Source: Clostridia bacterium (GTDB taxonomy: Bacteria > Bacillota > Clostridia > Oscillospirales > CAG-272). Taken from it: a stretch of 64,000 nt of DNA. Shown here one piece after another: positions 1 to 64,000 of this stretch. Location: positions 17,980-81,979 of the forward strand of contig JAGCXA010000014.1 in assembly GCA_017961575.1 (NCBI GenBank). The letters are read 5' to 3'. The notes below the pieces were generated by a model. The model was given only the letters and a program-made list of their open reading frames with translations. It searched no databases and was not told the DNA's origin. The position numbers and the translations under genes were made by a program. Numbering within the stretch: the stretch's first letter is position 1; each line of letters opens with the position of its first letter.

Positions 1-1
1 C

Positions 2-412
2 GGGGCGGCGGGCGCCGATCCCGTCGACACCAACGACCTGTTCCGCGTCGACGCCGATTCCTTCTACAAGGAGTCGCGTTTCATCGGACAGATCCAGATC
101 TACCGCGGCAATATCGCCATCTCCTGCGTGGAGGGCGACACCGATCAGTCCTACCGCGTCGTCGCGGCGCAGGCGGCGGACAAGATGCTCTCGATCAACA
201 AGATAGAGGCGGCGTTCGCCCTCGTCAAGATCGACGGAACGACCTATATCTCCGCCCGCTCGAAGGGGACGATCAACGTCCAGCTGATCCTCGAAAAGAT
301 GAGCGGCGGCGGACATTACGACGTCGCCGGCGCGCAGGTCGTGGAAGAGCCGGTTCAGAGCGTACTATCCCAGGTCAAGCGGTGCGTCGACGAGTATTTC
401 GCGCATCCCTGA
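2..412 (+). CDS. gdpP: C-terminal fragment of a DHH/DHHA1 phosphoesterase (GdpP/YybT-like); the 5' end is outside the window
   Basis: The frame is open from the window edge to the stop at 410-412. It carries a DHHA1-type GGGH motif (EKMSGGGHYDVAG). Classical Firmicutes synteny gdpP-rplI-dnaB. Confidence 0.6.
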   Translation, partial: GAAGADPVDTNDLFRVDADSFYKESRFIGQIQIYRGNIAISCVEGDTDQSYRVVAAQAADKMLSINKIEAAFALVKIDGTTYISARSKGTINVQLILEKMSGGGHYDVAGAQVVEEPVQSVLSQVKRCVDEYFAHP

Positions 413-445
413 TCCAAGTCAACGAAACGTGAGGTTTTTAAGGTA

Positions 446-889
446 ATGAAAGTCATTTTGCTCCAAGACGTAAAAGGACAGGGGAAAAAGGATCAGATCG
501 TCGAGGTCTCGGACGGATTCGCCCGCAACTTCCTTTTCCCGCAGAAGAAGGCGATCCCCGCCGACGCGCAGGCGCAGAACCAACTGAAAGGCAAGCGCGA
601 ATCCGAACAGCACAGGATCGACGAAGAGAGAAAAGCGGCGCGCGAACTGGCGGACAAATTGCAGGGGGTCGTCCTGCGTATCAAGGCGCCTTCGGGCGGC
701 GACGGGCGTCTCTACGGCGCCGTGACCAACAAGGAGATCGCGACCGCGCTCTCCGAGAAGGTCGGCAACGCGATCGACAAACGCAAGATCTCGCTCGACA
801 GCCCCATCAAGGCGCACGGGACCTATCAGATCACGGTGAAACTTTACGAGGGGATCGAGGGGAAATTCACGGTTTCGGTGGAGGGATGA
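446..889 (+). CDS. rplI: 50S ribosomal protein L9
   Basis: 147 aa with the N-terminus [32 protein letters not shown] typical of L9. Sits upstream of dnaB. Confidence 0.95.
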
Positions 890-895
890 CGGCGG

Positions 896-2254
896 ATGGA
901 AGCGTCTGATCTGTTGAGAAAACTGCCGCTCTCTGTCGAGGCGGAACAGTCGGTGCTCGGCTCGATCCTGGTCAAGCCGGAGAGTTTCGAGCGCATCGCG
1001 GGGCAACTCGACGCCGAGGACTTCTATATGGAGGATCACCGGGCGATCTTTTCCGCGATCCAGGATATGTTTTTGAAGAACCGCACGATCGACACGGTGA
1101 CGCTGGTCAACGCGCTCGTGCAGGGCGGCTACCGCGACGAAACGGGCGGGATCCAGTATCTGACCCAGATCGCGCAGGTCGTGCCGTCCGCCGCGAACAT
1201 CCGGGATTACGCCCGGATCGTCAAGGAAAAGGCGCTGCTTCGTCGGCTGATCGCCGCCTGCGAGGAGATCTCGGAGGAGGCGTATTCCGAGCAGGGCGAC
1301 GTTTCGCGCGTCATCGACGCCGCCGAACAGCGGATCTTCGAGCTGACGCAGAACAAGGGCTCCCGCGAGTTCCGGCACGTCAAGGAGATCTTGGCGGGCG
1401 TATATCAGGAACTGGTCGACAAGGCGGAACACAAAGAGGTCGATCAGGGCGTGCGCACCGGGTTTTCCGACCTTGACCGCGTGCTCGTGCAGCTCGGTCC
1501 CGCCGACCTCGTGCTCGTCGGGGCGCGTCCCGGAATGGGGAAGACCTCGTTCGCTATGAACATCGCGGTCAACGCCGCGAAATCCACCGGGAAAGCCGTC
1601 TGTATCTTCTCGCTCGAAATGTCGGGCGAACAACTCGTGAACCGGATGCTGTCGAGCGAAGCGATGGTGGACAGCCACGCGCTCCGCACCGGGGAGATCC
1701 GTCCCGAGGATTGGCAGCGTCTTGCCGACGCCTCGGCGATGCTCGCGGGGTGCGAACTCCTGATCGACGATACGTCGGGCATCACCGTCGCCGATATGAA
1801 GGCGAAACTCCGCCGGGTCAAGAACCTCGGGCTCGTCGTCGTCGACTATTTGCAGCTGATGCAGGCGTCGAAGAACATCGAGAGCCGCGTGCAGGAGGTC
1901 GCCGACATCTCCCGGAACCTGAAAATCATGGCGAAGGAACTCTCGGTCCCCGTCATCTGCCGCGCCCAGCTTTCGCGCGGACCCGAACAGCGGGAGAGCA
2001 AGAAACCGATGCTCTCCGACCTGCGCGACTCGGGCGCGATCGAGCAGGACGCCGACATCGTACTGTTCCTCTACCGCGACGAATACTATAAGGACGTGAA
2101 GGGCGCGAAGGCGAACGTCGAGGTCAACACCGCCGAGATCATCATCGCCAAGAACCGTCACGGCGCCTTGAAGGACGTCAAGATGTCCTGGAACGGTCAG
2201 TTCACCAAGTTCGTCACGATGGAGAACCAGGGCGGCGTCGGAGGCGCGGGATAA
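896..2254 (+). CDS. dnaB: Replicative DNA helicase DnaB (DnaC in Bacillus nomenclature)
   Basis: 452 aa. Walker A is GARPGMGKTSFAMN, and the RecA-like C-terminal domain includes DYLQLM and SRxLKxxAKEL. No intein. Confidence 0.95.
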   Translation: MEASDLLRKLPLSVEAEQSVLGSILVKPESFERIAGQLDAEDFYMEDHRAIFSAIQDMFLKNRTIDTVTLVNALVQGGYRDETGGIQYLTQIAQVVPSAANIRDYARIVKEKALLRRLIAACEEISEEAYSEQGDVSRVIDAAEQRIFELTQNKGSREFRHVKEILAGVYQELVDKAEHKEVDQGVRTGFSDLDRVLVQLGPADLVLVGARPGMGKTSFAMNIAVNAAKSTGKAVCIFSLEMSGEQLVNRMLSSEAMVDSHALRTGEIRPEDWQRLADASAMLAGCELLIDDTSGITVADMKAKLRRVKNLGLVVVDYLQLMQASKNIESRVQEVADISRNLKIMAKELSVPVICRAQLSRGPEQRESKKPMLSDLRDSGAIEQDADIVLFLYRDEYYKDVKGAKANVEVNTAEIIIAKNRHGALKDVKMSWNGQFTKFVTMENQGGVGGAG

Positions 2255-3705
2255 TGGACTTTGCGGGGGCGTTCGGTTCGTTTGCGCGCGACGCGGAACG
2301 TCTGCTCGCCCGCTTCGGCGTGACGCTTTCGAAGCACGACGGGATCCTCGTCGCCTATTCGGGCGGGGCGGACTCGACCTTCCTGCTTCATCTGCTTCTC
2401 ACCCTCAAAAAGAAATACGGTTTTCCCCTCGCCGCCCTGCACGTCGAACACGGCATCCGCGGCGAGGAATCGCGTTCCGACGCGGCGTTCTGCCGCCGGA
2501 CGGCGGACGCCCTCGGCGTACCGATCAAGGTCGTGTCGGTCGACGTGCCGGCAACCTGTCGGGCGACCGGAGAGAGCGTCGAGACGGCGGCGCGCCGTCT
2601 GCGCTACGAGGCGCTTCGGAGAGGGCTTTTCGACCTTCCGGGCTTCCGCTATATCGCGACTGCGCACAACCGCGACGACGCGGCGGAAACCCTCCTGTTC
2701 CGGCTGCTCCGCGGGTGCGGCACCGACGGCGCGGGATCCATCCCCGTCGTGCGCGGCGACCTGATCCGTCCGATCCTCGATCAGCCGTCACGCCGGATCC
2801 GGGAGACGCTTTCGTCGCTCGGGATCGCGTTTGTCTCCGATTCCACGAACGCCGACCCCTTCTGCGCGCGGAACTATCTCCGGCGGGAGATCCTGCCGCG
2901 GCTTTCCCATCTGACGCCCGATCCGGGACGGATGCTCTACGAGTGTTCGCTCCGCTTCCGGGAGGACGAAGCGTATCTTTCCTCTGTCGCCGACGCCGTT
3001 CCCGCCGTCGACCGGACGAACCGGGCGGCGCTCGCCGCGCTCCCCGATCCGATTTTAAAACGGGTGCTGGTCTCGGAATTCGCGCGCGTCTCGTCGGTTA
3101 TGCCCGAGTCGGTGCATATTGACGCCGCGGTTGCGCAAATTAGGAAGGAACGCGACGGAGAGATCGCCTTTCCCGACGGGGTTACTTTTTTTGCCCGCGG
3201 CGGCGAGGCGGTTTTCAAAAAGGGAAAGTCCGCCGCCAAAACCGATCCGATCGTCCTGACCGAGGGCGAGACGCCGATCCCCTTTTCGGGCGACGCCGCG
3301 GTCTGCGCGGTCTTCTCCGACCGCTTGGAAACAACCTCTTCTTTAAATGTTTACAAACTGTCTAAAAAAGTCATTCTGTCTTCTGCTACAATAGAAGGGA
3401 ACCTGACCGTCAGACCTCCCGCGTCCGGCGACAAGATCGTATACGGCGGCGCGACGCACGAGGTGCGGACGGTCCTCTCCTCCCACCGCGTGCCGCGCGA
3501 GATCCGGCCGTTCTATCCGCTTTTTTGCGACGAGGCGGGGATCCTTTGGATCCCGGGGCTCGCCGTGCGCGACGGGTGCGACGGACGGAAGACGACGGGC
3601 GGGATCACTCTGCTTGCCGTTTTCGGCGGGTTGACCGACCGCGTGGCGGAGTATACGGGACGGAACAACGACGGAACAGTGAAAGAAAGGACAGACGCAA
3701 AATGA
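2254..3705 (+). CDS. tilS: tRNA(Ile)-lysidine synthetase
   Basis: PP-loop motif VAYSGGADSTFLL. 483 aa. Conserved tilS-hpt-ftsH order, and the start overlaps the dnaB stop by 1 nt. Confidence 0.9.
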   Translation: MDFAGAFGSFARDAERLLARFGVTLSKHDGILVAYSGGADSTFLLHLLLTLKKKYGFPLAALHVEHGIRGEESRSDAAFCRRTADALGVPIKVVSVDVPATCRATGESVETAARRLRYEALRRGLFDLPGFRYIATAHNRDDAAETLLFRLLRGCGTDGAGSIPVVRGDLIRPILDQPSRRIRETLSSLGIAFVSDSTNADPFCARNYLRREILPRLSHLTPDPGRMLYECSLRFREDEAYLSSVADAVPAVDRTNRAALAALPDPILKRVLVSEFARVSSVMPESVHIDAAVAQIRKERDGEIAFPDGVTFFARGGEAVFKKGKSAAKTDPIVLTEGETPIPFSGDAAVCAVFSDRLETTSSLNVYKLSKKVILSSATIEGNLTVRPPASGDKIVYGGATHEVRTVLSSHRVPREIRPFYPLFCDEAGILWIPGLAVRDGCDGRKTTGGITLLAVFGGLTDRVAEYTGRNNDGTVKERTDAK

Positions 3706-4253
3706 ATCGTGACGTTTCAAGGATCCTGATCGGAGAGAAGGAGCTCGATCTGCTGGTGACCAAGGTCGCGGGCGAGATCGACGCCGATTTCAAGAAGACC
3801 GGCGGGCGTCTGCTCCTCGTCGCCATCCTGAAAGGATCGGTCGTCTTTATGGGCGACCTGATGAAGAAACTGCAATCCCCCGTCGAGATCGACTTTATGA
3901 AGGTTTCCTCCTACGGGGCGGGCACGTCGAGTTCCGGGAACATCAACATCCACCTCGACCTGCAACGCAAGGACATCGGCGACTGCAACGTCATCGTCGT
4001 CGAGGACATCGTGGACAGCGGACGCACCCTCGCCTATCTGACCGAGTATCTGAAACTCAAAGGCGCGAAATCGGTGCGCACCTGCACCCTGCTCGACAAG
4101 CCGTCGCGCCGCGAGGTCGACTTCACCCCCGATTACGTCGGGCGCGAGATCCCCGATGAGTTCGTCGTCGGCTACGGTCTCGATTACGACGAGAAATACC
4201 GGGCTCTCCCGTACGTCGGAGTCCTGAAACCCGAGGTTTACCAAAAGTCCTGA
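3702..4253 (+). CDS. hpt: Hypoxanthine phosphoribosyltransferase
   Basis: ATG at 3702 overlaps the tilS stop (ATGA). PRPP-binding motif VIVVEDIVDSGRTL. The ORF-track start at 3525 lies inside tilS and is rejected. Confidence 0.92.
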   Translation: MNRDVSRILIGEKELDLLVTKVAGEIDADFKKTGGRLLLVAILKGSVVFMGDLMKKLQSPVEIDFMKVSSYGAGTSSSGNINIHLDLQRKDIGDCNVIVVEDIVDSGRTLAYLTEYLKLKGAKSVRTCTLLDKPSRREVDFTPDYVGREIPDEFVVGYGLDYDEKYRALPYVGVLKPEVYQKS

Positions 4254-4286
4254 ACGCACCCGAATAAGAAAGGTACAGACAGATCC

Positions 4287-6383
<2,097 letters not shown>

Positions 6384-6401
6384 CAATCGAAAAGATCACG
6401 G

Positions 6402-6436
6402 CGCCGCCGGGAGTTTTCCCGGCGGCGTCTTTTTTT
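6402..6436 (+). terminator. Rho-independent terminator after ftsH
   Basis: Perfect 11-bp stem cgccgccggga/tcccggcggcg with loop gttt, followed by tcttttttt. Confidence 0.8.
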
Positions 6437-6445
6437 CGTCGCCCG

Positions 6446-6480
6446 TTGCGACATCATTTTCCCGCCCGTCTGCATATAAT
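6446..6480 (+). promoter_or_regulatory. Candidate spoIIGA-sigE promoter with an over-long spacer
   Basis: TTGCGA (6446-6451) and TATAAT (6475-6480) are separated by 23 nt. See the findings. Tentative. Confidence 0.3.
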
Positions 6481-6521
6481 GGTTTCAAGAGACAGGCAGA
6501 CGCGGGAGGGAGGGACGGATC

Positions 6522-7373
6522 GTGCCGGTCGTTTACGCCGACGTGCTTTTCCTTATCAACTTCTCCGCCGATTATCTCGTTCTTCTGACCGTCGGGCGAC
6601 TGAGGCGCGTACGCCTTCGCCGCGGCCGCCTGATCCTCGGCGCGCTGCTGGGCGCGCTCTACGCCGTTCCCGCCCTGATCCTGATCCCGACCTATCCGCT
6701 CCTGCTCCTCTCGGCGCTCCTGTCCGGCGTCGCCCTGACGCTCGTCGGACTCGGCTTTTCCGGGTGGCGTCGGTTTCTCTCCTGCCTCGTTCTCCTCTGG
6801 CTCGTTTCGTTCCTTTACGGAGGGGCGTTCACGGCGATTTTCGCGTTCGCGACGCGCCTTTTCGGAAGGATCCCGATCAAGGGCGACACGGGAGGAAAGG
6901 TGCTCGTTTTCCTCATCCTCTTCCTGCTGTCCTCCGCTTTGGTCTCGTTCTCGCGCCTTCTCCGCGCCGGGGGCGCTCCCCGCGAGGTCGGATGTCGGGT
7001 AAGGGTCGGGGAGAGAACGCGGGATCTGACCCTGATGACCGATTCGGGGTGCCTGCTCCGCGAGCCGATGACGGGACGGGCGGTCGTTCTGATCTCGGCG
7101 AAGGCGGCGGACGGTCTGGTTCCGCCCGCCCTGCTTTCGACCGAGGAGGGGATCGAACCGAATCTCTCTTACGACGATCGGAAACGGTATTACCTGATCC
7201 CCTATCAGACGGTGTCGGGCAAACGGCTGATGCACGGGTATCGCCCCGATTACGCCGAGATCGGGACGGGACGTCGGAGACGCGAGGAGGCGATCGTCGT
7301 CGGGATCGTGCGGGATCCGGTCGGGATCCCCGAGGGCTGCGACGGGATCGTTTCGGCGGAGATCGCACAGTAG
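6522..7373 (+). CDS. spoIIGA: Sigma-E processing peptidase SpoIIGA
   Basis: GTG start with GGAGGGAGGGA upstream. Polytopic N-terminus (VVYADVLFLINFSADYLVLL) and a C-terminal aspartic-protease-like segment LMTDSGCLLREPMTG. Immediately upstream of sigE. Confidence 0.85.
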   Translation: MPVVYADVLFLINFSADYLVLLTVGRLRRVRLRRGRLILGALLGALYAVPALILIPTYPLLLLSALLSGVALTLVGLGFSGWRRFLSCLVLLWLVSFLYGGAFTAIFAFATRLFGRIPIKGDTGGKVLVFLILFLLSSALVSFSRLLRAGGAPREVGCRVRVGERTRDLTLMTDSGCLLREPMTGRAVVLISAKAADGLVPPALLSTEEGIEPNLSYDDRKRYYLIPYQTVSGKRLMHGYRPDYAEIGTGRRRREEAIVVGIVRDPVGIPEGCDGIVSAEIAQ

Positions 7374-7391
7374 AACGTGAAAGGAGTTACG

Positions 7392-8099
7392 ATGTTCGGA
7401 ACGCGGTTGTTTACGGCATTCAGACGGTTCTTCGCGCGTCTGTTCGGCTCGGAGGAGGTCTGTTACGTCAACGGGGCGGACGTCCTGCCGCCCCCGCTCT
7501 CGCAGGAGGAGGAACAGGAGGCGATCCGTCTCTCGAAAACCGATCGGGAGAAGCGTTCGCTCCTGATCGAACACAATCTGCGGCTGGTGGTTTTCATCGC
7601 CAAAAAGTTCGACGGGACCGGGGTCGGGATCGAAGATCTGATCTCGATCGGCACGATGGGGCTGATGAAGGCGATCTCGACCTTTACCCCCGAAAAAAAC
7701 GTCAAACTCGCGACCTACGCCTCGCGCTGTATCGAGAACGAGATCCTGATGTTTCTGCGCAAAACGGCGGGAAGACGGAGAGAGGTCAGTTTCGACGAAC
7801 CGCTGAACGTCGATTGGGACGGAAATGAACTGCTGCTCTCCGACGTGCTGGGCAGCGAAGCCGATTCGGTCTGCCGCCCGATCGAGGAGCAGGAGGAACG
7901 CGCGCTCGTCCGCCGCTCGGTCGCGGGGCTTTCGGAGAGGGAGCGGACCATCGTCGAACTGCGCTTCGGACTTCGCGGCGGGCGCGAGATGACGCAGAAG
8001 GAGGTCGCCGACAAACTCGGTATCTCGCAGTCCTACATATCGCGGCTCGAAAAGAAGATAATGGCGCAGCTTCGCGACGAGATCGGAGATAAGATATAA
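7392..8099 (+). CDS. sigE: Sporulation sigma factor SigE (pro-sigma-E)
   Basis: ATG at 7392 follows AAAGGAG, whereas the ORF-track start 7377 is a GTG. Pro-sequence junction [17 protein letters not shown], sigma-70 regions 2 and 4 ([23 protein letters not shown]). Confidence 0.9.
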
Positions 8100-8127
8100 A
8101 TAAATGGGGATTTTTTTGAAAAAGGGG

Positions 8128-8156
8128 TTGCTTTTTCGGAAACGGTATGATATAAT
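8128..8156 (+). promoter_or_regulatory. Sigma-A type promoter for rpmE
   Basis: TTGCTT, 17 nt, then TATAAT with an extended -10 TG (TGaTATAAT). Confidence 0.6.
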
Positions 8157-8192
8157 ACTCCCGATTTTTATGTGAAGGAGAGGTACCTGACA

Positions 8193-8405
8193 ATGAAAAA
8201 AGGATTGCATCCGGAATATAAAGAAGTCACGATCAAATGCGCTTGCGGAGAGACCGTCGTCACCCGCTCGACGAAGGGGGATATGACCGTCGATATCTGC
8301 TCGAAGTGTCATCCGTTCTTCACCGGCAAGCAAAAGTTCGTTGACGCCGGCGGACGCGTGGATAAGTTCAAACGCCGTCTCGCGATGTCGAACACGAACA
8401 AGTAA
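8193..8405 (+). CDS. rpmE: 50S ribosomal protein L31 (Cys-containing, Zn-ribbon type)
   Basis: MKKGLHPEY start preceded by GAAGGAGAG. Contains the CxC...CxxC cysteines. Confidence 0.95.
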
Positions 8406-8554
8406 TTTGCACGGGATTTGACTTTTTTCGGGGCTGTCCGAGGGGCAAACCGATATTCCGGATCTGATGCGCGTTTTCGTATCAAACTCGGGTCGGGCTT
8501 GCAGTCGGACGCCCCGTTTTCCGTTCTTCCGACCGCAAAAGGAAAGGAGACAGT

Positions 8555-9832
8555 ATGACAGATAAGAAGACCGTTCACTCCGACGCGATCCTCGTCGGAA
8601 TGACCGAACGCGGCGCCGACCTGCCCGCGCTCGAACGCTCGCTCGACGAACTCGCGCGCCTCGTCGACACGGCGGGAAGCCGGACGTTCGCCCGCGTCAC
8701 GCAGATCAAGGATTCGCCCGATCCCCGCACGCTGATCGGCGCGGGAAAGGTGAAGGAGATCCGCGATCTTTGCGAGAAGAACGGCGTTTCGCTCGTCGTT
8801 TTCGACGGGGAACTCTCCCCGGCGCAGATCCGCAATCTGGAGGACGATCTCGGGGGAGACGTCGACGTGATCGACCGCAGTATGCTGATCCTCGACATCT
8901 TCGCCCTGCACGCCGTATCGGGCGAGGGGAAGTTGCAGGTCGAGTTGGCGCAGCTCCGCTACACCGCGCCGCGGCTCGTCGGTCACGGGACCGAAATGTC
9001 CCGGCTCGGCGGCGGGATCGGCACGAGAGGACCCGGCGAATCGAAACTCGAAACCGACCGCCGGCATATGAAGGAGCGGATCGCCGCTCTGCAAAGGCAG
9101 CTTGACGAACTCGAAGCCAACCGCGCCGTGATGCGCGCCGCCCGCGACCGGAGCGGGCATCTGAAAATCGCGCTCGTCGGCTACACGAACGCCGGAAAAT
9201 CCACCCTTCTGAACCGTCTGACCGACGCGGGGGTGCTTGCCGAAAACAAACTGTTCGCAACGCTTGACCCGACCACGAGGCGGCTCGTTCTCCCGTCGGG
9301 GGAGACGGTTCTGCTCACAGATACCGTCGGGTTCATCCGCAAACTGCCGCATCATCTCGTCAAGGCGTTCCGATCGACCCTTGACGAGGCGAAGTACGCC
9401 GATATTCTCCTGATCGTCTGCGACGCGACCGACCCCGAACTCCCCGAACACCTCGACGTGACGCGCGAGACGCTCGCCTCGCTCGGCGCGTCGGACAAGC
9501 CCGCGCTGACGGTGTTCAATCACGCGGACGAGCTGCCCGACTGTCCCTCGACCGGATTTGTCGCCGAGGGGGATCGGGTCTTCATTTCCGCGCTTACCGG
9601 GGCGGGGATAGACCTTTTGCTTGCAAAGATCGACGAGGTCGCCGCCACCCTGCGCCGCTCCTGCCGCTTCCTGTTTCCCTATACCGCGTCGGGGAAACTC
9701 GATCAACTCTACCGCACCGCCGCCGTGCAGTCGGTGGAGTACCTTCCCGACGGGATCGCGGTTTCGGCGTCGGTCGACCGTCGGACGGCGGGCGAACTCG
9801 CCCCGTATCTCTCGGAGGATAAAAAGCCGTGA
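8555..9832 (+). CDS. hflX: GTPase HflX
   Basis: HflX N-terminal domain, G1 motif GYTNAGKST, G3 motif DTVGFI. 425 aa. Confidence 0.93.
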   Translation: MTDKKTVHSDAILVGMTERGADLPALERSLDELARLVDTAGSRTFARVTQIKDSPDPRTLIGAGKVKEIRDLCEKNGVSLVVFDGELSPAQIRNLEDDLGGDVDVIDRSMLILDIFALHAVSGEGKLQVELAQLRYTAPRLVGHGTEMSRLGGGIGTRGPGESKLETDRRHMKERIAALQRQLDELEANRAVMRAARDRSGHLKIALVGYTNAGKSTLLNRLTDAGVLAENKLFATLDPTTRRLVLPSGETVLLTDTVGFIRKLPHHLVKAFRSTLDEAKYADILLIVCDATDPELPEHLDVTRETLASLGASDKPALTVFNHADELPDCPSTGFVAEGDRVFISALTGAGIDLLLAKIDEVAATLRRSCRFLFPYTASGKLDQLYRTAAVQSVEYLPDGIAVSASVDRRTAGELAPYLSEDKKP

Positions 9833-10470
9833 GCGGGTGCGAGTATCTGACGCTCGCCGGGTCCGGCGAGTCGCGCTACGAGGAGAAAAAGTCTGTTTTT
9901 CTCGGGTTCGCCGCGCGCTTTGAAAAAGAGGAAGACGTGCTCGCGTGGCTCGCTTCGCAGAAACGCGCCTATCCCGACGCGCGCCATCACGTCTACGCCT
10001 ATCGTCTGCGCGAGGGGAATACGACGCGCTATTCCGACGACCGCGAACCGCAGGGAACGGCGGGGATGCCGACCCTCGACGTTCTGCGCGGGCGCGACCT
10101 TTATGACTGCGCCGTCTGCGTGATCCGCTATTTCGGGGGAACGCTGCTCGGAACGGGCGGGCTTGTACGCGCCTACGGGAGCGCCGCCGCCGACGCCGTG
10201 AAGGGGGCGGGGATCGTCCGGATGACCCTGCGCCGCGCCTTCACGCTCTCCCTCTCCTACGCCGATCATCCGCGCGTCGCGTCGGTTTTGTCCGAGTACG
10301 GCGCGACGGTCTCGGACGTCGAATACGCCGAGGTGGTAACGCTTTCGGGGACGCTGGACGACGCGAAAACCGACGCGCTTGCCCGCGCGCTCTCCGACGC
10401 CACGGCGGGACGGTCTGCCCCCGCATGGGGCGACCCGCTCTTTTCCCCCATCCCGATCAAAACCGAATGA
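9829..10470 (+). CDS. YigZ / IMPACT family protein (UPF0029)
   Basis: GTG start overlaps the hflX stop (GTGA). Family motifs HHVYAYRL and SDDREPQGTAGMP. Confidence 0.8.
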   Translation: MSGCEYLTLAGSGESRYEEKKSVFLGFAARFEKEEDVLAWLASQKRAYPDARHHVYAYRLREGNTTRYSDDREPQGTAGMPTLDVLRGRDLYDCAVCVIRYFGGTLLGTGGLVRAYGSAAADAVKGAGIVRMTLRRAFTLSLSYADHPRVASVLSEYGATVSDVEYAEVVTLSGTLDDAKTDALARALSDATAGRSAPAWGDPLFSPIPIKTE

Positions 10471-10473
10471 TTT

Positions 10474-10512
10474 ACCGCGCCCCGGACGAAACCGGGGCGC
10501 GGTTCTTTTTTT
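10474..10512 (+). terminator. Rho-independent terminator after the yigZ-like gene
   Basis: Perfect 12-bp stem accgcgccccgg/ccggggcgcggt, 6-nt loop, then tcttttttt. Confidence 0.85.
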
Positions 10513-10609
10513 GAAAAACTGAAAAGTTTTTTCCGACAAAAAAAGCAAAAAAGAGGTTTCGCGCGTATATTATTGTTGAAAAACAGAAAGGAAGGGAGGA
10601 GTCGCTTCG

Positions 10610-11620
10610 ATGATGACGCCGGAGTTCTTTTTGGATATTGAGAAAAAGACGCTTTCGCCCTACGCCTGCCTGACATCGGAAACGAAGGGAAGGGCGAAGC
10701 CCGAGGAATCGTCCCCCGTGCGGACGGCGTACCAACGCGACCGCGACCGGATCATCCACTCCAAGTCTTTCCGCCGCCTGATGCATAAAACGCAGGTGTT
10801 CCTGTCGCCCGTCGACGAGCATTACAGAACGCGGATGACCCACACGCTTGAAGTGACGCAGGTCGCGCGGATCATTGCGCGCGCGCTCCGTTTGAACGAG
10901 GATCTGACCGAGGCGATCGCGCTCGGACACGATCTCGGGCATACCCCTTTCGGTCACGCGGGGGAGGAGGCGCTCCGCACCTGCTTCGACGAGACCTTTT
11001 ATCACGCGCGGCAATCGCTGCGCGTCGTCGATCGGCTCGAAAACGACGGCGAGGGTCTGAACCTGACCTATGAAGTGCGCGACGGCATCCTGAACCATTC
11101 GGGCAAGGCGCTCGCCGCGACGCTCGAGGGACGGATCGTCAAGTTCGCCGATCGGATCGCCTACATCAACTCCGACATCGACGACGCGATCCGCGGCGGG
11201 ATCCTCTCGCTCTCCGACATCCCGTCCGACCTGCTCGAAACGCTCGGGGAGGGGTACAGCGAGCGCATCAATCGGATGGTGCTCTCCGTTGTCGAGGGTT
11301 CCGCCGGACGGAACGAGATCGTGATGACCGAACCCGTCGGCGAGGCGACCGAACGCCTCCGCGCGTTTTTGACCGACCGCGTTTACGTCAACTCCGCCGC
11401 CAAGGTCGAGGAACATAAGGCGAAGGATCTGCTCGTCTCGCTCTACAATTACTATACCGAACGCCCCGACGAACTCCCGCCGCTCTATCGCCGGATCGCC
11501 GGGGAAGACGGCAAGGAGATCGCCGTCGCCGACTTCATTTCCTGTATGACCGACCGCTACGCCGTCGATCTGTTCCGTCGGCTCTTCGTTCCCGACGTGT
11601 GGAGAGGGGGCGCCGTATGA
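10610..11620 (+). CDS. dGTP triphosphohydrolase-like HD-domain protein
   Basis: HD motifs RMTHTLEVTQVARIIA and GHDLGHTPFGHAGE. Sits upstream of, and overlaps, dnaG, as in the Firmicutes macromolecular-synthesis operon. Confidence 0.85.
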   Translation: MMTPEFFLDIEKKTLSPYACLTSETKGRAKPEESSPVRTAYQRDRDRIIHSKSFRRLMHKTQVFLSPVDEHYRTRMTHTLEVTQVARIIARALRLNEDLTEAIALGHDLGHTPFGHAGEEALRTCFDETFYHARQSLRVVDRLENDGEGLNLTYEVRDGILNHSGKALAATLEGRIVKFADRIAYINSDIDDAIRGGILSLSDIPSDLLETLGEGYSERINRMVLSVVEGSAGRNEIVMTEPVGEATERLRAFLTDRVYVNSAAKVEEHKAKDLLVSLYNYYTERPDELPPLYRRIAGEDGKEIAVADFISCMTDRYAVDLFRRLFVPDVWRGGAV

Positions 11621-13389
11621 TCCCGAAGGAAGTCGTCGAAGAGGTCGTCGCGCGCACCGACATCGTGCAGTTGATCTCCGGCTACGTGACGCTTCGCCGC
11701 GCCGGATCGAATATGGTCGGGCTTTGCCCCTTCCACAGCGAGCGGACCCCGTCGTTCACCGTCTTTCCGGGGACGAACGGTTTTTACTGCTTCGGCTGCG
11801 GCGCGGGGGGCGACGCGATCACCTTCGTCAGAAGGACCGAAAACCTCGATTATCCCGACGCCGTCGAGTTCCTTGCCAAGCGGGTCGGCGTCACCGTCAT
11901 CGACACCGACGTTCACGAAACGCGCTCGCGCTTCGATCGGAAACGGATGCTCGAAATGAACCGCGCGGCGGCGCATTTCTTCGTTGCGTCGCTGGACGCC
12001 GACACGCCGGAGGCGGCGGCGGCAAGGGAATACCTTTTCGGAAAGAGAGGGCTTTCCCGCGCGACCGTCACCCATTTCGGACTCGGCTACGCGCCGAACG
12101 GCTTTGAATCGCTGACGCGCCATCTCCGCTCGCTCGGTTACAGCGAGGACGAGCTGGTCGCCGGGGCGCTTTCGCGCAGAAGCGAAAAGACCGGCAATCT
12201 TTACGACTATTTCCGGGGGCGCGTCATGTTCCCGATCATCGACGTGACGGGGAACGTGATCGCCTTCGGCGGGCGGGTGCTCGACAACTCCGAGCCGAAA
12301 TACCTGAACACCTCCGACACCCCGGTCTTCAAAAAGCACCGCAACCTCTTCGCCCTCAACTTCGCGCGCACCGAGTGCGCCGAGCGGCTGATCCTCTGCG
12401 AGGGGTATATGGACGTCATCGCCCTGCACGCCGCCGGATTTCCGCAGGCGGTCGCCACCCTCGGCACCGCGATCACGCCCGATCAGGCGCGGATCATGTC
12501 GCGCTACTCGAAGAAAGTCGTGATCTCCTACGATATGGACGCCGCGGGACGGAAAGCCGCCGACAAGGCGATGAAACTGCTCGAAGAGGTCGGGGTCGAG
12601 GTCACGCTTCTGAAACTCACGGGGGCGAAGGACCCCGACGAGTTCATCCGGGTTTCGGGCGCCGAAGCTTTCCGCCGGGTCCTGGACGGGAGCCAGTCGA
12701 AGTTCGACTATACCCTCGACCGGATCCTCTCGAAATACGATCTTGACGACGCGCAGCAGAAGATCAACGCCCTCGGCGAACTGCGCGAGGTGATCGCGGG
12801 CTTCCCGTCCTCCGCAGAGCGCGAGGTCTATATCGGGGTCGTTTCGGACAAGTTCTCGATCCCGAAGAAATCGCTGCGCGACGACGTGGACCGCTCGATC
12901 GCAAGACAGCGCCGCGCGTACAGGAAAAAGGAAAACGACGTGCTTCGCCAGTCGATCACGGGTTATCAGGATCGGATCAATCCCGAATTCAGCCGGAAAC
13001 CCGGGGTCGCCAGAACCGAGGAGACCGTTCTCGGTCTGCTTCTGCTCGATCCGAAGTATCGCGCTCTGATCCACCGCGACGAGCCGATCCTCTCGGAAAA
13101 CGACTTTCTGACCGAGTTCTCCCGCCGCGTCTTTTGCGCGATCCGCGACCGGATCGGCGACGGGGAATGGGAGATCAGCGCGCTGAACGAGGATTTTACC
13201 CCCGAGGAGGTCGGGCGGATCTACGGGATGCGCAATCGCAGGATGCAGCTCTCGGACAACGGCGACAAGGTTTTCTCGGATTGCGTCGCCGCCCTGAAAG
13301 ACGCGGTCGGCAAAGAGAAGATCGCGCAGACGGACGATCCGATGGCGGCGCTGCAAGAGATTTTGAAAAATAAAAGAAACGATGGATAA
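11617..13389 (+). CDS. dnaG: DNA primase
   Basis: ATG at 11617 overlaps the upstream stop (ATGA). Zinc finger CPFHSERTPSF...CFGCGAGGD and TOPRIM motif EGYMDV. Confidence 0.93.
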   Translation: MIPKEVVEEVVARTDIVQLISGYVTLRRAGSNMVGLCPFHSERTPSFTVFPGTNGFYCFGCGAGGDAITFVRRTENLDYPDAVEFLAKRVGVTVIDTDVHETRSRFDRKRMLEMNRAAAHFFVASLDADTPEAAAAREYLFGKRGLSRATVTHFGLGYAPNGFESLTRHLRSLGYSEDELVAGALSRRSEKTGNLYDYFRGRVMFPIIDVTGNVIAFGGRVLDNSEPKYLNTSDTPVFKKHRNLFALNFARTECAERLILCEGYMDVIALHAAGFPQAVATLGTAITPDQARIMSRYSKKVVISYDMDAAGRKAADKAMKLLEEVGVEVTLLKLTGAKDPDEFIRVSGAEAFRRVLDGSQSKFDYTLDRILSKYDLDDAQQKINALGELREVIAGFPSSAEREVYIGVVSDKFSIPKKSLRDDVDRSIARQRRAYRKKENDVLRQSITGYQDRINPEFSRKPGVARTEETVLGLLLLDPKYRALIHRDEPILSENDFLTEFSRRVFCAIRDRIGDGEWEISALNEDFTPEEVGRIYGMRNRRMQLSDNGDKVFSDCVAALKDAVGKEKIAQTDDPMAALQEILKNKRNDG

Positions 13390-13401
13390 AGGGGAAAAAA
13401 G

Positions 13402-14496
13402 ATGAAGGACAACAAAATCGACGTCAAAGAACTCGTGGATCAGGAGAAAGGCGACGTATTCAACTCCGGCGTGATGCAGGCGCTCGACGATCTCGACTAC
13501 GACCTCGAACAGATGGAGCGCCTTTACGGCGGGATCGACGGCACGCCCGAAATGGCGGAACCCTCGGTCGTCAACAACGACGAGACGGCGCAGGAAGCGG
13601 CGCAGGACGCCGAGATCTACGACACGCCCGAAAAGATGGAAAAGATGCTCGCGCAGGAGGGGCTTGCGATCGACGACCCCGTGCGGATGTATCTGAAAGA
13701 GATCGGTAAGATCCCTCTGCTCGACCCCGACCGCGAGACCTACCTTGCCGAGCGGATCTCGCTCGGCGATCAGGCGGCGCGGAACGAGTTGGTCGAGGCG
13801 AACCTGCGGCTGGTCGTCAGCATCGCGAAACGCCACGTCGGGAAGGGGATGTATTTCCTCGATCTGATCCAGGAGGGCAACCTCGGACTGATGAAGGCGG
13901 TCGAGAAATTCGACTACCAGAAGGGATATAAATTCTCGACCTACGCGACCTGGTGGATCCGGCAGGCGATCACGCGCGCCATCGCGGATCAGGCGCGGAC
14001 CATCCGTATTCCCGTACATATGGTCGAAACGATCCACAAAGTTTCGCGCACCGCGCGGCAACTGTTGCAGGAGAACGGGCGCGAGCCGACCACCGACGAG
14101 ATCGCGAAGGAACTCGGTATGACCCCCGATAAGGTGCGCGAGATCATGAAGATCGCGCAGGATCCCGTTTCGCTCGAAACGCCGATCGGCGAGGAGGAGG
14201 ACAGCCACCTCGGCGACTTCGTCGAGGATACCGACAGCCCCGCGCCCTCGGAGACGGCGTCCTACGCGCTGCTCCGTGAGCAATTGCTCACCGTCCTGAA
14301 CACGCTGACCCCGCGCGAGGCGGACGTTCTGAAACTCCGGTTCGGTCTTGCCGACGGCAGACAGCGGACGCTGGAAGAGGTCGGGCGTCGCTTCAACATC
14401 ACCCGTGAACGCATCCGGCAGATCGAGGCGAAGGCGCTCCGGAAACTCCGTCATCCGAGCCGTTCCAAGATCCTGAAGGACTATCTCGACGTCTGA
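13402..14496 (+). CDS. sigA: Primary RNA polymerase sigma factor SigA/RpoD
   Basis: Signature [30 protein letters not shown] and region 4.2 [18 protein letters not shown]. Confidence 0.95.
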
Positions 14497-14540
14497 CGGA
14501 CGATTTTGCGGATCCGGGGGCGTTTATTTTGCGAAAACGA

Positions 14541-14570
14541 TTGACAACAGCCCCCCGATTGTAGTAAAAT
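14541..14570 (+). promoter_or_regulatory. Sigma-A type promoter for the lipoprotein gene
   Basis: TTGACA (14541-14546), 18 nt, then TAAAAT (14565-14570). Confidence 0.55.
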
Positions 14571-14604
14571 ATATCCGTATGATTTCTGCCTCAATTGGAA
14601 AGGA

Positions 14605-16167
14605 ATGCAAATGATGAAAAGAGTATTCGCCGTACTTCTTCTCGGCTGCCTGCTTTGCCTGGCGCTCGCCGGATGCGGAAAGACCGATCTTGATAAATCT
14701 CAGGATTATATGGACTCCCACCCGCTGAAAGAGAAGAGTCTTTACAGCGTTTCCTTCTGCCTCGTCTCCGACGAGCTGATCGCCCCCGACGCGCTTTCGG
14801 GGATGCAGGATCATTTCAACCGCTATACCGAAGCCAACTATAATATCCACGTCGAATTCACCAACGTGAAGGCGTCGGAGTACGCCGCGTGGCTCGACGA
14901 GAAGTTCGCCGCGGTCGAGGAGGCGTACGAGGAAGCCGCCGCCAAAGCGGCGGAATTGGCGGCGCAGTATCAGGAATACATGAATAACGGGGATTACCAA
15001 GCCGCCGCCGCGCTCATTGAAGAAGCGCGCGGCACTTACGGCAATCTCGGTTCCGACGTGCGCGACGTCTATCCCGAGATCCTTCCGTATCAGTTCGACC
15101 TGATCTATATCGCCGACTACGAGATGCTTTCCTCGCTCGTCGAGGCGAGACGCCTGCGCGATCTGTACCCCGAACTGACGAGCACCGATTACCGCCTCAT
15201 CAAGAAGCATATGACCGAACGGTTCTTCGACGCGGCGATCTTGAACGACACGATCTACGCCGTTCCCAACTGCCGCGTGATGGCAAATTACAGCTATCTG
15301 CGCGTCAACGCGGAGAAGGCGACGTCCCTGAACCAGATCGAGAGTATGCTGTCGACCTATTCGAGCACGCGGTACCTGCGCGCCGGGATCCAGGAACTCG
15401 GGGACGACCCCGCCGATTACGTTCAGCGGAATCTCGTCGGCGACTACGCCTACCGTGAGACGCTGGCGGAGAGGGACGCGGACGGAAAGGCGACCTGGTG
15501 GGTCTACTCCGCGGCGGACGAACAGCGCCCGTCGATCAATCAGAGCGAACTCTTCAAGGGCGCGCTTGCCGTGACCTCCTACGCCATCGTCGACGGCAGG
15601 GACGCGCAGACGACCGAGGACGATTTCTGCCCGGCGGTCAAGATCCTGTACGAGATCGACACCAATCCGGCGCTTCATACCATCCTGCAATACGGTATTC
15701 CCGGGATGACCTATACGCTGAAACAGGTCGCCGAGGGAGGGAAGACCGCAACGGTCGTGAACAAGATCAACGATACCGGTTTTACCTACGAGATCGATCC
15801 GAAGTATACCGGCAACGTCTTCTCGCTCTATCCCACAGAGGAGGAATTCGCCGCCGGAGCGCAGGATAACGCCCGCCGTCAGAACGAAGATACGACCGTG
15901 AAGAGCGAGATCTACGGCGTGACCGTTACCGTCAAACAGCCCGAAGGCGCGGGATGCACCGCCTCCGCCAACCGTCCGTTCACCAAACTGACCGAGACCG
16001 TTTCGGTCTCGGCGACCCCCGCTGACGGATACGTGTTCAAGCAGTGGACGTGGACCGACGGCGAAAACACCTTTGAGTCGACCGAGCCCGTCATCGATCC
16101 CTTCGAGTATTCCACCACCATTACCAAGATTGAGGCGACGTTCGAGAAGGCGCCGACAGCGGAATGA
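14605..16167 (+). CDS. Lipoprotein with a solute-binding-protein-like body and a C-terminal Listeria-Bacteroides-type repeat
   Basis: Signal peptide with lipobox LALAGC. SBP family-1-like segments (DTIYAVPNCRVMANYSYLRVNAEKA). C-terminal VTVTVKQPEGAG...ATPADGYVFKQWTW resembles the Flg_new/List_Bact repeat. True start may be ATG 14611 or 14614. Confidence 0.65.
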   Translation: MQMMKRVFAVLLLGCLLCLALAGCGKTDLDKSQDYMDSHPLKEKSLYSVSFCLVSDELIAPDALSGMQDHFNRYTEANYNIHVEFTNVKASEYAAWLDEKFAAVEEAYEEAAAKAAELAAQYQEYMNNGDYQAAAALIEEARGTYGNLGSDVRDVYPEILPYQFDLIYIADYEMLSSLVEARRLRDLYPELTSTDYRLIKKHMTERFFDAAILNDTIYAVPNCRVMANYSYLRVNAEKATSLNQIESMLSTYSSTRYLRAGIQELGDDPADYVQRNLVGDYAYRETLAERDADGKATWWVYSAADEQRPSINQSELFKGALAVTSYAIVDGRDAQTTEDDFCPAVKILYEIDTNPALHTILQYGIPGMTYTLKQVAEGGKTATVVNKINDTGFTYEIDPKYTGNVFSLYPTEEEFAAGAQDNARRQNEDTTVKSEIYGVTVTVKQPEGAGCTASANRPFTKLTETVSVSATPADGYVFKQWTWTDGENTFESTEPVIDPFEYSTTITKIEATFEKAPTAE

Positions 16168-16210
16168 ATTACGGAAGCGTCGTCTGTCTTGTTCGGAACG
16201 ACGCCGAAAC

Positions 16211-16298
16211 GGGGAACGCCGGAACGCTCCGGCGTTCCCCCTCGTCTGTCCTTTGACCGAAAGGGCGGAGAATCGCCCGGTCAACCGGGCGGGGTTTT
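16211..16298 (+). terminator. Two tandem GC hairpins after the lipoprotein gene (probable terminator)
   Basis: 12-bp stem ggggaacgccgg/ccggcgttcccc (16211-16240) and 7-bp stem cgcccgg/ccgggcg (16274-16291) followed by gggtttt. The U-tracts are weak. Confidence 0.45.
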
Positions 16299-16337
16299 CA
16301 AGAATAATACAATAATCACGATATTTCGGAGGTTGCA

Positions 16338-17819
16338 ATGATTAAATTCGGATGGGCTGAAACCGACGTCACACCCAAGGAAAAGATCTCCTTGCAGGGC
16401 GAGTTCTACGAGCGCGTGACGAACGAGGTCGAAACGCCACTGACCGTGACGGCGCTCGCGATCGACGCCGACGGGGAGCAGACGGTCTTCGTATCCTGCG
16501 ATCTGGTCGAGATCCCGACGCAGACGGTCGAAGAGGTGCGCGAAAAGGTCAACGCCCCGGGTCTTGATCCCATGAAGATCATTATTTCGGCGGTCCATAT
16601 CCACAACTCGTATACGATGCCCGCGATGATCCCGTTCCCGTTCGAAAAGGGACGGAACTCGCTCAAAATGATTATGCAGTACAAGCCCGACGACTGCGTT
16701 TACGTACCAGAGGTGACCTCCGACGACTGTATGACCCCCGACGAATCGGAAGAGTACCTCGTCGCCGCGATCGCCAAGACGGTCGAGACCGCGTGGGCGA
16801 CCCGCGCTCCCGGCGGATACGCCGCCGGATTCGGACGCGCCGCCGTCGGGATGAACCGCCGCGTCTGCTATTCCGACGGAACGGCGAAGATGTGGGGCGA
16901 CGCCGACACCGCGACCTTCACTGAACTCGAAGGCGGGAACGACAACGGCGTCGAGATGCTGTTCGTTTACAACGATAAAAAGCAGCTGACCGGGGTTCTC
17001 GCGAATATCGCCTGCCCCGCGCAGGTGATGGAACAGCGTTCGGTCATCTCCTCCGACTATTGGGGCAAGGTCAAGATCCTGCTCCGCGAGAAGTACGGCA
17101 AGGGGATCTTCCTGCTTCCGCTCTGCGCGGCGGCGGGCGACCAATGCCCGCGCGATCTTATCCGCTGGGTCGAGCCCGAAACGCCGATCAAGGATCCGAA
17201 CGTGATCCGCAACAATCCGAAGCCGCGCGACGCAGACCCCTCGATGTTCGACGTCAAGGGAACCTGGAAGATCGGACGCCGCGTCTTCAACGAGATCGAA
17301 GCCGCGCTCGACGAGGTCACCGAGATCAAGACCGAGGCGGTCCACCGCCACGAGGTCGAGACGCTGAAACTTCCGCTCCGGCGCGTCACCGACGCAGAGT
17401 GCGCCGCGGCAAAGCAAGCCATGAAGGATTTCTTCAAGGGGAAGACCGTCCTGAACTATATGGACTCCGCCGCGCTTTACGTCTACGCCGGAACGGTCCT
17501 GCGCCACTCGCTCCAGGAACACAACTCGATCCTCCCGATCGAGGTGCAGTACGTGCGGCTCGGCGATCTGGCGTTCGCCAGCAATCCCTTCGAACTCTTC
17601 CTCGACTACGGCAACCAGATCCGCGCGCGGAGCGCGGCGCGGCAGACCTTCCTGCTGCAACTGACGAACGGGTCGCTCGGATACCTCCCGACCGAAAAAG
17701 CCGAGAAACACGGGCATTACAGCGCCTACGTTTCGAGCGGTTACGTCGGGCACGAGGGCGGCGCGCTCCTCGTCTCGGAAACGCTGGAAGTCATCAACCG
17801 TCTGTTTGATATCGTTTGA
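16338..17819 (+). CDS. Hypothetical hydrolase resembling the neutral/alkaline ceramidase N-terminal domain
   Basis: 493 aa. The pattern GWAETDVTP ... FVSCDL ... SAVHIHNS parallels the ceramidase GxAxxDITP ... DL ... ATHTHSGP. Function tentative, coding status strong. Confidence 0.6.
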   Translation: MIKFGWAETDVTPKEKISLQGEFYERVTNEVETPLTVTALAIDADGEQTVFVSCDLVEIPTQTVEEVREKVNAPGLDPMKIIISAVHIHNSYTMPAMIPFPFEKGRNSLKMIMQYKPDDCVYVPEVTSDDCMTPDESEEYLVAAIAKTVETAWATRAPGGYAAGFGRAAVGMNRRVCYSDGTAKMWGDADTATFTELEGGNDNGVEMLFVYNDKKQLTGVLANIACPAQVMEQRSVISSDYWGKVKILLREKYGKGIFLLPLCAAAGDQCPRDLIRWVEPETPIKDPNVIRNNPKPRDADPSMFDVKGTWKIGRRVFNEIEAALDEVTEIKTEAVHRHEVETLKLPLRRVTDAECAAAKQAMKDFFKGKTVLNYMDSAALYVYAGTVLRHSLQEHNSILPIEVQYVRLGDLAFASNPFELFLDYGNQIRARSAARQTFLLQLTNGSLGYLPTEKAEKHGHYSAYVSSGYVGHEGGALLVSETLEVINRLFDIV

Positions 17820-17842
17820 AATATCGAAAGGAAATAAGAACA

Positions 17843-19195
17843 ATGGGAAAAATCGGATTCGTAGGTTTCGGAGAAGTCAATACCCCGGTCGACGTGATCG
17901 TACGGAAATGCAAAGCGGCGGAGGCGGCGCTCAAAGAGGAGGGACTTGATCTCGTTTCGGTCTATCCCGTCGCCGACGATTACGAGGAGACGCAGGTCAA
18001 GGACGCCGTGAAGCGTCTGAAAGCCGAGTCATTCGACGCGCTCGTCGTCTGCGTCGCGGGCTGGATCCCGACCCACGCCGTCGTGAAGGTGACCGAACAG
18101 TTCCGCCATCTGCCGATGGTGCTCTGGGGTCTTTGCGGCTGGTACGAGGGCGACCGTCTCGTCACGACCGCCGATCAGGCGGGCACGACGGGTCTCCGCG
18201 CGACCTTCGAGGGGCTCGGATACACCTTCAAATACGTTTACGACGTGATGGGGAGAAAGACCAAGAGCGCCGTCGTCGCGTCCTACTGCCGCGCCGCCGT
18301 CGCCGCGAAGGAACTCCTCTCGGAGAAGGTCGGTATGGCGGGCTACCGCGATATGAACCTCTACGGAACGCTCTACGACGGCATCTCGCTCAAAGCCAAG
18401 ACCGGCGTTGAGATCGAGACCTTCGAGATGCTCGAAATGCAGCAGAGATACGAGAAGATCACCGACGCCGAGAAGGAAAAGGTGGTCGAGACCCGCATCA
18501 AGAAGTGGCACTTCTTGAAGCCCGCGAACCCCGACGCGATGAAGAAGGCGGCGGGCTACTACCTCGCCGTCAAGCAAATCGCCGAGGAGCGGAACTACCG
18601 CTCGATCTCGATCAAGGACGTCGACGGGATGAAGAAACTCTGCGGATTCCCGCCCGCCCCGATCTTTATGCTTCTCTCCGAGGACGGCTACACCACGGTC
18701 CCCGAGAACGATTCGCTCGGCGCCGTGACGCAGTTGATGATGAACAAACTGACGGGTCAGCTCGCCGGATACCTTGAATTCTACGAGTTCTTCGACACCA
18801 GCATGCTCGCCGGCGTGCCGGACTTCGTCGCCGCCGATATGGTGGACGGCGATACCTACACCGTGCTTCCCGCCGCGTTCGGTCTGCTCGATCAGGGCAT
18901 CCTGAACGTCTCGAAGGTGAAGACCGGGACGGTCACGATGTCGCGTCTCACCTTCAAGGACGGCAAGTACACGATGCAGATCATTCTCGGCGACGGCAAG
19001 ACCCCGCCGAAGTGGGAGGAGTGCGGATGGGATCAGCCCGCGCCGCAGCTCTCCGCGTTGAAGATCGAGATCCCCGACGTCGAGCGTTTCGCCGAGAACG
19101 TCGCCTGCCAGCACTACATCATCACCTACGGCGATAACCGTCAGGCGATCCGCAACCTCTGCGCGATCCTCGGGATCGACGTGCTCGAACTCTGA
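17843..19195 (+). CDS. L-fucose/L-arabinose isomerase family protein
   Basis: ATG at 17843 follows GAAAGGAAA. The Rossmann-like N-terminus MGKIGFVGFGEVNTP and overall length and layout fit FucI-like sugar isomerases. Substrate unknown. Confidence 0.7.
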   Translation: MGKIGFVGFGEVNTPVDVIVRKCKAAEAALKEEGLDLVSVYPVADDYEETQVKDAVKRLKAESFDALVVCVAGWIPTHAVVKVTEQFRHLPMVLWGLCGWYEGDRLVTTADQAGTTGLRATFEGLGYTFKYVYDVMGRKTKSAVVASYCRAAVAAKELLSEKVGMAGYRDMNLYGTLYDGISLKAKTGVEIETFEMLEMQQRYEKITDAEKEKVVETRIKKWHFLKPANPDAMKKAAGYYLAVKQIAEERNYRSISIKDVDGMKKLCGFPPAPIFMLLSEDGYTTVPENDSLGAVTQLMMNKLTGQLAGYLEFYEFFDTSMLAGVPDFVAADMVDGDTYTVLPAAFGLLDQGILNVSKVKTGTVTMSRLTFKDGKYTMQIILGDGKTPPKWEECGWDQPAPQLSALKIEIPDVERFAENVACQHYIITYGDNRQAIRNLCAILGIDVLEL

Positions 19196-19198
19196 TCT

Positions 19199-20641
19199 GT
19201 GAAAACGATGAAAACCTTTCTCGGACTTGACGTCGGCACGACGTCGCTGAAAGCCGCGATCTTCGACGAAACGGGGAAGCGGCTGGGGTTCCGGTCGGTC
19301 GACTATACGCTCGACACCGACCCCGTGTCCGGTACGATCGAGTTTGACGCCGAATCCTACATCACGATGTGCCGCCGCGTGATCGCGGAACTCTCCGACG
19401 AATGCGGCGCGCCCGACGCGCTCTCGGTCGATACGCAGGGCGAGACCATGATCCTCACCGACAGAGACGGAAAACCCCTTTGTCCCGCCGTCGTCTGGCT
19501 CGACAACCGCGCCGAAAAAGAGGCGGAGGAAGTCAAGCGCGATTTCGGTCTGAAACGGGTTTACGAGGTCACGGGACAGCCCGAGATCACGGCGGGGTGG
19601 CCGGCGTGCAAACTTCTCTGGTTCAAACGCAACCGCCCCGAGATCTTCGACCGGATCGACAAGGTGTTCCTGCTCGAAGACTGGATCCTCTATCGGCTGA
19701 CCGGGAACTTCGTGACCGAGCCGACCATCCAGTCCTCCTCGGTCTACTTCGACGTCTCGAAGCGCGACTGGTGGCGCGAAATGCTCGACTATATCGGTCT
19801 TCCCGAATCCCGTTTTCCGCGCGTTTTGCACAGTATGGAGGTCTGCGGGGAATACAACGGGATCAAGGTCGTGACGGGGGCGCTCGACCAGATCGCCGGA
19901 ACCGTCGGCTGCGGCGTCGTCGACGAGAGCGAGATCAGCGAGATGACCGGGACGATCATGGCGATCTGCGCGATGACCGATTCCATCCCGCCCTACGATC
20001 CCGCCAGCATCATCCCCTGCCACCTTCACGCGATCGAGGGGAAGTATTGCCGCATCCTCTGGTCGAGTACCGCCGGAATGGCGCTCAAATGGTTCAAAAA
20101 CGGGTTTTCCGAGAACTATTCCTTCAAGGAACTCGACGAACTCGCGAAGAAGATCCCGGCGGGCTCCGACGGTATGACCGTCCTTCCGTACTTCACGGGA
20201 TCGACGATGCCGAAATACAATCCCGAGGCGACGGCGGTTTTTTCGGGCGTAACGCTCGCCCATACGCGGGGGCATTTCGCCCGCGCGATCATGGAGTCGA
20301 TCGCGTTTCTGCTCCGTGAGGACCTTGCCTACATCGGCGCGGACGGCATCCGCGAGATCCGGATCACCGGGGGCGGCGCGTCAAGCCCGCTCTGGGCGCA
20401 GATCAAAGCCGACGTGACGGGGAAGACCCTCCGCACGGTCAGCGAGAGCGAGACGGCGTGTCTCGGATGCGCGGTCTTCGCCGCGGTCGGGATCGGGGCG
20501 TTCCCGTCGGTGTCCGACGCCGCCGGGAAACTCGTTCGTCCCGACAAACGCTACGTTCCCTCCGGCGCGGATTACGAGGACGCCTACCGCCGATTCGCCG
20601 CGCTCGACGAGAAAATGAATCAAGTACCGAAAGGAAACTGA
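19199..20641 (+). CDS. FGGY-family carbohydrate kinase (xylulokinase-like)
   Basis: N-terminal FLGLDVGTTSLKA and C-terminal ITGGGASSPLWAQIKADV motifs of FGGY kinases. Alternative start ATG 19208. Confidence 0.85.
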   Translation: MKTMKTFLGLDVGTTSLKAAIFDETGKRLGFRSVDYTLDTDPVSGTIEFDAESYITMCRRVIAELSDECGAPDALSVDTQGETMILTDRDGKPLCPAVVWLDNRAEKEAEEVKRDFGLKRVYEVTGQPEITAGWPACKLLWFKRNRPEIFDRIDKVFLLEDWILYRLTGNFVTEPTIQSSSVYFDVSKRDWWREMLDYIGLPESRFPRVLHSMEVCGEYNGIKVVTGALDQIAGTVGCGVVDESEISEMTGTIMAICAMTDSIPPYDPASIIPCHLHAIEGKYCRILWSSTAGMALKWFKNGFSENYSFKELDELAKKIPAGSDGMTVLPYFTGSTMPKYNPEATAVFSGVTLAHTRGHFARAIMESIAFLLREDLAYIGADGIREIRITGGGASSPLWAQIKADVTGKTLRTVSESETACLGCAVFAAVGIGAFPSVSDAAGKLVRPDKRYVPSGADYEDAYRRFAALDEKMNQVPKGN

Positions 20642-20642
20642 A

Positions 20643-21347
20643 ATGTACCGCAATTACAAGATCCGCGCACCTTATTTCGAGATCGGACCCAAGTGCTTCA
20701 TGTGGGGCGAGCGGATGCTGAAACTCGCCAAGAAGATCGACGAGATCGCCGGGAAATACGACCTCGACGTGATCGTTACCCCGCAGTACGTCGACATCCG
20801 TCTGCTTGCCGAGAACACCGAGAATATCCACGTCTACGCCCAGCATATGGACACGCTTCGTCCGGGGCGCGGGCTCGGCTCGGTCTTGCCCGAGTCGGTG
20901 AAGGCGGCGGGCGCGGTCGGCGTGATGCTGAACCACGCCGAAAAGAAACTGACGCTCGACGAGATCCGTGAGAGCATCGCGCGCGCCGACGAGGTCGGAC
21001 TTGCCTCCATCGTCTGCGCCGACAGCGTCGAGGAGATCCGGCAGGTCGCCCTGATGGGTCCGAACCTCATCGTCGCCGAGCCGACCGAACTGATCGGGAC
21101 GGGGGTAGCGAGCGATATGGGCTACGTCCGCGACACCATCGAGGCGGTCAGACGGATCAATCCCGACATTATGGTTCTGCAGGGCGCCGGGATCTCCGGA
21201 CCCGAGGACGTTGCGAACGTCATCCGCGCGGGCGCGCAGGCGACGGGATGCACCAGCGGCGTGATGAAAGCGAAGGATCCCGAGGCGGCGGCGGAGGAAA
21301 TGCTCTGGACGCTCCGCAAGACCTGGGACGAGGTACACGGGAAATGA
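20643..21347 (+). CDS. Triose-phosphate isomerase family protein, short archaeal-type paralog
   Basis: 234 aa. Catalytic-region motifs LNHAEKK and VAEPTELIGTG match the archaeal short TIM pattern rather than the bacterial AYEPVWAIGTG. Confidence 0.75.
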   Translation: MYRNYKIRAPYFEIGPKCFMWGERMLKLAKKIDEIAGKYDLDVIVTPQYVDIRLLAENTENIHVYAQHMDTLRPGRGLGSVLPESVKAAGAVGVMLNHAEKKLTLDEIRESIARADEVGLASIVCADSVEEIRQVALMGPNLIVAEPTELIGTGVASDMGYVRDTIEAVRRINPDIMVLQGAGISGPEDVANVIRAGAQATGCTSGVMKAKDPEAAAEEMLWTLRKTWDEVHGK

Positions 21348-21946
21348 TTAAGGATCGGATCGTTGACGACGCGCTCGCGGCGTTCCAGACCGAGAGCGAA
21401 TCCATCCGGGAGACGGCGAACGCGATCGACCGCGCGGATTTCCTTCGGGCGGCGGAACTGCTCGTCAAAGCCCCGCGGATCGCGTCCACCGGATGCGGAC
21501 ACAGCGGGATCGCCGCGCGGCATTTCGCGCATCTGATGTGCTGCTGTGACCGTCCGGCGCGTTTCCTCTCGCCCGCGGAGGCGGTGCACGGGGGACTCGG
21601 CTTCCTCGAAAAGGGGGACGTCCTTCTCTGGACCTCCCGCGGCGGGAAGACCGACGAACTCATCCCGATCGTGTCGGTCTCCCGCAAGAAGGGCGTGACC
21701 GTGATCGGCGTGACCGAGAACCTGAACTCCCCCCTCGCCGGTGAATCCGACGTCGTGATCCCGATCCGGGTCACGCGCGAATGCGACCCCGACAACTGTC
21801 AGGGAACGACCAGTTTCGCCGTCACCTGCGCCGTTTTCGACGCGCTGCAAACGGCGGTGATCGAACTGTCGGGCTTTTGCAAGGACGATTTCGCCGTGAT
21901 CCATCCGGGCGGCGCCGTCGGCAAGCGCCTGAACGGCGTCAAATAA
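21344..21946 (+). CDS. Single-SIS-domain sugar-phosphate isomerase (KpsF/GutQ-like SIS without CBS domains)
   Basis: ATG at 21344 overlaps the TIM stop (ATGA). SIS motifs TGCGHSGIAARHFAHL and PAEAVHGGLGFLEKGDVLL..SRGGKTDE. Confidence 0.75.
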   Translation: MIKDRIVDDALAAFQTESESIRETANAIDRADFLRAAELLVKAPRIASTGCGHSGIAARHFAHLMCCCDRPARFLSPAEAVHGGLGFLEKGDVLLWTSRGGKTDELIPIVSVSRKKGVTVIGVTENLNSPLAGESDVVIPIRVTRECDPDNCQGTTSFAVTCAVFDALQTAVIELSGFCKDDFAVIHPGGAVGKRLNGVK

Positions 21947-21984
21947 GCAATCAAAAAGAAAGAACATATAAAGGAGAGCAAACT

Positions 21985-22605
21985 ATGGAATTCATCGTTT
22001 TTCAGAAGGAACTGGAACTGCAATCGAGAGGGTGGATCCCCACTTTTCACGACGTGTCGAAGGAGATCCGCGAGATCGTCAAGGCGTCGGGTGTGAAGAA
22101 CGGGACGGTCTGCGTCGCGTCGCACCACACGACCTGCTCGGTGATGGTGCAGGAGTGCTCCCACGACATCGACAGTTTTGACCTCGAATACCTGCAGCAC
22201 GACCTGCTCGACATCATGCGGAAACTCGTTCCCGACTTCAAGGAGGAGCATCAGTACCGTCATCCCGGTCCGCTCCATTCTCAGTTCGGCAGATACGTCA
22301 ACGAGCCGGGCGACTTCACCAGCATGAACACCGACGGGCATCTGCGCTCGGTCTTCTTCGGCAGAAGCGAGACCATGACGATCAAGGACGGGGAACTCGA
22401 CGGCGGCGAATTCGCGCACGTCTACTTCATCGACTGGGATCAGGTGCGCGCGCGTCACCGTCAGCTGAACGTGACGGTTATGGGTACCACCGACTCGGTC
22501 GGAGACCGCAAGTGGAACAACGGCGAGGTCATCAACACGCTCCACAAGTTCACCGACGAGGAGAAGGCGTACGACCTTCACTACGATCTGCAACTGAAAA
22601 GATAA
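21985..22605 (+). CDS. YjbQ/UPF0047 family protein (secondary thiamine-phosphate synthase-like), enlarged
   Basis: ATG at 21985 follows AAAGGAGAG. Family motifs ASHHTTCSVMVQE and NTDGHLRSVFFGRSETMTIKDGEL. At 206 aa it is longer than the usual ~140 aa. Confidence 0.7.
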   Translation: MEFIVFQKELELQSRGWIPTFHDVSKEIREIVKASGVKNGTVCVASHHTTCSVMVQECSHDIDSFDLEYLQHDLLDIMRKLVPDFKEEHQYRHPGPLHSQFGRYVNEPGDFTSMNTDGHLRSVFFGRSETMTIKDGELDGGEFAHVYFIDWDQVRARHRQLNVTVMGTTDSVGDRKWNNGEVINTLHKFTDEEKAYDLHYDLQLKR

Positions 22606-22615
22606 GAGGAAGAAT

Positions 22616-23299
22616 ATGAAACTCATTCTTGATACCGCAAATCTCGACGACATCCGGTATTTCAACACCTACTACCCGATCTCGGGCGTGACGACCAACC
22701 CGACCATCCTCTCGCGGGAGGGCGGCGACATCGTCAAGCACCTGAAAACCATCCGCGAGATCATCGGGGAGGACAAGGAACTGCATATCCAGGTGACCGA
22801 GACCGAGTTCGAGAAGATCGTCGCTGAGGCGAAACTGATCGTCAAGACCTTCGGTAAAAACACCTTCGTCAAGATCCCGGCGACCGACGTCGGTCTGCGC
22901 GCAACCGCCGCCCTTTCAAAAGAGGGGATCGGCGTGACCGTGACCGCCGTTTTCAGCGCGGGACAGGCGCTTCTTGCCGCGACCGCCGGGGCTTCGTACG
23001 TCGCTCCCTACGTCAGCCGGCTTGAAAACATCTGCGAGGACGGGGTCGGCGTCGTCGCCGAGATCCAGCAGGTGTTCGACTGCGACGATTACAAGACCGT
23101 CATCCTCGCCGCGTCTTTCAAGACCGCGCGCGAGGTGCTCGACGTCGCGCTCGCGGGCGCCGGCGCCGCGACGGTTTCCGCCGACGTTCTGAAAAAACTT
23201 CTGTCGCACACCTCGACCGACACCTCGATCGCCGGCTTTGAAGCCGATTGGAAAAAGGCGTTCGGCGACGCGAAACTTTCACAACTTCTGAAGGGCTGA
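22616..23299 (+). CDS. Fructose-6-phosphate aldolase / TalC-type short transaldolase
   Basis: 227 aa. N-terminus MKLILDTANLDDI..ISGVTTNPTIL and Schiff-base region TFVKIPAT are typical of the FSA/short-Tal family. Confidence 0.88.
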   Translation: MKLILDTANLDDIRYFNTYYPISGVTTNPTILSREGGDIVKHLKTIREIIGEDKELHIQVTETEFEKIVAEAKLIVKTFGKNTFVKIPATDVGLRATAALSKEGIGVTVTAVFSAGQALLAATAGASYVAPYVSRLENICEDGVGVVAEIQQVFDCDDYKTVILAASFKTAREVLDVALAGAGAATVSADVLKKLLSHTSTDTSIAGFEADWKKAFGDAKLSQLLKG

Positions 23300-23353
23300 T
23301 CCTTCGATTTCGGCGCCGGAAGGTCCGATCAAGGTAAACGGACGGCAGGGAAA

Positions 23354-24283
23354 ATGAAAAGGGCTTTTGTTCTCGTCTTTATCGCGTGTGTTCTGTGGGG
23401 GACGTCGGGGATCTTCGTCCACTTTCTGTCCCCCTACGGATTTACGGCGCTCCAAATGACCGCCGTGAGGGGGATCGTCTCGTTCCTCCTCATGGCGGGC
23501 TTTGCTTTGCTTTTCGACAGGGGACAGTTCCGGATCCTGAATTGGCGTGAACTGTTGCTCTATCTCTTTATGGGCGTCACGCTCTTCGGGACGGCGTTCT
23601 GCTATTATCAGTCGATGCGGATGACGTCGGTCTCGACCGCCGTCGTTCTGATGTATATCTCTCCGATCTACATTCTGCTTTTCTCGTTCATCGTTTTCCA
23701 CGAGAAACTCGGACCCGTCAAGGGGATCTCGGTCGCGGGGATCCTGCTCGGCTGCGTGCTTGTCTCGGGGGTCGTCGGGGGCGGGAGATTCAATCTTCCG
23801 GGCGTTCTCATCGGCGTTCTCTCGGGCGTTTCCTACGCGATCTACAACATCTTGGCAAAACTGTCTGTCCGCCGCGGCGGATCGCCGATCAAGGCGACGC
23901 TCTACGCCTTTCTCTTTATGGCGGTGATCGCGCTGATCCCCTCGCATCCCGATAGGATACTCTCCTGCACGGCACAAAGACCCGCCGTCACGGTCCCGCT
24001 CTTGCTCGGGCTTGGGATCTGCACCTGCATTCTTCCGTATTTCCTGTTCAATTACTCCCTGAAAACGCTGCCCTCCGGCACGGCGTCGGCGATGTCGATC
24101 ATCGAACCGCTCTCGGCGTCGGTTTTCAGTTTCACCCTGCTCGGGGAGGACCCCGACGCCCCCTCGATCATCGGGATCGTTCTGATCCTTCTCTGCGTGA
24201 TCGTCCTCGAACGGAGCGAACTCAAAAAGAATGCGCCGAAGCCGAAAGAAAAGCCGGCGACGGATCCGACCGCAGCCCCGTAA
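23354..24283 (+). CDS. EamA/DMT-family transporter
   Basis: 309 aa, about 10 TM segments, two EamA-like halves. Confidence 0.8.
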   Translation: MKRAFVLVFIACVLWGTSGIFVHFLSPYGFTALQMTAVRGIVSFLLMAGFALLFDRGQFRILNWRELLLYLFMGVTLFGTAFCYYQSMRMTSVSTAVVLMYISPIYILLFSFIVFHEKLGPVKGISVAGILLGCVLVSGVVGGGRFNLPGVLIGVLSGVSYAIYNILAKLSVRRGGSPIKATLYAFLFMAVIALIPSHPDRILSCTAQRPAVTVPLLLGLGICTCILPYFLFNYSLKTLPSGTASAMSIIEPLSASVFSFTLLGEDPDAPSIIGIVLILLCVIVLERSELKKNAPKPKEKPATDPTAAP

Positions 24284-24286
24284 CAA

Positions 24287-24329
24287 AAGAAAAAAGCGCG
24301 CCGCCCGACCGGGCGGCGCTTTTCGTTTT
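24287..24329. terminator. Bidirectional terminator between convergent genes
   Basis: 9-bp GC stem gcgccgccc/gggcggcgc with loop gacc, flanked by an A-tract (aagaaaaaa) and a T-tract (ttttcgttttt). Confidence 0.75.
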
Positions 24330-25643
24330 TCAGATTCCGAGCCGCAGCCAAAGACCGAAGAGCGCCGCGGCAAGGGACGGGATCACGAGGATTACCCCGT
24401 ACAAGGTGAATTTCTTGAAAGAGAAGGAGACGCCCGCGCGTCGGAGAAGCGACGCCCACATGATCCCGGCAAGCGCCCCGAGCGGCGTTAAAAACGCGCC
24501 GAGATTGGAACCGATCACGGCGGCGTAGATTCCGGCGGACAGGTTTGCTCCCGCGAGAGCGCCGTCCGCGAGGATCGAACTGAACAGCACGCTCATCGGG
24601 ATGTTGTTGACGAGGTTTGCCGTAAGGCAGGAGAGCGCGCCGTAGGAGAAGATCGGCGCGCGATCCCCGAGCGCCTCTCCGATCCTTTCCGTCACGCCGT
24701 AGGCGGAGAGCGTAAGCACGACGGTGAACATCGACAGAACGAAGGGAACGAGCGGCCAGGGAAGCCGCCGGACCGTCCTTGCAAGTTCACGCGGTCGCTT
24801 TTTCCGGATCAGCGAGGCAAGAAGGACGAAGAGAAAGAGCGAGACGGCGAATCCGAGCGAGACGATCCACATTTGAAACCCGATATAGGAACCGACCGCG
24901 AGCAGAACCGTAGAGAGAAGAAGGTGGGCGAGCCCGATGGGGAGAAGAACGGGGTCGGGTTTTTCTTCCTCCGTCCAGATCGGGTCCATCGGCTCCGCGA
25001 GTTGCCTGGCAAAAAGGAGCCGCAGAACGAGAAGAGAGGTCACCCCGGCAAAAAGCGTCGGGAGCGCCATCACCGAGAGGTATTCGCCGAACCCGATCCC
25101 GGCGGAGCCGCCGAGATAGATATTCGTCGGGTTGCCGATCAGGAGCGCCATACTCCACGTATTCGCCGCGACGAACTCCGAGACGAGGTAGGGGAGCGGG
25201 TTAATCCCGGCGCAGCGCGTGAAATAGCAGATGAACGGCGTGAAGGTCAGGATGATGACGTCGTTCGACGTGAAAACCGTGAGGATCGAGACAAGCCCGT
25301 AGAGCGTGTAGAACAGGACGGTCTGCTTCTCTCCCGCGACCCGGATCGCCTTTCCGGCAAGATACCGGAAAAAGCCGATCTCGTCGAGAAAAATCGAAAG
25401 AGAGGTCATCGAGAGAAAGAGGATCAGGATCTTCAACGGGTTGATCGCCGTTTCGGAGGAGAGCCCCGCCCAAAGGGCGGAGAGCGAGATCCGGCGGCAG
25501 AGGATCAGGGTGATCGCGCCGATCAGCGCGATCACCCAATATATTCCGATCTTCTTTTTGCCGATCCTGATCTCGGGGAAGAACAGAACCGACAGGATGA
25601 TCGTCAGCGCGGTCAGGGAAGCGATGAGTATCGTCGGGATCAT
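24330..25643 (-). CDS. ArsB/NhaD-superfamily (CitMHS-like) ion permease
   Basis: 437 aa polytopic membrane protein with the family-like N-terminus and repeated hairpin regions. Substrate unknown. Confidence 0.7.
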   Translation of the reverse strand: MIPTILIASLTALTIILSVLFFPEIRIGKKKIGIYWVIALIGAITLILCRRISLSALWAGLSSETAINPLKILILFLSMTSLSIFLDEIGFFRYLAGKAIRVAGEKQTVLFYTLYGLVSILTVFTSNDVIILTFTPFICYFTRCAGINPLPYLVSEFVAANTWSMALLIGNPTNIYLGGSAGIGFGEYLSVMALPTLFAGVTSLLVLRLLFARQLAEPMDPIWTEEEKPDPVLLPIGLAHLLLSTVLLAVGSYIGFQMWIVSLGFAVSLFLFVLLASLIRKKRPRELARTVRRLPWPLVPFVLSMFTVVLTLSAYGVTERIGEALGDRAPIFSYGALSCLTANLVNNIPMSVLFSSILADGALAGANLSAGIYAAVIGSNLGAFLTPLGALAGIMWASLLRRAGVSFSFKKFTLYGVILVIPSLAAALFGLWLRLGI

Positions 25644-25664
25644 AAAGCCGATCAGCCCCGGAAA

Positions 25665-26738
25665 TCAGTTTCCGTCGCCGAACAGGTCGGTCTGCCCCGG
25701 GATCTGATCGCCGGGCTTTCTCCTCTGCCCGAAGGGGATCCCGAGGTGTTCGTAGGCAAGCCGGGTGACGCAGCGTCCGCGCGGCGTGCGGGAGAGGAAC
25801 CCGATTTGCAGAAGGTAGGGCTCGTACACGTCCTCGATCGTGATGGATTCCTCGCCGATCGTCGCCGCGACGGTTTCCAGCCCGACGGGGCCGCCGTCGT
25901 AGTAGTTGATGATGGCGGAGAGCATCTTGCGGTCGGCGTTGTCGAGTCCGAGTTCGTCGATTTCAAGCATTTGCAGCGCCGTTTTCGCCATTTCCACGTC
26001 GATCGACCCGTTCCCGCGGACGAGCGCGAAGTCGCGCGCCCGTTTGAGCAGGCGGTTGGCGATACGCGGCGTGCCGCGCGAGCGCGACGCGAGTTCGAGC
26101 GCGCCGTCGTCGGTGATCCTGATGTCGAGGATCTTCGCGCTTCGTTTGACGATGGTGGCGAGTTCCTCCGGGGTGTAGAGTTCGAGTTTCAGAACGACGC
26201 CGAAGCGGTCGCGGAGCGGGGTCGTCAACTGTCCCGCGCGCGTCGTCGCGCCGATCAGCGTGAAATGCGGGATCGGAAGCCGGATGCTGCGCGCCGACGG
26301 ACCCTTTCCAATGATGATGTCGATGGCGTAGTCCTCCATCGCGGGATAAAGGATCTCCTCGATCGAGCGCGAGAGCCGGTGGATCTCGTCGATGAAGAGA
26401 ACGTCGCCCTCGGAAAGATTGGTCAGGATCGCGGCAAGGTCGCCCTGCTTTTCGATCGCGGGTCCCGACGTTGTCCTGATATTGACCCCCATCTCCGCCG
26501 CGATGATGCCCGACAGAGTCGTTTTGCCGAGCCCCGGAGGGCCGTAGAGCAGAACGTGATCGAGCGACTCTCCGCGGAGTTTCGCTGCTTCTATGCCGAT
26601 TTTCAGGTTTGCCTTCGCCTTCTCCTGCCCGATGTATTCGTCGAGCGTTTTCGGGCGAAGACTGACCTCGGCGTCCGCGTCGGTCGGGGCGTATTCGCTG
26701 GATACGATCCGGCTTTCAAAGTCAAATTCCTGTTCCAT
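25665..26738 (-). CDS. ruvB: Holliday junction branch migration helicase RuvB
   Basis: Walker [11 protein letters not shown], Walker [10 protein letters not shown], sensor and arginine motifs, and a winged-helix C-terminus. Confidence 0.96.
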
Positions 26739-26778
26739 TCCTGTTTCCCCTTCTGTATTTCGGATAATGGGAGGGCGA

Positions 26779-27399
26779 TTATTTCACGAATTTGCGGAGC
26801 GCCGCCGTGATGATCTCTTCAAGGGTCAGTTTCTCGGTATCAAGCCCGCGCAGGGCGGAGAGAATCTGACTCCTGTCGTAACCGAGCGCCGTCAGCGCCT
26901 CGGTCGCCTCGGTCAGTTTTCCGTTCTTCCTCGTCTGCTCGGCTGTCGTCCCGTCGGGCTTCGCCGCCGTCGCGCCGCTCTCGCGGAAGAGATCGACCGA
27001 CACCTTGTCTTTCAGTTCGAGGACGATGCGGGCGGCGGTTTTACCGCCGATGCCGTTGGCGCGCGCGAGCGATTTGACGTCCTCGGTGCCGACGGCGAAG
27101 ATCAGTTTGTCGGGGGAGAAGGACGAGAGAAGCGACATCGCCGCCTTCGGTCCGACCCCGGAGACCCCGGTCAGGAGATTGAACACCTCGCGCTCTTCTT
27201 CGGACAGGAAACCGAAGAGTTCGACCCCGTCCTCCCGTACCGAAAGATGCGTGAAGAGCCGGACGGTCTCGCCGCGCTTGCGTGAGAGGACGTCCGAGGT
27301 GATGAGACTGATCGTCAGTTTGTAGCCCACCCCGCCGCACTCCACGACGGCGGTCGACTGATCGGAATAGGTCAGTTCTCCTTTGACGTAGTAATACAT
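26779..27399 (-). CDS. ruvA: Holliday junction DNA-binding protein RuvA
   Basis: 206 aa with N-terminus MYYYVKGEL and HhH motifs [13 protein letters not shown] and [11 protein letters not shown]. Confidence 0.95.
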
Positions 27400-30200
27400 A
27401 CTTTCTTCTCCTTGTTTTTCCGGATAATGCGGTAGATGACCTCGCCGCCGAGCGTGGCGAGAAACGCGCCCGCGCCGATGATCGACAGTTTTGCCGCCGT
27501 GACGTAGAGAGCGGGTAAATAGCGGAATTCGATCTCGTGTTCGCCGGACGGAGCGTCAAAAGCGAGCAGCGCGTCGAGCGTTTCGTAGACCTCGACGGGT
27601 TCGCCGTCCACCTTGACGTTCCAGCCGCGGTCAAACGGGATCGTCGTGAAGATCGCCGTTCGACCTTCCGGCACCGAGATCGCGCCGGAGAACCGATCCT
27701 CCCGGAAGGATGTCAGCCGGAGCCCGCCCGCCGAAAGATCGGAGAGCGCCGCGCGGTATTTATCCGCGTCGAGGAAGTAGAAGTAGGACGCGACCGTGTT
27801 GTCGAGGTAGAAGGCGTTTTCATCGTTGTCGGGACAGATCGAAAAGAGGGTCGTCTCGCCGGCGGGAAGAACGCCGAGGTCGATGAAGCCGTTGTTCCCC
27901 GTGAACATCCGCCCGACGTACTCTCCGTTGATCTGATAGGTACAGGCGCGCTGCCACCGCGTGGGGAAGAAGGCGAAGACTTCGCGCACGCCGTCGCCCT
28001 TGACCGCGAAGGTCAGACTCGCGGGATCTTCGTCGATCCGTTTGTCGTAGCGGGCGTGACCCGCCGAGGGACCGAGCGAGAGGTTGGTCAGGGTCGGGGT
28101 CCCGACGGCGACGGGGGAGTAGGCGCCGACCGATTCCTCCTGTCCCATCATCGTGCGCAGAACGATCCCGAGGATCGCGAAGGGGGAGGTGTCGTCGTAG
28201 TAGATCCGGTCGCTTTTTTCGTCCTCGTCAGGCTTATTGAAGGTGATCTTGCGGATCGCGGGATCGACGGCGAAGGCGAGCGGAAGCGCGTCGGGATTCT
28301 TGTAACAGGACGCCGTCCCGTCGTCGTAGATCTTCTCGTATACCGCGGGCATATTCCCGTCGGCGTCGGAGTTCCGCATGATATAGCGGATCGAGAGAAG
28401 CGAGTCGGTCAGGGGATTCGATGACGTGTACTGCGCCCAATGCGACCGCGCGGAGATCCCCGTTTTGTCGAGAAACGCGATGGTGTCGGCGTTCAGGGTC
28501 GAGGTCGATCCCGACACGCCGTAGGTGCCGAGGGCGTAGGACTCGTTGATACGGATGCGGTTCAGAAACTCGGTGCGGTAAAAGAGATCGGGATCGTTCT
28601 CCCGCACCTCGTCGACCACCGGCTGCCACCTGTCAAGGAAGTTCAGGTAGGACGGGCGGGTGGAGATCACGACGTCAAAATCGAGCGAAACGAGATTGAG
28701 GAGCGCCGAGACGAAAAGTTCGATAAGAACCGTAACCGAAAGAATACAGCGGAAGACCGCCGGGCGGAATCGCTTCGGCCGCACGATCAGAAGGATCAGT
28801 ACGGCGTAAAGCGAAACGAACGCAATATCGGGATAAACCCCAGAAAAGTCGTGCAGATACCGGACCCCGAACGCTTGCAGCAGGAAAACGCAGAGGATCA
28901 CGGCAAACCCCGTCAGCGCCACGGTGCGCGGGGATCGATCCGAGATCCCGTCGAAGGCGCGCGCGGCAAAGGTGACGAGGAGAAAGATCAGCATGAAACT
29001 GTATCGGTAGTTCAGCCAGTTCGGCGTCTGCAACCCGTGCCAGACGAGATCGAAGAACTTGATCGAAAAGGACGCGAGAAGAGAAAGACACAAAAGCGCC
29101 CCGGCAAGCCGTTCGCGCACGCGGAACCGACGGGAGATAAAGAACGAGGGGATCAGCAAAAGCGTCAGGATCCCGCAGTAGAGGACGGGCATCCCTTCGG
29201 GGCGTACCGTGTCGTAGGCGTTGAACAGGAGCATCCCGAAGAGGTCGAACAGTTTGAATTTCGACGTGAACTCGAAGGTCGGGTTGGAAAACTCGTTCTT
29301 CCCGAATTGCAGGGAATAGTAGGCGGGCAGTACGATCACGCAGGCAAGCAGCAGCGCGATCGCGGAGAAGAACGCCATCCGAATGAGCGCCCGAAGGAAA
29401 TGCGCGCGCTCGCCGCGGGGGTTCCGTTCTTCCTTCGTCTGGCTGAAATAACAGTAGAAGAAATACAGGAGCAGGAATATACACATCATATAACCGATGT
29501 AGTAATTCGAGAAGACCGCCAAGGCAAGCGAGAGGGTGTAGAGTTTGTATTTCTTCTCCCGGACGAGGGACCACACCCCGATACAGATCACGGGGAGCAG
29601 GATTTCGCAATCGGTCCACATCGTGTTGTGCTGCATGATCATCGCGTACCCGGAGAGGGCGTAACAGCACGAGAAGAGCAGGGTGGAGAGATCGCGCGTC
29701 TTGGATATCTTTTTTAGAAAAATCGAGAAGGTCAGCCCGGACAACCCGCACTTGACGACGTAGAGCGTGTAGATCGCTTCGAGAATGTTCCGCTTCGGAA
29801 ACAGCGCGACGATAAGAGAGAGCGGGCTTGAAAGATAGTAGGCGTAGATGCCGGGGAATTCGCCCCCAAGATTACGCGAGAAGGAATAGAGGAGCGACGC
29901 GTCGCCGTAGAGCGCGCGGCGAAGCGCCTCGAAGAACATCACGTACTGCGCGTTCATATCGAGGACGAGAATCGAGTTATCCCCGAAGGGGTAAACGCCG
30001 TACGCCGCGTGGACGAAGAACGTCAGGCACGCGGGAACAAGAAAGCAGAAAAGGAAGAGCAGGCGCGGATGGCGGCGGTAGATCTGCCGCATACGCGAAT
30101 ACGACCGGGAAAAGAAGGCGCGGAACGGGCGCTTTTTGCCGTCTTGTGCGCGCGCGGCGTCAAGCGGCGTCGGTTCGTTTATCGTATCGATTGTCCGCAC
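27372..30200 (-). CDS. YfhO-family (GT-C-like) membrane glycosyltransferase, paralog 1
   Basis: 942 aa, polytopic. N-terminal YPFGDNSILVLDMNAQYV..LYSFSRNLGGEF is typical of YfhO. The stop overlaps the ruvA start by 28 nt. Confidence 0.85.
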   Translation of the reverse strand: MRTIDTINEPTPLDAARAQDGKKRPFRAFFSRSYSRMRQIYRRHPRLLFLFCFLVPACLTFFVHAAYGVYPFGDNSILVLDMNAQYVMFFEALRRALYGDASLLYSFSRNLGGEFPGIYAYYLSSPLSLIVALFPKRNILEAIYTLYVVKCGLSGLTFSIFLKKISKTRDLSTLLFSCCYALSGYAMIMQHNTMWTDCEILLPVICIGVWSLVREKKYKLYTLSLALAVFSNYYIGYMMCIFLLLYFFYCYFSQTKEERNPRGERAHFLRALIRMAFFSAIALLLACVIVLPAYYSLQFGKNEFSNPTFEFTSKFKLFDLFGMLLFNAYDTVRPEGMPVLYCGILTLLLIPSFFISRRFRVRERLAGALLCLSLLASFSIKFFDLVWHGLQTPNWLNYRYSFMLIFLLVTFAARAFDGISDRSPRTVALTGFAVILCVFLLQAFGVRYLHDFSGVYPDIAFVSLYAVLILLIVRPKRFRPAVFRCILSVTVLIELFVSALLNLVSLDFDVVISTRPSYLNFLDRWQPVVDEVRENDPDLFYRTEFLNRIRINESYALGTYGVSGSTSTLNADTIAFLDKTGISARSHWAQYTSSNPLTDSLLSIRYIMRNSDADGNMPAVYEKIYDDGTASCYKNPDALPLAFAVDPAIRKITFNKPDEDEKSDRIYYDDTSPFAILGIVLRTMMGQEESVGAYSPVAVGTPTLTNLSLGPSAGHARYDKRIDEDPASLTFAVKGDGVREVFAFFPTRWQRACTYQINGEYVGRMFTGNNGFIDLGVLPAGETTLFSICPDNDENAFYLDNTVASYFYFLDADKYRAALSDLSAGGLRLTSFREDRFSGAISVPEGRTAIFTTIPFDRGWNVKVDGEPVEVYETLDALLAFDAPSGEHEIEFRYLPALYVTAAKLSIIGAGAFLATLGGEVIYRIIRKNKEKKVCITTSKEN

Positions 30201-30222
30201 CCCCTTTCTTTTAACGGTCGGT

Positions 30223-30423
30223 TCAGTTTTCTTTCGTCTCGGCGGGAATGACGCGGCGGATCCCTTTTTCGAGTTTGATGCGCGGAACCGTCATATCGCG
30301 TCCGCATCCGCGGCAGATCACGCGGATGTCGCTTCCGACCCGCTTCACCTCGAACAGGCGCGCGCCGCAGGGATGATTCTTTTTCATTTCCAGCGTATCG
30401 CCGACCGAAAAACGGATGATCAT
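30223..30423 (-). CDS. DUF951 (YyzM-like) small protein
   Basis: 66 aa. The motif EMKKNHPCGARLFEV..CRGCGRDMTVPR matches the DUF951 consensus (EMKKPHPCG). The start overlaps the upstream stop (ATGA). The ORF-track start 30501 is rejected. Confidence 0.85.
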   Translation of the reverse strand: MIIRFSVGDTLEMKKNHPCGARLFEVKRVGSDIRVICRGCGRDMTVPRIKLEKGIRRVIPAETKEN

Positions 30424-33212
30424 TCGGCATCCTCCGTTCCGCCCGCCGCGCGGGAGAAGAAGGGAATGTGCGCGCCCATCGCCGCCGCGCTCTCCAAACA
30501 AAGCAGGAGCGCGAAGAGAAGACAGCCGAGAAGCGACGTAAGATAGGTCGAAAGATCGGACAATACGGGGGAAAGGACCGCCTTCGCCCCGGGGGTTTTT
30601 GCGTTGCCTGCGGCGAAAACGCCGAGGAAGGAAGCCCCGTCGCCGCCCTTCACCCGCGCGGACGCTTCGGGCAGCGTCGATACGACGGCGGCGTAAGCCG
30701 AACCGTCGGCTTTCAGAGCGAGCGAGTCGCCGTAAGACCGCGGCGCCTTTTCGGGGGTGAGAAGCGAGACGGCGCGCGCGGCGGCGTCCCGGTCGATCCC
30801 GTAGATAAAGGGCAGGTCGGCGGGAAGCAGAAGCGTCGTCCCGTCGTTGCCCGCGCCGAAATGCAGACTGACCCGGACGGTGTCGCCCGCCGAAAAGTTG
30901 CCGAGGAAGTAGGACGCCGCGTAGAGCGTCGCGTTATCCGTGGGTTCGCCCGTTTCCGGGTCGGTCTCGCTCCAAAGGTACGCGCCGCCGAGCGCTCTGC
31001 CGTCGACAGATACGGTGGCGTAGTCGAGCGGATACTCGGTCGGGAAGGAGCAGAAGAGAGGACCGTCGCGGTCTGGCGTGACGGTGTATACGAGCGTCGC
31101 CGTTCCGGTGGAGGAGTTGCGCCGATAGCCCACGTAACCGGGTGCGTCCGCGTCGGTTTCGACGCAGTAGGGGTTGGAAAACGACTCGATCGCAACGGGC
31201 GCGTAGAGCGAGAGCGATTCGTCGCCGCAGAGGATACGGAAGATCGAGTTGATCCTGGAATAGGGCGAAGAATTGACGGCGGACAGGACCGACCCGTCGG
31301 GGATCGCGGCGGCGCGGAACAGGACGGGCAGGACGAATTCGTTTTCGTATACCGTCGATCCCTCGTCGCGGCAGATCGGTTCGTACACCGACGCGAGCGA
31401 ATCGGGGAAGACGGCGGGGGTATCGTAGGTCGGATCGTGTTCGGTCTTATCGGGATGAAGGCGGATCTTTTCCTTCGCCTTCGTTTCGATCGGTTCGTGC
31501 GTCGCGACGTAGCGAACGCCGAGCAGCGAGAGGGAGAGCGGGGAAGAGACGGTTTTCAGAGTGCCGTCCTCGGCGTATTCGATCCCGAGCGCGCGGAGCA
31601 GATCGGGCGGGAGAACCGAGGCGGAAGCGAAACCGAGATACGCGGCGTCGTCCGGGGTGATCGCGTCGAACTTCTCGGCGCGGTAGAGCGGATCGCCGAC
31701 CCCGACGGAAGAGAACCCGGAAGCGTAAGCGTTATAGTAGGATGAGGCGTAGGCGTGGTTGCCCTCGGTTTCGGAGACGTCGGTCCCCTCCTTCTTCGCG
31801 ATCACACCCGCCAGAGCGGCGTTCGACACGGCGACGTCGAGCGTCGTCACGACGATCAGAAGGATCGAAAGAAGAGAGAAAAGTTTAACGGGACGTCCTT
31901 CGCGCAGCCGGATCACGGCAAGAATGCCGGCACAGGCGAGCGCGAGGAACGGAAGCGGGACCCAGACCGAGTTGATCTCGGAGAACCAGACGACCTTGAC
32001 CCCCTCCTCGGCTTCGTAGGAGAGGTTCATCCGCTGCAAGACCGAAATCAGAACCGCAAGGATCAGCGCCCCGGCGGTAAGCGCACGCTCCGAACGGCGG
32101 TCGACCGAATCGAGGGCGCGCGCGGAGATCGCAAGAAAGAGCGCGGGGAAAACGGCGGCGAGCGTATAGGAATAACCGTCAGGGACCCGGAAAAGGTCCC
32201 AGAACGCGGAAAGAACGCTCACCGAAAAGGTGAAGTACAGAATGAAAACGAGCGAACCGAAAACGACCTTCTCCCGGACGGGTATTTTTTTGCAGAGGAA
32301 ATAGATCGGAAGAAGCAGAAGGGGAAGCATCCCGATGAAGAGATACGGGAAACGGTTTCCCGCAAGACCGTCGTAGGTCGCGGGAAGCATCTTCCCGAAA
32401 AATTCGATCAGATTATAGTTTTGCGTGAAGGAAAGATCCCGGAAAGTGAGAAGCAAACGGTCGAACGAGGGGAGAAGGATCGGCGCCGAGAACAGAGCGG
32501 CGGGCAGGATCGCGAGCAGAACCAGCAGAAGGTCGAATAGAATCGCTTTTCCCCGGACGCCGGGACGGCTGAGTCGGACGGCGAAGAGCCACAGAAGCGA
32601 GAAGAAGAGAAAGCCGAACAGCGTCCGAAAAGACGCGACGGCGCAGAACGCAAGCGAAAGCGAAAAGAGAACGAACCCGCGACGCGAAACGATCGATTCG
32701 ACTCCCGCGAGCATCAGGGGAAGGACGATCAGACAGTCGACCGAGACTCCGGTCAACTGACTGACGAACGAATAGGACGAGAGGGCGTAGAGGACCGAGA
32801 AAAGAACGGCTGTGAGCCCGTCGGTTTTACGCCGTTTCAGGAAGAAGGCGAACGCGGCGGCGGCAAGCCCGCACCGGATCGCGTTCGTAAGGCAGACGCC
32901 CGCAAGACGCGAAGAAAAGGGGAAGAAGGAGAGCAGACGGTTCATGGGATTCACCGAAAAGGCGAGGAACGCGAGATCCTCTCCCTCGGAGAGGGCTCCG
33001 AGCGTGCCGCCCCGGCGGAGCGAAGCGAGCCGTCCGTACCATCCCGCCGCCTTGGTCTCGTAAAGGAACGAAAGACTGTCGCGCGCGAGAAGAAAAACGG
33101 CGATCATTCCGAGAAACGCGAACAAAAAGGAGAAAAGATACGGCGAAAAACGGGATCGGCAGATCGCGTCAGCCGTCCCGGAAAAACGGTTCTTTCGTTT
33201 CGTTTCGCTCAT
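30420..33212 (-). CDS. YfhO-like polytopic membrane protein, divergent paralog 2
   Basis: 930 aa, with the same architecture as paralog 1 (multi-TM N-terminal two-thirds plus a large extracytoplasmic region and a terminal TM) but much weaker family motifs. Confidence 0.65.
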   Translation of the reverse strand: MSETKRKNRFSGTADAICRSRFSPYLFSFLFAFLGMIAVFLLARDSLSFLYETKAAGWYGRLASLRRGGTLGALSEGEDLAFLAFSVNPMNRLLSFFPFSSRLAGVCLTNAIRCGLAAAAFAFFLKRRKTDGLTAVLFSVLYALSSYSFVSQLTGVSVDCLIVLPLMLAGVESIVSRRGFVLFSLSLAFCAVASFRTLFGFLFFSLLWLFAVRLSRPGVRGKAILFDLLLVLLAILPAALFSAPILLPSFDRLLLTFRDLSFTQNYNLIEFFGKMLPATYDGLAGNRFPYLFIGMLPLLLLPIYFLCKKIPVREKVVFGSLVFILYFTFSVSVLSAFWDLFRVPDGYSYTLAAVFPALFLAISARALDSVDRRSERALTAGALILAVLISVLQRMNLSYEAEEGVKVVWFSEINSVWVPLPFLALACAGILAVIRLREGRPVKLFSLLSILLIVVTTLDVAVSNAALAGVIAKKEGTDVSETEGNHAYASSYYNAYASGFSSVGVGDPLYRAEKFDAITPDDAAYLGFASASVLPPDLLRALGIEYAEDGTLKTVSSPLSLSLLGVRYVATHEPIETKAKEKIRLHPDKTEHDPTYDTPAVFPDSLASVYEPICRDEGSTVYENEFVLPVLFRAAAIPDGSVLSAVNSSPYSRINSIFRILCGDESLSLYAPVAIESFSNPYCVETDADAPGYVGYRRNSSTGTATLVYTVTPDRDGPLFCSFPTEYPLDYATVSVDGRALGGAYLWSETDPETGEPTDNATLYAASYFLGNFSAGDTVRVSLHFGAGNDGTTLLLPADLPFIYGIDRDAAARAVSLLTPEKAPRSYGDSLALKADGSAYAAVVSTLPEASARVKGGDGASFLGVFAAGNAKTPGAKAVLSPVLSDLSTYLTSLLGCLLFALLLCLESAAAMGAHIPFFSRAAGGTEDAE

Positions 33213-33308
33213 GGTTCGTTTCTCCTGTCAAATTCATTGTATAGTATAACATAAATTATATTTTTTGTAAACCTGATTTCCGTAAAAAACACTTTTTCGC
33301 GTTTTCCT

Positions 33309-33337
33309 TTGACTTTCCCGAAAAAATGTGATAAAAT
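33309..33337 (+). promoter_or_regulatory. Sigma-A type promoter for ruvC
   Basis: TTGACT, 17 nt, then TAAAAT with extended -10 TG (TGaTAAAAT), in an AT-rich divergent region. Confidence 0.6.
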
Positions 33338-33391
33338 ATCTTGATAAGAAAAGAAACGGGGGAACCTCCCGGACTCCGAAAGGAGAAGAAG

Positions 33392-33892
33392 ATGATCATT
33401 CTCGGAATCGACCCGGGACTCGCCATCGTCGGATGGGGGGTCATCGAGGCGCACAGGGGACAGTTCAGACCGATCGCCTGCGGGGACATCAACACCCCGG
33501 CGCACACCTCGGTCGAGTCCCGCCTTGAATCCATCTACCGCGACCTGAACCGGATCATCGAAAAGTACAAGCCCGACGAGGTCGCCATCGAGGAACTTTT
33601 CTTTACGAACAACATCACGACGGGGATCACCGTCGCCGAGGCGCGCGGAGTCATTCTGCTCGCCTGCCGTCAGCACGGGATCCCGATCAACGAGTACACG
33701 CCGCCGCAGGTCAAGCAGGCGGTCGTCGGATACGGGAAAGCCGAGAAACGGCAGGTGATCGCGATGGTGACGTCGCTTCTCCGGCTGCAATCCCCCCCGA
33801 AACCCGACGACACGGCGGACGCGCTCGCCATCGCGCTCTGTCACGGTCAGGTCGCGGGATCGGCGCTCAAAGGTTTTTTCAATCAACCGTAA
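33392..33892 (+). CDS. ruvC: Crossover junction endodeoxyribonuclease RuvC
   Basis: ATG at 33392 follows AAAGGAGAAG. Motifs MIILGIDPGLAIVGWGV, EELFF and DDTADALAIALCH. Confidence 0.93.
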   Translation: MIILGIDPGLAIVGWGVIEAHRGQFRPIACGDINTPAHTSVESRLESIYRDLNRIIEKYKPDEVAIEELFFTNNITTGITVAEARGVILLACRQHGIPINEYTPPQVKQAVVGYGKAEKRQVIAMVTSLLRLQSPPKPDDTADALAIALCHGQVAGSALKGFFNQP

Positions 33893-33907
33893 ACGAACGG
33901 AGTCATT

Positions 33908-34768
33908 ATGTGGGTTTGCGATCAATGGAAGGACTATGAACTGCTCGACGCCTCGGACGGAGAAAAGTTGGAGCGGTGGGGAAAGTATATTCTGATCCGC
34001 CCCGATCCGCAGGTTCTCTGGCGCGGAGTGAAGAAAAGTCGGTTCTGGGAGAAGTCGGACGCCGATTACCGCCGCTCGTCCTCGGGCGGAGGATCGTGGA
34101 GCGAAAACCGTCTTCCCGAAGCGTGGAAGATCTCCTACCGTGATCTGACCTTTCAGGTCAGACCGATGGGGTTCAAACATACGGGTCTTTTTCCCGAACA
34201 GGCGGCGAACTGGGACTGGTTCTCCGATCTGATCCGCTCGGCGGGTCGCCCGATCAGGGTGCTCAACCTGTTCGCCTATACCGGCGGCGCGACCGTCGCG
34301 GCGGCGAAAGCGGGGGCGTCGGTCGTCCACGTCGACGCGGCGAAGGGAATGGTCGCCACGGCAAAGGAAAACGCGGCTCTGTCGGGGCTTTCCGACGCGC
34401 CGATCCGCTACATCGTCGACGATTGCCGGAAGTTCGTCGAGCGCGAGATCCGGCGGGGAAACCGCTACGACGCCGTCATCATGGATCCTCCTTCCTACGG
34501 GAGAGGTCCCACGGGAGAGGTCTGGAAGATCGAAGAGGCGATCGACGGTTTCGTGTCGCTCGTGTCCGGGGTCCTCTCGGATCAGCCGCTCTTTTTCCTG
34601 CTGAATTCCTATACGACGGGGCTCAGTCCGTCCGCGATGAAGTACGTCACCGATCTGCGCGTGGCTCGACGCTTCGGGGGACGGTCGGACGCCGAGGAAC
34701 TGGGGCTTCCCGTCACCGAGACCGGCTCGGTTCTTCCGTGCGGGGGGAGCGTCCGGCATATCTTCTGA
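33908..34768 (+). CDS. Class I SAM-dependent methyltransferase (RlmI/RlmK-core-like, no PUA domain)
   Basis: Motif I NLFAYTGGATVAAAKAGA and motif IV-like VIMDPPSYG. Target unknown. Confidence 0.75.
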   Translation: MWVCDQWKDYELLDASDGEKLERWGKYILIRPDPQVLWRGVKKSRFWEKSDADYRRSSSGGGSWSENRLPEAWKISYRDLTFQVRPMGFKHTGLFPEQAANWDWFSDLIRSAGRPIRVLNLFAYTGGATVAAAKAGASVVHVDAAKGMVATAKENAALSGLSDAPIRYIVDDCRKFVEREIRRGNRYDAVIMDPPSYGRGPTGEVWKIEEAIDGFVSLVSGVLSDQPLFFLLNSYTTGLSPSAMKYVTDLRVARRFGGRSDAEELGLPVTETGSVLPCGGSVRHIF

Positions 34769-34790
34769 TTTCCGCTGAAAGGAAAACGAC

Positions 34791-35675
34791 GTGTCGCATT
34801 TCATTGAAACGAGAAATCTGTCCTTCGAGTACGGGGGCGAAAACGGGGAACGTCCGATCCGGGCGCTGTCTGACGTTTCGCTGTCGATCGACGAGGGAGA
34901 GTATATCGCCATCCTCGGGCACAACGGCTCGGGGAAATCGACGCTTGCGAAACTTTTGAACCTGATCCTGATCCCGACTTCGGGTGAGATCGAGATCGAC
35001 GGCAAGACCGTCACGTCCGAGGGGCTTTCCGACGACGAGATCTTCGAGATCCGACGGAAGATCGGGATGGTCTTTCAGAACCCCGACAACCAGCTCGTCG
35101 CCACCGTCGTCGAGGAGGACGTCGCCTTCGGACCCGAAAATCTCGGGATCCCGCGGGAAGAGATCCGCGAACGGATCGACGCCGCGCTCGCCACGGTCGG
35201 AATGACCGAGTACGCCCGTCACGCGCCGCATAAACTGTCGGGCGGGCAGAAACAGCGCGTCGCCATCGCCGGGATCATCGCCATGTCGCCGAAGTGTATC
35301 GTTTTCGACGAATCGACCGCGATGCTCGACCCGCGCGGCAGACGCGAAGTCACCGACACGATGGAAAAACTTAATCGCGAAAAGGGAATGACGATCCTGC
35401 ACATCACGCACTATATGGAAGAGGCGGCGCGCGCCGACCGCGTGATCGTCATCAGCGACGGGCGGGTTCTGATGGACGGGACGCCGCGCGAGGTCTTCTC
35501 GCGGGTCGAACCGTTGAACGCCTGCGGACTCGAAGCGCCGCAGGGAACCGAACTGCTCTACGAACTCTCGCTTTCGGGCGTCGCGCTCCCCACGGGGTGC
35601 CTCACCGTCGCGGAGTGCGCGGACGCGCTTGAAAAACTGCTCTCGGGAAAGCAAGGGAAAACGGGAGATGTATAA
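34791..35675 (+). CDS. ecfA1: ECF transporter ATPase EcfA1
   Basis: GTG start. Walker A GHNGSGKST, signature LSGGQKQRVAIAG, Walker B IVFDEST. Confidence 0.92.
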   Translation: MSHFIETRNLSFEYGGENGERPIRALSDVSLSIDEGEYIAILGHNGSGKSTLAKLLNLILIPTSGEIEIDGKTVTSEGLSDDEIFEIRRKIGMVFQNPDNQLVATVVEEDVAFGPENLGIPREEIRERIDAALATVGMTEYARHAPHKLSGGQKQRVAIAGIIAMSPKCIVFDESTAMLDPRGRREVTDTMEKLNREKGMTILHITHYMEEAARADRVIVISDGRVLMDGTPREVFSRVEPLNACGLEAPQGTELLYELSLSGVALPTGCLTVAECADALEKLLSGKQGKTGDV

Positions 35676-36531
35676 ACTCGAACTGAAAGACGTGACCCAT
35701 ATCTACGGAGCGCGGACGCCCTTTGAGAGGTGCGCCCTCCGCTCGGTGAATATCGGATTCGAGACCGGGCTCGTGACCGGTCTGATCGGTCATACCGGGT
35801 CTGGGAAATCGACGCTCGTGCAGATGTTGAACGGTCTGATCCGTCCGACGAAGGGGACGGTTCTGCTCGACGGGAAGGATATTTGGGAAAAGCCGAAAGA
35901 GATCCGTTCGGTGCGCTTCCGCGTCGGGCTTGTGATGCAGTATCCCGAATACCAACTTTTCGACGAGACGGTCGGACGCGACATCGGTTTCGCGCTTCGG
36001 AACAAGGGATGCTCCGAAGAAACGATCAGGGAAAAGGTGACCGCGGCGGCACAGCGCGTCGGGCTTTCTCCCTCGCTTCTCTCCAAATCTCCCTTTGATC
36101 TCTCGGGCGGTCAGCGTCGACGCGCCGCCATTGCCGGCGTGCTCGTGATGGATCCCGAGGTACTTGTGCTCGACGAACCCGCCGCAGGGCTCGATCCGCG
36201 CGGACGCGCCGAGATCCTCGGCTATCTCTACCGTTATCGCGAGACCAACGGCGCGACGGTCATCCTCGTCAGCCACAGTATGGAGGATATGGCGCAGTAT
36301 TGCGACCGCGTCGTCGTGATGCGGGACGGCGAGATCTACGCCGACGGGACGACCGACGAGATCTTCTCGGATCCCGCGCGGCTTTTCGACGCGGGAATGG
36401 ACGTTCCCGAAGTGATGAAGATCGCCATCGAACTGAAAAAACGGGGAATTCCGCTCGAAGGCAAACTCTATACCGTCGAGGGGGTGCGGGACGCCGTTCT
36501 CCGCGCGCTCGGGAAGGGAGGGAACCGATGA
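35668..36531 (+). CDS. ecfA2: ECF transporter ATPase EcfA2
   Basis: ATG at 35668 overlaps the ecfA1 end. Walker A GHTGSGKST, signature LSGGQRRRAAIAG, Walker B LVLDEPAAGLD. Confidence 0.92.
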   Translation: MYKLELKDVTHIYGARTPFERCALRSVNIGFETGLVTGLIGHTGSGKSTLVQMLNGLIRPTKGTVLLDGKDIWEKPKEIRSVRFRVGLVMQYPEYQLFDETVGRDIGFALRNKGCSEETIREKVTAAAQRVGLSPSLLSKSPFDLSGGQRRRAAIAGVLVMDPEVLVLDEPAAGLDPRGRAEILGYLYRYRETNGATVILVSHSMEDMAQYCDRVVVMRDGEIYADGTTDEIFSDPARLFDAGMDVPEVMKIAIELKKRGIPLEGKLYTVEGVRDAVLRALGKGGNR

Positions 36532-37361
36532 TCTCGGATATCACGCTCGGTCAGTATTTTCCGGGAAGGTCGCCGATCCATCGGCTCGATCCCCGGTTCA
36601 AAATCATTCTGACGATCCTCTTTATGGTCGCCCTCTTTTCGGCGCGCAATATCTTCGTGTACGCCGCGATGACGCTCTTCACGGTTCTGCTCGTACTCGC
36701 CAGCCGGATCTCGCTCCGCGTCGTTTTACGCGGGATCCGTCCGCTTCTTTTCATCCTTCTCTTTACCGTGATCCTGCACGTTCTGATGTCTACCCGCACG
36801 GACGGACGGCTTCTGATCTCTTGGAAGTGGCTGACGGTCTACGATATGGATCTGTACCGCGCGGGGGTGATGGTTCTTCGGATCGTTTTGCTTGTGGTCG
36901 GGACCAGCGTTCTGCTCTCCTATACCACGACCCCGATCTCTCTGACCGACGCGATCGAATCGCTCTTAAAACCCCTCGCCGCCATCCGCGTTCCCGTGCA
37001 CGAGTTCGCGATGATGATGACGATCGCGCTCCGTTTCATTCCCACGATGCTTGAAGAGACCGAGAAGATCATGAACGCGCAGAAAGCGCGGGGCGCCGAC
37101 CTTTCGTCCGGCAACCCGTTCAAGCGGATCCGCGCGCTGATCCCGGTCCTCATCCCGCTGATCGTCTCCGCCTTTCAGCGGGCGCTCGACCTCGCGACGG
37201 CAATGGAGTGCCGTTGCTATCGCGGGTCGAAGGGAAGGACCAAACTCGTGAAACTGAAATCGACCCCCGCCGACGCCGTCGCGCTGCTTTTCTTTGCCGC
37301 GGTGCTTGCCGGGGTTTACGTCGGGAACGCACTGATCCCGATCGGGATCCGCGTCGGATGA
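36528..37361 (+). CDS. ecfT: ECF transporter transmembrane component EcfT
   Basis: ATG at 36528 overlaps the ecfA2 stop (ATGA). CbiQ-family N-terminus GQYFPGRSPIHRLDPR and the coupling-helix ARG motif (AQKARGAD). Confidence 0.9.
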   Translation: MISDITLGQYFPGRSPIHRLDPRFKIILTILFMVALFSARNIFVYAAMTLFTVLLVLASRISLRVVLRGIRPLLFILLFTVILHVLMSTRTDGRLLISWKWLTVYDMDLYRAGVMVLRIVLLVVGTSVLLSYTTTPISLTDAIESLLKPLAAIRVPVHEFAMMMTIALRFIPTMLEETEKIMNAQKARGADLSSGNPFKRIRALIPVLIPLIVSAFQRALDLATAMECRCYRGSKGRTKLVKLKSTPADAVALLFFAAVLAGVYVGNALIPIGIRVG

Positions 37362-38107
37362 AGTACCTCGTCAGGATCGCCTATCTCGGCGAAAACTTCT
37401 ACGGTTTCCAGTATCAGCCCGGACGGCGGACGGTTCAGGGCGAACTGAACCGGGTTGCGGCGAGCGTCTTCGGCGGCAAGTGCCTCGTGACGGGATGTTC
37501 CCGCACCGATCGCGGCGTTTCCGCCCGCGATTTCTGTATCACGATCGAGCCGCCCGAAGGAAGCCCGCGCATTCCGGCAAAGCGCCTGCCGGTCGCCGCC
37601 CTTCCGTTTTTGCCGCGCGATCTCGTCTTTCTTTCCGCGAAGATCGTGCCCGACGCCTTCCATCCGCGCTACGACGTGAAAACGAAGGAATACCGCTACA
37701 CGATCCGCACGTCGCCTACCCCCGATCCGTTCCTCTCCGGGCAGGTATGGGAGTATCCCGTCGCGCTTCCGAAAAACGCGCTGCAAAGGATGCGCGCGGC
37801 GGCGGTTCATTTTCTCGGAAAACACGATTTCGCGGCGTTTATGGCGCAGGGTTCCGACGTAAAGGACACCGAACGGACGATCTTCGGTATGAAGGTTCTG
37901 AAAAAGGGGAAACTGATTACGGTATCGGTTACGGGAGACGGTTTTCTCTACAATATGGTGCGGATCATCGCCGGAACGCTTCTCGACGTCGGTGCAGGCA
38001 AACGCGAGCCGGACGAGATCCCGGACGTCATTTTGTCCAAGGAACGCAAAAAAGCGGGACAAACCGCGCCGCCCGAGGGACTCTGCCTTTGGAAAGTAAC
38101 CTACTGA
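37358..38107 (+). CDS. truA: tRNA pseudouridine(38-40) synthase TruA
   Basis: ATG at 37358 overlaps the ecfT stop. Motifs YLGENFYGFQYQP and catalytic GCSRTDRGVSA. Canonical ecfAAT-truA synteny. Confidence 0.92.
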   Translation: MKYLVRIAYLGENFYGFQYQPGRRTVQGELNRVAASVFGGKCLVTGCSRTDRGVSARDFCITIEPPEGSPRIPAKRLPVAALPFLPRDLVFLSAKIVPDAFHPRYDVKTKEYRYTIRTSPTPDPFLSGQVWEYPVALPKNALQRMRAAAVHFLGKHDFAAFMAQGSDVKDTERTIFGMKVLKKGKLITVSVTGDGFLYNMVRIIAGTLLDVGAGKREPDEIPDVILSKERKKAGQTAPPEGLCLWKVTY

Positions 38108-38187
38108 GTTGGCGTTTTTTTCGCCGGATAGCCCTTTTGATCCCCCCGTATACTATCGGTTGAAACGATGGGTGCGGGGGGTTTTGT

Positions 38188-40578
38188 ATGCGAAAAAAGA
38201 AAAATGGACGAAGAGGACTCCGCATTGTACTGTTCCTTTTTCTGTCCCTGTTTGCGGCGGCGCTGTTCACCCTGACGGTTCTGACGGCGCGGGCGGCGGC
38301 GGGGCTTGACCCGGAGGCGGACGTCGCCCTGCTCGACGATCTGTCTCGGACGGGTACGACCCGCCTTTTCTGTCGCGGAACAGGGGACGGGGAAGAGACG
38401 GATTTGGTCGAATACGAAACGGTCTACGCCGCCGAGAACCGGATCTGGTGCGCCGCCGACGAGATCCCCGACGTGGTGAAACACGCGCTGATCTCGATCG
38501 AGGACAAGCGTTTTTACAGTCACAACGGGGTCGATTGGCTCCGCACGGGAAAGGCGTTTCTCAACTACGTTTTCCGGTTCGATCCTCCGTTCGGCGGCTC
38601 GACGATCACGCAGCAACTCATAAAGAACGTTTCGGGGGAAAACGACGTCAAAAGCGAACGGAAGATCCGGGAGATCCTTCGCGCGCTCCGGCTTGAAAAA
38701 CGATATACGAAAGACGAGATCCTGACCTTCTATCTGAACGTCATTCCGCTCGCCAACCGTTGCTACGGGATCGGGGCGGCGTCCTCGTTCTATTTCGGAA
38801 AAACGCCGTCCGAACTCACGGCGGCGGAGGCGGCGACGCTCGCCGCGACGACCAACGCTCCGGCAAGATACGACCCGCTCAGGTATCCCGACGCCAACCG
38901 GGACAGGCGAAATCTGATCCTTACCAAGATGGAAGAATACGGGTATTTGACGAAGGAGGAGGCGGACGCGGCGCGGACGGAAGAGATCACGTTTACGGCG
39001 AAGCGCGGCGACGCCGGAACACGGATCGTTTCGTGGTATACAGAGGCGGTGCTCTCCGACGTGATCCGCGATCTTTCGGCGCGGCGGGGTCTTTCCGAGG
39101 GGGCGGCGACGGCGCTCGTTTATCGCGGCGGACTTGAAATCGAGATCTGCTGCGATCCCGCGATCCAACGGACGGCGGAACGGGTTTGCCGCGCGGCGGA
39201 TCGGAAAGAGGGCAATCTTGCGGTCTGGGTGGTCGATCCGTCGACGGGCGAGGTGCTTGCCGCGATCGGCGGCGCCGGGGAAAAGGCGGGGAACCGGGGG
39301 CTTCATTTCGCCGTCGACGCGCTCCGTCCGCCCGGCTCGGCGCTGAAACCGGTCTCGGTCTACGCTCCCGCGCTTCGCGCGGGTCTTGTCAACTGGGCGA
39401 CGGTGTTCGAGGATCTGCCGCAGTCGTATAATGACGGTGTCCCCTGGCCGAGAAACGCGAACGGCGTTTACGACGGTCGGATCGGGGTACACGAGGCGAT
39501 CGCGCGCTCGAAGAACACGGTCGCGGTCTCGGTTCTCTCGCTTCTCGGACGGCGCGCTTCGTTTGATTTTTTGAAAAACGAGTGCGGTTTCACGTCGCTT
39601 ATCGAGGACGAAACCGACGAATCGGGTCGCCGCCTGACCGATCTTTCCGACGCGCCGCTCGCGCTCGGGCAGTTGACCCGCGGGGTCTCCCTGCGGGAAT
39701 TGACCGACGCCTATTCGATCTTCGCCGGGGAAGGGATCCGAACGAAAGCGATCACTTATCGGACGGTGAAGAATCGCGCGGGCGAGATCCTTCTTTCGAA
39801 CAACGCCGCCCGCCGCCGCGTTCTCTCGTCCGCCGAGGCGGCGATCATGACCGGGATGCTCTCCGAGACGGTCGAGTACGGAACGGCGCGCAATCTGACG
39901 GTTTCGTCGGTCGTTCCGACGGCGGGGAAGACCGGGACGACGACGGGGGCGCGGGACAGATGGTTCGTCGGATATACCCCGAACCTCCTGTGCGGCGTGC
40001 TTTCGACCTCGGACGGGAGCGGTTCGGACGGCGTTCCGCGTTCTCCGCTTCCGGTCTTCGACGCGATCATGAAGGCGGCGCACGCGAAAATCCTCGACGG
40101 AACCGACGAACCGCCGACGTTCCCGATCCCGTCCGGGGTGGTCGCGCTCCCGTTCTGCCGCGACAGCGGCGATACGCCGGACGACGATTGCTCGCTCGAT
40201 CTGCGCGGGGATCGCGTCGCGTACGGACTCTTTACCGAGGACAACCGACCCGGAAAGGACTGCGCCCTGCATCGCCCGATCCTCTATGATCGCGTGCGCG
40301 GCGAATGGATCCCGGACGACGGGGAGGTTTCGCCCTTTCTAATCCGGTTTTCCGCCCCCGACGGGTCAAACAGAACGATCCCGGACGGGACCGAACCGAC
40401 CGACCGGGCGTACGATTACGACGTATTGCTCGGCGGTACGGATCCCCCGGAACCCGAGACGGAGGAACCCGACGGGGGGACCGCCGTTTCGGGCGGGATC
40501 GGGGAATGGGAACGGATCCGCTCGCGCGAGAGATTTCGCTTTGAACCGCGTTGGTACCGCCACTTTTTCGACCGTTAG
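38188..40578 (+). CDS. Class A penicillin-binding protein (PBP1A-type glycosyltransferase/transpeptidase)
   Basis: N-terminal TM. GT51 motifs EDKRFYSHNGVD and GGSTITQQL. Transpeptidase motifs PGSALKP (SxxK), SKN and KTGTT. Confidence 0.92.
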   Translation: MRKKKNGRRGLRIVLFLFLSLFAAALFTLTVLTARAAAGLDPEADVALLDDLSRTGTTRLFCRGTGDGEETDLVEYETVYAAENRIWCAADEIPDVVKHALISIEDKRFYSHNGVDWLRTGKAFLNYVFRFDPPFGGSTITQQLIKNVSGENDVKSERKIREILRALRLEKRYTKDEILTFYLNVIPLANRCYGIGAASSFYFGKTPSELTAAEAATLAATTNAPARYDPLRYPDANRDRRNLILTKMEEYGYLTKEEADAARTEEITFTAKRGDAGTRIVSWYTEAVLSDVIRDLSARRGLSEGAATALVYRGGLEIEICCDPAIQRTAERVCRAADRKEGNLAVWVVDPSTGEVLAAIGGAGEKAGNRGLHFAVDALRPPGSALKPVSVYAPALRAGLVNWATVFEDLPQSYNDGVPWPRNANGVYDGRIGVHEAIARSKNTVAVSVLSLLGRRASFDFLKNECGFTSLIEDETDESGRRLTDLSDAPLALGQLTRGVSLRELTDAYSIFAGEGIRTKAITYRTVKNRAGEILLSNNAARRRVLSSAEAAIMTGMLSETVEYGTARNLTVSSVVPTAGKTGTTTGARDRWFVGYTPNLLCGVLSTSDGSGSDGVPRSPLPVFDAIMKAAHAKILDGTDEPPTFPIPSGVVALPFCRDSGDTPDDDCSLDLRGDRVAYGLFTEDNRPGKDCALHRPILYDRVRGEWIPDDGEVSPFLIRFSAPDGSNRTIPDGTEPTDRAYDYDVLLGGTDPPEPETEEPDGGTAVSGGIGEWERIRSRERFRFEPRWYRHFFDR

Positions 40579-40688
40579 AAAGGCGGCGGGATGAAGGAAC
40601 GGAGCGCCCGTCTTTCACTTTGGGTGCGATTTTATGCGCGAACCCGTAAAAAATGATGAAAAAACCGAAAAAACATTCAATTCCCCTC

Positions 40689-40717
40689 TTGAAAAACGGA
40701 AATGGTTGTGCTAAAAT
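40689..40717 (+). promoter_or_regulatory. Sigma-A type promoter for gdhA
   Basis: TTGAAA, 17 nt, then TAAAAT with extended -10 TG (TGcTAAAAT). Confidence 0.6.
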
Positions 40718-40739
40718 TATTTCATATTTTTTGAAATGA

Positions 40740-42086
<1,347 letters not shown>

Positions 42087-42102
42087 TCCGTTACAACGCG
42101 AT

Positions 42103-42144
42103 AAAAGAACCCCGCCCGGATGTCGGGCGGGGTTCTTTTTCTTT
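42103..42144. terminator. Bidirectional terminator between gdhA and comEC
   Basis: Perfect 12-bp stem gaaccccgcccg/cgggcggggttc with a 5-nt loop, flanked by ataaaa and tttttcttttt. Confidence 0.85.
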
Positions 42145-44331
42145 TTACGGGAGGAAACCGTCGGGGACCAACCGTTTCCGGCAGTAGGTTTTCAGATCCG
42201 GGGAGCCGCCGTCAAAGACGCAGGTCTTGTAAAACTCGCTTCCGGTGAAAACGGTCTTCACCGTTTCGGGGAGATCGAGTCGGAAAGAAAGGTACGGCGT
42301 CTCGCCGTGACACCCGAGAAAGACCGCCGTCGTTTTGTCGGGGAAGAGATCGTCGGTCGAATCGACCGGGACGTTCTCTCCGATATAGAGCAGACGGTCG
42401 TTTGCCGTTTTGAGCGAGATCATCAGCGGAACGGTCGGCGCGCCGTCGGTCGGCTCTGTCTTACGGAATTGCAGCGCGAAACCGATCGGCTCGCATTTGT
42501 CGGATACCGTAGAATAGTCGACCGATACCCGGTCGAGAAGCGAAACGAGCGCGTCGTACTCCCGTCGCTCGACGTTCTTCGGTTCGGTCAGAACGACCCG
42601 CCGGACGTAGACCGAGGAGAGCATGTCGCAAAAACCCTCCGCCGTTCCGGCGTCGTAGGAGGAGAAGACGTAGACGTCGACCTCCGACAGCCGAGCGGCT
42701 TTCAGTTCGTCTCGCAGCATGGGGAGGTTCCCGTCGGGCGTTCCAAGATCGACGCAGGCGGCGCGACGCCCGGAGCGCAGGACGATCAGATCGTCGTCGG
42801 ATCCGTCCGAGAGAAGCGCGATCCCGTTGCCTTTTTCGGGGAGAGCGAAGAGAAGAAACGCCGCGAGCGAGAGAACTCCGCAAACCGAGCAGAGGACGAT
42901 CCTCCGGCGTTTGGAGAGCGAGAGGAACGCGACGGCGAGCAGGGCAAGGAAGGGAAGCGCGCCCGCCGCGGTCAGGATCGGAGACGAGAACGAAAGGGCG
43001 GCGTGCGGAACCGACGCGATCCGGCGAAGAAGCGAAAGAAAGACGTCGCAGTAACGCGCGGCGAATGATCCGACGAACGGAAACGGGAGAACGAGTACGG
43101 CGACGGCAAGATACAGAAGCGCCTGGATCGGCAGGGAAAGAAGCAGGTTCGACGGGATCGAAAGAAGCGACAGTTCCCCGAAGAGCGCACAGGATACGGG
43201 AAGCGTGAAGAGAACGGCGAAGAGCGTCATCACGGCGTAGGAAGCGATCCGACGGGGAAGCAAGCGAAGGAACGTGCGTTTCTTTCGCGGAGCGCGGAAA
43301 AATTGCGCCGAGAGCAGGATCCCGAGCGTCGCGAGATACGAGAGCAGAAAGGAAACCGAAAAGATCAGATAAGGCGCGAAGAGGAGCATAACCGCGCCCG
43401 AGAGCGCAAGGGACGTGAGCGAATCGGGCTGGCGCTTCGCAAACCACGCCGCCTCGTAGAAGAAGAGCATCAGAGACGCGCGCAGAACCGACGGGGTAAA
43501 CCCGACGAGCGCGGCGTAGAAAAAGGCGAACAGAACGACGACGATCCCGACGGCGGGACGCGGAAGCCGAAGCCGCCGGAGCAAAAGTGAAAGCGCGGCG
43601 GAGAGGAATACGACGTGCATCCCGCTGACGGCAAGGGCGTGAGAGACGCCGGCGCGCCGGAACAGGATCCCTGCGCCGGTCGGAAGTTCGTCGGTCTCTC
43701 CGAGCAGGACCGCGACGAGAAGCCCTCCGTTTTCCCCCGCCACACGGGAGGACAGCGTCTCTTTGACCGACGACGCAAGCCAAAGAAACGGCGCGCGGAA
43801 ACTCGCCCGGTGTCCCGTGACAGCGACCTCTCCGGAGAGTTTCAGCCGCCCGCGGCATCCCTTGCCGTAAAGCCCGTTCCGGGCGTAAGCCGAGAGAGAA
43901 ACGACCGTTCCCTCTCCCGCGAGTTTGTCGCCCGGTTTGACCGCAAGACCGTCGGGAAGATCGACCGAAAGACGGCAAAAGAGTCGCCCGTCTTCGTCCT
44001 TCACGGATCCGACCGTCCAAACGTTCTTTTCCGCGTCGGTTATTTCAAGAGCGCAAAAGGAGTAGCGCGCCGTTTCATCGCGCCTTTTTTCGATCGCGCG
44101 GTCGGGAAGATCGGAGGAGAGAAATGAGAGTAAGGCGGCGAGCGAAAGAAGCAGAGCGGACGCGCCGAGAAGCGGGCGTCGCTTCTTCAAAAAGAACGGG
44201 ACGACGCCGAGAAGCAGCGCCATACCGAACAGGATCGCCTTCGCTGCGAGGGGAAGCACGGAAAGGAGAAAGAAGCCGGCAAAGAAAACGAAGAGCGCCG
44301 TCGCGAGCGGGCGCTTTTGCAGAAGGTTCAC
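42145..44331 (-). CDS. comEC: ComEC/Rec2 DNA internalisation channel protein with a degenerate C-terminal metallo-beta-lactamase-like domain
   Basis: 728 aa. N-terminal OB/DUF4131-like region and a competence-domain core (AGVSHALAVSGMHV). The C-terminal MBL-like region lacks the HxHxDH motif (FSSYDAGT at 42643-42666). Confidence 0.85.
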   Translation of the reverse strand: MNLLQKRPLATALFVFFAGFFLLSVLPLAAKAILFGMALLLGVVPFFLKKRRPLLGASALLLSLAALLSFLSSDLPDRAIEKRRDETARYSFCALEITDAEKNVWTVGSVKDEDGRLFCRLSVDLPDGLAVKPGDKLAGEGTVVSLSAYARNGLYGKGCRGRLKLSGEVAVTGHRASFRAPFLWLASSVKETLSSRVAGENGGLLVAVLLGETDELPTGAGILFRRAGVSHALAVSGMHVVFLSAALSLLLRRLRLPRPAVGIVVVLFAFFYAALVGFTPSVLRASLMLFFYEAAWFAKRQPDSLTSLALSGAVMLLFAPYLIFSVSFLLSYLATLGILLSAQFFRAPRKKRTFLRLLPRRIASYAVMTLFAVLFTLPVSCALFGELSLLSIPSNLLLSLPIQALLYLAVAVLVLPFPFVGSFAARYCDVFLSLLRRIASVPHAALSFSSPILTAAGALPFLALLAVAFLSLSKRRRIVLCSVCGVLSLAAFLLFALPEKGNGIALLSDGSDDDLIVLRSGRRAACVDLGTPDGNLPMLRDELKAARLSEVDVYVFSSYDAGTAEGFCDMLSSVYVRRVVLTEPKNVERREYDALVSLLDRVSVDYSTVSDKCEPIGFALQFRKTEPTDGAPTVPLMISLKTANDRLLYIGENVPVDSTDDLFPDKTTAVFLGCHGETPYLSFRLDLPETVKTVFTGSEFYKTCVFDGGSPDLKTYCRKRLVPDGFLP

Positions 44332-44434
44332 GGCGTTCTCCTTTCTCCCGAATGATAATACGACTGTATTCTACCATATTCGACAAAAAATGTCAAACGA
44401 AGAAAAGAGGTGAGGAGAAACGGGTTTGATTCGA

Positions 44435-44463
44435 TTGACAACCGAGGAGAAACGTGCTATAAT
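44435..44463 (+). promoter_or_regulatory. Perfect consensus sigma-A promoter upstream of the TerB/ATPase/helicase operon
   Basis: TTGACA (44435-44440), a 17-nt spacer, then TGcTATAAT (extended -10, TATAAT at 44458-44463). Confidence 0.7.
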
Positions 44464-44502
44464 AAAGTGATACGGAGAAAACGGCGGAAAGGGGGAAGCG
44501 CT

Positions 44503-46092
44503 ATGACCGACGAACGGGACCGATTCTGGGATCTGTCCGACCTGATCCCGAAAAAGAAAAAGCCGAGCGTCGCGCCTTTTTCCCACGCCGTTTCGTTTTC
44601 CGACGTGAAACCCGATTTTGACGCGGTGAACGACGGCATCGAGCCGATCGACGACCGAGGCGCGCTGACTTTTCCCCAGCTCCCCGCGCAGACGCGGGAG
44701 AGCGTTTCCTACGTTCCGACAAAGAACCGTTTGCTCTCGAACGTGACCGTGACGCGGTTTTCGGGCGGGTACCGGTTCTACGAGGAGTTCCGGCGCGACG
44801 CGCTCGCTGTGGCGAACCTGCCCGGTTTTCCCTGCGACTACGTTCCGTTCTATTCCTCTATGCCGCAGTACGCGCATCTCGACCCGGCGCAGAAACAGTA
44901 TTATCTGTGGTTCCGCGAGGCGGTAAAGCGCGGGGACGCGGTGCGCGCGGACGAGAGTTATCTTCGGCTTTTGATCTACGAGATCATCAATCTTCCCGAC
45001 GTGATCGAACCGAGCGACGGGGTCCTGCGGCTCATCACGCTCTGGCGGCTCTACCGCGAGCGTTTTCCGGGACTCAATATGCAGATGGCGGGATGGATCG
45101 CCGACTATTGCCTCGTGCATCGGCTCGCCTGTCCCACGGCGGAGCTCCGTCCGATCATGGATACCGTGATGAACGCCACCGATTTCCGCGAATTCTATCT
45201 CGGGGAGGCGGCGGAGGACGACGACGGCGGGATCGGCGCGCTGCTCTCCGCGCTCTCCGATTATCCGTACTCATCCGGGAAATACGCGACGGGAGAGCAC
45301 TCCGCGCTCTTCGGACGGCATATCCCGTCTTCGCTCTATCCGGTATTGAAGCGTCTGCTCGCAGAGGAAAAGTCCGAAAGGGACGGACGGATCAAACGGA
45401 CGCGGAAGGCGTTTATCGGCGCGCTCTGTTCCTACGCCGTGAAGTATGAGATCACGGTCGAATACCGTTCCTTCTCGGGTTCTCTTTCGCTCCGGCGACG
45501 GGTCACGGCGGCGGTCAAATACGCCGAGAACCGTCTTCGCTCGCTTTGCTCGATCCGCAGTCGGCTTGCCGTCTCCGGGCTCGACGATTGGGCGAAGGAC
45601 GAAATCGACGCCTATTTCGACCGACTTACTCTCACCTTGAAAAAAGAGAAGGAATATCGGGAGCGTCCAGCGTACGAAGCGCAGTACGACGCCGCCGACC
45701 GGACGATCTCTTTTTCTGGCGCCGACGAGATCGAACGCGAATCGTGGGAGAACGCCGAGCGGCTTGCCCCGCTCGAAGAAATACGGGAAACTCCGACGCG
45801 CGACGTCTCTGCGCCGTCGGTTCCGGACGAGACGCCGGACGGATCCGGCGGGGAAGAGATCGCGTTCTCTTCCGCGCAAAGGGCGTTCCTGTCGGCTCTG
45901 CTCACGGGGGATCGTGAGGCGGCAGCCCGCGCCGCGCGCGCGGCGGGTACGTCGCCCGACGGGATGGTCGAATCGCTCAACGAACGAGCGCTCGAAGAGT
46001 TCGGAGACGTCGTGATCGAAAGCACGGAAAACGGTTACGCCGTGATCGGGGATTATATGGAGGAGGTCGCCGGATGGACGGAAACGAAATAA
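44503..46092 (+). CDS. TerB-N / TerB-C domain protein (Shango TerB-component-like)
   Basis: ATG at 44503 follows GGGGGAAG and lies downstream of the promoter; the ORF-track ATG 44410 is upstream of it. TerB-N-like core YVPFYSSMPQYAHLDPAQKQYYLWFREAVKRG. TerB-C-like tail PDGMVESLNERALEEFGDVVIE. Confidence 0.75.
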   Translation: MTDERDRFWDLSDLIPKKKKPSVAPFSHAVSFSDVKPDFDAVNDGIEPIDDRGALTFPQLPAQTRESVSYVPTKNRLLSNVTVTRFSGGYRFYEEFRRDALAVANLPGFPCDYVPFYSSMPQYAHLDPAQKQYYLWFREAVKRGDAVRADESYLRLLIYEIINLPDVIEPSDGVLRLITLWRLYRERFPGLNMQMAGWIADYCLVHRLACPTAELRPIMDTVMNATDFREFYLGEAAEDDDGGIGALLSALSDYPYSSGKYATGEHSALFGRHIPSSLYPVLKRLLAEEKSERDGRIKRTRKAFIGALCSYAVKYEITVEYRSFSGSLSLRRRVTAAVKYAENRLRSLCSIRSRLAVSGLDDWAKDEIDAYFDRLTLTLKKEKEYRERPAYEAQYDAADRTISFSGADEIERESWENAERLAPLEEIRETPTRDVSAPSVPDETPDGSGGEEIAFSSAQRAFLSALLTGDREAAARAARAAGTSPDGMVESLNERALEEFGDVVIESTENGYAVIGDYMEEVAGWTETK

Positions 46093-47447
46093 AGGTGCCG
46101 AAGAGGATTCTGAACACTCTTTTGTCCTCTCTTGCCGCCGGGGTGGTGCCCCGGAGCGGCGCGCCCTATATCGCCATCGGAAGAAAGGAAGAGATCGCGT
46201 CGCTGCTCGGCAATCTCGACGAGGTTGACGAGGGGGGCGCGGCAGTCCGTTTTCTTATCGGACGGTACGGAAGCGGAAAGAGTTTTCTGATCCAATTGAT
46301 CCGCGGCTACGCCACCGATCGCGGATTTCTCTGCGCCGACGCCGACCTTTCGCCCGAGCGGCGGCTTTCGGGCGGCTCTGACGCAGGACTGTCCACCTAT
46401 CGCGAACTGATGAAGAACCTGTCGTCGAAGGCGTCGCCCGACGGCGGCGCGCTTCCGATCCTGCTCTCGCGCTATTACGCGACCTTACAGACGGATCTGC
46501 TCCGCGACGGTCTGACCCCGGAGGATCCCGGGTTCGTTTCCGGGATCGTCTCGTCGGTTTCCTCGATGCTTGACGAACTGGAAGGATACGTCGGCGGATT
46601 CGACTTCGCGCGCGTGCTCGCCGAATACTTCCGCGCGACGGCGGAGGACGACGGCGAACGGCGTTCCGCCTGCCTCAGATGGCTGCGCGGCGAGTTTTCG
46701 GGCAAGACCGAGGCGCGTTCCGCCCTCGGATTCCGCGTCGGATCGGTCATCGACGACGAAAACTGGTACGATTATCTGAAACTCTGGGCGATCCTTTCCC
46801 GCAAGATCGGGTATCGGGGACTCGTCGTGTTCATTGACGAGTGCGTGAATCTCTACAAGATCCCGAATCGGATCTCGCGCGAGGCAAACTACGAAAAATT
46901 GCTGTCGATCTTCAACGATACTTTGCAGGGACGCGCCAAATCGCTGTGTGTGATCTTCGGCGGAACTCCGCAGTTCCTTGAAGACACGCGCCGCGGTCTG
47001 TTCAGTTACGAGGCGCTCCGTTCGCGGCTTGCCGACGGACGGTTTTCGGAGGCGGGGTATCAGAACCTGTCCGCGCCGGTCATCCGTCTCCGCCGTCTCT
47101 CGGATAACGAACTGCTCGCCCTGATCCGTCGGCTGACCATCCTGTTTGAACAGAAGGAGGGGATCTCCGGCGTGATCTCGCCCGAACGGATGGAAACGTT
47201 TCTCCGCGTAACCCTTACGCGGGCGGGCGCCGACGAGATGGTGACGCCGCGCGAGATCATCCGCGACTACCTGACGCTGCTCTCGATCCTGCGCGACCAT
47301 CCCGACGCCGATTTTGACAAACTGATCGCGCCGACAGACCTTCCGCTTTCGTCCGAGGGCGAAGCGGACGCACCGCTGATCGGTTCGGAACCCGCCTCCG
47401 TCGGGGTGAAAAAACCGACGGTATCGGTCTTCGACCTTGACCTCTGA
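46074..47447 (+). CDS. DUF2791 / BrxD-like P-loop ATPase (Shango ATPase-component-like)
   Basis: The start overlaps the TerB gene end by 19 nt. N-terminal AAGVVPRSGAPYIAIGRKEEI, Walker A GRYGSGKS (46260-46283), Walker B LVVFIDE (46821-46841). Confidence 0.8.
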   Translation: MDGNEIKVPKRILNTLLSSLAAGVVPRSGAPYIAIGRKEEIASLLGNLDEVDEGGAAVRFLIGRYGSGKSFLIQLIRGYATDRGFLCADADLSPERRLSGGSDAGLSTYRELMKNLSSKASPDGGALPILLSRYYATLQTDLLRDGLTPEDPGFVSGIVSSVSSMLDELEGYVGGFDFARVLAEYFRATAEDDGERRSACLRWLRGEFSGKTEARSALGFRVGSVIDDENWYDYLKLWAILSRKIGYRGLVVFIDECVNLYKIPNRISREANYEKLLSIFNDTLQGRAKSLCVIFGGTPQFLEDTRRGLFSYEALRSRLADGRFSEAGYQNLSAPVIRLRRLSDNELLALIRRLTILFEQKEGISGVISPERMETFLRVTLTRAGADEMVTPREIIRDYLTLLSILRDHPDADFDKLIAPTDLPLSSEGEADAPLIGSEPASVGVKKPTVSVFDLDL

Positions 47448-47470
47448 ACAAAATCCGACGTGAAAGGGAG

Positions 47471-49732
47471 GTGTCTTTTGTGACCGAGGCGGATCGCCTG
47501 TTCGGGAGATTTCCCGATTTCATCAAGGAATTCATATACCGTCACGAGTGGACTCGCTTCCGCGACGTGCAACTGTCCGCCGCGAAGGTGCTCTTCGACT
47601 CCGACGACAACCTGCTCCTGTCCTCCTCGACGGCGTCGGGGAAGACCGAGGCGGTCTTTTTCCCGATCCTTTCCGAACTTTGTTCGGAAAACAAGGCGCC
47701 GAACGGCGTTTCGGTACTCTATATCGCCCCTCTGAAAAGTCTGATCAACGACCAGTTCGGGCGGATGGAGGAACTGCTTGACGCGAGCGGGATTCCGGTC
47801 TCGCGTTGGCACGGCGACGTCGGCGCGTCGCATAAGACCAAACTGCTGAAAGACCCGAAGGGGATCTTGCAGATCACGCCCGAATCGCTCGAAAGTATGC
47901 TGATGAACCGCTCGAACGATATTCCGCGCATCTTCGCGGGGCTTCGTTACGTCGTGCTGGACGAGATCCACACGATGATCGGTTCGGATCGGGGCAATCA
48001 GGTGATCTGTCTGCTCTGCCGGATGGCGCGTCTGATCGGTTCGTCGCCGCGACGCATCGGGCTTTCCGCGACGGTCGGCGATCTTGACGCCGCCGCCGAA
48101 TGGCTCGGAGCGGGGAGCGGACGGAACACGCAGGCGCCGCCCCCGCCGAAGTCGAAACTGCATTGGCGGCTCGGAATGGAGCATTTTTACTACCAGAATC
48201 CGAACGAGGAACAGCGCCCGCGCGCCGACGAAGCGGAAAAAGAAAAGCGATCCGGTGTCGCCGTGATCGACCCGGGATACGAATTTCTATACGATACCGT
48301 CAAGGACAAGAAGTGTCTCGTCTTCTCCAACTCGCGCGAGGAGACCGAGTACGTGACGGCGACCCTTCGTCAGATCGCGAAGAATCGGCGCGAGAACGAT
48401 ATTTTCCTCATCCATCACGGCAATCTGTCCGCCGCGCTCCGCGAGGACGCCGAGATGAAGATGAAGGACGAGGAGATCCGTCACGCCGTCACCTGCGCGA
48501 CGGTGACGATGGAACTCGGGATCGACATCGGTCGTTTGGAGCGCGTGGCGCAACTGAACGCGCCGACGACGGTCTCGTCCTTTCTGCAACGGCTCGGCCG
48601 TTCGGGACGGCGCGATCTGCCGCCCGAGATGATGATGGTCTTCCGCGAGGAATCGGCGCTTCCAAACACGCCTCTGCCCAAACTGATCCCGTGGGAACTG
48701 CTGCGCGGGATCGCGCTGGTGCAGCTCTACGCCGAGGAACGCTTCATCGAGCCGCCGTCAAAGAAGGAAATGCCGCTCAGTCTCGCGTTTCACCAGACGC
48801 TCAGCATCCTGTCTTCCGGCGGGGAACAAACCCCGAAGAATCTGGCGGAGCGCGTCCTGACCCTGCCGCCCCTGTCCAACATTCGTAAGGAGGATTACAG
48901 GGAACTGCTCGTTTCGATGATCAACCGCGAGTATCTTGAGTTTACCGAAGAAAAGACGCTGATCGTCGGACTTCGCGGCGAACGGTTGACCGGGAGTTTC
49001 AAGTTTTACGCCGTATTTCAGGACAGCGAGGACTTTACCGTCCGCTGCGGTTCGGACGAGATCGGCACCATCACGACGCCCCCTCCGGTCGGCGACCGAT
49101 TCGCGCTCGCCGGGCGCGTGTGGGAAGTGCTTGAAATCGAGGTCGAAAAGCACCTGATCTTCGTTAAGGGCGTCGACGGAAAGATGGAGATCTCCTGGCC
49201 GGGCGGCTTCGGAGAGATCCATACGCACGTTCTTGAAAAGATGCGCGACGTCCTGCTCGGCGACGCCGAATACCCCTACCTGATGCCGAACGCCGCCGAA
49301 CGGCTGGCGTCGGCGCGGAAACTCGCGAGAAGCACCGGGATGGACGAAAAACTCCTGATCCCGATCGGCGGGTCGTCCTACGTTCTGTTCCCGTGGCTCG
49401 GGACGCGCGCCTTCCGTACGGTCCGTCGGTATCTGGCGGCGAACGCCGGACAGTTCGGGATCTCCGACGTCTCGTCCGAGGGATGCTGTTTCATCACGTT
49501 CAAGGTGAAGGACGGAATGGGCGAAAAACTCGAAGCGACCCTGATCCGCAAACTGCAAAGCGAGGGGATCGACCCGCTGTCGCTCGTCGGGGAGGGGGAA
49601 TGCCCCGTTTTCGAGAAATACGACGACTGTCTGCCGCCCGAATTGCTCCGCCGGGCGTTCGCCCGCGACCGTCTTTCGCCCGACGAGGTGATCGCGCGGT
49701 TTTCACGGGAAGGGGGGTATTTCGGTGAGTGA
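47471..49732 (+). CDS. Lhr-like / BrxHI-like DEAD/DEAH-box SF2 helicase
   Basis: Motif I TASGKT (47630-47647), motif II DEIH (47960-47971), motif VI QRLGRSGRR, and an unassigned C-terminal region of ~320 aa. The start is GTG 47471 or, better spaced from GGGAGG, GTG 47480. Confidence 0.85.
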   Translation: MSFVTEADRLFGRFPDFIKEFIYRHEWTRFRDVQLSAAKVLFDSDDNLLLSSSTASGKTEAVFFPILSELCSENKAPNGVSVLYIAPLKSLINDQFGRMEELLDASGIPVSRWHGDVGASHKTKLLKDPKGILQITPESLESMLMNRSNDIPRIFAGLRYVVLDEIHTMIGSDRGNQVICLLCRMARLIGSSPRRIGLSATVGDLDAAAEWLGAGSGRNTQAPPPPKSKLHWRLGMEHFYYQNPNEEQRPRADEAEKEKRSGVAVIDPGYEFLYDTVKDKKCLVFSNSREETEYVTATLRQIAKNRRENDIFLIHHGNLSAALREDAEMKMKDEEIRHAVTCATVTMELGIDIGRLERVAQLNAPTTVSSFLQRLGRSGRRDLPPEMMMVFREESALPNTPLPKLIPWELLRGIALVQLYAEERFIEPPSKKEMPLSLAFHQTLSILSSGGEQTPKNLAERVLTLPPLSNIRKEDYRELLVSMINREYLEFTEEKTLIVGLRGERLTGSFKFYAVFQDSEDFTVRCGSDEIGTITTPPPVGDRFALAGRVWEVLEIEVEKHLIFVKGVDGKMEISWPGGFGEIHTHVLEKMRDVLLGDAEYPYLMPNAAERLASARKLARSTGMDEKLLIPIGGSSYVLFPWLGTRAFRTVRRYLAANAGQFGISDVSSEGCCFITFKVKDGMGEKLEATLIRKLQSEGIDPLSLVGEGECPVFEKYDDCLPPELLRRAFARDRLSPDEVIARFSREGGYFGE

Positions 49733-50489
49733 CATCTATTCGATCCTCGCGCCGTACTACGACGCCTGGAACGCCGAGATCGACTACGCCGCGTGGGCGG
49801 ACGGCGCGGAGGAATTCTTCCGCCGCTACGCGAAGGGGAAGGTCAGGGACGTGCTTGACCTTGCGTGCGGGACGGGGCGGATGACGGTAGAACTTGCGAA
49901 ACGCGGCTACGATATGATCGGGGTCGACCGCTCGCCCGAAATGCTCGACGCCGCCCGCGCGGCGGCGGAGAACGCCGGAGAAGAGGTCTCATCGCGGATC
50001 CTGTGGCTTTTGCAGGAGATGACTTCGTTCGAGCTTTACGGCACGGTCGACGCCGTGCTCTGCTGTCTCGACTCGGTCAATCATCTGACCGGGACGGGCG
50101 ACGTCGCGCGCTGCTTTTCGCTCGTACACAACTATCTGAACCCGGACGGGCTTTTCCTCTTCGACGTGAACGGCAAGCGCAAGTTCGAGTCGGTCTACGC
50201 CGAAAAGACCTATACCTACGACGCGCCCGGCGCCTACTGCGTCTGGGAGAACCGTTACCGTCGCGGACTGTGCGATTTTTCGATCACGCTGTTCCGGGAG
50301 GAAAAGAAGGGGATCTACCGCCGCTATGACGGGTTCGAGCGCGAGCGCCTCTATTCCTTGCGTACTCTGAAAAGGATCCTGGAAGAAAACGGCTTCGAGT
50401 GGCTCGGCGCCTATTCCGCGCCCTACGCGGGAGAGGTTTCCGGGGACGAAGAACGCTGGTATATCGCCGCGCGGGCGAAAAAGAACTGA
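49725..50489 (+). CDS. Class I SAM-dependent methyltransferase (Methyltransf_11/25-like)
   Basis: GTG start overlaps the helicase stop by 8 nt (GTGAGTGA). Motif I VLDLACGTGR, followed by MIGVDRSPEML. Target unknown. Confidence 0.8.
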   Translation: MSDIYSILAPYYDAWNAEIDYAAWADGAEEFFRRYAKGKVRDVLDLACGTGRMTVELAKRGYDMIGVDRSPEMLDAARAAAENAGEEVSSRILWLLQEMTSFELYGTVDAVLCCLDSVNHLTGTGDVARCFSLVHNYLNPDGLFLFDVNGKRKFESVYAEKTYTYDAPGAYCVWENRYRRGLCDFSITLFREEKKGIYRRYDGFERERLYSLRTLKRILEENGFEWLGAYSAPYAGEVSGDEERWYIAARAKKN

Positions 50490-50501
50490 AAGAGAATCAA
50501 G

Positions 50502-51437
50502 ATGGAAAACGAAAAATCATACGGATCGCGCCTGTTGCGTGGGATGACGAGGGACGGCAGCGCCCGGATCGTCGTCGCCGACGCCCGCGGGATCGTCGAT
50601 CACGCGCAGAAGGTCCATAAAACCGCGCCTACGGCGACGGCGGCGCTCGGACGGCTTCTGACCGCCGCGTCGATGCTTGGGAGTCTCCTGGGCGAAAAAA
50701 CCGACTCTCTGACCGTTACGGTCGCGGGGGACGGACCCGCCGGACGGCTTCTTGCCGTTTCCGACTACGTCGGGTGCGTCAGGGGATATATCGAGAATCC
50801 GGCGGTCGATCCGCCGCGGAAACCGAACGGAAAACTCGACGTCGGCGCCGCCGTCGGTCGCGGCTCTCTCACCGTGATCCGCGAGATCGGGGAAGGCGAA
50901 CGCCATACCGGGACGGTGGAACTCGTATCGGGCGAGATCGCCGAGGATTTCACGCGCTATTTCGCCGAGAGCGAGCAGATCCCGTCGGTCTGCTCTCTCG
51001 GGGTGCTCGTCGCCCCGGACTGCAGTTGCCGCGCCGCGGGCGGGGTTCTGATCCAACTGCTCCCGTTCCCCGATCCCGAAACCGTAGACAAGATCGAAGC
51101 GAACGTCCCGAAGATCTGCAATATCTCGTCGCTCCTCGACGGGGGAAAAACGCTCGAAGAGATAGCGGCTCTCGCGTTTGACGGGATCGAGTTCGATCCC
51201 TTCGACACGATCGACGTCGATTACGTCTGCACCTGTTCGCGGGAGCGGATGAAACGCGGGATCCGCTCGCTCGGAGAGAAGAAGATCGCGGAACTCTTCG
51301 ACGAAGAGGAGAAGGAAAACGGAAAGCGCGAGATCACGGCTGAGTGCCGTTTTTGCGATAAAAAATACCGCTTCACCGAGGCGGACTTCCGCCCGGTGAA
51401 ACGATCCGATGAAAAATCCAAAGGAGAGAAAAAATGA
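50502..51437 (+). CDS. hslO: Redox-regulated chaperone Hsp33
   Basis: 311 aa. C-terminal zinc switch CTCSRERM ... CRFCDKKYRF. Confidence 0.93.
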   Translation: MENEKSYGSRLLRGMTRDGSARIVVADARGIVDHAQKVHKTAPTATAALGRLLTAASMLGSLLGEKTDSLTVTVAGDGPAGRLLAVSDYVGCVRGYIENPAVDPPRKPNGKLDVGAAVGRGSLTVIREIGEGERHTGTVELVSGEIAEDFTRYFAESEQIPSVCSLGVLVAPDCSCRAAGGVLIQLLPFPDPETVDKIEANVPKICNISSLLDGGKTLEEIAALAFDGIEFDPFDTIDVDYVCTCSRERMKRGIRSLGEKKIAELFDEEEKENGKREITAECRFCDKKYRFTEADFRPVKRSDEKSKGEKK

Positions 51438-52666
51438 GCCAACTGAAAGGCAACGCCCTCGTCGGTCAGTCGGGAGGTCCGACCGCCGCCATCAACGCCA
51501 GTCTCGCCGGGGTGATCCGCGGGGTTCTGGCGCACCGGGACGCGATCCCCGAACTCTACGGCATGCGGAACGGGATCGAAGGGTTCCGGCAGGGCGACGT
51601 CGTATCTTTGCTTCCTCTTTTCGACGGAGAAAACAAACTCCGTCAGCTCGAACAGACTCCCGCGGCTGCGCTCGGCTCCTGCCGGAAGAAACTGCCGGAT
51701 CCGAAAAAGGAACCGGCGTTCTACGAGGATCTCGTCGCCCGTTTCAAAGAGAAGAATATCCGCTATTTCTTCTATATCGGCGGCAACGATTCGATGGACA
51801 CGGTGGCGAAACTCTCGGCGTATCTTGCTAACGCCGATTACGAAATGCGCGTCGTCGGCGTCCCGAAGACCATCGACAACGACCTCGCCGATACCGATCA
51901 CACGCCGGGCTTCGGTTCGGCGGCAAAGTACGTGGCGGTCACGCTCTCCGAGATCGTCCGCGACTGCGCGGTTTACCGCGTTCCCGCCGTCACGATCGTC
52001 GAGATCATGGGGCGTGACGCCGGATGGCTCACCGCGTCCGCCGCGCTTCCGGGCGCGATCAACGGCGAGGGCGTCGACCTGATCTACCTGCCGGAACGCC
52101 CGTTTACCTTCGAGCGGTTCACAGAGGATCTGAAAACGGCGTTTTTAAAGCATCCGAACCTCGTCGTGGCGATCTCCGAGGGGATCCGCTCGCCCGAGGG
52201 ACGCTATATCGGCGAGGGCGCGCAGAGCGGCGCGCTCGACGCCTTCGGTCATAAGTACCTCGCCGGGGCGGGCAAAGTGCTGGAATCGTTCGTTAAGGAA
52301 ACCTTCGGATGCAAGGTCCGTTCGTTTGAACTCTCGCTTCCGCAGCGGTGCGCTTCGCACCTCGCGTCGGATACCGATCTCACCGAGGCGGCAAAACTCG
52401 GCGACGCCGCGGTCGGAGCGGCGGTCGCGGGGAAGACCGCCGTGATGGCGGCGCTCGAACGCAAGCCGGGCGACGTTTACGGATGCGAAGTCGTTTTCCG
52501 TCCCGTAGATCGGATCGCCAACGCGATCCGGCGCGTACCCGACGAGTTCATAAACGACCGCGGCAACGGGATCACCCCCGCCGGGATCGCGTATCTTGCG
52601 CCGCTGATCCGCGGCGAGCGCAAGGTCGAATACCGCGACGGACTCCCGATTCACGCAATTATCTGA
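51434..52666 (+). CDS. pfp: 6-phosphofructokinase, long (PPi-dependent-type) form
   Basis: ATG overlaps the hslO stop (ATGA). Motifs GQSGGPTAAINASLAG, IGGNDSMD and PKTIDNDL. The 410-aa length fits the long PFK clade. Phosphoryl donor not determinable by eye. Confidence 0.85.
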   Translation: MSQLKGNALVGQSGGPTAAINASLAGVIRGVLAHRDAIPELYGMRNGIEGFRQGDVVSLLPLFDGENKLRQLEQTPAAALGSCRKKLPDPKKEPAFYEDLVARFKEKNIRYFFYIGGNDSMDTVAKLSAYLANADYEMRVVGVPKTIDNDLADTDHTPGFGSAAKYVAVTLSEIVRDCAVYRVPAVTIVEIMGRDAGWLTASAALPGAINGEGVDLIYLPERPFTFERFTEDLKTAFLKHPNLVVAISEGIRSPEGRYIGEGAQSGALDAFGHKYLAGAGKVLESFVKETFGCKVRSFELSLPQRCASHLASDTDLTEAAKLGDAAVGAAVAGKTAVMAALERKPGDVYGCEVVFRPVDRIANAIRRVPDEFINDRGNGITPAGIAYLAPLIRGERKVEYRDGLPIHAII

Positions 52667-52694
52667 CTTTATTTTCAGGCAGATAGTATTTTCG

Positions 52695-52742
52695 CAAAAA
52701 AAGAAGGCGACCGATGAGATCATCGGTCGCCTGATCTTTTTA
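52695..52742. terminator. Bidirectional terminator between pfk and ftsZ
   Basis: Perfect 12-bp stem aggcgaccgatg/catcggtcgcct with a 4-nt loop, flanked by caaaaaaag and gatcttttta. Confidence 0.85.
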
Positions 52743-52762
52743 TACCGTATTGCGCGGAAGGA

Positions 52763-53944
52763 TCACGGCTTTTTGGTTTTGTTCAGGATGTTCAGAATAT
52801 CGTCGAGGTCGATCTCGTCTTCAAACGGCGGAACCGAACCGTCGCCCGCCGATTTACCGCCGAAAGCGTCGTCGGCATTCTCTCCGCGATCCTCGGTTTT
52901 TTCAACGGGCTCGGTCGACGTCGCGTCGGTTTCGCCGTCCTCGGTTTGCTCGCCCGCGTCGGTCGCCGGAGCCGCGGGTTTTTCCTTATCGAACCCGGTC
53001 GCGATGATCGTGATCCGAAGCTCGTCCTGCAACGTGGGATCAAACGCGGCGCCCCAGATGATGTTCGCCTCGGGATGCGCGGCGTTCGCGATCATACTCG
53101 ACGCCAGATACACGTCGTCGAGCGAGATGTCGGGGGCGGCGGTAAAGTTGACGAGAACTCCGGTCGCGCCCGAGATCGAGGTTTCGAGCAAGGGGGAAGA
53201 GATGGCTGTCGTCGCGGCGATCGCCGCTTTGTCCTCGCCTCTCCCGGTCCCGACGCCCATATGGGCGAATCCGGCGTCCTTCATTACCGAAACGACGTCG
53301 GCAAAGTCGACGTTGACAAATCCGGGGATATTGACGATCTCGGACACGCTCTGCACGCCCTGACGGAGAACGTCGTCGGCGGTCTCGAAGGCGTTTGCGA
53401 GGGTGATCTTGCCCTCGGAGACCTGTTTTAACCGTTCGTTCGGAATGACGATCAGAGAGTCGACGTACTGGCGCAGGATCTCGATCCCGGCGTCCGCCTG
53501 GGTCATCCGGCGTTTTCCCTCGAACAGGAAGGGCTTGGTCACGATCCCGATGGTCAGGATGTTCATTTCCTTCGCGATCTTCGCGACGACGGGCGCCGCG
53601 CCCGTTCCGGTTCCGCCGCCCATACCCGTGGTGACGAACACCATATCCGCCCCCTCAAGCAGGTGACGGATGTCCTCGATGCTCTCCTCGGCGGAACGCC
53701 GCCCGATTTCGGGATCGGAACCGGCGCCGCGTCCGTTCGTGATCTTTTCACCGATCACGAGTTTCTGGGACGCGCTCGAAAAGGAAAGCACCTGCGCGTC
53801 GGTGTTGACGGCGATGAAATCCACCCCGCGGATGTTGGTGGAGATCATACGGTTCACGGCGTTGTTACCGCCGCCGCCGATGCCGACGACCTTGATCTTG
53901 ACCCCGTTGTCAATGACTTCGTTGTATTCAAACGCCATTGTCAC
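52763..53944 (-). CDS. ftsZ: Cell division protein FtsZ
   Basis: Tubulin signature [14 protein letters not shown]-terminal [17 protein letters not shown], and a C-terminal conserved peptide DDILNIL. Confidence 0.97.
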
Positions 53945-53990
53945 ACCTCCGCAAAAAATTGGTGGAAAGAGTGTATATTTCTACAATGAT

Positions 53991-54019
53991 ATAATACAAA
54001 ATCTTCCGAATAAATGCAA
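53991..54019 (-). promoter_or_regulatory. Candidate sigma-A promoter for ftsZ
   Basis: On the minus strand, TTGCAT (54019-54014), 17 nt, then TATTAT (53996-53991), within a 150-bp AT-rich gap. Confidence 0.4.
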
Positions 54020-54094
54020 TACCTTCTTGTTATTATTCACACTTTGTTAACATCTATCGTGATATTAGCAATATAAAGTAGGGCAGAAGACGAA

Positions 54095-55192
54095 CTATCT
54101 CTCTAATCCGGGGCAGAGCGCAAGGATCTCGCGAAGGATGACCGAATCGCTGTCCGGGGTGCGGAAACGTGAAAGAATCTCTCTCATTTTTTCCCGGATC
54201 CCTCGGTCCGAGAGTATTTTCCGCATTTCCCGTATCAGTACGTCCGGGGTCAGATTTGCGTCCGGAAGCAGGATCGACGCCCCCTTTTGCGACAACGCCT
54301 CGGCGTTTCTCGTCTGGTGATCTCCCGCCGCCTTCGGGTACGGGACGAGGATCGCCGGCGCCCCCGCCGCCGCGATCTCGGAGACCGTCATCGCCCCGGC
54401 GCGGCAGACGACGGCATCGCACGCGAACAGCTCGGTCGGCATATCGTCGATATACGACCGTGTTTCGTACCGCCCGGTCGGATCGGCTGCGTCTTCGGCG
54501 GATTGGTTTTGTCCGACGGCGTGCAGGATCGTCAGGTTCGGGTAGAGTGACAGGAGACGAGGCGCTGCGCGTGAAACGGTCTCGTTCAGTTTCTCCGCGC
54601 CGAGACTCCCGCCGAAAACGACGAGACGGAGCGCGTTTGCGGACAGTCCGAGCCGCCGCCTTGCTTCGTCCCTTGAAAGAGTATAGAACTCTTGTCGGAG
54701 CGGATTGCCCGAAACGACGGTTTTTTTCGCGCCCTTGAAATCCCGTTCCGCCGACGGAAAGTTGAGGAGTACGAGATCGGTATGGCGCGAAAGCGCCCTT
54801 GCCGCGATCCCCGCTTTCGCGTTCGATTCGTGCAGAACGGTCGGGATCCCGCGAAAAGAAGCGACGCGCAGAACGGGATAACAGACGTATCCCCCCGTTC
54901 CGAGAACCAGATCCGGGGCTTCCTCTTTTAAGATCCTCCCGGCGACTGAAAACGAACGGAGCAGCGAAAAAGCCGCGCCGATATTCCGGGGCGAGAATGA
55001 TCGCCGCAGTTTTTCGACCGGGATATGCCGGATCGGGTATCCCGCCGCGCCGACGAGGCGGTTTTCCATCCCCTCCGGCGTTCCGACGAACACGGCTTGC
55101 AACCCCGGAATCCGTCTTTTCAGAATATCCGCGATCGAGATCGCGGGATTGATATGTCCGGCTGTACCGCCGCAGGCAAACAGAATCTTCAT
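54095..55192 (-). CDS. murG: UDP-GlcNAc:lipid I N-acetylglucosaminyltransferase MurG
   Basis: The MKILFACGGTAGHINPA start at 55192 is preceded by AAAGGAG. The ORF-track start 55225 would overlap ftsW. Confidence 0.93.
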   Translation of the reverse strand: MKILFACGGTAGHINPAISIADILKRRIPGLQAVFVGTPEGMENRLVGAAGYPIRHIPVEKLRRSFSPRNIGAAFSLLRSFSVAGRILKEEAPDLVLGTGGYVCYPVLRVASFRGIPTVLHESNAKAGIAARALSRHTDLVLLNFPSAERDFKGAKKTVVSGNPLRQEFYTLSRDEARRRLGLSANALRLVVFGGSLGAEKLNETVSRAAPRLLSLYPNLTILHAVGQNQSAEDAADPTGRYETRSYIDDMPTELFACDAVVCRAGAMTVSEIAAAGAPAILVPYPKAAGDHQTRNAEALSQKGASILLPDANLTPDVLIREMRKILSDRGIREKMREILSRFRTPDSDSVILREILALCPGLER

Positions 55193-55208
55193 ACGCATCT
55201 CCTTTCGG

Positions 55209-56402
55209 TTATCCGATCGGCGCATCGCGCGAGATGGACAACAGGATCCCCATCTCGAAAAAGAGCATCACGAGCGACGATCCGCCGTAACTGAAAAAGG
55301 GGAGCGAGATCCCGGTGTTCGGAATGGTGTTGGTTACGACGGCGAGGTTTAAGAGGACCTGCACCGCGATCTTTCCCGCGATTCCGAGGCAGACGAGACG
55401 CGAAAAGGGATCGAAGGAGCGCAGTCCGACCCGAACCGCCCGGAAAATGAAAAGAGCGAAGAGGACCGCGACGCCGACGGCTCCGAGGAACCCCGTTTCC
55501 TCGCAGAGGATCGTGTAGATCATATCGTTTGCCGGTTCGGATACGTAACTGTATTTGAGGACGCTTTTCCCGAATCCGCGCCCGAAAAAGCCGCCGGATC
55601 CGATCGCCATCAACCCCTGCAAAGTCTGCCAGCCGCCGTCAAGCGGATATTTTTCTGGATTCAGCCAGATCGTGATTCGCCGTTTCGTGTATTCAGTCAG
55701 CGTCGCAAACGCCGTCACCCCGATCGCGGCGGCGCCGCCGAAGAATCCGAGGTAACGGAGCGAAATGCCAGAAAAGAGCATCACGAGGATCCCGATACAG
55801 CCGAGGATGATAAGCCCCGATAAGTGCTTTTGCAAAAGGACGAGTACACAGATCGCTCCGATCAGAAGAAACGGAAACAGCGTTCCGTAAAGAAAGGCGT
55901 TCCGTCGCCGCCGTCTGTCCAGCGCGTGCTCGGAGTTTTCGGCGTAGTAGCGGGAAAGGATCAGGATCAGCGCCGTTTTCGCGAACTCCGACGGCTGAAA
56001 GGTCAGAGGACCGATCGCGATCCAACGCTGCGCCCCGTTTCCGGCGATCCCGATGACGAGGACGGCGAGAAGAAGCAGGATCGTCGCGGCGTAGAGCGTC
56101 GGCGCGATCCCGTACCAGAACCGCGACGACGGAAGCAGAGACAGAAGCATCACGCCGATCCCGACGACGACCCAAACGATCTGCCGCTCGATGAAGTAAT
56201 ATCCGTTGTGATAACGGTTTTCGGCGTAGGGGAATCCCGCGGAGAAAACCGTAACGGTTCCCGCCGCGGCGAGCAGCAGGATCAGAACGAGAAGCGTAGG
56301 ATCGATTCCGCGCGCCGTCTTGTAAAAGAGCGGGGCGTCCCCTTGGGGAAAGGACGGGATCAGCGCCCTCCGGAACGGGTTTCTTTTTGAGACGGATTGC
56401 AT
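55209..56402 (-). CDS. FtsW/RodA/SpoVE-family SEDS peptidoglycan polymerase
   Basis: 397 aa, 10-TM SEDS pattern with the C-terminal motif TGISLPFFSYGGSS. Its dcw position corresponds to ftsW/spoVE. Confidence 0.9.
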   Translation of the reverse strand: MQSVSKRNPFRRALIPSFPQGDAPLFYKTARGIDPTLLVLILLLAAAGTVTVFSAGFPYAENRYHNGYYFIERQIVWVVVGIGVMLLSLLPSSRFWYGIAPTLYAATILLLLAVLVIGIAGNGAQRWIAIGPLTFQPSEFAKTALILILSRYYAENSEHALDRRRRRNAFLYGTLFPFLLIGAICVLVLLQKHLSGLIILGCIGILVMLFSGISLRYLGFFGGAAAIGVTAFATLTEYTKRRITIWLNPEKYPLDGGWQTLQGLMAIGSGGFFGRGFGKSVLKYSYVSEPANDMIYTILCEETGFLGAVGVAVLFALFIFRAVRVGLRSFDPFSRLVCLGIAGKIAVQVLLNLAVVTNTIPNTGISLPFFSYGGSSLVMLFFEMGILLSISRDAPIG

Positions 56403-56417
56403 AGGCGTCCTTTCGGT

Positions 56418-57407
56418 TCAGAAAAGAAGCAGATAGGCGAGAGCCGACGTGAGAAGAGAAAAGAACGAAAAGACCGCGACGATCTTCGGTTCGCTCCATC
56501 CGAGCGACTCGAAATGATGATGGATCGGCGCCATACGAAAAAGGCGGCGTCCCCCGGTGATCTTGAAGAACCCGACCTGCAAGACGACCGACAGCCCCTC
56601 CAAAACGTACAGAAACCCGGCGAAGAAAATCAGAACGGGATCTCCCGCGAGGAAGCTGCATCCCGCGAGCGCGGCGCCGAGAAAGAGAGAGCCGGTGTCG
56701 CCCATGAAAGCGCGGGCTGGATGGTAGTTGAAGAGGAGAAAGCCCGCCGCGCCGCCGAAGATCGCGCCCGAGAAGAGCGAAAGCGGTTCAGAGAGAAGTC
56801 CCGCGCCGACAAGACCGAAGAATCCGGCGAGAATCGCGGCGTCCGAGGCGGCGAGTCCGTCGATCCCGTCGGTCAGATTGGCGCAGTTGACGATCCCGAC
56901 GAGAAGGAACGCGGAAAAAAGATAAAAGACGAAATCCGTCCGAAACGGCGCCGGGAGCGGAAGGCGTGAAAGATCGGGGCGGAAACCGTAGATCGCGAGC
57001 AGCGAAAGGTACGCCGCCGCGGCGACCGACTGCAACACCAGTTTTTGACGAGGGGTCAGTCCGTCGTTCCGTCCGTGTCTGAATTTCGCGAGATCGTCGA
57101 CGATCCCGACGACGCCGTTCATGAGAGCGAAAAGGATCGTCAGAAGGAGGAAGACGACCGATTGCCGCGTCGCGCGTGGCAAAAGCAAGACGCATCCGAG
57201 AAGCCCCGCGAAGAGGATCGGGGGAAGAAAAGAGATCCCGCCCATCGTGGGCGTGCCTTCTTTTTTCATATGCCAGCGCGGCCCTTCGACGAGGATTTTT
57301 TGTCCCATTTTACGGGCGGTCAGCAAAGGGATCAGGAGTTTACCGAGCAGGACCGTTCCCGAAAAAGAGAAAAGCGCGGAAGCCAAAAACCAGAGTCCGA
57401 CGTTCAT
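56418..57407 (-). CDS. mraY: Phospho-N-acetylmuramoyl-pentapeptide transferase MraY
   Basis: 329 aa. Motifs TPTMGG, NLTDGIDGLA and APIHHHFE. Confidence 0.95.
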   Translation of the reverse strand: MNVGLWFLASALFSFSGTVLLGKLLIPLLTARKMGQKILVEGPRWHMKKEGTPTMGGISFLPPILFAGLLGCVLLLPRATRQSVVFLLLTILFALMNGVVGIVDDLAKFRHGRNDGLTPRQKLVLQSVAAAAYLSLLAIYGFRPDLSRLPLPAPFRTDFVFYLFSAFLLVGIVNCANLTDGIDGLAASDAAILAGFFGLVGAGLLSEPLSLFSGAIFGGAAGFLLFNYHPARAFMGDTGSLFLGAALAGCSFLAGDPVLIFFAGFLYVLEGLSVVLQVGFFKITGGRRLFRMAPIHHHFESLGWSEPKIVAVFSFFSLLTSALAYLLLF

Positions 57408-57446
57408 TTGATCTTGTCGCCCGTGGGCGATCTTTCCTTTCCGCGG

Positions 57447-58874
57447 TCAAGTTTCCGCTTGTTTTAACAGAGGGACGACCGATTCGAGCGCCAAAGCGCG
57501 CGACCCCTTGACATAGAGAAGATCGCCCGGCTTCGCTCTGCTTTTGAATTCTTTCACAAGTCGCGCGAGTTCGTTTGGCGCGTAAAACCCGACATTCTCG
57601 CACGGGAAACCCGCGTCGACTGCGCCCTCCGCGTAATACGAGGCAAGTTCTCCCATACAGAAGAGGTATTCCGGAAAGAGCCCCGCCGCCCTGCGTCCGA
57701 CGGCGCGGTGATATTCCGGCGCCGCGTCGCCGAGTTCGAGCATTTCCCCGAGAAGAAGAAAAAGCCGTTTCCCCTCGGTTCGATAACGCGAAAGAGAATC
57801 GAGCGCGGAGATCGTCGGTTCCGGCGAGGCGTTGTAGCAATCCAGAATCACGGAAACGCCCCCGATCGTCTCGGTTTGTCGCCTGAGGGGCGGGGGAGAA
57901 AGGCGGGACAGCCCCGAAAGCGTGATTTCCCGGCTGACGCCGAGCGTCTCGCACACGGCGAAACAGAACGCGGCGGAAGAGATGAGAGGCGGGTCGCATC
58001 CGGGGAGAACAACGTCCTCGACCGTTCCGACGGGGGAAGCGAGCGTAACGGTCGCCCGTCCGCCGTCGACGCCGAGAAGTTTCAGAGCGTAGTCCCCGTG
58101 GAAAGCCGGATCCGTCGAAACCGTCGCCGACCGAACCGGAAGCGAACCGATCCGCTCGGAAAGCGCCGGATCGTTCGCGGGAAAGAGCAGTAAGCCGCCC
58201 GGTTTGATTCCGTCGGCGATCTCGCATTTCGCTTCCCGGATCGTGTCGACCGAACCAAGAAGACCGACGTGCGCAGACCCGATTGCGGTGATCGCCGCGA
58301 CGTCCGGACGGATCAGGCGTGAGAGCCGTGAAATCTCACCCCGCCCTCGCATACCGAGTTCGGCGACGAGAATCCGCGTTTTCTCCGGGATCGAAAGAAG
58401 CGTCAGGGCAAGCGCGAGATCGGTGTTCCCGTTGCCCTTCGTGTACGCGACGGTGAGGGCGGCGGAAAGGATCCCGGTCAGATGGTGGCGCAGGGTCGTT
58501 TTTCCGTAACTCCCCGTGATCCCGACCGTTCGGTGCGGAATCGTCTCCGCGTATCGCGCGGCGGCGTCGGTCAGGACGGCAAGCGGGTCGGAAACGGCAA
58601 GAACGCGCGGATCGTCCGACGCTTCGTGCGAGAGAACGAGCGACGCGCCGTAAGCCAACGCCTCTCCGATATACGCCGCACCGTCGGTTTTTTCGCCCGT
58701 CAGCGCGACGAACAGGTCTCCCGGACGGATTTCCCGCGAATCGGTCGAGATCGCCGTAATCGGCGGAAAAACGCCGTCGGAGACGAACCCGAAAAGCGAA
58801 GGGTCAATCGGCGTCCCGGTTTCGATTCGCATTCTCCGCGCCCTCCATAGTATGACCACACCTTCGCGCTTCAA
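57447..58874 (-). CDS. murF: UDP-MurNAc-tripeptide--D-Ala-D-Ala ligase MurF
   Basis: ATP-binding motif GITGSYGKTT. The start is uncertain: 58874 or the internal ATG at 58832. Both overlap the murE end. Confidence 0.88.
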   Translation of the reverse strand: MKREGVVILWRARRMRIETGTPIDPSLFGFVSDGVFPPITAISTDSREIRPGDLFVALTGEKTDGAAYIGEALAYGASLVLSHEASDDPRVLAVSDPLAVLTDAAARYAETIPHRTVGITGSYGKTTLRHHLTGILSAALTVAYTKGNGNTDLALALTLLSIPEKTRILVAELGMRGRGEISRLSRLIRPDVAAITAIGSAHVGLLGSVDTIREAKCEIADGIKPGGLLLFPANDPALSERIGSLPVRSATVSTDPAFHGDYALKLLGVDGGRATVTLASPVGTVEDVVLPGCDPPLISSAAFCFAVCETLGVSREITLSGLSRLSPPPLRRQTETIGGVSVILDCYNASPEPTISALDSLSRYRTEGKRLFLLLGEMLELGDAAPEYHRAVGRRAAGLFPEYLFCMGELASYYAEGAVDAGFPCENVGFYAPNELARLVKEFKSRAKPGDLLYVKGSRALALESVVPLLKQAET

Positions 58875-60348
58875 GCGCGGCTTGCGCGATTTTCTTTTCG
58901 TCGAACGGGTGTTTCCCGTCTGCGTCGATCTCGTATTTTTCGTGTCCTTTTCCGACGAGCAGGATCACGTCCCCCGAAGTCGCCCGTTCGATCGCGTAGG
59001 CGATCGCGTGCTCGCGTTTCACGATCACACGTCGTTTTTCGGGGCGTTTCATTCCCGAAAGGATTTCGAGAATGATCTTTTTCGGGTCTTCACTTCGGCT
59101 GTTGTCGCTCGTAACGACGGTGAAATCGGCAAGTTCCTCCGCCGTTTTTCCCATCTCACTCCGTTTGCCCGGATCGCGGTCGCCGCCGCATCCGAAGAGA
59201 AGCACGATCCGCCCGCCGGGCGGAAGAAACGACCGGACGGACAAGAGAAGAGAGCGCAGCGCCGCCTCGGTGTGCGCGTAATCAATGAAGACCGAGAAGG
59301 GCAGTCCCCCGGTATCGATCCTTTCCATCCGCCCGGGAACGCCGGGAAAGTGCGAAAGGGAGGCGAGCGCGGTCCCGCTGTCGACGCCGAGCACGCGCGC
59401 CGCCGTCAGCGCCAGAAGCGAATTCTGCACCGCAAAGGAGCCCGGGATCGGCAGAAAAACGGGGAATTCGCCGTCCCGTGATCTGTACAGATAGGAGACG
59501 CCTTCCGCCCCGTGCAGGGAAACGTCCTTCGCCGTCACGTCGCAGTTGCCGAGCGTCCCGCAGGTAAGACGGTTGCAGGAGAGCCCGTCGAGCAGAAGAT
59601 CCGACCAGGGAGAGTCGCCGTTCACGACGGCGACGTCGGTTTGTTTGAAGAGGGTCTTTTTCGCCGCAAGATAGGCGATCATCGTTTTGTGAAAATCAAG
59701 ATGTTCGGGGCTCAGATTCGTGAAGACGGAAGCCGCAAAACGGAGCGGCGCGACCCGCGACGCGCACAGCGCCTGCGAGGAGACCTCGATCACGACGTGC
59801 GTGATCCCGGAGTCCGCCATCGCCGAAAGCAACGGGTAGAGGGTCAGGGGAGGCGGGGTCGTCATCGTTTTGGCGTCTCCTTCGTGAAAGGCGTCGAACG
59901 CCGTTTCCTTTCCGGCGACGCCCAAATACCCCGTCGTTCCGATCATCCCGCAGGGGATCCCCGCGTCCGAGAGGATCGACCGGAGCATCGTCGCGACGCC
60001 GGTTTTTCCGTTCGTTCCCGTGACGCCGATCAGAGTCAGTCGTTTTCCGGGAGAACCGTAAAACCGGCTGACGGCGAACGCTTCCGCGCGTCTCGTATCG
60101 GCGACGGGGATCAGAGGGATCCCTGCCTCCCGTCCGGCGTGTGCAAGCGAGACGACGGCGGCAACGCATCCCGCGTCTCTCAACGTCGGGAGAAGAACGT
60201 GTGCGTCGTATCGGCTCCCTTTGTGACAGAAGAACAGTGTGCCCGGCTCGATGTTTCGTCCGTCGTTTCCGATCCTCTCGACGTGGATTCCTGCGGGGAT
60301 CGCTCCGCCGTCGAATTCTCCCGGAAAGATCAGTTCGTTCAGTTCCAT
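58804..60348 (-). CDS. murE: UDP-MurNAc-L-Ala-D-Glu--2,6-diaminopimelate (or L-Lys) ligase MurE
   Basis: Motif GVTGTNGKT and the Mur ligase middle and C-terminal domains. 514 aa. Confidence 0.92.
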   Translation of the reverse strand: MELNELIFPGEFDGGAIPAGIHVERIGNDGRNIEPGTLFFCHKGSRYDAHVLLPTLRDAGCVAAVVSLAHAGREAGIPLIPVADTRRAEAFAVSRFYGSPGKRLTLIGVTGTNGKTGVATMLRSILSDAGIPCGMIGTTGYLGVAGKETAFDAFHEGDAKTMTTPPPLTLYPLLSAMADSGITHVVIEVSSQALCASRVAPLRFAASVFTNLSPEHLDFHKTMIAYLAAKKTLFKQTDVAVVNGDSPWSDLLLDGLSCNRLTCGTLGNCDVTAKDVSLHGAEGVSYLYRSRDGEFPVFLPIPGSFAVQNSLLALTAARVLGVDSGTALASLSHFPGVPGRMERIDTGGLPFSVFIDYAHTEAALRSLLLSVRSFLPPGGRIVLLFGCGGDRDPGKRSEMGKTAEELADFTVVTSDNSRSEDPKKIILEILSGMKRPEKRRVIVKREHAIAYAIERATSGDVILLVGKGHEKYEIDADGKHPFDEKKIAQAALEARRCGHTMEGAENANRNRDAD

Positions 60349-60365
60349 TCGTTTCTCCTTTTCGT

Positions 60366-62681
60366 TCAGTCGCCCTCGTCGGGATAAAGGACCGTGATCC
60401 GGACGACGGATCCGGCGGGGACTTTTTCACCCGGCGGGACCGATTGCGCGGAGACCGTCGCGTCGGCGTGCCCGAGCGGGTCGCCGATCCCGAAAAATCC
60501 GACGTTCAGTCCCGCCGAGAGGATCGCCGCGTTCGCATCAACCGGAGAGAGTCCGACGACGCGCGGAACGACGGCGATTTCCTTATTCGCGTTCTCCGTG
60601 TAGAGGATCACGCATCCCGTCGCGGGATCAAGCAGAACGCCCGGCGCGGGAAATTGACTCACCACCTCGTTTCCGTCTCCGATCACGCGGACCGACAGTC
60701 CGGCGTTTTTCGCGACCGCGCGCGCCTGATTGACGGTAAGCGAAAGGAAATTGTCTGCGGCGACGGGCTCCGGCGTCGGTTTTCCGTCGGTTTTCGCCTC
60801 GATATACGGGAGAACCGAACCGAGAAGAGAGGAGATGTACGGAGCGGCGACGATCGCGCCGTATTTTGCCGTCTGCGGCTCGTCGGCGACGATGATCGCG
60901 GCGATCTCGGCGTCGTCGGAGGGGGCGAACGCCACGCAGGACCCGACGCGCAGAAAGGAATTGCCGTTCGCGTCGAGAATATCGAACTTCTGACTGGTCC
61001 CGGTCTTCGCCGCGACCTTGTATCCCTTGACGTATGCGTTCCGCGCGCCGCCCGTGCCGGAGACCCCTTCTTCGAGGATCGCGGAGACGGTTGCGGCGGC
61101 GTCGGATGAGACGACCTGCCGTCTGACGGTCGTTTCGTGCGCAAACACGACCTTTCCGTCCGGATCGACGATCCTTTCGACGAGATAGGGCGTGACCAGG
61201 TTGCCCCCGTTCGCGACCGCGGCGACCGCGGTCAGTTGTCCGATGATCGAGACCTTGAATCGCTGTCCGAAAGACGCGGTGGCAAGTTCGGTCGTACCGA
61301 TCGCTTCTTTTTTATGGAACAGTCCCGTGACTTCTGACGGAAGGTCGATCCCGGTCTTTTCGAGATACCCGAATCGGACGAAATAGTCGTAGAAGCGCTC
61401 CGCGCCGATCCGTGCGCCGACCTGCATCAAGGTAGGGTTGCAGGACTGTTGCAGACCGTAGGCGAAACTGAAACCCTGTCCGTGTCCGCCCCTTTTATGG
61501 CAGGAGATCGAGTATCCGCCGATCTGCAACGCCCCGGTGCAGTCGAAGGTATCGGCGGGCGTCACGACCCCGAGATCGAGCGCCGTCGCCGCCGTGACGA
61601 TCTTAAAGGTCGAGCCGGGTTCGTAGAGTTCGCTCGTCGCCTTGTTCCGCCACATCGTGTAGAGGAGTTCGCTTTTCAGTTTCGCGTACTCGTCGCCGCC
61701 CTTTTCGTATCCGGACGCACTCAGCTTTTCCTGCGAGATCGCGTCGAGGGTGAAGGGATCGTTGCAGTCGAAGGGGCTTGACGTCGCCATCGCGAGGATC
61801 GCACCCGTTTTCACGTTCATCACGATCCCGGTCACGCGGTTCTGTACGTCGAAAGTTTTGCGGATCTCTTCAAGGAGGGATTCAAGCCGCGACTCGATAT
61901 AGGGATCGAGCGTCGTTTCGATGCTGTTTCCGGGGATCGGTTCACGGTAGGCGACGCCGACGCCGTCGAGTTCGCGTCCGGTCGCGTCCTTGGCGTGTAA
62001 AAAAGCCCCGTTTTCGCCCGAAAGCACTTCGTCGTAAAAGTATTCGAGCCCGAAGAGACCTTGCTGATCCGCGCCGGTGAAACCGATCGTGTGCGAAGCG
62101 AAGGTTCCGAGGGGATAGAAACGGACGACCGAGGGGTCGGCGTGCACCATCTTTTCAAGTCGGTTTTCCGCAATGAAGGCGAGCACCCGGCGGAATACGT
62201 CCGTGTCGACGTTGCGTCCCACCGTCTGATCGAGCGTGCCGCTCTTTTTCGCGCGCGAGTAGATCACGTCCCGATCCACGCCGAGCAGGGGGGACAGACC
62301 GTCGGCGATCAGCGTCGCGTAGTCCACGCCGTTGCGTTCGCCCTCTTCCCGGACGTCGACGGGCGAGAGATAGACGCGCCAGACGGTCTTGTCGCAGGCG
62401 AGAACCGTCCCGTCGCGGGCAAGGATCTTTCCGCGCGGCGCCGTCAGAGGGGAAGCGGTACGCACCTGTTCTTCAACCATCCGGCTGTAACGGGCGTATC
62501 CGAAGACCTGCATCCCGAAGATGCGGACGAGGAGAAACGCCCCGAACGTAAGGAAAGCGAGAAAAAGCGCGACGGCGCGGCGCCGCGTGAAGGGATACGC
62601 CATTCTGAGATTCCGTCGTCCCTGCTGCATTGCGACCTCCGAATACAAAAAAAGAAAGCGAGCCATACGGTTCGCTTTCAT
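60366..62681 (-). CDS. Class B penicillin-binding protein with C-terminal PASTA domains (FtsI/SpoVD-type)
   Basis: N-terminal TM, dimerisation domain, SxxK (GSTFKIV), KTGTS, and two PASTA-like repeats at the C-terminus. The likely true start is the internal ATG at 62630. Confidence 0.9.
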   Translation of the reverse strand: MKANRMARFLFLYSEVAMQQGRRNLRMAYPFTRRRAVALFLAFLTFGAFLLVRIFGMQVFGYARYSRMVEEQVRTASPLTAPRGKILARDGTVLACDKTVWRVYLSPVDVREEGERNGVDYATLIADGLSPLLGVDRDVIYSRAKKSGTLDQTVGRNVDTDVFRRVLAFIAENRLEKMVHADPSVVRFYPLGTFASHTIGFTGADQQGLFGLEYFYDEVLSGENGAFLHAKDATGRELDGVGVAYREPIPGNSIETTLDPYIESRLESLLEEIRKTFDVQNRVTGIVMNVKTGAILAMATSSPFDCNDPFTLDAISQEKLSASGYEKGGDEYAKLKSELLYTMWRNKATSELYEPGSTFKIVTAATALDLGVVTPADTFDCTGALQIGGYSISCHKRGGHGQGFSFAYGLQQSCNPTLMQVGARIGAERFYDYFVRFGYLEKTGIDLPSEVTGLFHKKEAIGTTELATASFGQRFKVSIIGQLTAVAAVANGGNLVTPYLVERIVDPDGKVVFAHETTVRRQVVSSDAAATVSAILEEGVSGTGGARNAYVKGYKVAAKTGTSQKFDILDANGNSFLRVGSCVAFAPSDDAEIAAIIVADEPQTAKYGAIVAAPYISSLLGSVLPYIEAKTDGKPTPEPVAADNFLSLTVNQARAVAKNAGLSVRVIGDGNEVVSQFPAPGVLLDPATGCVILYTENANKEIAVVPRVVGLSPVDANAAILSAGLNVGFFGIGDPLGHADATVSAQSVPPGEKVPAGSVVRITVLYPDEGD

Positions 62682-62703
62682 TCTATTCGGTTGTCTCTTC
62701 GCA

Positions 62704-63120
62704 TTATTCCATCGTGGTGTCGATCTGCTGCGCCTGCGGGAACACGATCTGCACGGCGGAGGGTTCGGTCACCGTGTTGATCGAGATCGAGGCGGACTGG
62801 TCGCCGCCGTTCGAGGGAACGTACTCTTTGGTCGAAACGTCCTTCATAAAGCGGATCGTGCAGAACAGGAAGAGCGCGCAGGAAAGGAGCAGCGCGAGGG
62901 AAGACAGCACGGGATGACGCCGGGAAAGTTTACGGATCCCGGAAGACGCGCGCTTTTTGCCCGTCTTGACGGGGCCGAAGCCTTCGTTTGCCGCCTTCGC
63001 CATCATAAATTCGCCGATGGTACGGTTGCCGCTGAAATCAAAGCGGCTTCTCATTTTCAGATACAGTTCGTTGGTTCCGTTCTCTTCGGAAGACCGGTTT
63101 TGAATCATATTGTACGTCAT
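62704..63120 (-). CDS. FtsL-position bitopic division protein (single TM, long cytoplasmic N-terminus)
   Basis: 138 aa with one TM (VLSSLALLLSCALFLFCTI). Sits between rsmH and the class B PBP, and its start overlaps the rsmH stop (ATGA). The call rests on position, not sequence. Confidence 0.55.
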   Translation of the reverse strand: MTYNMIQNRSSEENGTNELYLKMRSRFDFSGNRTIGEFMMAKAANEGFGPVKTGKKRASSGIRKLSRRHPVLSSLALLLSCALFLFCTIRFMKDVSTKEYVPSNGGDQSASISINTVTEPSAVQIVFPQAQQIDTTME

Positions 63121-64000
63121 TTCGTTTCTCCTCTCTTTTCGGTCGCGGGGATCGGAAGTTTTGTTGCGATCCGGAGTTTCGCGCTCCGGGATCTCGGGTT
63201 TTCATCAAGTTCTTTTTCGCTCGGCAGGATCGGTTTTTTCGTGTCGATCCTGACGGTCGGTTTTCTGCCGCATACGCAGACGGGGAAGTCGCGGGGACAG
63301 ATGCAGGGATTTGCGAGTTCCGACAGGGTGTTTTTTACGATTTTATCTTCTCCCGATTGGAAGGAAATAATCACGAGTTTTCCGCCGGGGGTCAGTTTTT
63401 CGGCGGCGCCGCGCACGGCGGGCGAGATGGCGTCGAGTTCACGGTTGACTTCGATCCGGATCGCCTGAAAGGTTTTTTTCGCCGGGTGATGTCCCGTCGC
63501 GCGGAATTTCTGCGGGATGGCGGAGCAGATAATATCGGAGAGTTCCGCCGTCGATTCGATGGGTTTGACCGCCCGACGCCTGACGATCGCGGAGACGATG
63601 GAGGAGGCGAAGCGTTCCTCGCCGTAAGTATCGATGATTTTGAGAAGCCGCTCGGGGGGGTATCCGTTCACGACGTCGCGCGCCGTCAGCGTGTCCTCCC
63701 GGTTCATCCGCATATCGAGCGGCGCGTCCTTCATATAGGAAAAGCCGCGGCTCGCCTCGGTCTGCTGAAAAGCGGAACAGCCGAGGTCCATTAAAACCCC
63801 GCCGAGGTTTTCGATCCGAAATTCGTCGAGCACCGACGCGATCTCGGAAAAATTGACGTGTACGAAGGTGATCTTGTCCCGAAAGGGAGCAAGCCGTTTC
63901 TTTGCCGCGTTGAGCGCGTCGGCGTCGCGGTCAAGACAGATCAGACGCCCTCTTTCACCGAGCCGACGGGCGATCTCGAAGGAGTGACCTCCTCCGCCGG
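63117..64000 (-). CDS. rsmH: 16S rRNA (cytosine1402-N4)-methyltransferase RsmH; the 5' end is outside the window
   Basis: The frame stays open to the window edge, where GGGGHS is encoded (63981-63998 on the minus strand). Motifs DLGCSAFQ and RSRSAKLR. Confidence 0.9.
   Translation of the reverse strand, partial: GGGGHSFEIARRLGERGRLICLDRDADALNAAKKRLAPFRDKITFVHVNFSEIASVLDEFRIENLGGVLMDLGCSAFQQTEASRGFSYMKDAPLDMRMNREDTLTARDVVNGYPPERLLKIIDTYGEERFASSIVSAIVRRRAVKPIESTAELSDIICSAIPQKFRATGHHPAKKTFQAIRIEVNRELDAISPAVRGAAEKLTPGGKLVIISFQSGEDKIVKNTLSELANPCICPRDFPVCVCGRKPTVRIDTKKPILPSEKELDENPRSRSAKLRIATKLPIPATEKRGETK

Follow-up and report, generated by a model that had tools for sequence, protein, structure and literature searches.

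Within the window, a 64,000-nucleotide stretch of DNA from a Clostridia bacterium, eight genes form one compact unit, a tightly packed operon. Our favoured reading, held tentatively and with a probability of roughly 0.45, is that these genes serve the inducible breakdown, in the cytoplasm, of a rare sugar derived from plant or microbial glycans. The substrate may be an N-acylated or amino-substituted sugar; routes for a pentose, a tetrose or apiose compete with this view. The enzyme variants encoded, namely a relative of triose-phosphate isomerase (TIM) that lacks the catalytic Asn, a YjbQ protein and a ceramidase-shaped hydrolase, fit no described pathway, and our literature search found no described cluster with this gene set.

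Architecture of the unit

The unit and its flanking elements are as follows.

16211..16240, + strand: GC-rich hairpin 3' of the upstream lipoprotein gene, read in the sequence; probable terminator
16338..17819, + strand: g1, putative cytoplasmic metallo-hydrolase (493 aa) with a predicted neutral-ceramidase catalytic-domain fold (AF2 model and Foldseek)
17843..19195, + strand: g2, FucI/AraA-superfamily aldose-ketose isomerase-like protein (450 aa; Pfam HMMs)
19199..20641, + strand: g3, XylB-like FGGY sugar kinase (FGGY_N 174 bits, FGGY_C 89 bits)
20643..21347, + strand: g4, archaeal-type TIM paralogue without the catalytic Asn, motif FE[IV]GPK (PRK04302, 207.8 bits)
21344..21946, + strand: g5, single-SIS phosphosugar isomerase (SIS, 59 bits)
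21985..22605, + strand: g6, extended YjbQ/UPF0047 protein (206 aa; PF01894, 89.1 bits)
22616..23299, + strand: g7, class I aldolase of the FSA type rather than the transaldolase type (TAL_FSA, 179 bits)
23354..24283, + strand: g8, EamA/DMT transporter (EamA, 134 bits)
24298..24319, either strand: strong bidirectional intrinsic terminator (9 GC pairs plus T tracts) that closes the unit

The first seven genes (16338-23299) are co-directional on the + strand, and neighbours lie at most 38 nt apart or overlap by 4 nt. The successive gaps from g1 to g7 are 23, 3, 1, -4, 38 and 10 nt. The ORF coordinates thus bear out the contiguity reported by the first-pass annotation. The negative value is an ATGA overlap of g4 with g5, which indicates translational coupling. 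For g2, the start given is the ATG used by orthologues, located inside a TTG-started ORF at 17816-19195.

There are hairpins on both sides of the unit. The upstream hairpin stands between the lipoprotein gene and g1, and in five relatives its stem sequence is invariant while its loop varies. The 176-nt leader folds with a z score of -4.7. A simple terminator scan did not call this hairpin because its T tract is weak, and we regard it as the probable terminator marking the 5' limit of the unit. The lipoprotein itself had been described as solute-binding-like, a label that was not upheld, as it matched no solute-binding-protein HMM, only an InlB B-repeat.

At the other end, g8 begins 54 nt after g7, and the terminator scan found no terminator between them. 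Given this spacing and the strong terminator at 24298-24319, the transporter probably lies within the unit, and the earlier statement that the operon contains no transporter is doubtful. An EamA gene is found 3' of FSA only in two close relatives (L066 and L083), and in this lineage the unit probably ends with g8.

Variant enzymes of familiar families

The six family names given earlier (FucI-like, FGGY, archaeal-type TIM, single SIS, UPF0047/YjbQ and TAL_FSA) are all supported by HMM matches. The same list left the first of the seven genes unnamed; it turns out to encode a putative hydrolase with a predicted neutral-ceramidase fold. The g1 sequence has zero matches in Pfam, NCBIfam and PDB. 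Its AF2 model (pLDDT 87.5), however, finds neutral ceramidases 2zws and 4wgk as the best Foldseek matches (E 3e-21, prob 1.0, TMq 0.63-0.65). Residues H87, H89, R174, D202, E419, Y449 and Y461 are invariant among homologues down to 22% identity. The HTH and E..Y..Y regions align with those of 4wgk, in an alignment that is not significant by sequence.

The g2 protein exceeds the cut-offs of two Pfam models, if weakly (PF02952, 32.8 bits with a cut-off of 29.3; PF24856, 24.8 bits with a cut-off of 24). Its best NCBIfam match, SftI sulfoquinovose isomerase, scores 47.7 against a cut-off of 700, and a PDB sequence search gave no match. A weak profile alignment with the central domain of AraA covers the E-x-D and E motifs, and it is only through this alignment that the active site was judged, the predicted structure having a pLDDT of 56. 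There are 3688 homologues at E<=1e-10, all unnamed. The g2 protein represents a distinct family within the FucI/AraA superfamily. The g3 kinase scores 299.8 against 380 for XylB (TIGR01312) and 142 against 471 for FucK, both under the equivalog cut-off.

The expectation that the TIM is a specialised paralogue was confirmed. When g4 is aligned with 1hg3 (2.9e-48), Lys, His and Glu correspond, and N-F-K becomes G-P-K; the Asn-to-Gly motif is present in all orthologues (51/51). The protein retains the phosphate loops and has an invariant Glu two residues upstream of the altered site. These Asn-less proteins form a clade separate from canonical archaeal TIMs with NxK. The g5 protein resembles arabinose-5-phosphate isomerase (API), but the Lys of GxGKSG is replaced by His. 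Its NCBIfam scores are 123 for KpsF/GutQ (cut-off 203.7) and 46.6 for HxlB. The top PDB match is 3fxa (3e-43), a Listeria SIS protein of unknown function, followed by arabinose-5-phosphate isomerases 5uqi, 3etn and 2xhz.

The g6 protein matches UPF0047 structures weakly and scores 64.5 against 67.75 for TIGR00149; in relatives, the YjbQ gene always adjoins those for TIM and SIS. The g7 aldolase scores 213 against 246 for TIGR00875 and retains the Arg and Ser/Lys motifs (YVAPYVSRL, AASFKT). Its Gln59 and Tyr132 align with Glu and Phe of the wild-type transaldolase 3s0c and with Gln and Tyr of the top-scoring 4xz9, which we take to be an engineered variant that mimics FSA. This aldolase-type pair is kept in 38/38 orthologues.

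A conserved core with exchangeable partners

Across dozens of genomes of Clostridia and metagenome contigs, the genes are again found together, in shuffled order. The survey took in 23 species genomes in which the FucI-like gene is flanked by 7 kb or more on each side. Nearby were found FGGY (22/23), TIM (19/23), SIS and YjbQ (17/23 each), and g1 and FSA (15/23 each), in at least three gene orders. Such an arrangement goes far beyond chance. All hosts are uncultured MAGs, and the operon belongs to uncultured gut Clostridia.

The conserved core consists of the ceramidase-fold hydrolase, FGGY kinase, SIS, Asn-less TIM-like and YjbQ genes, and the cluster also surrounds a g1 homologue of 57% identity. 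Where the core occurs without FucI and FSA, TIM identity is 58-65%, and that of FGGY and g1 falls to about 22-26%. In a sister variant, the place of FucI and FSA is taken by NagA (249 bits, above the equivalog cut-off of 225.65) and a NagB-like gene (50 bits). The variant in the window is the core plus the FucI/AraA-like isomerase, often with FSA, which is absent beside many otherwise complete clusters. The cluster's evolution is not anchored on the FucI-like gene: this gene and FSA are exchangeable add-ons, and the five-gene core is older and more widespread than the combination in the window.

In relatives, the surroundings include a DeoR repressor (18 loci), MFS carriers, M20 amidohydrolases and glycoside hydrolases (GH39-like, GH28, GH5-like and GH140-like genes). 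A GH140 'apiosidase-like' gene (PF13204, 204 bits) adjoins the cluster in L116, L128 and L145, GH28 genes do so in L081 and L082, and KDG kinase/KDPG aldolase genes in L006, L049 and L051.

Candidate routes and substrates

The order proposed by the first-pass annotation (isomerase, kinase, phosphosugar isomerases, C-C cleavage) is still the most economical reading. Perhaps a compound is imported by EamA here, and by MFS carriers in relatives, where the DeoR repressor would control the cluster. Hydrolase g1 would then cleave an amide bond (N-acyl or glycosylamide), g2 would convert the freed aldose to a ketose, and g3 would phosphorylate it. Successive enediol-type isomerisations of the ketose phosphate, possibly including loss of an amino group, would follow; they would be the work of the translationally coupled TIM-like and SIS enzymes and probably of YjbQ, in an order that is a guess. 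The product would have the D-threo configuration that FSA requires, and its cleavage by g7 would yield glyceraldehyde 3-phosphate (G3P) together with a C2/C3 unit that carries no phosphate (glycolaldehyde or dihydroxyacetone). E. coli FsaA is known to turn arabinose 5-phosphate into glycolaldehyde and G3P (PMC6900487). The absence of FSA beside many complete clusters implies that this cleavage may not be obligatory.

In the sister variant, a 2-acetamido sugar would enter the core through NagA and the NagB-like deaminase instead of the aldose isomerase. This recalls NagA/NagB amino-sugar catabolism, but neither gene occurs in the window, and the canonical GlcNAc pathway makes no use of the five-gene core. 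The known substrates of FucI/AraA-type isomerases are neutral aldoses, so that a compound with an amide fits this family poorly, and the target of g1 could be something other than an amide.

A neutral pentose of the D-arabinose/D-ribulose type is a rather unlikely substrate. An aldopentose would become D-ribulose (FucI-like), ribulose 5-phosphate (FGGY), arabinose 5-phosphate (SIS as API) and finally glycolaldehyde plus G3P (FSA), with G3P passing to DHAP (TIM); a hexose homologue (psicose-6-P to altrose-6-P to glycolaldehyde plus E4P) is likewise workable. E. coli FucI doubles as a D-arabinose isomerase, the kinase resembles XylB, a type that places the phosphate on the terminal carbon, and the best curated and several PDB matches of the SIS protein point to KpsF/GutQ/KdsD and APIs. 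This would be the natural counterpart of a synthetic KdsD-FsaA route from ribulose-5-P through arabinose-5-P to glycolaldehyde and G3P (PMC6900487, PMC9947464), which also pairs an API-like SIS isomerase with an FSA-type aldolase, and FSA cleaves arabinose 5-phosphate with a KM of 0.65 mM (PMC6900487). That route is engineered, however, whereas the SIS protein here lacks the API catalytic Lys and FSA is often missing. Ribulose 5-phosphate is already a central metabolite, which leaves the extra steps without rationale, the cluster has no glycolaldehyde-detoxifying enzyme, and the Asn-less TIM, YjbQ and the hydrolase go unexplained despite belonging to the conserved core. We know of no natural operon that pairs KdsD-type and FsaA-type enzymes.

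The tetrose/tetritol lead of the first-pass annotation is possible in principle but is unlikely, and was not favoured over other substrates. Here an aldotetrose would give erythrulose (FucI-like), erythrulose phosphate (FGGY), Eu4P from Eu1P (TIM-like) and erythrose 4-phosphate (SIS), with FSA replacing transaldolase to assimilate E4P. In Brucella, a TIM paralogue carries out the Eu1P/Eu4P step. With Gly in place of Asn, g4 would have space for one more carbon, its gene is translationally coupled to that of g5, and overexpressed E. coli YjbQ bypasses PdxB by a pathway in which a C4 phospho-keto acid arises (PMC3010111). The tetritol pathways of Brucella and Mycobacterium smegmatis (EryA/LerK, EryC, EryH/LerI, EryI/DerI) offer a precedent: an FGGY kinase acts first, and erythrulose phosphate is then isomerised in consecutive steps (LerK, LerI, DerI; PMC10733421). 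Unlike those, the operon here has no polyol dehydrogenase, its TIM paralogue is archaeal-type and Asn-less, its second isomerase is SIS rather than RpiB, FSA, YjbQ and the hydrolase are present, and no orthology links the two sets of sequences. XylB is a closer match to the kinase than any known erythrulose kinase, and the NagA/NagB-like variant cannot act on a tetrose. To our knowledge, no glycan contains tetroses and no source supplies them in abundance, whereas the clusters have glycoside hydrolase and amidohydrolase genes as neighbours.

Decidedly unlikely is an alternative pathway for D-apiose (from pectin RG-II or apiogalacturonan), in which apulose (FucI-like), apulose 4-phosphate (FGGY) and apiose phosphate (SIS) would precede cleavage to glycolaldehyde and DHAP (FSA), which would take the place of the known transketolase step, and DHAP would yield G3P (TIM-like). 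We know of no FSA aldolase that uses a ketone acceptor, as this would need. The GH140, GH28 and KDG kinase/KDPG aldolase neighbours are consistent with this plant cell-wall sugar, although GH140 adjacency is confined to one lineage. The known transketolase-dependent route (ApsI, AplK, AptAB) likewise begins with an isomerase and an FGGY kinase (PMC13001218), but the operon has no transketolase and g3 is only 23% identical to the E. coli apulose kinase AplK. The NagA/NagB-like variant and an amide hydrolase do not fit either.

We consider it highly improbable that the unit is an already characterised pathway (L-fucose/D-arabinose, L-arabinose, xylose, sulfoquinovose sulfo-TAL, transketolase-type apiose), a mere adjacency or a biosynthetic operon. 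Family-level names do coincide (FucI-like, xylulokinase-like, transaldolase-like), and the unit resembles E. coli fuc/ara-type operons in being cytoplasmic and repressor-controlled, with an isomerase of this superfamily, an FGGY kinase and a C-C cleaving enzyme. The isomerase here, however, is a separate family without an equivalog match, the aldolase is class I FSA type, releasing an unphosphorylated donor, rather than class II DHAP type, and the phosphosugar-handling TIM-like, SIS and YjbQ proteins and the hydrolase are additional. As first noted, the standard fucose, rhamnose, arabinose, xylose and sulfoquinovose operons do not match: NCBIfam equivalog scores are far under cut-off, and the unit's genes include no class II aldolase, epimerase, transketolase, sulfoquinovosidase or sulfolactaldehyde reductase. 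The sulfofructose transaldolase 8bc3 is a more distant match to g7 (103 bits) than ordinary Tal/FSA proteins are (166 bits). Since the genes stay together even where their order has been rearranged, chance adjacency is excluded, and the DeoR, MFS and glycoside hydrolase context argues for catabolism rather than biosynthesis.

Operon architecture and borders

The seven genes g1 to g7 occupy the + strand of the window and are followed by a transporter gene, with a hairpin on either side of the whole.

Features of the operon and its borders (window coordinates)
16211-16240, GC hairpin after the upstream lipoprotein gene
16338-17819, +, g1, predicted ceramidase-fold hydrolase
17843-19195, +, g2, FucI/AraA-like protein
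19199-20641, +, g3, FGGY kinase
20643-21347, +, g4, TIM-like protein
21344-21946, +, g5, SIS-domain protein
21985-22605, +, g6, YjbQ-family protein
22616-23299, +, g7, predicted FSA-type aldolase
23354-24283, +, EamA transporter gene, starting 54 nt past g7
24298-24319, bidirectional terminator, 9-bp GC hairpin with T tracts on both strands

Shine-Dalgarno-like sequences precede g1, g2 and g6. The only convincing terminator 3' of g7 is the one at 24298-24319, and its placement, together with the upstream hairpin, indicates that the transcription unit most likely spans g1 through the EamA gene. Between the lipoprotein gene and g1 there is a 176-nt leader (16165-16340) that folds into three strong hairpins (MFE -79 kcal/mol, z = -4.7) and has no matching Rfam family. 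The first of the three is the one at 16211-16240; across the five relatives compared, its stem does not vary whereas its loop does. The leader is probably a terminator plus a leader structure.

The first-pass annotation had described intergenic gaps of at most 38 nt or ATGA overlaps, and this is borne out by spacings of 23, 3, 1, -4, 38 and 10 nt, wherein the value of -4 is the ATGA overlap of g4 and g5. It had also named a solute-binding-like lipoprotein upstream of the operon, which we do not retain as the binding protein of the system: the lipoprotein matches no SBP HMM, is split off by the conserved hairpin, and is found only in close relatives.

The GC content of the operon (0.59-0.63) is no different from that of the remainder of the window. 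The high G+C content also gives long spurious antisense ORFs, such as those at 18029-20275 (- strand, 748 aa) and 14524-16338 (- strand, 604 aa). Upstream neighbours at 11599-14496 are housekeeping genes (dnaG and an rpoD-like gene), and downstream at 24330-27399, on the opposite strand, are genes for an ArsB/CitMHS-type permease, ruvB and ruvA. A 95%-identical contig (L083) has the same synteny of flanking housekeeping genes. Scans of the 64-kb window found neither a tRNA gene nor an Rfam family that reaches its gathering score.

Protein families and candidate active sites

There is no HMM match for g1 in Pfam (including Ceramidase_alk) or NCBIfam, and no sequence match in the PDB. Its AF2 model (pLDDT 87.5) finds neutral ceramidases exclusively as fold matches (Foldseek E 3e-21, prob 1.0). 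Seven residues that are invariant down to 22% identity (H87, H89, R174, D202, E419, Y449 and Y461) line up, in an alignment that is not significant by sequence, with two motifs of the human enzyme (4wgk), HTH and E..Y..Y. We take the H-x-H, E, Y and Y positions to be the Zn-site residues of neutral ceramidases, and these correspond to H87, H89, E419, Y449 and Y461 of g1. The fold search and the alignment point to a neutral-ceramidase catalytic-domain fold with putative Zn-site residues. By sequence, g1 falls outside the ceramidase family; it has 493 aa versus 630-690 aa in ceramidases, reaches a TMt of merely 0.49-0.50, and carries neither the ceramidase C-terminal domain nor a signal peptide. 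We regard g1 as a putative new family with a ceramidase fold. At one related locus (L078), three g1 paralogues stand in tandem beside the cluster.

The g2 protein barely exceeds the Pfam cut-offs for Fucose_iso_C (32.8 versus 29.3 bits) and AraA_central (24.8 versus 24 bits), and falls far below NCBIfam equivalog level, where SftI is its best curated match (47.7 versus 700) and AraA scores 32.7 versus 622. No solved structure in the PDB is detectable by sequence. In a weak profile alignment to the AraA central domain, the invariant residues E288 and E312/E315 fall on the AraA metal-ligand motifs, and the AF2 model (pLDDT 56) is too poor for comparison of the Mn site (Glu/Glu/His/His). The FGGY_N and FGGY_C domains of the kinase g3 both score strongly and make it a member of the FGGY family; it lies nearest to XylB but under the equivalog cut-off (TIGR01312, 299.8 versus 380).

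The TIM-like protein g4 is homologous to the archaeal TIM of P. woesei (1hg3, 2.9e-48). Catalytic residues K17, H98 (in LNHAE) and E146 (in AEPTELIGTG) and the phosphate-loop motifs GAGIS and TSG align with 1hg3 and are kept in orthologues. The Lys, His, Glu and Asn roles in this comparison are those of the TIM family. The catalytic Asn is absent: where N-x-K is expected, g4 and 51/51 collected orthologues have G-P-K, with an invariant Glu (E13) two residues ahead of the Gly. When 1.8 billion representatives were searched, FE[IV]G[PTV]K was the form carried by the closest clusters, and the canonical N[FYL]K was limited to more distant, truly archaeal-TIM-like sequences. Although it scores 207.8 with PRK04302 (cut-off 132), g4 should, for lack of this Asn, not be classed as a genuine TIM. 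No canonical bacterial TIM motif was found in the window or the related loci.

The g5 protein is a 200-aa single SIS domain. Among solved structures it comes closest to 3fxa (3e-43), a Listeria protein that is itself uncharacterised, and then to arabinose-5-phosphate isomerases (APIs). It keeps the HGxLG, E and HPGG motifs, has GCGHSG in place of the API GxGKSG (Lys to His), and scores 123 against KpsF (cut-off 203.7). Classical API members carry a CBS pair, which g5 does not have. The protein lacks the conserved Lys that would place it with KdsD, KpsF or GutQ. The g6 protein is an extended 206-aa UPF0047/YjbQ member (PF01894, 89.1 bits versus a cut-off of 27) that falls narrowly below the TIGR00149 cut-off (64.5 versus 67.75). 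In g7, Q59 and Y132 take the positions held by Glu and Phe in transaldolase 3s0c, where the best-scoring entry 4xz9 likewise has Gln/Tyr, and the pair is conserved in 38/38 orthologues. We take Gln at the general acid/base position and Tyr close to the Schiff-base Lys to be the mark of an FSA-type aldolase rather than a transaldolase, and g7 is thus a predicted FSA-type aldolase; its TIGR00875 score (213, under the cut-off of 246) makes it a divergent member.

Of the family assignments in the first-pass annotation, the six that had been made stand in Pfam and NCBIfam with these qualifications, and g1 had been left unnamed. Its finding that the operon matches neither the standard sugar operons nor sulfoquinovose routes also holds. 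The overall logic resembles that of fuc and ara operons and tetritol pathways, yet no equivalog that defines these systems is reached, and known pathways were ruled out by gene content and by their scores against the NCBIfam equivalogs. Against the sulfo-TAL route stand the low SftI score of g2 and the fact that g7 resembles ordinary Tal/FSA proteins more closely than it does the SF transaldolase 8bc3, and this route was rejected. In the literature searched, no description of a cluster with such a gene set was found. The TIM-like protein lacks its Asn, the SIS protein lacks the API Lys, and g1 is not a ceramidase by sequence. We view the operon as a sugar catabolism system assembled out of known superfamilies whose combination has not been described; three or more of its components are orphan or atypical.

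Conserved linkage and a five-gene core

There are thousands of unnamed homologues of the g2-type protein. In species-representative genomes, 504 FucI-like loci were confirmed by a scan, and the best 80 of these are all from uncultured Clostridia/Oscillospiraceae-type MAGs of ruminant and human guts. At the 23 loci that extend 7 kb or more to either side of the FucI-like gene, the genes nearby are those for FGGY (22/23), TIM (19/23), SIS and YjbQ (17/23 each), g1 and FSA (15/23 each) and a divergent DeoR repressor (10/23). These counts come from a locus set that leans to close relatives and truncated contigs, in which all hosts are MAGs and ORF families were assigned by our own script rather than by a gene finder. 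The linkage is conserved in at least three kinds of gene order, which excludes chance adjacency. At three loci (L001, L002 and L020), an 83%-identical FucI-like orthologue stands alone next to an AraC-type regulator and a GH5-like gene, with no kinase, TIM, SIS or FSA genes.

JGI metagenomes scanned with the TIM-like alignment yielded more than 600 pattern-matched stretches, of which 524 were confirmed. The SIS-TIM-YjbQ genes stay linked to genes for an FGGY kinase and for a hydrolase like g1, also where these two share only 22-26% identity with their counterparts in the window. FSA is present with only part of the FucI-type clusters, and in a distant sister variant (L123, L147, L149, L154, L161, L162 and L168) both the FucI-like and FSA genes are absent. 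This variant keeps the g1-like hydrolase, FGGY, SIS, Asn-less TIM and YjbQ (a 166-aa form, 85 bits), and carries a NagA that passes its equivalog cut-off (249 versus 225.65 bits) and a NagB-like protein (50 bits). Some of its loci add an HpcH-type aldolase, an aldo-keto reductase, a MocA-type oxidoreductase, an SDR and an MFS carrier, and others have Rpe and glycerate kinase. At L117, the distant core occurs together with a 24%-identical FucI-like protein. Because the core persists with NagA and NagB-like genes where FucI-like and FSA genes are absent, the ancient unit is the set of hydrolase, kinase, SIS, TIM-like and YjbQ genes, with exchangeable front ends.

The chief interest of the operon lies less in itself than in the testable context that it provides for YjbQ/UPF0047, the Asn-less TIM clade and the new ceramidase-fold family. 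We know of no physiological role assigned to YjbQ/UPF0047, which is conserved in all domains; automatic pipelines name the Asn-less clade 'triose-phosphate isomerase', and the g1 family has no Pfam model. Given how widespread the cluster is in gut Clostridia, as seen in the FucI-like loci and TIM-like stretches, its substrate is probably a sugar of dietary or microbial origin that matters quantitatively but has gone unrecognised.

Candidate route and substrates

The chemistry that we infer from operon structure, family membership, active sites and linkage is most economically read as five steps. The hydrolase g1 would remove an amide-linked group from an imported compound, g2 would turn an aldose into a ketose, and g3 would phosphorylate the ketose. 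The coupled TIM-like and SIS enzymes, together with YjbQ, would then rearrange the ketose phosphate, and g7 would split the product into glycolaldehyde or dihydroxyacetone plus glyceraldehyde 3-phosphate. Both variants would converge on a similar ketose phosphate, with which the NagA/NagB-like cluster fits: the window variant would reach it from an aldose by isomerase and kinase, and the sister variant from a 2-acetamido sugar with the help of a kinase, a deacetylase and a deaminase.

Our preferred substrate class is an N-acyl or amino-substituted sugar (probability about 0.35-0.4). This preference is based on the presence of a hydrolase, on M20 and NagA genes in the neighbourhood, and on a new Glu beside the Gly-made pocket of the TIM-like enzyme. 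More speculatively, the core could be an undescribed sugar-phosphate rearrangement module, fed by FucI-like or NagA plus NagB-like front ends, that deacylates an N-acyl-amino sugar and then shifts the carbonyl and/or removes the amino group through an enediol or enaminol. The new Glu and the Gly-made pocket of g4 would then take an amino- or carbon-substituted analogue of DHAP or G3P. Such a module would give UPF0047/YjbQ and bacterial ceramidase-fold proteins their first physiological role and would define a new TIM-derived activity.

Three routes for neutral sugars stand as alternatives to an N-acyl or amino sugar. A D-arabinose-type route through arabinose 5-phosphate is consistent with the cleavage of this compound by FsaA (PMC6900487), but that reaction has so far been seen only in synthetic pathways; if the FSA step acts on substrates of this kind, the operon would represent nature's counterpart to a pathway that so far has come only from metabolic engineering. 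By analogy with tetritol catabolism (PMC10733421), the pathway may instead proceed through erythrulose phosphate, in keeping with the tie between YjbQ and a C4 phospho-acid (PMC3010111). An alternative apiose route is suggested by the GH140 and GH28 neighbours, but the kinase gives no such hint: g3 is only 23% identical to AplK. As an orthologous system, the apiose route through transketolase was set aside on this identity and on the housekeeping context of the split transketolase near L081/L082.

Accessory neighbours of the cluster include two MFS carrier types, M20 amidohydrolases, GH28, GH5-like and GH140 'apiosidase-like' genes, KDG kinase and KDPG aldolase. In L116, L128 and L145, a GH140 'apiosidase-like' + DUF5060 gene is placed divergently beside the FucI-type cluster (64-100% identity among the three), which points to a possible connection with apiose or pectin RG-II. 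In L009, L011, L070 and others, a recurrent block after FSA contains an M20D amidohydrolase, g1, a bile-salt/lactate-carrier-like MFS protein, a B3-type MBL-fold protein, an organophosphate-antiporter-like MFS protein, an M20A peptidase and a PGA_cap/MslH-like protein. This block suggests that an amide- or peptide-linked conjugate is processed. GH39-like paralogues adjoin the cluster in 11 loci, and in L007 five of them (1606-8500) are arranged in tandem beside it.

What the first reader, a model, noticed from the sequence alone, without database searches (positions are those of the whole stretch)
49725..50489. SAM-dependent methyltransferase translationally coupled to the helicase (GTGAGTGA overlap): possible fourth component
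The 254-aa class I methyltransferase starts at a GTG 8 nt before the helicase stop. Its translation is therefore likely coupled to the helicase gene. As I remember them, canonical Shango descriptions are three-gene systems. A methyltransferase could provide self-marking or effector or small-molecule chemistry. It could equally be a housekeeping gene that the triad inserted next to, since it resembles small-molecule/Methyltransf_11-type enzymes rather than N6A/C5 DNA methyltransferases. I see no DPPY/NPPY or PCQ DNA-MTase motifs.
Basis: partly seen in the sequence, partly recalled or inferred. Interest (0 to 1): 0.55.

Follow-up and report, generated by a model that had tools for sequence, protein, structure and literature searches.

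The report
Housekeeping methyltransferase beside a Shango cassette
The methyltransferase that overlaps the Shango helicase gene is an ordinary housekeeping enzyme that keeps its place next to the chaperone gene hslO in dozens of related gut and rumen bacteria with or without Shango, so it is a neighbour caught in the same operon and not a fourth defence component.

Summary
A 254-aa class I SAM methyltransferase (49725-50489, GTG start) overlaps the stop of the Shango helicase SngC by 8 nt (GTGAGTGA). Congeners keep this overlap.

The MTase-hslO pair is present in 65 of 73 related genomes. 46 of 69 with enough upstream DNA have no triad; there MurC, a YerC-like gene, IspE or LplA sits tightly upstream of the MTase. 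Some relatives have ispE joined directly to the MTase, others have ispE-promoter-SngABC-MTase, so the indel unit is the three-gene cassette alone. In 72 Shango loci outside this lineage (64 metagenome contigs, 8 plasmids) the gene after SngC varies and is never this MTase.

Triad proteins co-diverge with MTase and HslO (rho about 0.8), which fits one old insertion inherited vertically.

The enzyme is an end-to-end homologue of B. subtilis YqeM. Its predicted fold matches small-molecule and peptide methyltransferases (TylM1, PsmD, CcbJ), not DNA methyltransferases.

A conserved consensus promoter lies before SngA, and the only strong terminator follows pfk. This predicts a six-gene transcript, so the coupling is operon architecture, not shared function. 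The finding is ordinary and of low interest.

The parts
44435..44463 (+). Consensus extended -10 sigma-70 promoter (TTGACA-17 nt-TATAAT, TG before the -10 hexamer). It belongs to the Shango cassette.
   Evidence: 12 of 12 match. The same perfect or near-perfect promoter lies directly upstream of SngA in nearly all triad-bearing relatives, including distant ones.
44503..46092 (+). sngA (TerB_N/TerB_C protein, 529 aa). The mechanical ORF start at 44410 lies upstream of the promoter and is not the real start.
   Evidence: Pfam TerB_N and TerB_C. PADLOC SngA 7e-45. Gene call of 529 aa in the identical contig L001. The promoter, SD and ATG are conserved.
46074..47447 (+). sngB (BrxC_BrxD/DUF2791-type ATPase, 457 aa). 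It overlaps sngA by 19 nt.
   Evidence: Pfam PF10923 1e-144. PADLOC SngB 4.7e-159.
47471..49732 (+). sngC (DEAD/DEAH, Lhr-like helicase, 750-753 aa). The public gene call starts at 47480.
   Evidence: Pfam DEAD and Helicase_C. PADLOC SngC 2e-233. Gene call in L001.
49707..49717 (+). Shine-Dalgarno-like G-rich run inside the 3' end of sngC, 7 nt before the MTase start.
   Evidence: Sequence GGGAAGGGGGG. Congeners have GGAGG-like sequences at the same place.
49725..49732 (+). 8-nt overlap GTGAGTGA: MTase start codon GTG and sngC stop codon TGA.
   Evidence: It is conserved as ATGAnTGA or ATGCCTGA in congeners. More distant relatives have a 4-nt ATGA overlap, short gaps, or an intervening YerC-like gene.
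49725..50489 (+). YqeM-like class I SAM-dependent methyltransferase (254 aa). It is a housekeeping gene and not part of Shango.
   Evidence: Pfam. PDB 1y8c 4e-27. AlphaFold pLDDT 92.7. Foldseek matches are TylM1/PsmD/CcbJ-type enzymes. 29% identity end to end with B. subtilis YqeM, E 1e-32. Conserved with hslO in triad-less relatives.
50502..51437 (+). hslO (Hsp33 redox chaperone), the conserved partner of the MTase.
   Evidence: Pfam HSP33 5e-83. NCBIfam HslO 263 bits, above the cutoff of 244. Directly downstream of the MTase in 65 of 73 loci.
51434..52666 (+). pfk (phosphofructokinase). It overlaps hslO by 4 nt and is the last gene of the predicted transcript.
   Evidence: Pfam PFK 2.8e-51. 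Synteny in relatives.
52705..52732 (.). Strong bidirectional intrinsic terminator between pfk and ftsZ. It is the only strong terminator downstream of the sngA promoter.
   Evidence: 12-bp stem with 8 GC pairs and T-runs on both strands. The other terminator-like sites in 44000-53000 have weaker stems (5-9 pairs), and their number is at the chance level of the shuffles.

Best explanation
The gene at 49725-50489 encodes a housekeeping class I SAM-dependent methyltransferase of the YqeM/1y8c type. It has a Rossmann domain plus a C-terminal beta-sheet lid, like small-molecule and peptide methyltransferases. Its substrate is unknown.

In a large group of gut and rumen Clostridia it forms a stable gene string, MTase-hslO-(sod)-pfk. 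It is always an internal operon gene packed tightly against whatever same-strand gene lies upstream.

In one lineage a Shango cassette was inserted immediately upstream of it, between ispE and the MTase. The cassette consisted of its own consensus promoter plus sngA, sngB and sngC. It has since been inherited vertically and lost again in a few sublineages.

The sngC stop and the MTase start became fused: ATGA in many species and an 8-nt overlap in the window's genus. MTase, hslO and pfk are therefore now most probably transcribed from the Shango promoter as a six-gene mRNA. MTase translation starts at an SD inside sngC, possibly by coupling or re-initiation.

The linkage is architectural (operon capture). 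Breaking the sngC/MTase junction would orphan hslO and pfk from a promoter, which would explain why the downstream flank is constant while the upstream flank varies.

Status of the steps:
- Shown here: gene identities, overlap, synteny, presence/absence pattern and co-divergence.
- Inferred: the single transcript, the coupling and the direction of the events.
For: 1. The MTase-hslO pair exists without the triad.
- hslO directly follows the MTase in 65 of 73 loci. The triad is absent in 46 of 69 loci with at least 2.5 kb of upstream DNA.
- In those loci MurC (about 20 loci), a YerC/TrpR-like gene (28 loci), IspE or LplA lies on the same strand next to the MTase. Spacing is usually under about 60 nt and some pairs overlap.

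2. The indel is clean.
- In L019 and L031 only about 10 nt with an SD separate the ispE stop from the MTase ATG.
- In ten triad-bearing loci with co-directional ispE the order is ispE, 68-315 nt, then SngABC-MTase. In two of these (L021, L057) a YerC-like gene separates SngC from the MTase.
- The variable unit is therefore promoter plus three genes.

3. The linkage is not obligatory at the gene level. In L021 and L057 a YerC-like gene sits between SngC and the MTase. In L014-16, L028, L045 and L077 there are gaps of roughly 13-30 nt.

4. Inheritance is vertical.
- Pairwise distances of SngB and SngC correlate with those of MTase and HslO (Spearman 0.75-0.84; 0.81-0.84 when the window genus is excluded).
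- Triad-less L019, L023, L026 and L031 nest within the triad-bearing clade in 75% of bootstraps.

5. The association is absent outside the lineage. Of 72 Shango loci with at least 800 bp of downstream DNA, none has this MTase or hslO after SngC, and the neighbours are highly variable. The 72 are 8 annotated plasmids from Firmicutes, Fusobacteria, Proteobacteria and Archaea plus 64 metagenome contigs.

6. The enzyme type fits a non-DNA substrate. The Foldseek top 50 are PsmD, SeMT, CcbJ, TylM1, KedS8, CalS10, CypM, NmbA and the uncharacterised 1y8c, 3d2l and 1wzn, with no DNA MTase among them. The protein is an end-to-end homologue of B. subtilis YqeM, the last gene of the constitutive yqeG...yqeL-yqeM operon (PMC5080769).

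7. There is no sign of a functional shift. 73 of 246 MTase columns are at least 90% conserved with the same residue in triad-bearing and triad-less lineages. Only 2 columns discriminate the groups, similar to the hslO control.

8. The transcript prediction rests on two points. The promoter before SngA is perfect and conserved, and nothing comparable is conserved in the 380 nt before the MTase (L012 alone reaches 10 of 12). The only strong terminator follows pfk.

9. Published Shango systems are three-gene units that suffice for defence when cloned (PMC10250203; bioRxiv 10.1101/2022.05.11.491447).
Against: Within the lineage that carries this SngC clade, every triad examined is next to the MTase-hslO string, although the upstream flank varies (comEC, ispE, DUF951/ruvAB, EamA). 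This holds for 23 MTase-anchored loci and 4 of 4 SngC-anchored look-ups. A functional link in this clade would give the same pattern, so comparative data alone cannot strictly exclude it.

The substrate of the MTase is unknown. Co-transcription and coupling are predicted, not measured.

The trees are neighbour-joining on two proteins with moderate support (75-77%), so the order of gain and loss is not firmly resolved.
Confidence: 0.85

Rival explanations
1. The MTase has been co-opted as a true accessory (fourth) component of this particular Shango lineage. It might methylate a small molecule, a Sng protein or a nucleic acid as part of sensing or of protecting the host.
For: The adjacency is constant and usually overlapping across a deeply diverged clade. 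It persists through several rearrangements of the upstream flank. Co-transcription is predicted.
Against: The MTase-hslO pair is retained wherever the triad is absent or lost. MTase conservation is the same in triad-bearing and triad-less lineages. A YerC-like gene intervenes in L021 and L057. None of 72 Shango loci elsewhere has it. Three genes suffice for Shango defence in published tests (PMC10250203). hslO and pfk are just as constantly linked, and nobody would call them defence genes.
Confidence: 0.05
2. The site upstream of the MTase is an integration hotspot, and Shango cassettes were acquired there repeatedly and independently. The adjacency then reflects site preference rather than a single ancestral event.
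For: Presence and absence are patchy inside the inner clade: L019, L023, L026 and L031 lack the triad. The empty sites are very clean. Defence systems are known to occupy core hotspots (PMC10250203).
Against: SngB and SngC distances track MTase and HslO distances (rho about 0.8). The junction (ATGA) and the promoter are shared across species. No integrase, tRNA or repeat was noted at the borders in the gene lists. No other defence system was seen occupying the site in 46 triad-less loci.
Confidence: 0.07
3. The MTase is a DNA methyltransferase that marks self DNA for the helicase system, by analogy with BREX, DISARM or restriction-modification.
For: SngB and SngC are related to BREX BrxD and BrxHI. 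There is a partial PADLOC hit to the MADS protein mad2, 1.5e-17.
Against: The mad2 hit covers only the SAM-binding core (residues 36-158 against profile positions 288-406 of 492). There is no motif IV (D/N/S)PP(Y/F/W) and no PC motif. No target-recognition domain is present. The fold neighbours are all small-molecule or peptide MTases. The protein is a homologue of housekeeping YqeM.
Confidence: 0.02

Closest known systems
[quoted passage not shown]
   Same: Homology runs end to end: 29% identity, E 1e-32 to YqeM, and 1y8c at 4e-27 with TM 0.84-0.87. The size is the same, about 250 aa. Motif I LDLACGTG is shared, as is the C-terminal lid. Like YqeM it is the tightly packed or overlapping downstream gene of a housekeeping operon: rsfS and yqeM overlap by 4 nt.
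   Different: The genomic partners differ. Here the gene lies before hslO-pfk and after sngC, not after rsfS. Orthology is not proven at 29% identity. The function of YqeM is itself unknown.
Shango anti-phage system (SngA TerB protein, SngB ATPase, SngC helicase)
   Same: The three genes upstream of the MTase match all three PADLOC Shango profiles, in the canonical A-B-C order with overlapping or short junctions.
   Different: Canonical Shango is a mobile three-gene unit found in defence islands or on plasmids, with variable neighbours (PMC10250203). Here the cassette is fixed at one chromosomal site and inherited vertically, and it is fused to a housekeeping operon. The MTase does not belong to the system.
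TylM1/DesVI/PsmD/CcbJ-type small-molecule methyltransferases
   Same: The predicted fold matches with Foldseek E from 1e-16 to 1e-22 and TM 0.72-0.88. The domain layout is the same: a Rossmann domain plus a beta-sheet auxiliary domain.
   Different: Sequence identity is only 15-24%. No biosynthetic gene cluster surrounds it. The substrate is unknown.
Methylation-based defence systems (R-M, BREX PglX, MADS mad2)
   Same: It is a SAM-dependent enzyme encoded next to defence-type ATPase and helicase genes. It gives a partial profile hit to mad2.
   Different: It lacks the catalytic DNA-MTase motifs and a target-recognition domain. The hit is limited to the SAM-binding core. The gene persists without the defence genes.

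Membership tests
Shango (as a fourth component) | The gene co-occurs with SngABC across independent Shango lineages | tested here: not met
   None of 72 Shango loci outside the window's lineage has this MTase family or hslO downstream of SngC. PADLOC defines only SngA, SngB and SngC.
Shango (as a fourth component) | The gene is gained and lost together with the triad | tested here: not met
   46 of 69 related loci have the MTase without the triad. The ispE-MTase empty sites contrasted with ispE-SngABC-MTase show that the indel unit excludes the MTase.
Shango (as a fourth component) | The gene is required for anti-phage activity | not testable with these tools
   Published three-gene constructs protect without any MTase (PMC10250203). 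This organism's system has not been tested.
Shango (the upstream triad itself) | TerB-domain SngA, DUF2791/BrxC_BrxD ATPase SngB and DEAD/DEAH helicase SngC, in one co-directional cluster | tested here: met
   Pfam and PADLOC hits: SngA 7e-45, SngB 5e-159, SngC 2e-233. Order is A-B-C with a 19-nt overlap and a 23-nt gap.
Class I (Rossmann-fold) SAM-dependent methyltransferase | Motif I GxGxG-type SAM-binding loop, acidic residue after beta-2, seven-stranded Rossmann-like fold | tested here: met
   VLDLACGTG at residues 42-50 and the conserved D68. Methyltransf_25 and Methyltransf_11 score above their gathering thresholds. The model has pLDDT 92.7 with alternating beta/alpha elements. Top PDB matches are all class I MTases.
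DNA methyltransferases (N6A/N4C or C5) | Catalytic motif IV (D/N/S)PP(Y/F/W) or a PCQ/ENV pair, plus a target-recognition domain | tested here: not met
   The 254-aa sequence has no such motif. No DNA MTase appears among the top 50 structural matches.
YqeM-like methyltransferases | Full-length homology to B. subtilis YqeM | tested here: met
   BLASTP gives 29% identity over residues 4-254 against 2-244, E 1e-32. The B. subtilis gene is the one after rsfS (yqeL) (operon as described in PMC5080769).
YqeM-like methyltransferases | Orthology: conserved rsfS-yqeM context or a reciprocal best hit | tested here: inconclusive
   The 64-kb window contains no rsfS, nadD or yqeK. A genome-wide reciprocal search was not possible.
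MADS mad2 | Full-length match to the mad2 profile | tested here: not met
   The hit covers only profile positions 288-406 of 492, which is the SAM-binding core.

The most novel reading that the evidence does not exclude
In this clade of gut and rumen Clostridia the Shango cassette is no longer a mobile defence island. It has become a domesticated, constitutively promoted part of a six-gene stress and housekeeping operon (SngABC, YqeM-like MTase, Hsp33, PFK). The MTase and/or Hsp33 have become functionally integrated with the triad. The MTase might, for example, methylate a small molecule or protein that tunes the TerB-ATPase-helicase machine during stress or infection.
Probability: 0.06. Interest if true: 0.6.

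Novelty: already known. Interest (0 to 1): 0.15.

Why it matters
The main value is as a caution. A tight, even overlapping and evolutionarily conserved junction between a defence gene and its neighbour does not make the neighbour part of the system. A presence/absence comparison across relatives resolves the question quickly, and this locus should not be entered in catalogues as a four-gene Shango variant.

A secondary point may interest defence-system evolution. This Shango cassette has its own perfectly conserved consensus promoter. It has stayed at one chromosomal site over deep divergence, is more conserved than its housekeeping neighbours, and probably now drives expression of hslO and pfk.

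Tried and rejected
- PADLOC gave a hit of the MTase to MADS mad2 (1.5e-17). I rejected it because it covers only the SAM-binding core.
- The best NCBIfam names, daptide MTase (85 bits against a cutoff of 175) and glycine/sarcosine MTase, are far below their cutoffs. No function was transferred from them.
- Rfam found no RNA family in 42000-54000.
- I looked for an internal promoter in front of the MTase. The window scan found none. Relatives score at most 6-10 of 12, and nothing is conserved.
- I clustered the genes downstream of SngC in a different SngC clade to look for any recurrent fourth gene. The largest cluster covers only 7 of 72 loci and lies on the opposite strand. One weak class-I-like ORF sits 1.8 kb downstream in L165, E 3e-5.
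- I searched for this MTase family on plasmids. There are 40 records. None was seen beside Shango in the listed rows, and none of the 30 listed records is among the 40 listed SngC-bearing records. The hits are YqeM-like genes or biosynthetic-cluster MTases.
- I tested for group-specific residues that would indicate neofunctionalisation in triad-bearing lineages. There were no more than in the hslO control.
- I looked for rsfS, nadD and yqeK in the window to establish YqeM orthology. They are absent.
- The one genome-collection scan and the one metagenome scan were both used. I therefore could not run a fully SngC-anchored census of the window's own SngC clade beyond four look-ups.
Full report
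**What is there**

The window region reads as follows on the + strand unless marked:
- PBP1A (38188-40578)
- gdh (40752-42086)
- comEC (42145-44331, minus strand)
- sngA (44503-46092)
- sngB (46074-47447)
- sngC (47471-49732)
- a 254-aa methyltransferase (49725-50489)
- hslO (50502-51437)
- pfk (51434-52666)
- ftsZ, murG and ftsW on the minus strand

PADLOC profiles identify the triad as Shango: SngA 7e-45, SngB 4.7e-159, SngC 2e-233.

The MTase starts at GTG 49725, and sngC stops at TGA 49730-49732. It is the only usable start before an invariant N-terminus. In congeners it is an ATG at the same position, with the overlap preserved. A G-rich Shine-Dalgarno-like run lies 7 nt upstream.

**What the enzyme is**

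It is a class I SAM-dependent methyltransferase (Methyltransf_25 and Methyltransf_11). No curated NCBIfam model is reached.

Its closest solved relatives by sequence are three structural-genomics proteins of unknown function: 1y8c, 3d2l and 1wzn.

A confident AlphaFold model (pLDDT 92.7) matches these three. It also matches small-molecule and peptide methyltransferases with a Rossmann domain plus a beta-sheet lid: PsmD, SeMT, SgMT, CcbJ, TylM1, KedS8, CalS10, CypM and NmbA. No DNA methyltransferase appears in the top 50.

The sequence has no (D/N/S)PP(Y/F/W) motif and no PC motif. A PADLOC hit to MADS mad2 covers only the SAM-binding core.

A tblastn search of plasmid-labelled records found a B. 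subtilis homologue lying directly after rsfS. That gene is yqeM, the last gene of the yqeG...yqeL-yqeM operon (PMC5080769). The alignment is end to end, 29% identity, E 1e-32. The enzyme is thus a YqeM-like housekeeping methyltransferase of unknown substrate. Orthology is not proven.

**The key comparative test**

I fetched 80 genomic loci encoding relatives of the MTase (42-78% identity) from gut and rumen Clostridia/Oscillospiraceae MAGs. I added contigs carrying closer relatives. I then mapped the window's proteins onto all of them.
- hslO follows the MTase directly in 65 of 73 loci with enough downstream DNA.
- The Shango triad lies upstream in only 23 of 69 loci with at least 2.5 kb of upstream DNA. 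It is absent in 46.

In the triad-less loci the same-strand gene next to the MTase is one of several:
- MurC (about 20 loci)
- a roughly 100-aa YerC/TrpR-like protein (28 loci)
- IspE
- LplA

Spacing is usually under about 60 nt, and some pairs overlap. The MTase is thus habitually an internal operon gene pressed against whatever precedes it.

The most telling contrast concerns ispE.
- In L019 and L031 only about 10 nt containing an SD separate the ispE stop from the MTase ATG.
- Ten triad-bearing relatives with co-directional ispE have ispE, then 68-315 nt, then SngA-SngB-SngC-MTase. In two of these (L021, L057) a YerC-like gene lies between SngC and the MTase.

The unit that comes and goes is therefore the promoter plus three genes. 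The MTase lies outside it.

**History of the association**

On a neighbour-joining tree of MTase+HslO, about 39 species form a triad-less clade, recovered in 77% of bootstraps.

The triad-bearing species form the remaining grade. The triad-less L019, L023, L026 and L031 nest among 14 triad-bearing species in 75% of bootstraps.

Pairwise distances of SngB and SngC correlate with those of MTase and HslO. Spearman coefficients are 0.75-0.84, and 0.81-0.84 without the window genus.

This fits one old insertion followed by vertical descent and occasional loss. It does not fit repeated acquisition.

Four SngC-anchored look-ups in the same SngC clade (68-71% identity) all showed SngABC-MTase-hslO-(sod)-pfk-metK. 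Their upstream flanks differed: ispE, DUF951/ruvAB and EamA, against comEC in the window.

The SngC/MTase junction varies between species:
- 8-nt overlap in the window's genus
- 4-nt ATGA (or GTGA) overlap in nine species
- 17-nt overlap in L063
- gaps of roughly 13-30 nt in six or seven species
- an intervening YerC-like gene in L021 and L057

**Outside the lineage**

Eight annotated plasmid-borne Shango triads were inspected, from Clostridium, two Paenibacillus, Cetobacterium, Klebsiella, Aeromonas, Natrinema and Methylobacterium. The gene after SngC is an ABC-type ATPase, a hypothetical protein, a small hypothetical followed by a PLD-like protein, a recombinase, an IS5 transposase, divergent hypotheticals, a metallophosphoesterase or an integrase.

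A metagenome scan seeded with a diverse SngC alignment returned 80 further loci from a different SngC clade.

Taking both sets, 72 loci have at least 800 bp after SngC. None encodes this MTase family or hslO there. The largest downstream gene cluster covers 7 loci and lies on the opposite strand.

The literature describes Shango as a three-gene system that protects when cloned alone (PMC10250203; bioRxiv 10.1101/2022.05.11.491447).

The only qualification is that within the one lineage that inherited the insertion, the association is constant by descent.

**How the arrangement probably works**

A perfect extended -10 promoter (TTGACA-17-TATAAT with TG) lies at 44435-44463. This is inside the mechanical sngA ORF, so the real sngA start is ATG 44503. 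The same promoter is conserved upstream of sngA in nearly all triad-bearing relatives. No promoter is conserved in the 380 nt before the MTase.

The only strong terminator after it is the bidirectional hairpin at 52705-52732, behind pfk.

Gene junctions from sngA to pfk are -19, +23, -8, +12 and -4 nt.

I infer a six-gene transcript in which the cassette's promoter now drives MTase, hslO and pfk. That would select against any rearrangement at the sngC/MTase junction, and would explain a constant downstream flank beside a variable upstream one without any shared function.

MTase residues conserved at 90% or more are the same in triad-bearing and triad-less lineages: 73 shared columns and 2 discriminating ones, comparable to the hslO control. 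There is no sign of co-option.

**Verdict**

The 'fourth component' reading is not supported.

The residual possibility of clade-specific functional integration cannot be excluded by comparison alone. I rate it at about 5%. The finding is ordinary.

The more interesting by-product is the behaviour of the Shango cassette itself. It is fixed at one site, vertically inherited, more conserved than its housekeeping neighbours, and carries an invariant consensus promoter. This is recorded under things noticed in passing.

Noticed in passing
window 44435-49732; loci L012-L034, L045, L063, L077, L178-L183: The Shango cassette is inherited vertically at one chromosomal site across deep divergence (HslO only 45-62% identical to the window). 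SngB and SngC (68-70% mean pairwise identity) are more conserved than the flanking housekeeping MTase (57%) and HslO (62%). SngA evolves fast (31-39% identity to the window). This is unusual for a defence system and hints at domestication or strong constant selection.
   Followed up: partly
window 44435-44463 and 44410-44503: A perfect extended -10 consensus promoter lies inside the longest sngA ORF (GTG 44410). The real start is ATG 44503 (MTDERDRFWDL). The promoter is conserved 12 of 12 in at least 14 distant relatives.
   Followed up: yes
L057 4826-7032: SngC is split between two reading frames near residue 223. This is either a pseudogene (the triad decaying while YerC-MTase-hslO stay intact) or an assembly error.
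   Followed up: no
L090 8247-10793; L091 8224-9609; L092 8267-9174: Plasmid-borne Shango triads of Clostridium estertheticum and Paenibacillus have different tightly linked downstream genes. These are an 848-aa ABC-ATPase-domain protein 18 nt after SngC, a 461-aa hypothetical protein, and a small ORF plus a PLD-like protein. They might be lineage-specific accessories.
   Followed up: no
L185 3640-6735 (Monoglobus pectinilyticus): The closest plasmid-collection homologue of the MTase (34% identity) sits 3 nt after a UvrD-like helicase, in a nifS-nifU-mnmA housekeeping string. This is a second, unrelated helicase-MTase adjacency, and it again looks like operon packing.
   Followed up: no
L184 5645-11299 (B. 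subtilis) compared with window 42145-50489: B. subtilis yqeM lies next to the comER/comEA/comEB/comEC genes. In the window, comEC is the gene immediately upstream of the Shango cassette and MTase, on the opposite strand. This may be a remnant of an old yqeM-comE neighbourhood.
   Followed up: no
L178-L183 (about 9970-10710) compared with window 51434-51437: In other genera a gene with a Sod_Fe_C (superoxide dismutase) domain sits between hslO and pfk, and metK follows pfk. The window's genus lacks sod there, and hslO overlaps pfk by 4 nt. The MTase neighbourhood (Hsp33, SOD, SAM synthetase) has an oxidative-stress and SAM flavour.
   Followed up: no
window 52705-52732: A strong bidirectional intrinsic terminator (12-bp stem, T-runs on both strands) is shared by the convergent pfk and ftsZ genes.
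   Followed up: no
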